A stretch of DNA of 27,443 bases from positions 1 through 27,443 of IMG/VR virus record IMGVR_UViG_3300034521_000267; one strand, given 5' to 3'. The position numbers were made by a program, and so were the translations under genes. This document shows, one piece after another, positions 1-27,443 of this stretch (positions are counted from its first letter, which is position 1; the number at the start of each line of letters is the position of its first letter). The DNA is from a virus. Its lineage: Duplodnaviria; Caudoviricetes. Under the pieces are notes generated by a model, which did no database searches, was not told the DNA's origin, and worked only from the letters and a program-made list of their open reading frames with translations.

Positions 1-187
1 TAAAATCTACTGTTTGTGATATAAACCCCGTTACAGTCCCATACACGCCCGCAGGACCACCAATGGAAGCATAAGTTCTGAACGCCCTGTCTCCTTCATA
101 TATGGAGCCTGTCGATGAACCCGTATTTGCCCCGCTTACCGTCCATCCTGTATTTCCGTCCTCCGCACCGCCGTTGGTCACCCTTTC
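1..187. repeat. Terminal direct repeat, copy 1 (circular assembly overlap)
   Basis: Identical to 27257-27443 except position 60 (C) versus 27316 (T). Confidence 0.97.
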
Positions 188-193
188 CATCAT
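1..193 (-). CDS. 5' part of junction-spanning tail/adhesin protein (MMERVTNGGAEDGNTGW..., 172 aa in total, continues to 26931)
   Basis: ATG at 193 overlaps the TGA of the upstream gene (ATGA). The frame runs through the terminal repeat into ORF 26931..27437. Confidence 0.85.
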   Translation of the reverse strand, partial: MMERVTNGGAEDGNTGWTVSGANTGSSTGSIYEGDRAFRTYASIGGPAGVYGTVTGFISQTVDF

Positions 194-654
194 GAGAAGC
201 TCACCTGCACATACAAGTCCTTGCCCGCTACCGTGCTGCCTATCTGAGTCACCGCCACGATAAGGACATCTCCCGCAGAGCAGGACACCCTTTCTGAGTC
301 CAGGATTCCGGTTGCAGAAGTGTTCCCTGCTGCTATGGTGATGGGAGTGTCGCTTGAAAAGATGCTGTCCGTTGTCGTAGGTGTGACAGTTGGGTCGGAT
401 ACCTTGTAGACCTGCACAAGTAAAGATGCGCCTGTGGGTGCTGTTTTAACCGATGCATAGGCTTCCTTTATGGTGCATGACTCCCTTATCTCATGCCGGA
501 ACAGCGATGCAACCGTCAGATCGCCTTCCCATCCCCAACGGAGAGGGGCACGGCTGGTCTTGACGTATGCCACAAGTGCGTTATATTCGGCAGCCGACAG
601 TCTGCCGTCAGCGGTTTCTCCTCCGTCCTCTATCTTAGTGTCATCCCATGCCAT
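190..654 (-). CDS. Putative tail tip/fibre-associated protein
   Basis: 154 aa, beta-rich, lies in the distal tail gene block. C-terminal ...VAVTQIGSTVAGKDL... segment resembles minor tail protein modules. Confidence 0.6.
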   Translation of the reverse strand: MAWDDTKIEDGGETADGRLSAAEYNALVAYVKTSRAPLRWGWEGDLTVASLFRHEIRESCTIKEAYASVKTAPTGASLLVQVYKVSDPTVTPTTTDSIFSSDTPITIAAGNTSATGILDSERVSCSAGDVLIVAVTQIGSTVAGKDLYVQVSFS

Positions 655-676
655 AGCTCATCTCTCATGAGTTCGT

Positions 677-1048
677 TTAGCTGACCGTCACGTCTACGGT
701 TATCTCGACAGATTCCCCGTTGCTGTACACTTTGTCGGCTGTCAGAACGTGCCTTAAGAGCATCGTGCCTGCGCTGGGAGCATTGAATATCCCGATCTCT
801 CTTATGGTCACGGCTCCTGTGAAATTGAAGGTGTTTACAAATCGGGCCTTGTAGTCCGCTACATAGCTGCAGGTTGCTGCTGCCCTGCCTGAACCATTGG
901 CCGTGTTCTCGGTCACAAGTGCTGTCTGTGTGGCTGCCTCTGCTGTGCTTCCGCTTCCGGTAGCCATATAGGTGAAGGCTGCCACTGAGTCCACACCGTT
1001 AAGCAGCTTGGCGACTGCCAGTTTTCCTGCGTTGGTTATTGTTGCCAT
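677..1048 (-). CDS. Tail-collar/fibre-type structural protein
   Basis: ITNAGK...YMATGSG...TALVTE...IREIGIFNA...GTML pattern is typical of phage tail-collar fibre N-terminal-like proteins. Confidence 0.7.
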   Translation of the reverse strand: MATITNAGKLAVAKLLNGVDSVAAFTYMATGSGSTAEAATQTALVTENTANGSGRAAATCSYVADYKARFVNTFNFTGAVTIREIGIFNAPSAGTMLLRHVLTADKVYSNGESVEITVDVTVS

Positions 1049-1177
1049 TTAGTTTCTCAACTCCGTTGTTATTTCCCGGCCATCCGGGAACACTTCTGTT
1101 TTCTCAATCGGTACGCCCTGTGCGTCCTTACGGACCAGGGTAATCTTTTCCACTTTAGCATTAGTCGCCGTTATCAT
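1049..1177 (-). CDS. Small hypothetical protein (42 aa, MITATNAKVEK...)
   Basis: ATGA overlap with the upstream stop. Its stop abuts the next ATG. Confidence 0.6.
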   Translation of the reverse strand: MITATNAKVEKITLVRKDAQGVPIEKTEVFPDGREITTELRN

Positions 1178-1515
1178 GTAGTGTCCCTCTTGAATGTGAT
1201 ATTGTAAGTGTACTTCCCGCTTCCGAAGATGATCTCCTTGTAGGAGAACGGCGGGGATATGTAGCAATTTTGATAACTTGTCCCATCTATCACCAACGTT
1301 TTGGGCTGGCCAATCTTCCCCAAGAGCGTGGTGATGTCTGCAAAATCCTCAGTGTAACATTTGTATGACCTGACGAACTTCGGCTCAGCCAGTGCATCAA
1401 TAGCAGTCTTACCGCTCAACAGAAGAGTTTCCTGGAACTCGAAGTCAACATTGATTTCATTCCTCTCCAGGATATCCAGTGTGAAAGAATCGAATACAAC
1501 TACAGTTTCGCTCAT
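1174..1515 (-). CDS. Putative distal tail (Dit-like) protein
   Basis: 113 aa, immediately downstream of the tape measure, ATGA-coupled. Confidence 0.55.
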   Translation of the reverse strand: MSETVVVFDSFTLDILERNEINVDFEFQETLLLSGKTAIDALAEPKFVRSYKCYTEDFADITTLLGKIGQPKTLVIDGTSYQNCYISPPFSYKEIIFGSGKYTYNITFKRDTT

Positions 1516-4514
1516 CCTCTGATACCTCTCTGTACCCTGGCCCGTGTCATCCTGCTCTCATAGTCACGCATGAACTGCTCGAAAGGATAGTCCTTGCTCA
1601 GCGTCATGTTCTGGATGATGAGGGTGTTTCCTCCAATGTTGTTGGTCTGACTACTGGCAGTAGCTGCAGCTCCGAAAGATTGGTCGGCTGTAATGGGTGG
1701 CACCATGCCTGCAATGTCACTCATTCTGCTCCGGACCACCCCTTCAAGGCCCTTGGTAGATTCCAAGATGGGATCCACAAAGAATGCATCCCAATTCGGC
1801 AGTTTCTTCAATGCTCCCTCTTTTGCAGGACTGAAAGGGAAATAGTTCCTGACGCGGGAGACCACGCGGCTTACCGCGCTTGTGACCTTTGGTGCAGCTG
1901 AGGTTATCCCCCTGGCCAGGTTCGACATGATGGAGGACCCTGCTTTTGCAGCAGTTGAGGCTGCTGAACTGAGAGCACTGGAGACGCTGCTTAGGGTGCT
2001 GGTTACTGTGCTGGTAGTGGACTTGCTTGCGGATGAGCTGCTGCCGGAAGAGCTGGAACTGGAAGAGGATGTACTGCTGGATCTGGATGAGAAGCTCAGT
2101 GCCGAGCTGACCGCAGATGTCAGAGAGGATATTTTCGATTTGATTCCATCTATCAGTGACTGTATCCATGCCGCACCGATATTGTAGAACGTAGATACTG
2201 CATTAGAGAGGGCCTTGAATATGTTGTTCACAGCATTCTGCAGAGCTGCAACGATGTTGTTCCAGCCGCTTGACCACCCGCTTAGCATGGAATTCATCGC
2301 ACCAACTAGATACGAAACTATAGAGGACAGTACCCCGGACAGAGTAGAGTATATCGAATTCAGCACATTGGACACGATGTTTCTCATAGTCCCGCCTGCA
2401 GAAGAGACTGTATTCAATGTCTCACTCATCATCGAAGATATGATAGAGGATATGTTGTTCACTGCATTTTGTAGAGCTGCAACAATGTTGCTCCAGCCAC
2501 TTGACCACCCGCTCAGCATAGAGCTCATTGCATTGACAAGGAATGAAACGATAGTGGAGAGTACCCCGGACAGAGTAGAGTATATCGAATTCAGCACAGT
2601 GGATACAGTGTTCCACAGAGCCCCACCTGCAGATGTGACTGTGTTCAATATTCCAGCTGCATAGTTTTGAATCCTGGTCCAGTAATACCCAAGGTACCAT
2701 TCTAAAGCTGTATCATACCGATCAAACCATCCGGTAATGATACCAAGCAGTCCGTCTAATATCCCCGTGATATAATCCACAAAGGTGGACACGATTATTC
2801 CAGCTGTATTCCACGCCCCCGCCCAGTCGCCAGTGATGAGCTGTGCCGCGAGGACAATGAAGTTTCCGATTTGTTCAACAACGTAGGATACTATTGAGAT
2901 GATTGGGGGCAATACTGCCTGCACCACGGAAAGAAGTACTTTGATATGGCTTTCAATCAGCCACATGATAGCAGATGCGATCACACTTACTGCAGCAGTG
3001 ATCACGGGACTGTTGTCTGTCCACCACCCACCGAACACTTCGAGTGCATCAGTGACAAACTGTTTGATGAGTTCAATTACGGGAGTAGCGGCTTCTTTGA
3101 TAGTGTTGAATGTCTCTTTGACCACGGGGCCGATCTTATCCCAGTTTTTGTATATCACATATGCAGCAAGCGCCAAGGCTGCAAGTGCTATTCCCACCGG
3201 ACCGAGTATCACACCTACAACTCCCGAGAGTGTAGCTCCAAGGCCACCTACCACTGCAGTCAGGCCACCAGCTCCCCCAATGAATGTAAGCAGGCCACCT
3301 ATCCCGGACATGAGAGTACCAACGACAAGCAGTACCGGACCAACTGCAGCAGCGATTGCTCCCAGTACGACGATGATTTTCAGAACAGGAGTGGGTATTT
3401 TTGACAGCCGCTGTGCAAGTGCTGTCATGCCTTTGACAAGAGGAAGCACTCCCACTGTCACAACGTCGCCCATCGCGATCATCAGTTCTTCCATAGCAGA
3501 CTTCAATTCACGTGCTGCACCACCAGGGCCACCCTGCATGATGTCTGCCATTTCCTGTGCGGCACCACCCGCATTCTCTAATGCCAATGTTTGCTCCCTG
3601 ATAGCATCAGTACCTATACTCATCAGGGCAAGCATACCCGGCCCGGCTTCCTGTCCGAACAACTCCATAGCGTCTGCCGTGGATAACCCAGCCCTGGACA
3701 GAGTCTCGAGGATATCCGTGAATGAACGCGTGCTGGGGTCCACGTCTGCAAGGGTAAGGTTGTATTGTTCCAGCACATTCGCTACTCTAGCAGTGGGGCT
3801 TGCCAACCGTGTCATAGCACCTCTAAGAGCAGTACCCGCCCTGCTTCCCTGGATACCCGCATCGGACATCTTACCGATGAGGGATGCGGCCTCTTCCATT
3901 GACATACCCATCGCCGCTGCAAGGGGTGCTGCGTAGGACATTGCCTCACCAAGCTGTTGAATATCGGTGTTGGATGATGCTGCGGCCTTTGCAAGCACGT
4001 CAGCAACTCTCCCTGCCTCTGATGCCTGCAGCCCAAATCCTGTCAGGACATTGGAAGCTATATCAGCAGCTGTGCCCAGGTCGATAGCCCCAGCGGATGC
4101 CAGGTTCAGCATATCATCGGTTGCTGCAAGGATCTCATTCACATTGAATCCCGCCATTGCAAGATACTGCATACCTTCTGCGGCTTCAGATGCTGAGAAG
4201 GCAGTTGTGGAACCCAGTTCCCTGGCAAGTGACCGGAGCTGTTCAAACTCTTCCCCGGTGGCACCGGATACTGCCATCACCTTTCTCATGGAGTCGTCGA
4301 AATCAACTGCAGTCTTATATGAGAGGGCAGCCATACCCACCAGCGGTGCTGTTACTGCCATTGACATGGTCTTGCCGGCCGCAGACATCTGCTTGCCTGC
4401 ACTTTGCAGTTTGCCACCGAGCTGGTTGACCTCGTTGCCAACCTCCGCAAATGCCTTCTTGAGCTGGCCAATATCACCAACGATTGATACAACAAGATTA
4501 CCGATTGCCGACAT
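1512..4514 (-). CDS. Tail tape measure protein (TP901-like core)
   Basis: 1000 aa, Ala/Gly-rich, with LGSTTAFSASEAAEGMQYLAMAGF and GIQGSRAGTALR motifs and hydrophobic stretches. Follows the tail chaperone. Confidence 0.95.
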   Translation of the reverse strand: MSAIGNLVVSIVGDIGQLKKAFAEVGNEVNQLGGKLQSAGKQMSAAGKTMSMAVTAPLVGMAALSYKTAVDFDDSMRKVMAVSGATGEEFEQLRSLARELGSTTAFSASEAAEGMQYLAMAGFNVNEILAATDDMLNLASAGAIDLGTAADIASNVLTGFGLQASEAGRVADVLAKAAASSNTDIQQLGEAMSYAAPLAAAMGMSMEEAASLIGKMSDAGIQGSRAGTALRGAMTRLASPTARVANVLEQYNLTLADVDPSTRSFTDILETLSRAGLSTADAMELFGQEAGPGMLALMSIGTDAIREQTLALENAGGAAQEMADIMQGGPGGAARELKSAMEELMIAMGDVVTVGVLPLVKGMTALAQRLSKIPTPVLKIIVVLGAIAAAVGPVLLVVGTLMSGIGGLLTFIGGAGGLTAVVGGLGATLSGVVGVILGPVGIALAALALAAYVIYKNWDKIGPVVKETFNTIKEAATPVIELIKQFVTDALEVFGGWWTDNSPVITAAVSVIASAIMWLIESHIKVLLSVVQAVLPPIISIVSYVVEQIGNFIVLAAQLITGDWAGAWNTAGIIVSTFVDYITGILDGLLGIITGWFDRYDTALEWYLGYYWTRIQNYAAGILNTVTSAGGALWNTVSTVLNSIYSTLSGVLSTIVSFLVNAMSSMLSGWSSGWSNIVAALQNAVNNISSIISSMMSETLNTVSSAGGTMRNIVSNVLNSIYSTLSGVLSSIVSYLVGAMNSMLSGWSSGWNNIVAALQNAVNNIFKALSNAVSTFYNIGAAWIQSLIDGIKSKISSLTSAVSSALSFSSRSSSTSSSSSSSSGSSSSASKSTTSTVTSTLSSVSSALSSAASTAAKAGSSIMSNLARGITSAAPKVTSAVSRVVSRVRNYFPFSPAKEGALKKLPNWDAFFVDPILESTKGLEGVVRSRMSDIAGMVPPITADQSFGAAATASSQTNNIGGNTLIIQNMTLSKDYPFEQFMRDYESRMTRARVQRGIRG
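2221..2650. repeat. Imperfect tandem duplication within the tape measure gene (231-bp / 77-aa period)
   Basis: ATGTTGTTCAC at 2221 and 2452. Shared exact core AGTACCCCGGACAGAGTAGAGTATATCGAATTCAGCAC; the peptide VLNSIYSTLSGVLS...SMLSGWSSGW.NIVAALQNAVNNI occurs twice. Confidence 0.9.
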
Positions 4515-4801
4515 TACGCACCTCTCTTGATAGCATTTCCATAGATTGCCCGGAACTTAGCAAGGTCTGGTTCATCTCCCACGAGTGTTTCGGGATTTTC
4601 CTGCTCTTGTTTCTGGTCCATTGCCTTACCGAGCACAGACCAGAACACCTTGGCCTGCAGCTCGATTCCTTTGACGCCCTTCTCATAGTACATCATAGCC
4701 TGTTCCAAGGACATCTCATCAAGGATGTAGTCAGGAGAAGCCCATGAGTACATCATTCCGAGCTGGGCGAAGATGTCTCCGATGGTGAGGGTAAGTTTTT
4801 T
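4514..4801 (-). CDS. C-terminal part of frameshifted tail assembly chaperone (gpGT-like)
   Basis: The -1 frame is open from the slippery site through KLTLTIGDIFAQLG into MMYSWASPDYILDEM... up to the tape measure start. Confidence 0.85.
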   Translation of the reverse strand, partial: KKLTLTIGDIFAQLGMMYSWASPDYILDEMSLEQAMMYYEKGVKGIELQAKVFWSVLGKAMDQKQEQENPETLVGDEPDLAKFRAIYGNAIKRGA

Positions 4802-5145
4802 TCTGTGCCTTGCCTGGCTTCCATAGCCTTGAGTCGGGCAGTCACCGGCTCCATGACAAATTGTGCAAATTCAACGAGGGTGAACATGTCCACGTTGTCG
4901 ATGAGCCAGTCTTTTGTTATTTTAGGATTGGATCTCTGACAGGCGATTGCCACCACCTCAAGGAGATCCTCGATTCCCTGGCCAGACTCAAGAGCAGCCT
5001 GCTTCTCCGGAGATGATGTGAGCTCTATGAGCTTCAGGGTTGCACGGGTAGAGAATACAGAGACATCAACCTCTTCCCCTGCTATCCTGGCGATCCTCTT
5101 CTGAGGGACCACCGTACCAAAGTCCTTCAGAATATCAGATGACAG
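4753..5145 (-). CDS. Tail assembly chaperone (gpG-like), probable CTG start
   Basis: Frame is open upstream of the annotated GTG (5112) to CTG at 5145 (LSSDILKDFGTVVPQKR...), 3 nt after the tail tube stop. Confidence 0.75.
   Translation of the reverse strand: MSSDILKDFGTVVPQKRIARIAGEEVDVSVFSTRATLKLIELTSSPEKQAALESGQGIEDLLEVVAIACQRSNPKITKDWLIDNVDMFTLVEFAQFVMEPVTARLKAMEARQGTEKNLPSPSETSSPSSE
4795..4801 (-). other. Programmed -1 ribosomal frameshift slippery site A AAA AAC
   Basis: GAA AAA AAC near the chaperone 3' end fits X XXY YYZ, at the canonical position between tail tube and tape measure genes. Confidence 0.85.
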
Positions 5146-5148
5146 GGA

Positions 5149-5943
5149 TTATGCCCCCTGTTCATCGTATATCTCGAAGAGCTGGTCGCCGACTGGCCTT
5201 GTGACGTCCAGGACTCCCTTCATCTTCAGGTGTGGCATTGCAGGGTCGTCGTCGTCATCTGCAGGGAACTCGATGTTCTGGCCTTCGTTGACTGTGGCCT
5301 TGTAGAGAGTGATCTGGAACTTCTTGCCATTCTCATCGGTGTTTGTGATCCTTACCACCCTGTCAGCGATCGCTGTCTTGCCACCACTCTTGAGCGTGAC
5401 AGCTGAGTTCGGGGTGTAGGTATAGTCCACCAGTACACCTTCACCAGAGGATATCACGGTTGAGCCGCTCACCCTGGCAATTGTGGTATATCCAGCACTG
5501 TCCACAGCAATCACGTAGTCGGTGTTCCGGACAGCTGCATTGCCGCTGGCATCAGTCACAACGATGTTGCTGACCTCTGTGCCGTTTCCGTTCCGGTGGT
5601 TTAGCCTCACGGATGCGGTTCCGGTGAGAGTATGTGCCTCATTCTCGACGTTTATGGGCGTGCCCGCTACAGTTGCATAGGTGTCCAGACCACCTCTGAT
5701 GGTGTTGAGGTTCGCTAAATTGACCTCCATCATGTCACATTCTATGAATGCAACGTGCTCCTTGACGCCGACCTTCACGACACCCGCATTGTCGCTCTTG
5801 ACCTCCACGTCCTCCCATTCTTCTTTGAATACTGCGTTCCGGACTGCTCCGATATCGACAAGCGTTGCTACTGAGGTGCCTACCTCAAGTTTTCCGGAAC
5901 CGAATCTTATGGTTCCGGCATTCTGTACTGTGGTCTGTGCCAT
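5149..5943 (-). CDS. Major tail tube protein
   Basis: 264 aa, IRFGSGKLEVG N-terminus, internal beta-rich insertion. Located between tail terminator and chaperone. Confidence 0.85.
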   Translation of the reverse strand: MAQTTVQNAGTIRFGSGKLEVGTSVATLVDIGAVRNAVFKEEWEDVEVKSDNAGVVKVGVKEHVAFIECDMMEVNLANLNTIRGGLDTYATVAGTPINVENEAHTLTGTASVRLNHRNGNGTEVSNIVVTDASGNAAVRNTDYVIAVDSAGYTTIARVSGSTVISSGEGVLVDYTYTPNSAVTLKSGGKTAIADRVVRITNTDENGKKFQITLYKATVNEGQNIEFPADDDDDPAMPHLKMKGVLDVTRPVGDQLFEIYDEQGA

Positions 5944-5955
5944 TTTGATGTCTCC

Positions 5956-6339
5956 TTATGGTGGAAAGTGAATTACTTTGAAATCGACAGGTACGTGATA
6001 GAGGCCTGTCTCGTCCTCAATTGCATCAAGTGAATTGACGTATACAATCCTCTTGATGTGGTTTCCAGATGCTATCCCCTTGTAGCGTTCCAGGCAGGAT
6101 ATGACTGCCTCTGACAGGTCCTGTACTATCGCGAAGGATCCTGCCCAGCACGAGACCTGGTATCGTGGAGTGCCGTGGCCGGTAATGTGGTCACGTGGTC
6201 CACTGATCTTGTGAATGGTCAGTGCCGGCAGAGTGGCGTTGAGCGGCATCTTCAGTGGATATATTCGGCTGTCAACAATAGCCCGGACTGCATTGTCATT
6301 ATACAGCAGTGTCCGAATGGCGCCATGCAAGGAGGTCAT
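5956..6339 (-). CDS. Tail terminator/completion protein (DUF3168-like)
   Basis: LYNDNAVRAIVDSRIYPLKMP...RYQVSCWA pattern and gene order. Confidence 0.85.
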   Translation of the reverse strand: MTSLHGAIRTLLYNDNAVRAIVDSRIYPLKMPLNATLPALTIHKISGPRDHITGHGTPRYQVSCWAGSFAIVQDLSEAVISCLERYKGIASGNHIKRIVYVNSLDAIEDETGLYHVPVDFKVIHFPP

Positions 6340-6770
6340 GAGTACCTCCTGATCACCTGTTCGAGCTTCTTGGCAATGGCCTTCTCGATCTCGTCTGTAT
6401 TCTCGTCGAGAGCTGGCCTCAAGAAAGGTCTGGGTTGTTGGTTGTATCGCCTGCCGATCTTGTCAGTGTCCATGAACCCATATTCCAATCTGCGAGCATA
6501 CTCCATTGAGGACCCTACAGCCATCTCGCATCTCTCGTCCGTTTTTTTGATGACCGCAGGACTAACCTCGGCTATGTTCCGAAACAGGTTACCTGTGACG
6601 CGGTTCGGGAAATCACCGCCTTTTGCGGAGTTCTCCTGAGCTTCGCGGACCACGACCATTGCACCCGCTGAAGTGGCTTCCTCGAGGACATCTGAGATAT
6701 CCTTGCCGAGGGCATCCAGCTTCTTCTCGAGCTCCTTCACTCCACTGACGGTCATTTTGAACATGGTCAT
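6336..6770 (-). CDS. HK97 gp10-family tail component
   Basis: VSGVKELEKKLDAL...TGNL...YARRLEYG...PRPFLRPALD motifs. ATG at 6770 overlaps the upstream TGA and follows GGAGG. Confidence 0.9.
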   Translation of the reverse strand: MTMFKMTVSGVKELEKKLDALGKDISDVLEEATSAGAMVVVREAQENSAKGGDFPNRVTGNLFRNIAEVSPAVIKKTDERCEMAVGSSMEYARRLEYGFMDTDKIGRRYNQQPRPFLRPALDENTDEIEKAIAKKLEQVIRRYS

Positions 6771-7045
6771 CCTCCTGAAAAAGACACTAGGAATCCAAGC
6801 ACCTGCAGAGCAACAAGCACAACGAATCCAATTGCTGCATTCCTCCCCAGCCATTTGTTCTGCTGGTCCTCGAGTGCCCGGATTCTCTCTTCATGATCAT
6901 CGACCGGGCATCTTCCCAGATCACGGATCGTTTTGTCATGCTCGTTGATGCGGTAATTGATCTGGTCAATGGAGGCTCTGATATGCTTGACGTCGTTGCG
7001 CGTTTCGATGATTTTGTTATAAGTATCGGTGTCTATTTCGGTCAT
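6767..7045 (-). CDS. Coiled-coil protein with C-terminal transmembrane helix (XhlA/holin-like)
   Basis: Heptad-like N-terminus (HEERIRALE) then hydrophobic AAIGFVVLVALQVLGFLVSF. Confidence 0.6.
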   Translation of the reverse strand: MTEIDTDTYNKIIETRNDVKHIRASIDQINYRINEHDKTIRDLGRCPVDDHEERIRALEDQQNKWLGRNAAIGFVVLVALQVLGFLVSFSGG

Positions 7046-7395
7046 TATTCCACCGCCTTGAGGTCACATTCATAGTGGTGCAGGGTGTTTGAGAACATCC
7101 AGAAGATTGGCTTCACGGCAGTGACAGTATACCTTTTTGAGAAGCCGGGTACTGTGCTTGTGATGACCTGTCCTTCTGCAATTGATGTGACTGCAGGCAG
7201 TATCACAGCCGGAGTAGCAACCAGATACTTCCCGCTTTCTGGGTCTATTAGCCCGCTTTTGCTGTTGTTGTGGAAAAATCTACACGGAGAGCTCGTAGAT
7301 GTTTCTGTATATATAGGTTCACCGTACTCATTCTGAGAGGTCTGTGTCCTGCTCACAATACTGCAGGTGTGAACCATCCCGGTATCGCTTACCAT
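7045..7395 (-). CDS. Head closure (stopper) protein
   Basis: HTCSIVSRTQTSQNEYGEP...HHYECDL pattern; follows the adaptor gene. Confidence 0.75.
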   Translation of the reverse strand: MVSDTGMVHTCSIVSRTQTSQNEYGEPIYTETSTSSPCRFFHNNSKSGLIDPESGKYLVATPAVILPAVTSIAEGQVITSTVPGFSKRYTVTAVKPIFWMFSNTLHHYECDLKAVE

Positions 7396-7397
7396 GT

Positions 7398-7781
7398 TCA
7401 ATCTCCTTTGTTCACCGTTTTGACTCCGGCCCGGCCATAGAGTACAGAGTATCCCGAAACAGAGAACCTGTACTGCTTCATGTACTTCTCAGCGGCCTTC
7501 TCATGCTTCTCGATATCAACATCCACACTGTTGGACTGCGACTCGCTGCCGAACTTGACCTGTTGGGCCAGCTCTCCGGTGAACTTCATCTTCTGGAGAG
7601 TCATGGCAGCTGCAAGGTGAGTACATGCCAGAACAAGCCGGGTATCTGTCGAACTGGAACTACAACCTGTTGTAAGAACAACAATGCTCTCAGCATGGGA
7701 GATGATGTTCCCAATGTCAGTATCTGTGAGGGTTTTTGGGTCCACTATTGCTCTGACGTCTGCAGCTGTACATAGGGCCAT
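7398..7781 (-). CDS. Head-tail adaptor/connector protein
   Basis: Helical 127-aa protein starting LCTAADVRAIV, located after the capsid block. Confidence 0.75.
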   Translation of the reverse strand: MALCTAADVRAIVDPKTLTDTDIGNIISHAESIVVLTTGCSSSSTDTRLVLACTHLAAAMTLQKMKFTGELAQQVKFGSESQSNSVDVDIEKHEKAAEKYMKQYRFSVSGYSVLYGRAGVKTVNKGD

Positions 7782-7782
7782 A

Positions 7783-7998
7783 CTATCTGTCCTCGATTTT
7801 CCTCAACAGAGTGAATGATTCGCGGCCGCCCTGGGTAAATCCGACTACCCGGACAGTGTTGTTGGCAGGATCTACATGGATGTGTATGGAGTGCGTGCCA
7901 TCGATACCTGTGGCAGACTGCTCCCACGATTCCCCTGTGGGAGCAGGATCCTCATCTGATATGAGTGCCACGTATGCTACGATGACACGCTTGTCCAT
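7783..7998 (-). CDS. Hypothetical protein
   Basis: 71-aa ORF tightly packed in the operon. Confidence 0.55.
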   Translation of the reverse strand: MDKRVIVAYVALISDEDPAPTGESWEQSATGIDGTHSIHIHVDPANNTVRVVGFTQGGRESFTLLRKIEDR

Positions 7999-8001
7999 GT
8001 T

Positions 8002-8211
8002 TTACGCCGCCGTCTTTTTGCTCTTGAATTTCTTCTGCTCATCGGGTGGCATTGGTTCCTGTTCGGGTATGTCAGGAATGATCTGAACCGAATTACCGAG
8101 GCGAATTGCTCTCTCCTCGGCACACTCAAATTCCTCTTCTCTCCTGAACTTCATCTCCTTGCCGTCGATATCGATTGCAAGATGACTTACTTTGACCTTA
8201 ACACGAACCAG
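8002..8211 (-). CDS. Small protein downstream of the capsid gene (69 aa, CTG start; missed by the ORF track)
   Basis: GAGGTGA-TACA-CTG GTT CGT GTT AAG... open to TAA at 8002. Fills an otherwise empty 220-bp gap and is in frame with the capsid gene. Confidence 0.75.
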   Translation of the reverse strand: MVRVKVKVSHLAIDIDGKEMKFRREEEFECAEERAIRLGNSVQIIPDIPEQEPMPPDEQKKFKSKKTAA

Positions 8212-8220
8212 TGTATCACC

Positions 8221-9087
8221 TCAGATTGAACTCAGCCTGCAGATTGCGTTTGCCTGCTTGATCCTCAGGATACCTGCAGAGTACACACGACCGTAGAGAT
8301 CTCCTGTGTCAGGGTGCTTGGAGTCCACACCATGCTCGGTCCTGAAGTCAGATGTCAGGTAGAAGTCAACGTATGGTTCTCCAACTGCAGCAGTGGGTGC
8401 TATGAATCCCGTACCAGCTGTGAGGGCATTGCTGGAGAAGATACCTCCACCGTTGAGCATGTCAAGGATATCTTGCTTTTCCCTCAGACCGTTGGCGTTA
8501 CGGACAGACATGAGCTGCTGATACTGGGTGCTTGCCAGGCACAGGTTGAATGGCAGGCTGTCCACTGGGATGCCATCGTCATCCATGAGCTCATATGCAC
8601 CGGCGAGGGCTGTGGTTGCTTTCCCGAATGTAGCAAAGTCCTGGGTCGTGGAGTAGTCGTTTCCTGCGCCTTGGTAGAGGCCATTGATGTCATAGTTGGT
8701 GCCATCGTTGGTAACTCCCATGATGATTGCAGTGTCCTCTGCCTTTGCTGCCTTGTATGCGGCTGAGAGTGCAGATGCGGCATCGACATCAATATTCTTG
8801 GTCTGCCAGCTTTCATATATGCGTCTGTCAACGAGGTAGTCCTTCCAGTAGACTGGGACCTTGGAGTTCGTGAGAGCCACTTCGATCTTGTCGACATTTC
8901 CATCACGGAAGCCATATGATACCAGACCGTCACTGACGTCGGTGACCTTGCCCCAATCTACTGAGGTGATGCCGAAGCCCTTTGCCGGTGTGACATATAC
9001 GAGCTTTCTTCCTTTCAGGACGTTCCTAAGCGGGTCAACCAGCTTGGTGTCCATGTCTTTTGAGAATGCTGCGAGTGCGTTTGTCAT
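8221..9087 (-). CDS. Major capsid protein, HK97 fold, encapsulin (linocin M18)-like
   Basis: LRNVLKGRKLV...VPVYWKDYLVDRR...DAASALSAAYKAAKAEDTAIIMG resembles family 1 encapsulins. Follows the protease and decoration genes. ATG at 9087 lies 5 nt after GAGGTGA. Confidence 0.85.
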   Translation of the reverse strand: MTNALAAFSKDMDTKLVDPLRNVLKGRKLVYVTPAKGFGITSVDWGKVTDVSDGLVSYGFRDGNVDKIEVALTNSKVPVYWKDYLVDRRIYESWQTKNIDVDAASALSAAYKAAKAEDTAIIMGVTNDGTNYDINGLYQGAGNDYSTTQDFATFGKATTALAGAYELMDDDGIPVDSLPFNLCLASTQYQQLMSVRNANGLREKQDILDMLNGGGIFSSNALTAGTGFIAPTAAVGEPYVDFYLTSDFRTEHGVDSKHPDTGDLYGRVYSAGILRIKQANAICRLSSI

Positions 9088-9097
9088 ATTTTTCACC

Positions 9098-9628
9098 TCA
9101 GATGAGACTCCTTACGACGATGTCAGCAGCTGCACTTGAAGCATCCACTGACTGTTCTGCGATTGCCACGATGACGCCCTGTGTACCGAGTGAACCGGTG
9201 ATTATGGGGCCATTTGCTGCACTGGATGTCACTTGCGTTGCACCAGTTGCCACTGACAGTGCAGTTGCTGCTATGAGTTCACCGTTTGCAGCTCCAACGA
9301 GTGGCGTGCCTTTGGTCACGTTCTGACCGGATGCCAGCCTGCCTACAACGAAGAAACCGCCGCCGTTCAGGACAGGTGCCATATCGTTCTGGGCATAGAT
9401 TGTGTCGACATCAGCTGGCATGAATACCGGGTTTGCCTGCTCGTATCCGAGCCAGCCTATTGCTGCGCCTCCTGCGGTGTTGACGACAATATCACCATCG
9501 TTTGTGCCCTTCTTGACGAGCCTGCCCGGATACATGTTGGTCGCATTCTCAACCTTCAGTTCCTGGACCAGAGGATTTCCGCCTGCCACAATTTTATTAT
9601 TGGGTTTTACAACGCCTGAGTATGCCAT
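9098..9628 (-). CDS. Capsid decoration/cement protein
   Basis: 176 aa, Gly/Ala/Val-rich, between protease-scaffold and capsid genes. Confidence 0.65.
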   Translation of the reverse strand: MAYSGVVKPNNKIVAGGNPLVQELKVENATNMYPGRLVKKGTNDGDIVVNTAGGAAIGWLGYEQANPVFMPADVDTIYAQNDMAPVLNGGGFFVVGRLASGQNVTKGTPLVGAANGELIAATALSVATGATQVTSSAANGPIITGSLGTQGVIVAIAEQSVDASSAAADIVVRSLI

Positions 9629-9629
9629 T

Positions 9630-10547
9630 TCAGATCACCCATTCTTTCTTGGTTGGATCCCATCTTCCGACTGTTCCGGAGCCAGGGTTGCTTGGATACG
9701 TTACATGAGATCCAGCTGAGAGCTTGATCTTGCTGAATTCATCAGCCATCTTCTCGACATCTGCGGCAGTAAGTGTCTGATAGTCCTCTGCTTTTGTTTC
9801 GAGGCCGAGGTCCTTCCTGGCTGCTACGAGTTTCTCAAAGGCTGCGGTCTTTGCAGTTTCTGCTTTATACTTCTCAATCTCAGCAGCCGCGATCTTCTGG
9901 CCTTCGGATGCCACAAGTTTCTGAACCTCTTCGACAGGCATTCTCTTGGATACTTCTCCTTCGAGGGACGCAACCATCTGTTTGAGGCCGTCTATCTCTT
10001 TCTGCTTGAGAGCGAGCTGCTCTGCAAGCTCGGTGGATGTTTCCCCACCGGCTGGTGTTTCAAGTGCTTCAGTCATGATATCATCTACCGCTTGTATTGA
10101 AAAAACGTTAAGTGAGTGAATCCCCAGTGATTCACCGTCAGCTGCAACAACTTCCCAACTGGCATTCCCCCAAGCGGGGTTTGTGACCAGTGTGAGAGAA
10201 CGGGCATTAATGCCGCTCACCCATCCATCTTTTAGAGATGATGCTTTGGAGTAGACACTCCATTTCTTGGGCCATGTGCCTTCCTGGATCTTCTGTGATG
10301 CTACAGAATCAGTGATATCCGCACGAGCTTTGATCTCCTGACCTTCCTTCCAAGCATCGAGGACTCTGCCAATCTCAGCTTTAGGATCTTCAGAATAGTC
10401 GCACCCATGTGGGGAATCACGGGGGCATACCCTTATCACAGCGTTTTTGAGAGAGGAGATAGCGTTATCTGCTTCTGAGGCGGGTACGCCCCAGCCGTTT
10501 TTGTTGAGTTTGTCTAATGGAAAGGCTACGCCCTCAATAATTACCAT
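9630..10547 (-). CDS. Prohead protease fused to scaffold-like coiled coil
   Basis: IEGVAFPLDKLNKNGW...H...IGRV...WSV...LTLVTNPAW (HK97/U35-like protease signature) with a charged helical C-terminal half. Confidence 0.8.
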   Translation of the reverse strand: MVIIEGVAFPLDKLNKNGWGVPASEADNAISSLKNAVIRVCPRDSPHGCDYSEDPKAEIGRVLDAWKEGQEIKARADITDSVASQKIQEGTWPKKWSVYSKASSLKDGWVSGINARSLTLVTNPAWGNASWEVVAADGESLGIHSLNVFSIQAVDDIMTEALETPAGGETSTELAEQLALKQKEIDGLKQMVASLEGEVSKRMPVEEVQKLVASEGQKIAAAEIEKYKAETAKTAAFEKLVAARKDLGLETKAEDYQTLTAADVEKMADEFSKIKLSAGSHVTYPSNPGSGTVGRWDPTKKEWVI

Positions 10548-10560
10548 TAGATAATGTTGA

Positions 10561-10596
10561 GTGTATACTACTAGTATAAAAACTTTATATGGAAAA
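10561..10596 (-). promoter_or_regulatory. Late promoter copy 1 (TATA plus palindrome TATACTA-C-TAGTATA)
   Basis: 35/36 identical to 13544-13579. TTTATA box on the - strand about 30 nt upstream of the protease ATG, implying a near-leaderless transcript. Confidence 0.8.
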
Positions 10597-10616
10597 ATTG
10601 CAGAATGATAGACAAT

Positions 10617-11873
10617 TCAATCTCTCCTTAGAATGAAATTTCCGTTTCTTTCTTTCACTACCCATTCGCTGATCTGCTTCTTGTTTCTCTTTGCTGCATT
10701 CTTAATATCTTCCTTCACATATCTGGATATTTTCATGATCTGGGACCACTCAATATACAACTGTTCCCCGCTGTCTAATTTGATATACCCGCCTGTTTCG
10801 GAATTGCCCTTAATATCCACAATGTTAATTATTTTGTTTTGGTAGGGTTTAAGAGCCCCGTTTGACAACTGTTGCCGTGTTTCGAATGGTATTTCTATTG
10901 TTGGTGCTTTGTTGTCGATTGAATCAAACACCTCCTGCATACTAGTGATAGGGTTGCCTTTCACATCAACTAAGCCCGTTCCTTTCTTTGTGGGTGCTAG
11001 TTTCAGTATTATATCCAAATCCGGCCCGCTAACACCAACACTCACACCCTTCTCAAGCATGATCCTGGCGGCCAGGTCCTGGTCGATGACATATTGAGAG
11101 ATCCTGTACTTCTCGTTGAACTTCTCGATGTTTCCAAAAGCCTTTGCGATATCTTCGGGATCATCCAAGGTGCCGGAGAAATCACGATTCTCAAAGAGCT
11201 TGTTTTCATCAATTGTTCGAGTAATCGGTATCGGCCGGAGACCAGATCGGCAGCGGTGGTGCAACGGAGGACGATATCTATCAACACTGTCCTTAGAAAG
11301 GTCAAATATCGTGCCATCGAGACATCTGCACTGGTCGGTTGTCCTGTCATCCAACTCCGCATCGAACTCCATGTACTCAACGCCATACTGCCTGTAGCGG
11401 TGTACGGTGGTAGCGGTGGCAACATCTGCTGTGAATGTCTGAGCGAACGCGACTGCTTTGTACCGCTGGCCATCCCAGAGGTCATCGATCCTCTTGGCCA
11501 GTTCGTACGGGTGCTTGTAGTATATTGCATCGTCCTTGAGCATCCTAACTATTGCTTCAGATGCTTTGTCGGATATCTCCCCGGATATCCTGACAGCCTC
11601 TTCGGTCAGGATATGGGACTCTTTGACCGTTGCAGCTGACAGCTTCTTCATCTGGCCATCTGCATACAGAAGTGACTGCCTGATTATCTCGGTGATAATC
11701 TTGTCCAGCTGCAAGGCGAAAGTGCTCGAACCGAACCACTGCCTGACATTCCAGGGCAGTTCTCTTTCAAAATCAAGTGTCCTTGTCTTCGCTGCTTTCT
11801 CAAAAGTCCTGTCAAATAGAGCAATGAGCCTGCTTTCTGCTTGCAGTATCGGACGAGATCTCAGCAGTGTCAT
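10617..11873 (-). CDS. Head morphogenesis protein (SPP1 gp7/MuF family) with C-terminal extension
   Basis: DDRTTDQCRCLDG...PPLHHRCRS signature. Likely start ATG at 11873. Confidence 0.9.
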   Translation of the reverse strand: MTLLRSRPILQAESRLIALFDRTFEKAAKTRTLDFERELPWNVRQWFGSSTFALQLDKIITEIIRQSLLYADGQMKKLSAATVKESHILTEEAVRISGEISDKASEAIVRMLKDDAIYYKHPYELAKRIDDLWDGQRYKAVAFAQTFTADVATATTVHRYRQYGVEYMEFDAELDDRTTDQCRCLDGTIFDLSKDSVDRYRPPLHHRCRSGLRPIPITRTIDENKLFENRDFSGTLDDPEDIAKAFGNIEKFNEKYRISQYVIDQDLAARIMLEKGVSVGVSGPDLDIILKLAPTKKGTGLVDVKGNPITSMQEVFDSIDNKAPTIEIPFETRQQLSNGALKPYQNKIINIVDIKGNSETGGYIKLDSGEQLYIEWSQIMKISRYVKEDIKNAAKRNKKQISEWVVKERNGNFILRRD

Positions 11874-11874
11874 A

Positions 11875-11952
11875 TTAAGGGAAGTAGACTGCAAGAATAC
11901 CCATAATAACGATCCAAGCAACGCCTATCATAAGGGGGACGTGGGGTTTCAT
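11875..11952 (-). CDS. 25-aa single-pass membrane peptide (MKPHVPLMIGVAWIVIMGILAVYFP)
   Basis: ATGA overlap with the portal stop. TAA lies 1 nt before the MuF ATG, so it fills the gap exactly. Confidence 0.6.
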   Translation of the reverse strand: MKPHVPLMIGVAWIVIMGILAVYFP

Positions 11953-13184
11953 TTCTTACCCTCTACAGGAAATCCTCCCCACTCCAGCAGCTGCTCTTTT
12001 GACAGTACACCTGTATTGAACCACTCGAGGACATCCCTTGACTCCATCTTAGGCTTGCTGAGCTCGTCAAACTCGACCCAGACACTGCCCTCTGGTTTTC
12101 CAAGTAGCTTCAGCCTTTTTTCGACTACCTGCTGCACAATGTTCCGGACAACCTTCTGCAGGCCTTCCAAGGCAACCATGCGGTCTTCTTCGGATACATA
12201 GCCAGCTGCATAGGTCGAGCCTTTGGTGTCACCCATCGACAATGGCGTTTGGAAAAGGCCTATCTGGATATCCGTTTCAAGTGATTTTTTGAAGGCCATC
12301 ACATCAAGAGATCCATTGGCATCGATCGGGACAACGCTCATCCCTGCGCCAACAATGTCCTCGTTGGCTTTCAGGTTCTTGTGCTCCTCAAGCCAGGCAT
12401 CGATTGCTTTCTGAGCATCCTCTATAGTAATGATCTCCTGTTCCACGAGCTTCTCAAGCAGTGCAAAATTGAAGACATAGCGTCCATTGCCGTATTTCTG
12501 CACGAATGAAACATATCCATGGTTGATGTTCAGCAGGTTCCGGATGGAAAGCTCTATGGGATCCAGGAGCGACGTGCCATATATACCATAAGTATCCCGG
12601 CCCAGTATGTCCCTCTGTACACCGTCCCATGCGTTGAGGGTGCCATACACGACATCTTCTGGTTTGAGAATAGCACGCTTAGCTGCATCGGATTCATTGA
12701 CTATGATCATGGTGACAGGTGGCGTGATAATATCCTTGGTGCTGCTTTTGCCGAGCTGATCATCAGATGTGATAAGCGTGACTGCCGGCATTAGCAAGGG
12801 CACTAGCCGGAATATGGGAGCATCTCCTGATGTCTGGGCCAGGTACACACCATCCCTGCAGAGCAGTCTGGCCAGTGTCTGGACCTGCTCAAGGAAATTG
12901 ACTTTCATGCTCCATGTTTCAAACTCTTCAACGTCTGCAGCTGAGTTGCCATCAAAGCGCATTCCCTTGGTCAAGGACAGGCCCAGTTTGATAAGGCTGG
13001 TAGATACATGAGGAGAAGCAACGGCCAGTTCCTGGTAATACCTGAACCTGTTGCTGGTATCAAAGTTCAGGTATCCTCCAAATGAGGTAGAGGTATCCGC
13101 CCGGGTAACCCCGGTTGATGCCGCCAGAGTTAGAGCCTTTTTTGGCTCTGCCTGGGCTGCGTTGAGCTCCATATATGGCCTCAT
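11949..13184 (-). CDS. Portal protein
   Basis: 411 aa between terminase and MuF genes, with YGTSLLDPI and IQIGLFQTPLSMG...STYA motifs. Confidence 0.85.
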   Translation of the reverse strand: MRPYMELNAAQAEPKKALTLAASTGVTRADTSTSFGGYLNFDTSNRFRYYQELAVASPHVSTSLIKLGLSLTKGMRFDGNSAADVEEFETWSMKVNFLEQVQTLARLLCRDGVYLAQTSGDAPIFRLVPLLMPAVTLITSDDQLGKSSTKDIITPPVTMIIVNESDAAKRAILKPEDVVYGTLNAWDGVQRDILGRDTYGIYGTSLLDPIELSIRNLLNINHGYVSFVQKYGNGRYVFNFALLEKLVEQEIITIEDAQKAIDAWLEEHKNLKANEDIVGAGMSVVPIDANGSLDVMAFKKSLETDIQIGLFQTPLSMGDTKGSTYAAGYVSEEDRMVALEGLQKVVRNIVQQVVEKRLKLLGKPEGSVWVEFDELSKPKMESRDVLEWFNTGVLSKEQLLEWGGFPVEGKK

Positions 13185-13381
13185 AGGTGCTTCTTGATTA
13201 GTTCGCGAACTTCGGCTACCGTGATCTTACCGTCACCCATGGCTGCTAATGCATCATCGATAGCTTCTTTCTTTTCATCAATGGTTTTGTTCTTCCACCA
13301 AAGCTTTGCATGGATGACTATACCTGTGCCTACCCCTATCAGTAGTGTTCCAGCATGTGTGAGAAACGCGGTGTCTGTCAT
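13181..13381 (-). CDS. Small membrane protein (holin-like)
   Basis: AGGAGA SD before ATG 13381. One N-terminal TM helix followed by a charged tail. Confidence 0.6.
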   Translation of the reverse strand: MTDTAFLTHAGTLLIGVGTGIVIHAKLWWKNKTIDEKKEAIDDALAAMGDGKITVAEVRELIKKHL

Positions 13382-13543
13382 GATTATTTCTCCTTTGACA
13401 CATGTTCGCCGCACCACTCGTCATAAGGGACTACAGGAAAACCAACTTTCGCAACCGGTGCACTACGTCTGCAGTGACCAAATGTGACAGCCAGGGGCTT
13501 GAAAAAAGTGCATGTCGAACACGTGTCGTTCATGCGTGTAGGG

Positions 13544-13579
13544 GTGTATACTACTAGTATAAAAAGTTTATATGGAAAA
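13544..13579. promoter_or_regulatory. Late promoter copy 2, potentially bidirectional
   Basis: GTGTATACTACTAGTATAAAAAGTTTATATGGAAAA has TATA-like boxes on both strands. The - strand faces the portal operon and the + strand faces the mini-CRISPR. Confidence 0.8.
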
Positions 13580-13597
13580 CAATCGACGCAACATTAT

Positions 13598-13827
13598 CAC
13601 GCTGAAGTAAGAAGACCACCGTTTTTAAACGGTGGATGAAGTATCTAATGCAAAAATCATATTCAAAAGCAAGATCCACTAAAACAAGGATTGAAACTCA
13701 GAAGCTCAGGACAGTTCGTGTAGTTCTGAAGTGATTCAAAAGCAAGATCCACTAAAACAAGGATTGAAACGTCGTTGGATTCGATGATGAAGCAGGAAGC
13801 CACCATATGAATAGGGTGGTAGTTCAC
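13598..13827 (+). mobile_element. Non-autonomous IS200/IS605-like element (no tnpA/tnpB) carrying a mini-CRISPR
   Basis: Left-end hairpin CCACCGTTT-TT-AAACGGTGG (13616-13635) followed by ATGAA. Right end GAAGCAGGAAG-CCACC...GGTGG-TAGTTCAC ends in TCAC. Left boundary uncertain (after TTAT 13597 or TCAC 13600). Confidence 0.7.
13661..13770 (+). CRISPR. Mini-CRISPR array: two identical 37-nt repeats and one 36-nt spacer
   Basis: ATTCAAAAGCAAGATCCACTAAAACAAGGATTGAAAC at 13661-13697 and 13734-13770. Spacer TCAGAAGCTCAGGACAGTTCGTGTAGTTCTGAAGTG. The repeat ends in ATTGAAAC and resembles Methanosarcina repeats. Confidence 0.93.
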
Positions 13828-14033
13828 ACATCCCTCTCTTTTTGTTTCTCCATGATCTTAGTTGCAATTTCCTCTGCAAGTACATCACTCTTATGCTTGA
13901 TGCTTTCGTTATCCGAATAATACTTTGCAAGGTAATCAATGGCTCTGCTCTTGCTGCAGCTCTGCTCTTTCATGACACGGTGCACTATTGAAAGTGTTTC
14001 CCCGCTGAGGGTAAGGCATTGTTTTGATCTCAT
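13824..14033 (-). CDS. Small ribbon-helix-helix-like DNA-binding protein
   Basis: QCLTLSGETLSIVHRVMKEQSCSKSRAIDYL fits a beta-helix-helix pattern. Confidence 0.6.
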   Translation of the reverse strand: MRSKQCLTLSGETLSIVHRVMKEQSCSKSRAIDYLAKYYSDNESIKHKSDVLAEEIATKIMEKQKERDV

Positions 14034-14035
14034 GA

Positions 14036-15361
14036 CTACCTCGCTTTGGTTCTGATAAGTTTTGATAAGTCCATTTTCTGCGGTCCAAACTTTGATTTAC
14101 TGAGCTCCGATATGGCCCATACAAGAGCATCCACCCTATCCGGACTCTTGCATTCACCGGGCACCCACTCACACATTTGATCCTCAAGTGCAGGGAAAGA
14201 CCCGACGTGATGACATTTCCCTTGTTCATACAGAGCGCTGATAGGTTCAGCCCTGACCTGTTTCCCTCTGCTGGCCCGGACAGACCTGTAAGATACTAGA
14301 GGGTCAATTGTCCGAAGAGTATACTCCACCAGCTCGCCGCCGTTATTGACCTCACCAATGACACTGTCAGCAGAATGCTTGTAATAGGCAGCAATGACTT
14401 CTTGGGCCCATTTCTTCGGAGTTGTATGGGTCGTATAATCGCCCAGGACATAGTAGTGTTGCTTCTCATCCATTCCAGCGACAACGATCCCTGTATCGTC
14501 TGCGGATGATGAGGATGTGACTGCAGGATCCACTCCCACGACTATCCTGACCAGCTCTGGAGTTTTCGTTACCCTGTTATCCTCGATCACATCTCTGGTC
14601 CAGAGGGCTTCCGGATTGTCGTCAAGGATCTCTGCGTTGAGCTCCTGTCTCCCCAATCGGGTTCCTTCGTATCTACTGATGATCACGTCGATGAAAGCTG
14701 GTGCCAGGTTGGACAGGTTCTCGTAGGTGGACCCTTTGGTCACATGAGTGCTGGAATCGTTCAGGATGTTCTTGACAAGTGGAATGGGTCTTGGGGTTGT
14801 GGTGACGGCCACCCTCGGATCATCTCCAAGTCTCAGGCCAAACTGCAGCATGTCCCAGGTTTTTTCTGGATACTTCCAGGCAGCTATCTCATCACACCAT
14901 GCAGTGTCACATTGAGGACCTCTCAGTCTGTCCGGCTCTTCTGCAGAGAACAGAAGGGCCATTGCACCGCTTGGCCATGTCAACCTTCTCTTTGATGGCT
15001 CATAGACAGGCTCATTCCAAGGAGGACATACTGAAAGGATCCCGGAATCTCCCTCTACCATAGTATCCCTGGCATCTGCAGATGTTGGAGCTACAAGGTG
15101 AATACGTCTGGCTTTACCGGACTCTACTCTTTCCCGGATCCATTCAGACCCCACTCGAGTTTTTCCCCATCCTCTGCCCGCACATACTAACCAGTATCGC
15201 CAGTTGCCTTCCGGAGCTAGTTGGTTAGGCCTGGCCCAGAACTTCCAGTCATACTCCAGCTGGAGGATCTCCTCATCCGTGAGCTCACTGAGGATTTTGT
15301 TCCTTTCCGATTCTGGCAGCGATGCTATTGATTCGGCTAGTGATGCGTTCTCTTGCTTCAG
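14036..15361 (-). CDS. terL: Terminase large subunit (441 aa from a CTG start)
   Basis: Walker A AGRGWGKT lies upstream of the annotated GTG (15154). Also LRGPQ..AWCDE (Walker B) and VGVDPA...SPDRVDALVWA nuclease motifs. The frame opens at GAGGTGA-ACATAT-CTG. Confidence 0.93.
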   Translation of the reverse strand: MKQENASLAESIASLPESERNKILSELTDEEILQLEYDWKFWARPNQLAPEGNWRYWLVCAGRGWGKTRVGSEWIRERVESGKARRIHLVAPTSADARDTMVEGDSGILSVCPPWNEPVYEPSKRRLTWPSGAMALLFSAEEPDRLRGPQCDTAWCDEIAAWKYPEKTWDMLQFGLRLGDDPRVAVTTTPRPIPLVKNILNDSSTHVTKGSTYENLSNLAPAFIDVIISRYEGTRLGRQELNAEILDDNPEALWTRDVIEDNRVTKTPELVRIVVGVDPAVTSSSSADDTGIVVAGMDEKQHYYVLGDYTTHTTPKKWAQEVIAAYYKHSADSVIGEVNNGGELVEYTLRTIDPLVSYRSVRASRGKQVRAEPISALYEQGKCHHVGSFPALEDQMCEWVPGECKSPDRVDALVWAISELSKSKFGPQKMDLSKLIRTKAR

Positions 15362-15728
15362 ATATGTTCACCTCTACGTTGTTGATTTGGATGTCAGTGC
15401 CTTGCTTGGTGTGACCTTGGATATCCGAGATGAACTTGAGATAGTCCAGCTCAGTAGTCTTATCCCCTGCAGCTCCCTTACTCTTCTCCTCCAATGTTTT
15501 GAGAGCCCTTTGCAGGATGCCGGCCTTTGTAGCTCGTTCATCCAGGAGGACAAGTTCGACGACCTTCTCTTTGAACTCCGGAGTATTGTTCCACACATTG
15601 ATGGTCTGCCGGGTGACTTGACATTCTTTTGCAATTTCGTCCTGTGTCATTGTACCCAGAGCCATTAATTTTGCAGCTTTGAGACGCTGGCCTGTCCAAT
15701 TCCATTTTGTCAGCTTTTGTCCGGACAT
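15285..15728 (-). CDS. terS: Terminase small subunit (N-terminal HTH)
   Basis: TQDEIAKECQVTRQTINVW HTH; directly upstream of and overlapping terL. Confidence 0.8.
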   Translation of the reverse strand: MSGQKLTKWNWTGQRLKAAKLMALGTMTQDEIAKECQVTRQTINVWNNTPEFKEKVVELVLLDERATKAGILQRALKTLEEKSKGAAGDKTTELDYLKFISDIQGHTKQGTDIQINNVEVNISEARERITSRINSIAARIGKEQNPQ

Positions 15729-15814
15729 AGCTTATACACCTCTACTCTCAAGGGGTTCGTTCAACCTGAGCGATTCTGGTGAATCCTCAGCCATTTTAGG
15801 AGATATGTTCTGTA

Positions 15815-15973
15815 TCATTTTTCCTCCAGTACTCCGGGCACTTCACTGAGATCTCTCAAAAACTTCCTCAACACTGGATACTCGGTCATGTCCAATTTCC
15901 TACATTCTGACCAGAGTTGGCGAATGTCTTGTGTGGAGATAAGGAATGTATGATTTGTTTCGAGGAATTTCAT
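15815..15973 (-). CDS. Hypothetical protein (52 aa, MKFLETNHTF...)
   Basis: AGGAGG SD, ATG at 15973, TGA at 15815. Confidence 0.6.
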   Translation of the reverse strand: MKFLETNHTFLISTQDIRQLWSECRKLDMTEYPVLRKFLRDLSEVPGVLEEK

Positions 15974-16001
15974 CTTAAGCCTCCTTCTGACAACCTCCGA
16001 T

Positions 16002-16211
16002 TCATCTTACCTCTACCCAGTATCCGGCTTCACGCAGGTACTCAACCATCGGGAATGTGTCGTCAATGGCGTTGAGGATCTCTTCATCAGTGAAGTTCCT
16101 GCAGACCCACTGTAGCACTTGCTGCTTGTATCCAACTTTCTTGATGAACTCAAGCATGTCTTCAACCTGCACTTCATTTATTTCTTCGATATCATCGATT
16201 GCTTCATTCAT
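16002..16211 (-). CDS. Hypothetical acidic protein
   Basis: 69 aa with GGAGTG SD. Confidence 0.65.
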   Translation of the reverse strand: MNEAIDDIEEINEVQVEDMLEFIKKVGYKQQVLQWVCRNFTDEEILNAIDDTFPMVEYLREAGYWVEVR

Positions 16212-16247
16212 AGTTCACACTCCGATTTTTGATACCATTGTTCCTCC

Positions 16248-16706
16248 TCAGTGCGTTTCCATATAGCGTTTTAGTCGGCTGTTTCGGTGTGTTCTCACGA
16301 CTCTCCGAATTGTGCCAACCGGGATATCCATATCCTCGGCTATCTCACGATAGCATCTCATGTTTGCTTCTCGGAGGATCTTCTCCCTCTCGTCGGCTGT
16401 CAGGTCCTGAATAGTCTTTGGTCTCACCTTCGAAGCATGATAAGTTCTGATGTGTCGCATGAAAGGACCGAACACTTTGACCTGCATTGCTGAGTAGTCT
16501 GCCAGGATATACACATGGGGAGGTGAGCCTGCTGGGACATGGAGTTCCACACGATATGGGGATTCTGGGCCTTCGTAGGACTTGATGACCCACTCACCTT
16601 TCCACACTCCTGAGGGGTCATAGCGGTCTTCTATGAGTCGGCGAGCTTTCCAGATGGTTGCATTCATCTTGCGCTCGATTCCGGTGGTGAAGGTGGGGCA
16701 GGTCAT
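16248..16706 (-). CDS. Protein with C-terminal HTH (candidate late transcription regulator)
   Basis: CYREIAEDMDIPVGTIRRVVR resembles a sigma-region-4-type HTH. Confidence 0.65.
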   Translation of the reverse strand: MTCPTFTTGIERKMNATIWKARRLIEDRYDPSGVWKGEWVIKSYEGPESPYRVELHVPAGSPPHVYILADYSAMQVKVFGPFMRHIRTYHASKVRPKTIQDLTADEREKILREANMRCYREIAEDMDIPVGTIRRVVRTHRNSRLKRYMETH

Positions 16707-19477
16707 AGGGAGCCCTCCACGAGTCCGGGTTGGTCAGGATGTTTTACAGCCCGGTTGACATATTTTTGATAGCATTCATGGCAACGGTGTTCTGTCTGGC
16801 CATTTATTAGGATAGATTTGTTGAGAGCTGGGGAGGATCCACAGTCTACACAATGGGCTTGTGTTTGCTCACCTTCTGTGTCCAATGGACCAGACATCGG
16901 TCTTTCGGTGGATATCTTAGCATACCGTCTAATGATATCATTAACTTCAGTAAACTTGTCAGAAGGCACACTATACCTCTTGCAGTATTCCATTGCCACA
17001 TGAGTCACATTGAGGTGATTGATGCTCTTTTTGTGTGATGATTCCCATTGTGGCGCCCAAGCCAACAAGTGTTCCAGCATAGCGGTGTTACCCATATTAT
17101 CGATATCATGCGGGGGCGCCGATGCGCTGTTACCAGCGATGTTACTACCACTGTTACCTCCTTTTTCACTATCAGTCGAACCGCTGATACCACTGATACC
17201 CTGTTTTGACTTTTGTGTACGTAAAGAATCAGACTTCTCGGTTTTCACACAATTCAGTGTTTTTTGCCGCACTCTATCTATATTGGTATCAGTGGTATCA
17301 GTGTGTCTATTGTTATTGTTTATGGAGGTATCAGTGGGGGTATCAGTCGGGTAACAGTGTGTATCACCCGCATCTAGAGACACCACCGAGTCAAACATTC
17401 CAAGGGCGTCGAATTTATCGAGTTTTAGATATGTCTTCAGTGTTTTGTGCCCCGCAGAATTCTCAACTATTCTTTTTTCAACATAGAATCCCTCAACTTT
17501 ATGGAGGAGGCCAGCATCTTTGTTTCTGTCCTTTCCATAAATTAGATGTGATACTCTACCCACGGATTTCCCCAGAGCCTTGGCGATTTCTTCCCGGGTA
17601 GCTTCTCCCCTGCCAGCAAGTACCATACATAGCCGCATTTCCGCATCACTTAGCTTTAGTCCCTGGTTCCCCGCCCTCCCAGTATATAGTGCCTTGGCAT
17701 CATTGAAGTCTTGGACTTCTGCTATTAAGGCGCCTTCATGGTCTTTCTGCCTTTGTCTATGTCGAAGAACGGTATATCCCCTCAGGATATCCAGGAAGAT
17801 AGAATAATTTCTGCGGTTCCTGGTATCTCTCCATGTAATTCTTTCTACGAAAGGGATTTTCACAATATAATTGCTTGACTTTATGTCCCGGAGGATCTCT
17901 CTGCAGATCAGTACGTTATCGTTCAGGGGTAGGCCAACTTCACCAGATGCGGCCTTTTTTGACAGGAACTCCACAACCTTTCTATCCTGTTCCTCTGATT
18001 CGTCCACGCCCCCGCCGAACTGTCTGTTTAGCAGCTGCAGGCTTTGGTCGTCGTCCACCGAAGTGAGCCACCAAGATATCCTGGAGGGTATCCTCTTTGT
18101 TTCCTCTCTTCGCTTAATATCCAATGTGGTGTATGTGGTTCCCGTCTGAAAGTTGGAGGTCGCACGCTTGATTACGCCTTCCAGTGTTTCAGATAAATCA
18201 ATATCATCACAGAAGATGATACTGCCATCCTTCAGCCCCTTCATGTAAAAAATGGCCTTGTCTGATAGCGTTGTTTCAAAAATCCATTCAGGTGGCACAA
18301 GGTGTGCCATGGCTTTGCAGCAGTGTGTCTTTCCTTTACCAGACTCCCCGCTCACCTTGGGCTGGATGCCGTCCGCGTTTAGAACCGACTGAACGCCAAC
18401 GGATACTAGTAAGGTCTTAGCAAGTTCGAGGTCCCCCACGTGCAGAGACTGATGAGTATCAAGGATAAACTGAACTGGATCTCCCCCCTCGGCTATCGCG
18501 GCCGCTGCCTCTTTTATTTGAGAATCAATCTCATCGACTCCGTCATCTTTTTGTGAGATGTATTCTTGTTCCCGCGGATTCACAGGTGCCTTCTCTCTGT
18601 CTATATGGAACTGTGATAAGACGGGGTGTGCCTTTATAGACTCGGTTGTTGCCGTTGCATTGGGGTTGATTTTATCGATCTGGTATGCCGACATTTCCGC
18701 ATCATAATCATCCATGAAGATTAACATACACAGCAGCATGAGCTCTTGCTTTGTTGCTCCGTTCCTCGAAAGTTCGGCAAACAGATGAAGTGTCAGCTCT
18801 CGACCGGATGCGCCATGGAAAACCGACATGTCCCTAAAATGTGGGTTGCTCTTTTGGTTATCGGTGAAGTGTGCCTTAAAGAACTTCTGGAAAGTTGGCC
18901 TGCATTTGTTTACTTTTGACTCAAGCGAGGACAATGTTTTGGTTACCTCTTTAATTCTGACCACTGCCTCTTCTGGAAGATGGGGTCTTTCTGTGGGGTT
19001 TTTGTTGAACTGATACTTGGCTCCGGAGACATGCTCCGACGGGGTGATCACAACATTGGATCCGTTGTTAAGCACTTCAAAACCAAGTGCATGGTGCTTC
19101 ATAGAATCAATTATAGGTGAATAGTTGAACCATAAATGATCACGCCCGGTGGTTCTGGACTGAATTACAAAGTCAGTTGTATCAATCCCCTCAAAAATAT
19201 AGTCCCATATCCCTTTACAGATAAAATCCCGGTCAATCACGGTCACGTCTGATACTTGACCACATACGTTCCCGATATTGCACCTATTATTTTTAAAGTA
19301 CTTTACCTTATCCCGGTCGGAGAGTGGTTTATAGTTGCTCCAGTCTTCCAGAAGTGGCCTTTTGCCTGGGCTGTTTCCATGGTCATCTGGCCTCGAGAGT
19401 GGATGAGGACACATGCCTATGCTCTCATAGTAGTCAACTGCTTCCGGAAGAGACATGTCATTAACTGGAGCAGTCAT
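16703..19477 (-). CDS. Replication protein: bifunctional primase-polymerase domain, P-loop helicase-like ATPase, winged helix and C-terminal Zn finger
   Basis: GKRPL...NIGNVCG...VIDRD...H.WF...VVITPS.H.SG..Y (prim-pol), Walker A GESGKGKT, Walker B IIFCDD, TREEIAKALGKSVGRVS HTH, and CVDC...CHEC. Confidence 0.88.
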   Translation of the reverse strand: MTAPVNDMSLPEAVDYYESIGMCPHPLSRPDDHGNSPGKRPLLEDWSNYKPLSDRDKVKYFKNNRCNIGNVCGQVSDVTVIDRDFICKGIWDYIFEGIDTTDFVIQSRTTGRDHLWFNYSPIIDSMKHHALGFEVLNNGSNVVITPSEHVSGAKYQFNKNPTERPHLPEEAVVRIKEVTKTLSSLESKVNKCRPTFQKFFKAHFTDNQKSNPHFRDMSVFHGASGRELTLHLFAELSRNGATKQELMLLCMLIFMDDYDAEMSAYQIDKINPNATATTESIKAHPVLSQFHIDREKAPVNPREQEYISQKDDGVDEIDSQIKEAAAAIAEGGDPVQFILDTHQSLHVGDLELAKTLLVSVGVQSVLNADGIQPKVSGESGKGKTHCCKAMAHLVPPEWIFETTLSDKAIFYMKGLKDGSIIFCDDIDLSETLEGVIKRATSNFQTGTTYTTLDIKRREETKRIPSRISWWLTSVDDDQSLQLLNRQFGGGVDESEEQDRKVVEFLSKKAASGEVGLPLNDNVLICREILRDIKSSNYIVKIPFVERITWRDTRNRRNYSIFLDILRGYTVLRHRQRQKDHEGALIAEVQDFNDAKALYTGRAGNQGLKLSDAEMRLCMVLAGRGEATREEIAKALGKSVGRVSHLIYGKDRNKDAGLLHKVEGFYVEKRIVENSAGHKTLKTYLKLDKFDALGMFDSVVSLDAGDTHCYPTDTPTDTSINNNNRHTDTTDTNIDRVRQKTLNCVKTEKSDSLRTQKSKQGISGISGSTDSEKGGNSGSNIAGNSASAPPHDIDNMGNTAMLEHLLAWAPQWESSHKKSINHLNVTHVAMEYCKRYSVPSDKFTEVNDIIRRYAKISTERPMSGPLDTEGEQTQAHCVDCGSSPALNKSILINGQTEHRCHECYQKYVNRAVKHPDQPGLVEGSL
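17127..17367. repeat. Two oppositely oriented clusters of short iterons (CTGWTAC / GTAWCAG); candidate replication origin
   Basis: CTGTTAC/CTGATAC-like at 17127, 17139, 17151, 17184, 17193 and GTATCAG/GTAACAG-like at 17286, 17295, 17328, 17340, 17351, 17361, flanking a T-rich core. Confidence 0.7.
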
Positions 19478-19677
19478 TCCACCTCACCCCCGGCAGTAAT
19501 TGCTTTGGCTAAGTCCACCATGAGAAGGGGAGTCTTGTTCGTTGACTTGATTAAGTCATATAACTCTCCATCGACTGAGGCGAAGTCCTTGATTGTGGGA
19601 TGTTCTCTGAGGCTCTGAAGCTCGTCAGAACTTGACCCACCACTGTTAATATAACCGATGGGGTTCATGTATAACAT
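19474..19677 (-). CDS. Hypothetical protein
   Basis: ATGA-coupled to the replication gene. Start may be 19668. Confidence 0.6.
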   Translation of the reverse strand: MLYMNPIGYINSGGSSSDELQSLREHPTIKDFASVDGELYDLIKSTNKTPLLMVDLAKAITAGGEVE

Positions 19678-19829
19678 GGCCTCCTAGTGGTGCAGGTGGT
19701 CATATGGCAATTCAGGGGGGCATTGCCCCCAACTTCTATTGCGATGCTGTGTTCTTGGTCTGCAGTCGAGCAAATATCAAGATACAATTTCTCGCCGTTG
19801 CTGGGGGATTTGATCTGCATGAAGTTCAT
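19665..19829 (-). CDS. Hypothetical protein (54 aa, MNFMQIKSPSNGEK...)
   Basis: TAATG overlap with the upstream stop and ATGA overlap downstream. Confidence 0.5.
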   Translation of the reverse strand: MNFMQIKSPSNGEKLYLDICSTADQEHSIAIEVGGNAPLNCHMTTCTTRRPCYT

Positions 19830-20026
19830 TATGCCACCTCAACAGCGACACGTTCCCCCGGCTTTCCCTTCCACTCAACCGGCTTCCATGTGGACAGCTG
19901 CCTGAGCATTCGGCGCATCCGGTGGTATTCTTCCTCATCTCTGGTGTGGGCGAAGAGCCATTGCTTTGATTCCTTTGCGCTATACAGTTCTCCTGCGAGT
20001 GTTTGCAGGTCCTTGAATTCTGTCAT
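19829..20026 (-). CDS. Hypothetical protein
   Basis: 65 aa with GGAGG SD. Confidence 0.65.
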   Translation of the reverse strand: MTEFKDLQTLAGELYSAKESKQWLFAHTRDEEEYHRMRRMLRQLSTWKPVEWKGKPGERVAVEVA

Positions 20027-20173
20027 GTTTTTTTGCCTCCTGTTTTGAGGAATCCACGAGGACAGGACCGGAAGTTATTTAATCAGAGAATCACAATATT
20101 TGATTGTGAGTCGTTACTAGAGTCTCTGGGGCCTCGGTTTCAGGGATTCCTTTAATGCAATTTCTTTTCTTGG

Positions 20174-20338
20174 TTACTGCTCCTTTAGCGGAGTGATTAC
20201 TATGCTGTTCTCGGTGTCTGCTACATCTACCATGTCGCCCTTCTTCAGGCCGAACTTATCCCGAAGGTAGGCAGGGATGCAGATGTACGTTCTTTTGTTT
20301 CTATCCTGGAATATTGTTCTTTCAGTCATGTTACTCAT
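20174..20338 (-). CDS. AbrB/MazE/SpoVT-family DNA-binding protein (54 aa)
   Basis: TYICIPAYLRDKFGLKKGDMVDV...SIVITP signature; below the ORF-track cutoff. Confidence 0.85.
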   Translation of the reverse strand: MSNMTERTIFQDRNKRTYICIPAYLRDKFGLKKGDMVDVADTENSIVITPLKEQ

Positions 20339-20448
20339 ACATATGTATGAGCTAATGTTATATATAGTTTGCTCTTACTTTGATTATACGGTAAACTTTA
20401 AATAGATTAAATGCTTACAATGTATTACAAGACAATTACGGTGTAAAA
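20334..20448. promoter_or_regulatory. Divergent early promoter region with operators
   Basis: AT-rich. TATA boxes TTATATATA (~20358) and TTTAAATA (~20397), a perfect 18-bp palindrome CTCATACATATGTATGAG (20334-20351), and TTAC repeats at ~10-bp spacing (20415-20439). Confidence 0.75.
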
Positions 20449-20592
20449 ATGGCAAACAAAAAAACCGACAACCCTAGAAACATATACGTAACTGCAATGG
20501 TTTCCCAGAAAACATTTGACAAGATAGAAAAAGAGCGCAAGGGGACGCCACGAAGCACGTTCATACGTGAACTGATCGAAGGAGTGTTGTAA
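20449..20592 (+). CDS. Ribbon-helix-helix regulator (47 aa)
   Basis: MANKKTDNPRNIYVTAMVSQKTFDKIEKERKGTPRSTFIRELIEGVL. Confidence 0.8.
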   Translation: MANKKTDNPRNIYVTAMVSQKTFDKIEKERKGTPRSTFIRELIEGVL

Positions 20593-20747
20593 TGAACGCA
20601 ATTCCTGAAGCATCTGTAACCATTCACCAGAAACTGACATGTGCATCATGCGGCAGGAGGTTCCAAGTCAATCCTCTTGCAGAGAACCATGCCTTCTGGT
20701 GCCCGGAATGCTGTGCAGGCCATGAACATCTCTGGGTGATAGCTTAA
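20592..20747 (+). CDS. Small Zn-finger protein (51 aa)
   Basis: CASC...CPEC motifs; TAATG overlap with the RHH gene. Confidence 0.7.
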   Translation: MNAIPEASVTIHQKLTCASCGRRFQVNPLAENHAFWCPECCAGHEHLWVIA

Positions 20748-20807
20748 CGATTATCCGGGTAGGATACAACAACCTCCCTGTATCCTGCCTGCTCCACAGA
20801 TCAACAA

Positions 20808-20864
20808 GACCATGGGCCAAAGCTAGCAGAAGGGCGTAATCGGGTTCAAATCCCGACATGGTCA
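20808..20864 (+). ncRNA. 57-nt tRNA-like element (acceptor stem and T arm, no canonical D/anticodon arms)
   Basis: GACCATG/CATGGTC 7-bp stem plus discriminator A, and TCGGG-TTCAAAT-CCCGA T arm. Confidence 0.7.
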
Positions 20865-20967
20865 CTAGCCCGCAACGGTCTCTTTTGAAAGACCAACCTT
20901 TCCAACCACCCCAAATAACCCCCACAAACCGTTGCGGGCAAAATCAACAACAAAAGAAGGAAAGCAA

Positions 20968-21249
20968 ATGAAAGAAACTGAAACAACTATCAGAATTGAC
21001 ATGTCCCGTTTCCCCCGGGAATACTGGACGAGTGAAGAAGACCCATTCCACAAGATCGAAGGCGATGTCCTTGAAGATGTGTACGACTGGGTACAGAAAC
21101 AGATTCCTCATTTCCCATGCGCTGTAGAACTGGATGGCTGGGCACCTGCTCCGATCATTGCCAGGGTCGTGAAGGCACTGTGTGATACTGGGAACGTTGA
21201 CAACTTCTATATGCACAAGCCACGGTGTGCAAGATGCAAGGTGTGGTGA
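20968..21249 (+). CDS. Hypothetical protein, possibly Csx3/STAS-like fold
   Basis: 93 aa. VELDGWAPAPIIARVVKAL loosely echoes the Csx3 V.I.G..P.W motif. Confidence 0.6.
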   Translation: MKETETTIRIDMSRFPREYWTSEEDPFHKIEGDVLEDVYDWVQKQIPHFPCAVELDGWAPAPIIARVVKALCDTGNVDNFYMHKPRCARCKVW

Positions 21250-21599
21250 TGATGGAAGATAAGATTAAGCCACTTGCACTGAACCTTCACGCAAAGAGAA
21301 CCCAACTGGAACGCATCATGGACGATCTCAAATCCATCCGGACAGGTCACTATCTTGACATACAGGCACTCTCACAGGACAAAGATCAGGCCAAAGCACT
21401 TGGACTCTCAAATGAGAAAGGCCGTGACATAGAACTCGACACTCGCCTGAAACAGGACCCAGAATATGACCGCCTCGATAAGGTCAAGAGAGCTCTTGAG
21501 AATGACATTGCTCTCCTTCAGATTGACCTGGAACACGAGAGACATTCCTTCGAGGTGTGGAAGATTTGCGAGCTTCAAAAGGTCATGGGGTTGGTCTGA
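21249..21599 (+). CDS. Coiled-coil hypothetical protein
   Basis: Charged helical 116-aa ORF coupled to the upstream stop. Confidence 0.7.
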   Translation: MMEDKIKPLALNLHAKRTQLERIMDDLKSIRTGHYLDIQALSQDKDQAKALGLSNEKGRDIELDTRLKQDPEYDRLDKVKRALENDIALLQIDLEHERHSFEVWKICELQKVMGLV

Positions 21600-21737
21600 A
21601 TGAGAACAATCACTCTCACTGACCACGATGAAAAGCTCCTCTACGATGCGTTTGACATCATAAGTGCACAAACAGAGAGCAACGACACTGTCACAGAGGC
21701 ACTGAAAGATATTATGGCTGTACTGGAGATGAACTGA
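21600..21737 (+). CDS. Hypothetical protein (45 aa, MRTITLTDHDEK...)
   Basis: Exactly fills the gap between adjacent stop and start codons. Confidence 0.65.
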   Translation: MRTITLTDHDEKLLYDAFDIISAQTESNDTVTEALKDIMAVLEMN

Positions 21738-21941
21738 ATGCAAGCACTGCTCCAGTCAAATGCCTGCCGCCTCTGTGGTCACAAACTCCCCGAAGGTGAC
21801 ACCTTTTGTGATAATGTCTGCGAGGAAGAGTACCACCTGAAGGTGTGTGTCATCTGTGGGAAATTTGCGGAGACCGGGCACACTGTGAAAGAATCAAGTG
21901 CACATCCCGAATGGGCAGGCAGGCGAGTGTGCAAGAGATGA
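21738..21941 (+). CDS. Cys-rich Zn-finger protein
   Basis: CRLC...CDNVC...CVIC motifs. Confidence 0.7.
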   Translation: MQALLQSNACRLCGHKLPEGDTFCDNVCEEEYHLKVCVICGKFAETGHTVKESSAHPEWAGRRVCKR

Positions 21942-21956
21942 ATGAGGTGTTAAAAA

Positions 21957-22850
21957 ATGTCACTAAAACTTGAAAAAGATAAGATCATACCAGTACTGCT
22001 GCAAAACAAGGCACTTAAAGTCAACGAGAATGTCTACTCACTACTCATCGATGGCGTGAAGTGTGGCATTGACTTCAAGAAGAATGAAATGTTCTGGATG
22101 GATGTTGCAGACAGGTCCACAGAGGACTGTCCGGAGTTCAGCAAGTTCAAAGCACTGTGTTTGGGTGCAATGTTTCCAAAGGGTGGTGAACAGTCTTCCT
22201 CTGAGGCCCCGGAAGCCGACCAAAGCACAGAGGCGGAGAAGGAAGAGAAGTCCACCGAACCAGAATACGAGCCCCCGACAAACCAATCTTTTGTTCCAGC
22301 TCCAGCTCCCCGCAGGCAGGTAGCACAGGCCAATCATCAATACACCCGGGACCAGATAGAGACCATCAAGGACACCGTGGCCAAGGGCATCAGTGACAGT
22401 GAGCTGCAGATGTTCCTGCATATTGCCAACACCTACGGTCTGGATCCATTCCTCAAGGAGATCTTCTACTCCGAGCAGATGAAGACCATCATTACAAGCA
22501 GGGATGGGTATCTGAAGGTTGCTCAGAGAGATCCTGAATTCGATGGTATCCAGTCAATGGCCGTCTGTGAGAATGACGAGTTCTCAATTGACATGGAGAA
22601 GAACAAGGTCAACCACTCTTTTGGGAAAGGAGGCAGAGGCAAGGTCATTGGTGCTTGGGCTGTCTGCTATAGGAAGGGGAGAAGGCCAGTCATTGCATAT
22701 GCTGATTATGAAGAGTACAACAAGAAGAATCCCATCTGGAACACCTACAAGAGTGCAATGTGCTGTAAGGTTGCGGAGGTTTTCGCGCTCAAGAGGCAGT
22801 TCGGGATATCCGGACTTGTGACACAGGAAGAGATGGGGGTGGAGGCATGA
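21957..22850 (+). CDS. Single-strand annealing recombinase (Bet/RecT family)
   Basis: YGLDPFLKEIF...SRDGYLKVAQR.PEFDGI...GAWAVCYRKGR...MCCKVAEVFALKRQFGISGLVTQEEM, preceded by an extra N-terminal domain and acidic linker. Confidence 0.9.
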   Translation: MSLKLEKDKIIPVLLQNKALKVNENVYSLLIDGVKCGIDFKKNEMFWMDVADRSTEDCPEFSKFKALCLGAMFPKGGEQSSSEAPEADQSTEAEKEEKSTEPEYEPPTNQSFVPAPAPRRQVAQANHQYTRDQIETIKDTVAKGISDSELQMFLHIANTYGLDPFLKEIFYSEQMKTIITSRDGYLKVAQRDPEFDGIQSMAVCENDEFSIDMEKNKVNHSFGKGGRGKVIGAWAVCYRKGRRPVIAYADYEEYNKKNPIWNTYKSAMCCKVAEVFALKRQFGISGLVTQEEMGVEA

Positions 22851-22951
22851 TTCTCGATGTGATCAAGCTCGAATATGAGGCAGCCATCCCCACACCTGAA
22901 GAAATCGAAGAGGACGCAAAGTACTACGCGGAACATCCGGAGGAACTATGA
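22847..22951 (+). CDS. Small acidic protein (34 aa)
   Basis: ATGA overlaps at both ends. Confidence 0.5.
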   Translation: MILDVIKLEYEAAIPTPEEIEEDAKYYAEHPEEL

Positions 22952-23274
22952 AATCAAGATCTGGTTATGAGCATGAAATCGGGGCGTTTCTAAAAGATAG
23001 CAAGTTCCTATTACTATTTTTTATCGTGTTAGATTGTGCAACTACAATATACACAATCTCGGCAGGATTGGGATATGAGGCGAATCCGGTTCTACATTTC
23101 CTTTTCTTACAGTATGGTTTATTTATCCTAGTTTTATTAAAACTCGGTGCAGTCGTTGTTTTTTATGTAATTTACAGGTTGTATCAGGACACTTATAAAA
23201 TTTATACAATTGTACCTACCGCAGTAGGTATTTATTTGACTATTCGTAATACTCTGGTTATTTTTGGTTTATAA
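22948..23274 (+). CDS. Multi-pass membrane protein (DUF5658-like)
   Basis: LDCATT...GYEANPVL motif and three hydrophobic helices; markedly AT-rich. Confidence 0.75.
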   Translation: MKSRSGYEHEIGAFLKDSKFLLLFFIVLDCATTIYTISAGLGYEANPVLHFLFLQYGLFILVLLKLGAVVVFYVIYRLYQDTYKIYTIVPTAVGIYLTIRNTLVIFGL

Positions 23275-23495
23275 TCCATTATATAAAATTGGAGAGTGTA
23301 TTATGTCAATAGTACCAGAATTATTATTAAACAATAGTTCAACAATATTAACCAACGGCATTTGGTATACACACCCTGACCTAATAAAATACTCTGTTCA
23401 ACTGAGTTTAATGTCGTAGTGGGAAATACTCTTGCAGTGGAGTGTTTGGATAGATATGTAACTCCTTTTGCCGCGATTCATGGGTGGTGGAACTA

Positions 23496-24224
23496 ATGCC
23501 TCTACATCCTGACATCCAAGTTGACCTCGAAACAGAGATCATCCAGCTGGATAGTCACCTCCGCCAATTTCCCGGCGATGAGAAGGCCCGTGGGAAGCTC
23601 AACAGGAAGCTGTCTAAATGGATAGACACTCTCGATATCACCATCTTTGTAGCTTCAAATGAACAAAAGCCATGGACTTCCGGTGAACTGGGATATCCTA
23701 CAAAGCCGATGCTCCTGAAAGAAACATCTGGTTTCCAGCAGGTAGGAGACTATCAATGTTACATCGAAAGAGGAAGCCGCATTGAAAACAACTTTGCTGG
23801 ATTTGTAGTTGACCGGAAAGAGTGTTCTGATTTCTATGGTACTCTCTTTGGGAAGGACGGTGAGAACCGGAAGAACCGCGATAGGTTCTACCGTGAGATT
23901 GACCGCTTCAAAGCAGATCCCCGGTTCACTCATTTCTACATCTTTGTAGAATGTGACCTCATTACATGGTTGAATTATCTCCCACCCAAGAACCCGGGTA
24001 ATGACTTGATGATTAATCAAAAGATTGCCGTTCTTGCCTCCTTGCAGGCCCGTGGTGCTCATGTGATGTGGTGTGGCAATAGAAGGCTGGCTGTGAGGAT
24101 GTACAGGGAGATGGTTAGGCAGTGGTGCTTGAAGAACTACAGCCGGATAATTAGAGGTTGTGGAACTTACGCGGCTGAAATGTCGATGAGTCAGCCGAGG
24201 GTTGTTGACGAGGTGAGACTGTGA
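23496..24224 (+). CDS. ERCC4/XPF-family structure-specific nuclease
   Basis: GDY...VDRKECSDFYGTL...RDRFYREIDRF...YIFVECD. Confidence 0.85.
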   Translation: MPLHPDIQVDLETEIIQLDSHLRQFPGDEKARGKLNRKLSKWIDTLDITIFVASNEQKPWTSGELGYPTKPMLLKETSGFQQVGDYQCYIERGSRIENNFAGFVVDRKECSDFYGTLFGKDGENRKNRDRFYREIDRFKADPRFTHFYIFVECDLITWLNYLPPKNPGNDLMINQKIAVLASLQARGAHVMWCGNRRLAVRMYREMVRQWCLKNYSRIIRGCGTYAAEMSMSQPRVVDEVRL

Positions 24225-24388
24225 AACTCTACTATACTGTTAGCGAAGCTGCCCTGGCACTGAACATGTCTCCCGAACAAGTAAGATCGATGATAGATCT
24301 CGGGGATATCCAGGTTGCGGTGATATCTGGGGGATGGAAGAGGATTCCTCGGGCCGAAATAATCAAGTCGAGAGGTGTACGCACCTAA
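24221..24388 (+). CDS. Excisionase-like (HTH_17/MerR-type) DNA-binding protein (55 aa)
   Basis: GAGGTGA SD and GTG start. YYTVSEAALALNMSPEQVRSMIDLGDIQVAVISGGWKRIPRAEI. Confidence 0.8.
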   Translation: MKLYYTVSEAALALNMSPEQVRSMIDLGDIQVAVISGGWKRIPRAEIIKSRGVRT

Positions 24389-24396
24389 TATACAAA

Positions 24397-24978
24397 TCAA
24401 ATCGGTAATATCACATGCACCGTGGGCATTGTAGACCCTGTACCTTGTGTAAGCAGCGTGTTCTTGTAGTAGAGAGTATTGTGATAAACGGCCCTGGGGT
24501 TGATTGACCCCGCCCATATCTCAAAGTGAGTATTGTTCACCATCCTTACGTCAATGTAGCAGTCCGCGGGTAGGTAGCGCGCATCTTCAAACAGGAATCC
24601 AAATAGGGCTTGAGGGCTCGCCCATCCCGAACCATCTGTTTTCAGGAACACGTCCGGCTCACCACTGTCTCCGTATATCCACTGCCCCGTATTTGATACA
24701 TACATCCGAAAGTCATGATAGCTGTCCACAGGCGGCGGAGAATATTGTTGCCACGAAGGAAACTGAGCAAGGAAATCAAAATTGAAGTCCGGCATCAAAA
24801 AAACAAAATCGTTTACATTGAAATTGGAAAATGATGGGATGCACACAGGGGCATCCGAACCATCGACCGGATACAATATACATGAGTCTCCTACTTGAGG
24901 TATCTTACCTTTGACAAAAAACCCTGTCTCACCCCCAAACCTCTGCACTATTCCACGATTACCAGGTTCCACACTCAA
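24397..24978 (-). CDS. Putative tail tip/receptor-binding protein
   Basis: Last gene of the tail operon, ATGA-coupled, aromatic and beta-rich. Confidence 0.55.
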   Translation of the reverse strand: MSVEPGNRGIVQRFGGETGFFVKGKIPQVGDSCILYPVDGSDAPVCIPSFSNFNVNDFVFLMPDFNFDFLAQFPSWQQYSPPPVDSYHDFRMYVSNTGQWIYGDSGEPDVFLKTDGSGWASPQALFGFLFEDARYLPADCYIDVRMVNNTHFEIWAGSINPRAVYHNTLYYKNTLLTQGTGSTMPTVHVILPI

Positions 24979-26618
24979 GATATGATCCTCGCCTGTACTA
25001 TTTTTCCGCTTTCTGTCTGCACTGTGGCAATATCTCCGCTGATGGACAGAACAGTGCCGACCTCCGTCATCGGGATGGCACTGATCCGATTCGACACGAT
25101 AGTGTCGATGTCACTGATAGTCCCACCTGCAGCGTAGTTCATCCGCTCCAACAGCAATGACAACTGGCCTTTGTCGGTGACAGCCTTGATGGTGACATAC
25201 TTCTCGATTCCCGAGATATGGTAGTGGATCCCGATTATCCGGAGCCATCCCAATGAAGTGAGCTTGGAAGGGAATCCAGACCCCTGGAATCTGATCTTCT
25301 GGTATAATCTCAAGTCCATTCTTTTGAGGAACTTGGCTTCAACCGTATACGTGGTTGTAGTGAAGTAGTTGTACAGTGCAAGTGCTCTTGCGTTCACTTT
25401 TGCCTGGGAGTTCCAGGCACTTGACTCTTCATAGTATTCTCTTGCAATCTCTTCCCCGTGAGTCAGTGCAGGTGTCTGCATTGTAGCAGAATACCAGTTG
25501 CCTGAAGTGTCATTGCCTCTGATGCGGACCCTGTTGATTTTCTCTTCCGGAGTTCCCTGTACCGAAGGTATCTCCACAAGATGAGGATCCGGCCATGTGA
25601 TCGTCACAGGTGCGGGTAGGTCCAGGCCAGCTGATGGGTCGTCGATGTCCTCCTGGTCAATCCAGTATGCAATTGGCTCCGGGGGCGTTGATGTGTTCCA
25701 CCCGACCACAAATATGAATCCACAGTATTTCGATATCGCATCAATTGCATCTCTCTTTGTGGTCTTGGCAGTGAAGTTGAATTCCTTGTCGTCCGCTGTT
25801 GAAGAGGCTATCCTGTAGGGTGTGATACCTGTTCCTTCGAGGAGATATTTGATCCACTCTGCCCAGGTTGTTCTGTTTCCGCCAAGGTTGATGACCAGTG
25901 CATCATCTGGCAGGTATTGGGCAGATAGATACCAGCCATAATCGTACATCACGACATCCGATTGATTTTGTAGAGCGGTGTGACGGTTCACGGTGTCCGG
26001 TGTGAAGCCGGTGAAGATGACCTGGTCAGTTCCTATGTGATCTTTAGTTTCGTACGAATAGTGGAAGAATTCGACAGGCGAACCCCCCCTGACGGTGGTT
26101 GTGAGCACCCACATGGTATCATTGACGCTCTTCGAGATGTCGACAGATTCTGAGGCAAGAGCAGAGATATCTCCAAAGCTCCTCATCCTGTCAAAACCCG
26201 GGTTCATATTCAACGTGGATACGAGAGGTATTCTATCAGTGATTCCTATCGACGGCGTCAGTTGCATGGTTGCCCTGCCGCCGTTCATGGTTTCGTTGGC
26301 AAAGGCCACACTGCCCGCAAGGGATAAGGCACTTGCCAGGGATATGAGGTAGGTTTCTGTCGATATTGCTGAAAGGGATATCGAGCAGGACACTGCCAGT
26401 TTAGCGGAGTCTGCAGTCGATACTGAGCCTGCCAGGGATAGCGTGGCACTGGCAGAAATCGAATCATCTGATAATATAAAAACAGCGGGCGTGAGTGCCA
26501 CTGTTGCCGATGCGCCTGTGCTGTCGGTAAAGGACACGTCAGCCGACAGAGATATTGTCGCTTCTGTACCCAGTTCAAGCTTACCGAATCTGCCAGGGAA
26601 TACTAATGGATATTTCAC
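24975..26618 (-). CDS. Baseplate hub/tail tip protein
   Basis: 547 aa with TKRDAIDAISKYCGF and INRVRIRG hub-like motifs, plus N-terminal (A/S)xLSLAGSV repeats. Confidence 0.7.
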   Translation of the reverse strand: MKYPLVFPGRFGKLELGTEATISLSADVSFTDSTGASATVALTPAVFILSDDSISASATLSLAGSVSTADSAKLAVSCSISLSAISTETYLISLASALSLAGSVAFANETMNGGRATMQLTPSIGITDRIPLVSTLNMNPGFDRMRSFGDISALASESVDISKSVNDTMWVLTTTVRGGSPVEFFHYSYETKDHIGTDQVIFTGFTPDTVNRHTALQNQSDVVMYDYGWYLSAQYLPDDALVINLGGNRTTWAEWIKYLLEGTGITPYRIASSTADDKEFNFTAKTTKRDAIDAISKYCGFIFVVGWNTSTPPEPIAYWIDQEDIDDPSAGLDLPAPVTITWPDPHLVEIPSVQGTPEEKINRVRIRGNDTSGNWYSATMQTPALTHGEEIAREYYEESSAWNSQAKVNARALALYNYFTTTTYTVEAKFLKRMDLRLYQKIRFQGSGFPSKLTSLGWLRIIGIHYHISGIEKYVTIKAVTDKGQLSLLLERMNYAAGGTISDIDTIVSNRISAIPMTEVGTVLSISGDIATVQTESGKIVQARIIS

Positions 26619-26647
26619 TGCTCGGCCCTCTGTGTCATTTCAGGCCG

Positions 26648-26926
26648 TTATTCCGGTCTGCGAGTCCAGTTACCGTCTGCCTGTGCAGCATGTTCAAGGG
26701 CCTGCCATGTGCTGTCAAAGGACTCCTGTAAGGCTATCCTTGCGGCTTCACGGTCAGCATAGAAGGCCGCTTTTGTTGCCTCGACTACCTTCTGGCCGAT
26801 GAACTTGGATATCTGCTTTCTAAGGATTGTTACGTATTCCTCATTCGTTTCTGCGCTTTCGAGGGCCTTTACTGTGCTCTCGTCGAATATATCTTCAAAG
26901 GATACTGATTCTGATTTTGATGTCAT
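26648..26926 (-). CDS. Hypothetical protein
   Basis: 92 aa with AGGTGA SD. Confidence 0.65.
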   Translation of the reverse strand: MTSKSESVSFEDIFDESTVKALESAETNEEYVTILRKQISKFIGQKVVEATKAAFYADREAARIALQESFDSTWQALEHAAQADGNWTRRPE

Positions 26927-26930
26927 GTGT

Positions 26931-27443
26931 TCACCTTGCTATATTGATTCCCATTAAGTCGATGTACTTTTTTGATGAGTCGGGGGCTAGTGCTGAGATC
27001 GAGTCTATGTAAGCATCAACTGTTGAACCTCCGGGCATCTGTTGTTGTATTTTCATTGCATAGGATTCAAACCTTAACGTCTGTTCACCCGTTATGCCCG
27101 ATGTATCGACAGTTACCTTTGTCCATGATGATTGTGCAGAGGTTCGAGTGAACACCGCTGTACCGCCAATCAATGCTCTGAAATGTGGTGTTCCTGCTGT
27201 GTCAACATTAGTATATGTGGCTACCCTATACCAAAACGTGAGTTCATCCACATTCGTAAAATCTACTGTTTGTGATATAAACCCCGTTACAGTCCCATAC
27301 ACGCCCGCAGGACCATCAATGGAAGCATAAGTTCTGAACGCCCTGTCTCCTTCATATATGGAGCCTGTCGATGAACCCGTATTTGCCCCGCTTACCGTCC
27401 ATCCTGTATTTCCGTCCTCCGCACCGCCGTTGGTCACCCTTTC
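26931..27443 (-). CDS. Junction-spanning tail/adhesin protein with carbohydrate-binding-like jelly-roll domain (starts at 193)
   Basis: VTNGGAEDGNTGW...ISQTVD...LTFWY...WTKVTVD...LRF...YIDSIS pattern of galactose-binding-like domains. Confidence 0.7.
   Translation of the reverse strand, partial: ERVTNGGAEDGNTGWTVSGANTGSSTGSIYEGDRAFRTYASIDGPAGVYGTVTGFISQTVDFTNVDELTFWYRVATYTNVDTAGTPHFRALIGGTAVFTRTSAQSSWTKVTVDTSGITGEQTLRFESYAMKIQQQMPGGSTVDAYIDSISALAPDSSKKYIDLMGINIAR
27257..27443. repeat. Terminal direct repeat, copy 2
   Basis: 186/187 identical to 1-187. Confidence 0.97.

Follow-up and report, generated by a model that had tools for sequence, protein, structure and literature searches.

A one-spacer type I-B CRISPR unit within a gene-less IS605 remnant of an archaeal virus: a candidate guide against competing viruses

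The genome of a tailed archaeal virus analysed here (IMG/VR record IMGVR_UViG_3300034521_000267, all 27,443 nt of which are referred to below as the window) carries at positions 13598-13827 a 230-bp deletion derivative of an IS605 element that holds a single CRISPR repeat-spacer-repeat unit. We consider it probable that this one-spacer type I-B unit in a gene-less Methanosarcinaceae IS605 remnant acts as a fixed guide against competing viruses, borrowing the Cas proteins of the host. The proposed anti-competitor guide function is well supported by sequence, and use of the unit by host Cas proteins is plausible, because the repeat is that of a host type I-B system and the target of the spacer is viral and PAM-flanked. 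Viral mini-arrays and gene-less IS605 derivatives are each already known, but we found no report of a CRISPR unit inside gene-less IS605 ends in the literature searched, a search that had most subscription journals outside its scope. The locus offers a compact case of an IS605 shell with a non-coding immune payload and an identified viral target.

The carrier virus and its host

The window is the genome of a tailed archaeal virus and encodes terminase, an HK97-type head protein, tail tube, tape measure, primase-polymerase and a RecT/Bet protein. The 187 nt at its two ends share 99% identity, suggesting a circular assembly; IMG/VR classes the record as linear and 42% complete. The large terminase gene (14036-15154, minus strand; Pfam Terminase_6N/6C) lies close to the element and shows no intein match. 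No Cas family was detected among the 37 main ORFs scanned with NCBIfam (of 125 mechanical ORFs), and neither TnpA nor TnpB has a match anywhere in the virus record. We infer a methanogen of the Methanosarcinaceae as host, because of the CRISPR repeat described below and because a host spacer of genome G119 (L158) agrees at 31 of 36 positions with the beginning of the major capsid gene (window 9055-9090), this target being preceded by CAT and not by TTA. The tape-measure gene contains a 200-nt direct repeat (2219-2649; 84% identity, spacing 231).

An IS605 shell with an identified parent

The left end of the element (13598-13640, plus strand) is identical at 43 of 43 positions to copies in Methanosalsum natronophilum (L061, L062), and the right portion (13771-13827, plus strand), which comprises the 3' end of tnpB and the IS605 right end, agrees at 55 of 57 positions with L061 and L064, both differences falling in the hairpin loop. 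An exact 23-nt left-end scan of GTDB returned five loci, all in M. natronophilum AME2: three full tnpA/tnpB elements (L061, L062, L064) of 1651-1652 bp with divergently oriented genes, and two lone left ends. Profile searches confirmed the TnpA and TnpB families of this parent, which is the kind of autonomous relative that the first-pass annotation of the locus had presupposed; a search of a phage collection gave weak chance matches only. Related ends flank tnpA/tnpB on plasmids of M. hollandica and Calditerrivibrio. At a further locus (L132), a 354-aa ORF lies behind an IS605-family left end.

The window retains positions 1-43 and 492-508 and the last 57 nt of the parent; approximately 1.5 kb have been lost, among them tnpA, almost the whole of tnpB and the greater part of the likely omega-RNA scaffold. 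The CRISPR unit now occupies this position, as the first-pass annotation had proposed, although its description of the unit as the sole cargo holds only apart from about 20 bp of the start of tnpB (13641-13660, plus strand; codons Y-L-M-Q-K-S), which are fused to the left end, tnpA being deleted. The N-terminus of the parental TnpB reads MFLTYRYLMQKSYK, and the remnant matches positions 492-508 of the L062 element at 17 of 17 bases (E 2e-5 within the parent), the bases flanking this 17-bp match being present in other members of the IS605 family.

Both ends have the layout of IS605 termini. The guide tetramers AAGA (13612-13615) and GAAG (13796-13799) each lie directly 5' of a stem (hairpins at 13616-13635 and 13800-13819), and the element ends with the cleavage motif TCAC (13824-13827). 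In IS608 the guide tetramer 5' of the stem pairs with the cleavage motif, and the pairs AAGA/TTAT and GAAG/TCAC fit this positional rule. Guide-motif pairing is supported in general by the accessible part of PMC10055086. The AME2 element has TTTAT/TTCAC motifs, as described there for ISGst2. The annotation had placed the tetramers, the TCAC end and the left hairpin correctly; the perfect 9-bp stem it described for the latter would leave a loop of only 2 nt and folds as 8 bp with a 4-nt loop. Compared with shuffled sequences, 6 of 200 were as stable as the left hairpin and 82 of 200 as stable as the right one. With folding energies this weak, the case for IS605 ancestry is carried by homology and by the empty site; on sequence comparison, both ends descend from a tnpA/tnpB element.

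The element also agrees with the description of PATEs and other non-autonomous IS200/IS605 derivatives (PMC3119063; minimal ISGst, PMC10055086; both as far as the available text goes): it has near-terminal palindromes, no terminal inverted repeats and no target duplication, it is too short for a transposase and encodes none, its ends are homologous to those of an autonomous tnpA/tnpB element, and filled and empty sites exist. In contrast to PATEs, it carries a foreign CRISPR unit, is known from one locus, and has a fifth target base that is off-consensus. In linking a CRISPR array with an IS200/IS605 locus, the element recalls the TnpB-to-Cas12 associations (PMC10691335, accessible part), but the outcome here is the reverse, tnpB having been lost and the array being that of a class 1 system, which is therefore unable to guide an element-encoded nuclease. 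The same source, in the part available, treats cargo in IS200/IS605 elements as rare and lists protein genes.

Empty sites and distribution

A sister virus (L003), whose terminase is 94% identical, does not have the 230-bp segment. The hairpins are absent from such array-less sisters, and with both ends traced to a tnpA/tnpB element the result is the opposite of what the first-pass annotation had named as its refutation. Of the two left boundaries that had been offered, TTAT (13594-13597, plus strand, outside the element) is correct, so that the element starts at 13598; the empty allele shows TTAT in the same register. The alternative, TCAC at 13597-13600, is ruled out by the empty site and by the parent copies. 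The insertion interrupted a stop codon: a 69-aa viral ORF (13824-14033, minus strand), without a family match in profile searches, has equal length and the same register in the sister (L003/L174), where it ends ERVA-stop with a TAA that is split after TTAT in the window; here it ends ERDV-stop, the TGA being supplied by the TCAC end of the element. There is no target duplication.

The metagenome evidence consists of contigs of eight out of twelve runs, in which rare forms drop out and parts without coverage are uninformative. The identical empty junction recurs in contigs of four of the eight runs (X1, X4, X5, X6) and X7 shows a loose end that fits it, these runs coming from three studies; the filled form was found in contigs of X1, X2 and X3 (in the last its left side only), all from one study. 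In X1 the empty allele is deeper than the filled one (109 vs 43), and it is the only form in contigs of X4-X7, so that no advantage of the cassette is visible. The empty alleles are divergent lineages, not isogenic with the filled form, and none represents a clean excision. Left of TTAT, empty and filled forms have 10 and 16 nt, respectively, and in X1 and X4 15 of 143 bases differ on the right, while positions 13400-13577 differ at 0-1 bases only. Such a divergent patch within near-identical sequence looks like recombination between near-identical viruses, and homologous exchange among sister viruses, rather than TnpA, may now be the main route by which the cassette is spread or lost.

The CRISPR unit and the target of its spacer

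The unit consists of two identical 37-nt repeats (13661-13697 and 13734-13770, plus strand) around a 36-nt spacer (13698-13733, plus strand), which bears out the repeat-spacer-repeat between two hairpins noticed at first pass; both repeats score as Rfam CRISPR-DR7 (E 6e-11). The repeat is of the Methanosarcinaceae type I-B and, among 177 genomes of this family, is identical in one (G066) and within one mismatch in ten. G066 has 31 repeat copies at no more than one mismatch, all those listed being exact, and one of its arrays directly follows ORFs of the cas8b type, cas7, cas5, cas3, cas6b, cas1, cas2 and cas4, of which Cas6b and Cas8 were assigned by Pfam and the rest by position and by their resemblance to genes of G001, whose I-B operon is confirmed. 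Repeat depth is high in runs that contain the virus or its empty sister (X2, 434; X4, 1625). A donor array with this spacer was not seen in 284 genomes, with few candidates scored per genome. In run X4, a 621-bp contig (record 23, aligning to window 13659-13763) ends in this repeat, a different spacer and a second repeat, preceded by 515 unaligned bases; it could be the start of a host array or another mini-array.

The spacer matches a provirus in genome G096 (G096:C1:1202894-1202929; same record as L153/G215) at 32 of 36 positions, with TTA directly 5' of the target. This target was found with a 26-nt spacer pattern that matched one of 177 family genomes. A 32/36 match is expected by chance at about 1e-6; 30 shuffled-spacer controls reached at best 21-24 of 36 positions, and the best match in the carrier outside the array is 22/36. 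In the accessible part of PMC8482600, TTA is the PAM given for Methanosarcina I-B systems and also for those tabulated repeats that come closest to this one, which is itself not in that table. Only one of 355 host spacers matched the viral loci examined with up to eight mismatches, a small target set, so that few random spacers would be expected to show a match of this kind. The true source of the spacer is probably a relative of the G096 provirus. An exact protospacer was not found in metagenome contigs (0 matches in a protospacer-only scan), nor a better one in viral contigs, nor any protospacer-bearing contig among the contigs of the eight runs; the 3' 17-mer of the spacer retrieved only the same virus, and among 38 virus records the spacer core occurs in provirus G215 only. 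Matches of spacer 18-mers at ten other viral-contig loci extend to only 22-26 of 36 positions and are taken as chance.

The target provirus is a relative of the carrier (head, tail and portal-position proteins 31-66% identical), and the genome in which it resides has a repeat of its own that is three mismatches away. The protospacer lies inside an intein (Pfam E 2e-14; residues 164-522) of the provirus terminase (L150 625-3024, plus strand; G096:C1:1202018-1204546). The carrier terminase has no intein, and a tblastn comparison gave no match to the terminase of the rival at E<=1e-4. In another frame, the intein is overprinted by a 322-aa zinc-ribbon/HNH-like ORF (L150 1229-2197, plus strand; Pfam E 0.0025, below cut-off) with 49 homologues. 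An out-of-frame HNH has been described for a non-intein insert (PMC11855218, accessible part); our literature search turned up no paper on the exact layout of an intein overprinted by an out-of-frame HNH-like ORF. The peptides encoded by spacer and target disagree at one of 11 residues when read in the HNH-like frame and at two of 11 in the terminase frame.

These data bear on the view that the unit is a neutral scar, in which a decayed insertion sequence once took up a piece of a host array that is neither expressed nor selected. The unit is confined to one viral lineage and one study among the runs examined, the insertion is harmless to the neighbouring gene, the unit has no leader, empty sisters are common, and deletions of the IS605 core are frequent in archaea according to the available text of PMC3119063. 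However, a scar would hardly be expected to preserve two full identical repeats around a lone spacer that matches a related virus next to the right PAM and spares the carrier, and the rarity of matches among host spacers, with the reservation that the target set was small, speaks in the same direction. We therefore regard a neutral scar as improbable and prefer the reading as a fixed guide, the points against which are the four mismatches (one of them at seed position 1), the match to a single provirus with no exact protospacer among the metagenome contigs scanned, a PAM table that does not contain the exact repeat, the lack of a host-type leader and the absence of a visible advantage.

Mini-arrays have been described on other viruses (PMC6858448, PMC11656645, 10.1101/2023.03.03.530964; all in their accessible parts). 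The unit resembles those of SPV1 and SPV2 (PMC6858448; PMC11656645) in having one spacer, host-identical repeats, no cas genes and an intergenic position, and, by the account in PMC6858448, in a spacer directed at a related virus that spares the carrier. It differs from them in lacking a host-type leader and in its flanks of IS605 ends and tnpB remnants; moreover, it stands in a methanogen type I-B setting, and its function is a prediction. A leader with promoter is a feature of the SPV type that the wording available from PMC11656645 does not make a requirement.

Predicted expression and processing

No host-type leader precedes the array: the 63 nt upstream of repeat 1 are IS-derived, and a viral TATA-like box lies further up. 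(The multiple alignment was used for the leader and the right junction only, as the short tnpB piece was misplaced in it.) This box (13567-13574, plus strand) lies 31 nt upstream of the element within a 36-nt promoter-like motif (13544-13579) that has TATA-like boxes on both strands and recurs at 10561-10596 with 35 of 36 positions identical. The motif occurs twice in the virus and in its sister L174 and also in other contigs of several runs, and is likely the late promoter of this virus group. A promoter scan found none, but it used bacterial models, and archaeal promoters are outside its cover. A T-rich run 3' of the right-end hairpin (13839-13847, plus strand) might serve as terminator; a plus-strand terminator scan did not flag it.

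Transcription would start near the left end from the plus-strand TATA-like box, and cleavage of the transcript by host Cas6b would yield one full crRNA, predicted to consist of the 8-nt handle ATTGAAAC and the spacer. A I-B Cascade loaded with this crRNA would direct Cas3 against intein-bearing relatives that infect the same cell, the intein being that of their terminase, and the carrier would be spared through its own intein-less terminase. These steps of processing and interference are those of established type I-B biology. The spacer itself folds as a hairpin (13698-13729; equalled in stability by 8 of 200 shuffles), and this could make crRNA loading less efficient.

Two other uses of the RNA can be imagined, which together we judge very improbable. 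Repeat 2 and the right end might form an anti-CRISPR-like decoy RNA, given that Cas6, by cutting in repeat 2, would produce an RNA in which IS sequence and a hairpin come after the handle; yet a complete and targeted spacer is present, and the IS-derived second "spacer" is preceded in the parent by TGA, not TTA. Alternatively, the right end might be a TnpB guide directed against empty sisters, as it is nearly intact and abuts viral sequence in the way omega-RNA guides do (PMC10691335, accessible part). Against this, only 57 nt of the 3' region of the parent are left, so that the 3' part alone of the likely omega-RNA scaffold is kept and the outer-helix 5' strand of the parent is replaced by the repeat; a complete scaffold is absent from the right end, the window gave no such Rfam match, and empty sisters have GTTAT, not TTTAT. 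The right-end region of the parent (L061 4182-4222) shows a weak Rfam RAGATH-18 match (E 0.008, below gathering).

Mobility of the element

The intact IS605 ends are also compatible with continued mobility. Host TnpA might excise the 230-nt single strand and insert it at TT(T)AT, moving a working guide among viruses and hosts. Both ends, the hairpins and the guide tetramers are intact, and gene-less relatives point to movement of such elements: a 125-bp cargo-less element that shares the left end and has a right end forming a complete palindrome is identical at two viral TTTAT sites (L133, L137; both on the 33.8-kb contig OBLN01000084.1), one of these sites being seen also in virus L056 (1987-2111) just downstream of the terminase gene, as in the window, and G066 has a 194-bp cargo-less fusion of left and right ends (L148). 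Close TnpA homologues occur in four of five genomes tested, among them G060, G093 and, as partial copies at the ends of contigs, G066, with 85-95% identity and the same or a one-mismatch repeat. Run X10 contains both the repeat and ends of the parent type. In G066, the left ends at L139, L142, L145 and L148 are enlarged in the hairpin region by about 50 bp of inserted sequence.

On the other side, no second CRISPR-bearing copy was found (exact-match scans, 0 of 5 loci, 0 of 6 loci and 0 of 177 genomes, and further sequence searches), nor any other left-end contig in X1-X4; of the predictions made at first pass, the same ends do recur elsewhere, as the 125-bp and 194-bp derivatives, but around no other spacer, and neither a circle junction joining the two ends nor a clean excision allele appeared among contigs of the eight runs. 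One locus (L167) matched a pattern of repeat end followed by right end, but it has no second repeat and is judged a chance match. Since the scans need exact matches and contigs lose rare forms, these absences leave room for mobility. The target pentamer is ATTAT in the window and GTTAT in the empty alleles, in contrast to TTTAT at 19 of 20 distinct family left-end sites (duplicates taken once; L132, with its flank cut, left out), and a related TnpA needed the cognate motif for excision (PMC10055086, accessible part). The off-consensus ATTAT reflects either a later mutation or a near-cognate insertion. Taken together, a unit still moved by TnpA appears unlikely to us, and a fixed guide remains the preferred reading. 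Should TnpA nevertheless move the cassette, guides could pass between viruses without gene homology.

Origin of the capture

How viral mini-CRISPR arrays originate is not explained in the accessible parts of the literature consulted. With both flanks derived from a known parent, the capture junctions can here be read to the base, and joining by Cas1-Cas2 can be tested directly against annealing. We propose that repair of a broken IS took up the CRISPR unit from a host array, an event that may have occurred in the virus or, ahead of the insertion, in a host. At the 3' junction the last base of repeat 2 directly abuts the IS sequence, and the 5' junction is flush or overlaps by no more than 2 nt. 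By a hand calculation, random breaks in the 73-nt period would produce such junctions in about 6 of 10,000 cases, which points to an enzyme cutting at repeat borders; Cas1-Cas2 might thus have joined the free IS ends to the borders of the repeats. However, immediately ahead of the right junction the parent reads GGAATTGA, a sequence similar to the GGATTGA of the repeat, and the virus encodes a single-strand annealing protein of the RecT/Bet type, which makes short-homology repair equally likely, and we rate the two routes about even.

A wider proposal would be that the element is a TnpA-mobilisable, 230-nt single-stranded guide cassette for class 1 systems of the host, able to arm any virus or replicon with TT(T)AT, and that its flush junctions record the joining by Cas1-Cas2 of broken mobile DNA to a host array as an origin route for viral mini-arrays and solitary repeats; we put this forward as a doubtful but not far-fetched extension. 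The notion that the two flanks are themselves host-array spacers acquired from an IS was set aside, the right flank being preceded by TGA and not by TTA in the parent. In run X5, a low-depth contig (record 12, aligning to window 13603-13644) has a left-end match that continues for four bases into the tnpB remnant and so hints weakly at a tnpA-less fusion that exists apart from the CRISPR unit.

Follow-up and report, generated by a model that had tools for sequence, protein, structure and literature searches.

A viral genome that carries two CRISPR repeats and a single spacer raises three questions: how the unit reached the virus, what its spacer is aimed at, and what use it could be to its carrier. 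We addressed them in a stretch of 27,443 nucleotides, here called the window, in which such an array spans positions 13661–13770. Its parts are the following.

13661–13697, plus strand: CRISPR repeat 1, DR7 family, type I-B/III.
13698–13733, plus strand: spacer, 36 nucleotides.
13734–13770, plus strand: CRISPR repeat 2, identical to repeat 1.

The two 37-nucleotide repeats are 100% identical, lie at a spacing of 73, and each score 56.4 bits against the Rfam model CRISPR-DR7 (threshold 37), confirming the repeat and spacer lengths reported by a first-pass annotation made from the sequence. That annotation had found no long self-match of the spacer, and the window indeed holds none at three or fewer mismatches, the best other site matching at 22/36. 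Its suggestion that the self-complementary spacer ends could affect loading over-read the sequence: the predicted folding energy is -9.8 kcal/mol (z -1.78), 12 of 200 shuffled sequences are equally stable, and the complementarity is inherited from the target sequence. A spacer hairpin as a design feature is thereby rejected.

The array is a genuine part of the virus. Logan contigs of run X1 cover it with no differences and span both outer junctions; both junctions are bridged again in run X2, and the left one in run X3. These contigs rule out a chimeric assembly, for which the annotation had asked that reads be examined; runs X1 and X2 may themselves be source samples of the record. The same array is present in a second IMG/VR record.

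The window virus is a circular assembly of 27,256 bp, as given by a 187-nucleotide terminal direct repeat, and is of the head–tail type, with terminase, capsid, tape measure, primase-polymerase and RecT recognised by PHROGs and Pfam profiles. No cas family was detected in its 45 ORFs with PHROGs and Pfam, or in the 15 of them that were also searched with NCBIfam, and six host Cas proteins gave no tblastn match to the window, which bears out the earlier statement that the closed genome has no cas gene. The 45 ORFs scanned include no integrase. The primase-polymerase (16703–19477, 924 amino acids) has a long C-terminal part without a Pfam family, and the tape measure gene contains a 231-bp tandem duplication (2219–2418 and 2450–2649, 84% identical), of which an array-less sibling virus, G001, apparently has one unit fewer.

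Matching of the repeat to host arrays, as the annotation had proposed, gave a single genome among GTDB representatives: in Methanolobus psychrotolerans two arrays carry the exact repeat, and one of them adjoins cas5-cas3-cas6b-cas1-cas2-cas4. By its gene content this cas locus is likely type I-B-like, a label that is likely rather than formal because the Cas5b model gives 89, short of its cut-off of 97. Since the exact repeat is found in these arrays, the host of the window virus is probably some Methanosarcinaceae species, not narrowed further, and the virus likely infects methane-making archaea. One IMG/VR contig (L001, 1492–1529) ends in a host-type leader and a DR7 repeat, and is probably a host fragment.

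The sequence around the array identifies its carrier. The array lies within an insert of 230 bp (13598–13827), and all 120 bases that flank it there are IS605 sequence.

13598–13640, plus strand: IS605 left end with subterminal hairpin; 43/43 identical to an element in genome G108, DNA hairpin z -3.58.
13641–13660, plus strand: tnpB start of the same IS family, 20 nucleotides, exact in genomes G080 and G094.
13771–13827, plus strand: IS605 right end, 57 nucleotides, 55/57 against the G108 element.

BLAST of the array flanks against a host genome gave many matches, which were found to be the ends of tnpA/tnpB elements. The closest parent is the 1651-bp element in G108, which encodes a Y1 TnpA and a TnpB; its first 43 nucleotides correspond to 13598–13640 and its last 57 to 13771–13827. 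The right-end match begins at the first base after repeat 2, and consists of the tnpB tail, the 3′ part of the omega-RNA region, a hairpin and the TTCAC end. Intact copies have these 20 nucleotides of tnpB start about 490 nucleotides beyond the left end; in the insert tnpA has been deleted from between the two. The 20 nucleotides match 6 of 284 genomes at no more than one mismatch, and among the matches listed five are IS copies; three IS copies beyond those in G080 and G094 differ by one mismatch. The order within the insert is thus left end, tnpA deletion, tnpB start, repeat–spacer–repeat and right end, with the array replacing the tnpB interior (about 1.08 kb) exactly at both repeat edges. 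The window contains no tnpA or tnpB ORF. Host genomes carry other internal-deletion derivatives of the same IS605 family, mini-elements of 193 bp (L092, 500–693) and 343 bp (L127), and a related provirus has a terminal-only IS605 hairpin stub between its portal and protease genes (L267, around 1490–1530).

The 63 nucleotides upstream of repeat 1 being IS605 sequence, the 20 nucleotides directly before it were rejected as a leader or a viral spacer stub, as their sequence is the tnpB start. The sequence upstream of the array gave no alignment above shuffled sequences against 32 regions upstream of host repeat runs. Judged by its sequence the array is leaderless, and without a leader the mini-array would be fixed at one spacer.

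The unit is single in the collections searched. Neither junction occurs in any of 177 family genomes, IMG/VR yields only the same virus, and two matches in JGI metagenomes are both plain tnpB ends. No alternative flank of the unit appeared among the contigs listed for runs X1–X4, and searches of genomes, IMG/VR and metagenomes for repeats adjoining IS ends gave nothing further.

The site of insertion can be read from relatives that lack the unit.

13594–13597, plus strand: TTAT target site 5′ of the insert; empty in viral contig L004 and in runs X1, X4, X5 and X6.
13824–14033, minus strand: 69-amino-acid viral ORF, whose stop codon now comes from the IS end, as L004 and a reconstruction of the empty site show.

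Relatives without the insert are L004 and variants in four of the eight runs examined (X1, X4, X5 and X6). The empty allele keeps TTAT 12 nucleotides from the conserved flank, in the same place as the insert, which follows TTAT directly and without target duplication. Such a junction is the signature of IS200/IS605 insertion, as described in the available text of PMC10055086 and PMC3119063. TTAT formerly held the stop codon of the minus-strand ORF; the insertion hit this codon and the IS end supplies a new one, so that the 69-amino-acid protein stays full length. The target 5-mer is ATTAT in the virus and GTTAT at the empty site, and TTTAT in 31 of 34 host left-end contexts. Since excision needed the cognate motif in the experiments available from PMC10055086, ATTAT might lock the unit in place.

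The array is polymorphic in viral populations. Array-less variants reach a depth of about 109–123 in run X1, against 41–52 for array-bearing ones, and are found alone in runs X4, X5 and X6. The array-less variant of X4 is identical to the window over 12800–13577 and shows 15 differences after the site, those listed all falling within 13866–13944. Because this variant is identical before the site and different after it, the sequences suggest that recombination transfers the unit as a block from one virus variant to another. Unrelated genes, 1.9–6.1 kb of them, follow the 69-amino-acid ORF in three related proviruses (L176, 9300–15430; L177, 7860–9750; L178, 9170–14010), so that the place where the array lies is perhaps a hot spot for insertion. 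Comparison of window 14036–15154 with L177, L178 and L165 showed that members of this virus group combine a similar small terminase with either of two large-terminase types, which are interchangeable.

These observations lead to a model for the origin of the unit. An IS605 element would have inserted after TTAT in the virus genome; a segment of a host array would then have recombined into it through neighbouring spacers derived from the IS, replacing the tnpB interior at the repeat edges, and tnpA would have been deleted separately. We give this account about an even chance of being correct. The exchange could have taken place in the virus, or in the chromosome with a later jump, and both fit. 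Treating the flanks as IS-derived spacers is the simplest account because the outer repeat edges abut the IS exactly and in IS order. Each of the 10 IS copies listed has TTA 38 nucleotides upstream of the left junction, which agrees with a left flank that was once the end of a spacer taken from the IS; these copies are homologous, and the TTA counts as one observation. The left junction has a 2-nucleotide microhomology. Several points count against the model: only 77 of 941 host spacers are 38 nucleotides long, none of the 941 matches the IS beyond 14 nucleotides, the IS has TGA, not TTA, on the 5′ side of the right junction, and the target 5-mer is ATTAT in place of TTTAT. Recombination of spacers with phage has been described (Varble 2019, as cited in the accessible part of bioRxiv 2020.10.09.333658), and recombination has been proposed for leaderless arrays, whose origin is called unresolved in the text available for PMC7099407. 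The virus encodes a possible agent.

21957–22850, plus strand: RecT-like single-strand annealing protein (Pfam RecT, 6.9e-31).

This protein, which would perhaps have carried out the recombination, is a candidate both for the capture of the array and for block exchange between relatives.

Two protospacers were found, both in viruses. A 26-nucleotide pattern of the spacer, at up to three mismatches, matched one of 284 Methanosarcinales genomes, within a provirus of G097, where the full protospacer matches at 32/36 directly after TTA (chance about 1.6e-6). The second, in viral contig L187, matches at 34/36, likewise directly after TTA and in the same insert, with the next best locus at 23/36; it was found among the best 80 of 599 loci with the target terminase type, drawn from 18 of the 64 parts of the collection. 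TTA is the PAM of Methanosarcina type I-B systems and of repeats that differ from this one at 2–3 positions, according to the part of PMC8482600 available, when the trailing X given there is taken as the protospacer side. Mismatches fall at positions 7 and 34 in L187 and at 1, 21, 22 and 34 in G097; of these, 1 and 7 are possibly seed positions. The search of viral, plasmid and host sequences with PAM inspection that the annotation had called for therefore supports inter-virus competition, the first of the three functions it had offered.

Both protospacers fall inside the intein of a large terminase. A second ORF overlaps the intein there in another frame and includes the site. It has zinc-ribbon and HNH-like features; the HNH label of the G097 ORF stands at 18.4 bits against a Pfam cut-off of 21.4, which homologues reach. 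The insert is 71% identical overall between the two target viruses, so that the stretch around the spacer site, which codes in two frames, is better conserved. Among eight close loci with this terminase type that were tested, of which L186 and L177 are probably one provirus, the intein is in L187 only. Intein and endonuclease-like ORF overlap on the same strand, the latter in a second frame and with the intein frame open, in L163 (625–3024 and 1229–2197) and L187 (1426–4140 and 2234–3202). A terminase intein with an overlapping ORF is thus common to two viruses with different head modules.

The target viruses differ in their relation to the window virus. The G097 provirus has 18 proteins in common with it (30–66% identity, same order), and L187 mainly the small terminase (67%), with another head module. 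The window virus has a different terminase and lacks the target site. Cutting of the window virus by the nuclease of the target intein is unsupported, the window terminase being of the other type and giving no tblastn match to that of the target, and the array-less sibling G001 was rejected as a target (best 23/36). Scans of IMG/VR with either half of the spacer as an exact seed gave chance matches only (best 27/36); L187 escaped these scans, as each of the two seeds contains one of its mismatches. BLAST of the spacer against phage and plasmid sequences gave nothing credible, and a metagenome scan with the spacer core gave no match, the virus's own records possibly lying outside that scan.

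These results bear on a guide directed at the host itself, in which the spacer would silence a host gene, or repeat 2 and the IS right end would form a second crRNA against chromosomal IS605 copies. The 57 nucleotides after repeat 2 do match host IS ends at 86–96% in many copies, as the second variant would have it. Those copies, though, carry TGA, not TTA, before the right-end sequence, and the first 26 nucleotides of the spacer have no non-proviral match at three or fewer mismatches in the 284 genomes, in a search that covered long matches, as distinct from the short seed-only matches to cas or toxin promoters that would mark a regulatory crRNA-like mini-array (CreA/Cracr type). We consider a host-directed guide highly improbable, and the annotation's second option, host gene silencing, found no support.

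Expression of the array would depend on sequences outside the insert.

13544–13579, no strand assigned: viral promoter/operator-like element, a palindrome with a BRE-TATA match on the plus strand at 13561–13574.
13839–13843, plus strand: oligo-T run, a candidate terminator of the array transcript, as read from the sequence.

The BRE-TATA consensus has four matches in the window against 0.05 expected, and this one lies about 25 nucleotides before the IS605 element. With archaeal promoter spacing, BRE-TATA at 13561–13574 would start transcription near 13598. The 36-nucleotide element is duplicated, with a 97% copy at 10561–10596, and is present in the array-less relative L004. It is older than the array, because array-less relatives have it. 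The first-pass annotation was therefore right that a TATA sequence lies upstream on the plus strand, and wrong in so far as it treated it as the array's own. Both copies consist of a 6-3-6 palindrome beside BRE-TATA, precede minus-strand late genes and match the consensus on the plus strand; the element also occurs on other contigs in runs X1–X6. The duplicated element may be bidirectional or make antisense RNA. From its position it likely drives the array transcript, and perhaps also the minus-strand late genes.

Taken together, we think it probable that this leaderless repeat–spacer–repeat in an IS605 remnant guides the host's type I-B Cascade-Cas3 against co-infecting or resident viruses, by way of an older viral promoter and host Cas6b. 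A transcript would run from about 13598 to the oligo-T run. Cas6b cuts 8 nucleotides before the repeat–spacer boundary (available text of PMC5965381), and cutting by the host enzyme would yield a crRNA with an 8-nucleotide handle, which would direct Cascade-Cas3 to the DNA of intein-bearing viruses with TTA beside the target. DNA targeting by type I-B, rather than RNA targeting by type III, is expected because the spacer has the sequence of the target's sense strand. The outcome would be exclusion of other viruses that co-infect or reside in the host, as heterotypic exclusion has been shown for SPV1 and SPV2 (PMC6858448 and PMC11656645, as far as their text was available). Against this reading count the lack of a perfect protospacer, with mismatches that may touch the seed, the prevalence of array-less variants in X1 and X4–X6, and a promoter that is older than the array and may serve the minus-strand genes. 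It also counts against it that the targets are known from L187 and G097, not from the virus's own samples.

The same promoter could serve a decoy, the annotation's third option: an abundant transcript, including the repeat 2 handle and the IS right-end hairpin, would titrate host Cas6b and Cascade and weaken the immunity directed at the virus itself. The promoter looks strong, and processing would free another RNA that has a handle and, at its 3′ end, a hairpin. Relatives of the virus are CRISPR targets, as 1 of 979 host spacers, from L152, matches the window capsid gene (9052–9087) at 31/36, in antisense orientation to the mRNA and with no TTA. RNA anti-CRISPRs, in the part of PMC11656645 available, are single repeats, whereas this locus has a pair of repeats and its spacer has real targets; by these features it is not a solitary-repeat anti-CRISPR, and decoy activity could be a side effect that is not needed to explain it. 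A pure decoy is quite improbable. Of the annotation's three functions competition is thus supported, host gene silencing is unsupported and a decoy is unlikely; the leaderless state and the IS605 setting it had missed.

The unit might also be a neutral scar, left over when a host array recombined with an IS in the virus, for example in escape repair, that is weakly expressed or useless and drifts. Its polymorphism and frequent minority status would fit, as would the missing leader, the single copy, the imperfect targets and the harmless effect on the 69-amino-acid ORF. Yet both repeats are intact and host-identical, even though two 37-nucleotide direct repeats invite collapse, and about 1.55 kb of the IS was lost while the array was kept. 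The unit also lies directly after a consensus promoter, and its spacer has PAM-flanked viral targets. We regard drift of a useless remnant as unlikely, and competition between viruses as the preferred reading.

A more far-reaching proposal is that the 230-bp unit is a CRISPR guide cassette that host TnpA, acting in trans, could move by peel-and-paste, so that any virus receiving the cassette would be armed. Its spacer, aimed at a homing intein/HNH insert, would then be one guide for every intein-invaded rival. This is unlikely. The unit is built like a PATE, a non-autonomous IS200/IS605 element, but we do not count it among the active ones, as it is found in one copy and not after the exact motif. 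If it were mobile, class 1 CRISPR guides would have a vehicle in IS200/IS605 elements.

Whichever reading applies, the locus still shows, to the left and right of the array, the context of the donor, and so is a readable record of a capture event. It names a testable route of capture, through an insertion sequence, for the leaderless mini-arrays of unresolved origin (PMC7099407, in the part available). It is also a methanogen-virus mini-array with identified PAM-flanked targets, which can be tested in genetically tractable Methanosarcina, and its target is itself a selfish insert common to unlike viruses. It is one instance of an array in IS605 ends, known here from sequence alone; no other description was found in the literature searched, most subscription papers lying outside its reach.

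Several known systems resemble parts of this locus (each source is compared as far as its text was available). Like PATEs (PMC3119063, PMC10055086), the unit has two ends with subterminal hairpins and no inverted repeats, no target duplication, insertion after a TTAT motif, a TTCAC end and no transposase. Unlike them, it carries repeat–spacer–repeat cargo in its 230 bp, has lost most of the omega-RNA region, exists in one copy only, and has the target 5-mer ATTAT in place of the cognate TTTAT. TnpB–CRISPR associations ancestral to Cas12 (PMC10691335) likewise join a CRISPR array to IS605 near the omega-RNA end. The present locus has lost the tnpB interior, and its DR7 repeat is of the class 1 Cas6 type and not derived from omega-RNA; with no intact tnpB and an Rfam DR7 repeat, it is by these features not a TnpB–Cas12 intermediate. 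Pickup of a repeat–spacer unit by phage AP1.1 (bioRxiv 2020.10.09.333658), and the recombination of Varble 2019 as cited there, also move host repeat–spacer units into virus genomes. The partner in the present case is apparently IS605, neither an integrase nor an attP in the repeat takes part, and the product is a fixed mini-array.

The closest likeness is to the mini-arrays of SPV1 and SPV2 (Medvedeva 2019, PMC6858448), which also have one spacer, a host-identical repeat and no cas genes, and whose spacer targets other viruses and not the carrier. SPV1 and SPV2 have a host-like leader; the window array is without one, as are the leaderless phage mini-arrays (Faure 2019, cited in PMC6858448 and PMC7099407). 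It differs from both in being enclosed in IS605 ends and in belonging to a virus with a probable methanogen host, and it is aimed not at the nearest array-less sibling but at a mobile intein/HNH insert found in viruses whose head modules differ. In the core features compared, all read from sequence, the array takes its place among virus-borne mini-arrays of competition, as one of the leaderless kind.

What the first reader, a model, noticed from the sequence alone, without database searches (positions are those of the whole stretch)
13771..13850. CRISPR repeat fused directly to a TnpB omega-RNA-like 3' end
Seen: repeat 2 is immediately followed by 57 nt (GTCGTTGGATTCGATGATGAAGCAGGAAGCCACC...TAGTTCAC) on the same strand. 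Established: the IS605 right end encodes the 3' part of the TnpB guide scaffold, the flanking DNA is the guide, and Cas12 systems arose from TnpB associating with CRISPR repeats. Inference: Cas6 cleavage would release a chimeric RNA. It could be a second crRNA against host IS605 copies, a truncated omega RNA guiding host TnpB to insertion-free sibling viruses (motif + ACATCCCTCTC...), or an inert remnant. The scaffold looks short, so TnpB function is uncertain.
Basis: inference. Interest (0 to 1): 0.7.

Follow-up and report, generated by a model that had tools for sequence, protein, structure and literature searches.

The report
CRISPR mini-array inside transposon ends
A virus that likely infects the methane-making archaeon Methanolobus carries a 230-base gutted IS605 transposon whose genes have been replaced by a one-spacer CRISPR array matching a related virus, so it likely borrows the host's CRISPR machinery against a competitor, and the kept transposon ends might let the guide hop.

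Summary
The 57 nt after repeat 2 match the last 57 nt of an autonomous IS605 (tnpA+tnpB) in a Methanosarcinaceae genome at 55/57. That element's left end (43/43) lies upstream of repeat 1. So 13598-13827 is a 230-bp non-autonomous IS605 derivative: TTAT | left end | tnpB start remnant | repeat-spacer-repeat | right end. A sibling virus has the empty TTAT site, with no duplication.

The repeat is identical to a Methanolobus type I-B array. The spacer matches a related virus at 34/36 with the expected TTA PAM. Best reading: an anti-competitor mini-array in transposon ends, with the tail mainly the TnpA right end.

The omega scaffold lacks its 5' half, the known empty site has 4 mismatches in the first 12 guide bases, and host IS605 copies lack a TTA PAM.

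Both array junctions fall exactly on repeat edges, which suggests capture by spacer-mediated recombination (inferred). No second insertion site was found, so mobility is unproven. I found no report in print, and the scan's earlier notes held nothing similar.

The parts
13544..13579 (.). 36-nt AT-rich promoter-like element, repeated at 10561-10596. It likely drives the minus-strand late genes. It also holds a plus-strand TATA-like TTTATATG at 13567-13574 behind a purine run, which would start a transcript near 13597 (inferred).
   Evidence: 97% direct repeat; motif position; archaeal TATA spacing is recalled
13594..13597 (+). TTAT target motif of the IS605 family; belongs to the virus flank
   Evidence: present at the empty site of sibling L003; precedes 33 of 37 distinct left ends in host-family genomes
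13598..13640 (+). IS605 left end: guide tetranucleotide AAGA at 13612-13615, hairpin at 13616-13635
   Evidence: 43/43 identical to nt 1-43 of the G106 element; DNA fold
13641..13662 (+). Remnant of the tnpB start (parent nt 491-512, reading M-Q-K-S-Y); its last 2 nt are shared with repeat 1. tnpA and the DNA up to here are deleted.
   Evidence: 22/22 identical to the element in L145
13661..13697 (+). CRISPR repeat 1
   Evidence: Rfam CRISPR-DR7; exact match only in Methanolobus psychrotolerans arrays, one of them beside cas8b/7/5/3/1/4
13698..13733 (+). 36-nt spacer matching a related virus (L158) inside the HNH reading frame nested in its terminase intein; TTA PAM; same sense as the target mRNA
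   Evidence: 34/36 match with 5' flank GTTA; Pfam intein, terminase and weak HNH_3 hits; no self target, best other place in the window has 14 mismatches
13734..13770 (+). CRISPR repeat 2, identical to repeat 1
13771..13827 (+). Last 57 nt of the IS605: 3' half of the omega-RNA scaffold plus the TnpA right end (GAAG at 13796-13799, hairpin at 13800-13819, terminal TCAC at 13824-13827)
   Evidence: 55/57 to L138; covariance model 40.6 bits
13828..13847 (+). Viral flank that would be the TnpB guide
   Evidence: 4 mismatches in the first 12 nt to the L003 empty site; the 24-nt flank was found only in the identical virus copy
13824..14033 (-). 69-aa viral ORF whose stop codon TGA is supplied by the element's terminal TCAC; in the sibling the stop is TAA from the TTAT motif

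Best explanation
The stretch is the right end of a 230-bp non-autonomous IS605 derivative whose genes are replaced by a host-type repeat-spacer-repeat unit; host Cas6 likely cuts out one crRNA that would steer host type I-B Cascade-Cas3 against a related virus, while the 57-nt tail likely serves, if at all, as a TnpA right end rather than a guide RNA. Shown by sequence: the mosaic anatomy, the parent element, the empty site, the host repeat, and the PAM-flanked target. Inferred: transcription from the flanking plus-strand TATA-like site, Cas6 processing, and interference. Inferred origin: recombination between IS605 DNA and IS-derived spacer(s) of a host array, which puts both junctions exactly on repeat edges, followed by a deletion that removed tnpA and the left protospacer's PAM. 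Whether this happened in the virus, or the finished cassette jumped in, is open.
For: Parent identity: left end 43/43, tnpB start 22/22, right end 55/57. Empty TTAT site without duplication in L003 and an L003-like allele in run X1. Exact repeat in Methanolobus arrays, one beside type I-B genes. Related proviruses in 22 and 26 of 36 genomes of that genus. Spacer 34/36 to L158 with TTA; all 7 listed repeats with this 22-nt core have PAM TTA in PMC8482600's supplement. L158 shares the small terminase at 67% aa. Mini-arrays typically target related viruses (PMC11656645 and PMC6858448 passages). No foreign base lies between IS DNA and repeat on either side, and TTA lies 38 nt before the left junction in 8 of 8 related parent copies. 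A 125-bp CRISPR-free mini element of the same family sits beside the terminase gene of another related virus (L397).
Against: No RNA data, and no host leader is present, so expression is unshown. The predicted crRNA folds on itself at -10.6 kcal/mol; only 1 of 167 host crRNAs folds as stably. One spacer mismatch is at position 7, near the seed. The right junction lacks a TTA PAM (TGA in 14 of 15 copies), so the capture model needs a 1-nt slip there. The left TTA has an 11% background rate and the 8 copies are not independent. No host spacer from this IS was found among 172 spacers or in 177 genomes. The cassette was seen at one site in one virus lineage only.
Confidence: 0.65

Rival explanations
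1. Inert scar. The cassette is the by-product of a virus escaping CRISPR targeting of an IS605 it carried. It is not usefully transcribed, and is tolerated because it sits in a cargo slot and leaves the upstream gene's stop intact.
For: No leader; the DNA upstream of the tnpB start is deleted; strongly self-folding crRNA; single lineage; an empty sibling allele is at greater contig depth in X1 (108.8 against about 41-52; depth is a rough measure).
Against: Repeats are perfect and identical to the host's, the spacer hits a related virus with the right PAM, and both ends are intact. A recent origin could explain intactness without selection.
Confidence: 0.18
2. The Cas6 product of repeat 2 (8-nt handle plus tail) acts as a second crRNA against IS605 copies, or as a decoy that titrates host Cascade.
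For: The first 36 nt of the tail match G106 copies with 0-1 mismatches. The junction is exactly at the repeat end, so the product would look like a crRNA. The virus's own copy is flanked by repeat sequence.
Against: The target flank is TGA or TAA, never TTA, in 15 of 15 copies. There is no downstream repeat. The RNA has the same sense as tnpB mRNA, so type III targeting of that transcript is excluded. The tail keeps a stable hairpin over the seed.
Confidence: 0.09
3. The tail is a minimal or split omega RNA that guides host TnpB to TTAT plus flank, cutting the virus's own excision product or empty siblings so that the cassette is retained.
For: The pseudoknot, 3' hairpin and inner stem are kept. 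Stand-alone omega RNAs work in trans (PMC10691335 and PMC10055086 passages). The repeat's ATTGA could replace the lost 5' strand of one stem (by eye).
Against: The covarying 5' hairpin and the CCTG partner strand are gone. It scores 40.6 bits against 67-110. Deleting core stems lowers activity for ISDra2 and ISDge10 (other families). The known sibling site has 4 mismatches in the first 12 guide bases.
Confidence: 0.08

Closest known systems
Virus-borne CRISPR mini-arrays (SPV1/SPV2, Medvedeva 2019, PMC6858448; review PMC11656645)
   Same: One spacer between host-identical repeats, no cas genes, targets a related virus, spares itself.
   Different: No host leader. The array sits between the left and right ends of an IS605 inserted at the family's TTAT motif.
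PATEs / non-autonomous IS200/IS605 mini elements (PMC10055086 passages)
   Same: Left and right end hairpins, target motif, no duplication, no coding capacity, cognate autonomous tnpA element in the host family.
   Different: The cargo is a CRISPR repeat-spacer-repeat unit, and the omega scaffold is cut to its 3' half, whereas PATEs often keep a whole one (L065 and L074 do).
TnpB-to-Cas12 intermediates (Altae-Tran 2023, PMC10691335 passages)
   Same: A CRISPR repeat is physically joined to IS605 omega-RNA sequence.
   Different: There tnpB stays and the array lies downstream, arising by omega-RNA duplication or insertion near an array. Here tnpB is lost and a class 1 host repeat is taken into the transposon.
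Spacer-mediated phage-CRISPR recombination (Varble 2019; title seen in a reference list, content recalled)
   Same: Would give junctions exactly at repeat edges.
   Different: The recombining partner here is an insertion sequence, and the product is a minimal array within transposon ends.

Membership tests
Non-autonomous IS200/IS605 element (PATE/MITE) | Subterminal hairpins at left and right ends homologous to an autonomous Y1-TnpA element | tested here: met
   43/43 and 55/57 to the G106 element; tnpA hits PF01797 and NF033573
Non-autonomous IS200/IS605 element (PATE/MITE) | Inserted 3' of a fixed tetranucleotide without target duplication | tested here: met
   Empty TTAT site in L003; TTAT before 33 of 37 left ends
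Non-autonomous IS200/IS605 element (PATE/MITE) | Moves as a unit (same element at several sites, or an exact excision joint) | tested here: inconclusive
   Only one site found; no exact excision joint and no foreign flank listed in runs X1 and X2; the collections are incomplete
Non-autonomous IS200/IS605 element (PATE/MITE) | Excised by cognate TnpA in trans | not testable with these tools
   Guide/cleavage pairs AAGA:TTAT and GAAG:TCAC fit the IS608 pairing rule, which is recalled
Virus-borne CRISPR mini-array | 1-2 spacers, repeats identical to a host array, no cas genes | tested here: met
Virus-borne CRISPR mini-array | Spacer targets a related virus, with the host PAM, and not itself | tested here: met
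   34/36 to L158 with TTA; PAM from PMC8482600 supplement; no self hit
Virus-borne CRISPR mini-array | Leader or promoter in front of the array | tested here: inconclusive
   No host leader, upstream DNA is IS-derived; a TATA-like site lies at 13567
Virus-borne CRISPR mini-array | crRNA made and interference shown | not testable with these tools
   needs RNA sequencing and an interference assay
Stand-alone TnpB omega RNA | Complete conserved scaffold | tested here: not met
   5' hairpin and one helix strand deleted; 40.6 bits against 67-110
Stand-alone TnpB omega RNA | TAM plus guide-matching target exists | tested here: not met
   L003 has 4 mismatches in 12; the exact flank occurs only in the filled copy. 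An excision product would match but was not seen.
Type I-B crRNA (tail as second spacer) | Target flanked by the TTA PAM | tested here: not met
   TGA in 14 and TAA in 1 of 15 parent copies
Type V / TnpB-CRISPR system | tnpB-family effector gene next to the array | tested here: not met
   No TnpB domain in 37 window ORFs scanned; only the first codons remain

The most novel reading that the evidence does not exclude
A transposable CRISPR guide cassette. Host TnpA excises and re-inserts the 230-bp unit at TTAT sites, so an antiviral guide with no cas genes spreads between viruses and chromosomes. It lands silently at ATAA stop codons on the other strand, because its TCAC end restores a stop. 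It would have formed when CRISPR spacers against the IS recombined the array into the IS itself.
Probability: 0.3. Interest if true: 0.8.

Novelty: new variant of a known kind. Interest (0 to 1): 0.6.

Why it matters
How leaderless viral mini-arrays are acquired is described as open in the passages I read (PMC7099407). This locus keeps both parental pieces recognisable to the base, so it is a rare snapshot of one route, and it gives a 230-bp substrate on which excision, crRNA production and inter-virus interference can each be tested. If TnpA still moves it, IS605 ends would be a vehicle for class 1 CRISPR guides: the reverse of the TnpB-to-Cas12 path, with the array entering the transposon and the nuclease lost.

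Tried and rejected
Search for further copies or independent cassettes:
- The repeat-to-right-end junction pattern gave only the identical virus copy in viral contigs.
- It gave 4 hits in metagenomes, all chance on inspection, and 0 of 392 genomes of the class.
- A looser pattern gave 2 of 177 genomes, neither followed by the right-end hairpin.
- Among 115 distinct right ends in 144 viral loci (73 with at least 400 nt upstream), only the self copy had CRISPR-spaced repeats. The scan behind it covered 33 of 64 parts.

Other dead ends:
- PAM from my own data failed. Of 172 spacers, only the window's own and one 6-mismatch hit mapped, so the PAM comes from the literature.
- No host spacer matched the parent IS beyond 12-13-nt chance words.
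- L158 and L003 records hold no IS605 and no repeat, but they are fragments.
- Sequencing runs: no RNA holder listed. Run X2 lists no contig over the spacer; a hole proves nothing, so a spacer-less variant is neither shown nor excluded.
- The sigma-70 promoter scan does not apply to archaea.
- Rfam has no family for the tail.
- I rejected TCAC as the left target motif, because the empty site and 33 of 37 left ends give TTAT.
- The scan's earlier notes held nothing that bears on this.
- Literature searches (listings, plus passages of a few papers) showed no mini-array within IS605 ends. Subscription papers and bioRxiv supplements were not visible, and catalogue supplements on methanogen viruses may list this array.

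Full report
Setting. The window is a tailed-virus genome with terminase, capsid-like, tape-measure, primase-polymerase and RecT genes and a 187-nt terminal repeat. Related proviral DNA occurs in 22 and 26 of 36 genomes of the genus of Methanolobus psychrotolerans. The exact 37-nt repeat was found only in arrays of that species, one of them beside cas8b, cas7, cas5, cas3, cas1 and cas4. Methanolobus with a type I-B system is therefore the likely host.

Observation. Repeat 2 (13734-13770) is followed directly by the 57 nt at 13771-13827. A pattern for their hairpin and TTCAC end occurs in 33 of 177 genomes of the host family, with no hit for the reversed control, mostly behind tnpB-like reading frames. 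The closest parent is a 1651-bp IS605 in G106 with divergent tnpA and tnpB; its last 57 nt match at 55/57.

The larger element. A second hairpin lies upstream of repeat 1. Bases 13598-13640 equal nt 1-43 of the parent (43/43), and 13641-13662 equal the tnpB start of a sister element (22/22). TTAT precedes 33 of 37 distinct left ends at this offset; three of the other four look shifted by one base. Sibling virus L003 (89-91% identical on both sides) has TTAT followed directly by the homologous flank, with no duplication. An L003-like empty allele coexists with the filled one in run X1. So 13598-13827 is a 230-bp non-autonomous IS605 derivative with a repeat-spacer-repeat unit in place of tnpB. 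The guide/cleavage tetranucleotides AAGA:TTAT and GAAG:TCAC fit the IS608 pairing rule, which I recall and did not look up.

Silent landing. On the other strand the target reads ATAA and the element's end reads GTGA, so the upstream 69-aa gene keeps a stop at the same codon. A second case turned up: related virus L397 (terminase 69% aa) carries a 125-bp CRISPR-free mini element of the same family (left end 42/43) whose end supplies the stop of the terminase frame. Two cases may simply reflect survival of harmless insertions. In 10 of 17 related proviral regions examined, both anchors were found and the same slot holds 1.9-10.7 kb of unrelated genes.

The spacer. A wobble-tolerant scan of viral contigs found one other record, L158. 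The match is 34/36, with TTA directly 5'. It lies in an HNH-type reading frame nested in the intein of that virus's large terminase. L158 shares the small terminase with the window at 67% aa. The window has no self target. In the supplement of PMC8482600 all 7 repeats with this 22-nt core have PAM TTA (5 type I-B, 1 I-A, 1 III-B); the window's exact repeat is not among them. This is the pattern described for viral mini-arrays (passages of PMC11656645 and PMC6858448). Against function: there is no host leader, the crRNA is predicted to fold on itself more stably than all but 1 of 167 host crRNAs, and one mismatch is at position 7. A TATA-like site at 13567 would start a plus-strand transcript near the element's first base (spacing recalled, untested).

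The tail as RNA. In 38 host-family right ends the scaffold has six helices, with 95.7% of cells paired and 16 pairs changed on both sides; 0 of 500 shuffles reach these values, and slid controls pair at 30-48%. The structure was written by me from a parent fold, and the end columns were fixed by the search pattern, so those columns are uninformative. The window keeps the inner stem, pseudoknot and end hairpin, but lacks the 5' hairpin and the CCTG strand. It scores 40.6 bits against 110 for the parent, which is in the training set, and 67 for two mini elements outside the training set with whole scaffolds. In other TnpB families, deletion of core stems lowers activity, though some 5' trims are tolerated (passages of PMC12415229 and PMC13507860). 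The would-be guide mismatches the known empty site at positions 1, 4, 9 and 12, and the flank was found in no other virus record. As a crRNA, the first 36 nt match G106 copies with 0-1 mismatches, but the flank is TGA in 14 and TAA in 1 of 15 copies. Both RNA readings are possible but weak.

Origin (inferred). No foreign base lies between IS-derived DNA and the repeats on either side. If breakpoints fell at random in 36-nt spacers, that would happen about once in a thousand (rough estimate, no call). Recombination between IS DNA and IS-derived host spacers predicts it. TTA lies 38 nt before the left junction in 8 of 8 related parent copies, within the host spacer range of 33-43 nt, and the left deletion removes exactly that PAM. 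This support is mild: the background rate is 11% and the copies are related. The right side needs a 1-nt slip from TTG, and no such host spacers were found. Short likeness between the parent's GGAATTGA and the repeat's end could point to microhomology instead. Recombination with host arrays is proposed for leaderless mini-arrays in passages of PMC6858448 and PMC7099407; Varble 2019 was not held and is recalled.

Mobility and spread. The cassette was seen in the window, in one identical record (L002) and in contigs of runs from one study, always at this site. Junction scans found no other copy. It may have formed in place from a full IS605 and never moved.

Verdict. The array works like a known viral mini-array and meets its sequence-level tests. 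The shell meets the anatomical tests of a non-autonomous IS605 element, but not the test of movement. It is not a type V precursor and fails the omega-RNA scaffold test. The combination was not in the papers my searches reached, which passages of PMC10055086 and PMC10691335 frame. New variant of a known kind; interest 0.6.

Noticed in passing
L397:1787-1911 (IMGVR_UViG_3300029202_000001): A 125-bp CRISPR-free mini element of the same IS605 family after TTAT. Its right end is turned into a near-perfect palindrome, and it supplies the TGA stop of the terminase frame, as in the window.
   Followed up: partly
L158:1402-4116 and 2340-3308: Terminase large subunit with an intein whose DNA carries a 322-aa HNH-type reading frame in another frame of the same strand; both frames are open.
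   Followed up: partly
window 13535-13915 homologous slot in Methanolobus proviruses (e.g. G068, G080, G066, G093): The slot holds 1.9-10.7 kb of different host-like genes in 10 of 17 regions examined: a cargo hotspot, or a split domesticated provirus.
   Followed up: partly
window 10561-10596 and 13544-13579: A 36-nt near-palindromic promoter-like element duplicated at 97%; similar copies appear on other contigs in runs X1-X3 and X9.
   Followed up: no
window 1-187 and 27257-27443: A 187-nt terminal direct repeat (99%) suggests a complete circular 27.3-kb genome, although the record is classed as linear and 42% complete. No integrase domain was found among the 37 ORFs scanned.
   Followed up: no
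L065, L074, L075 (viral contigs): Mini IS605 derivatives; L065 and L074 show both ends and keep a complete omega-RNA scaffold, so they are candidate stand-alone guide RNAs in phages.
   Followed up: partly
L140:4527 onward (G106:C5): A lone left end, identical to the window's 43 nt, that breaks off about 4 nt further on and runs into other DNA with no right end nearby.
   Followed up: no
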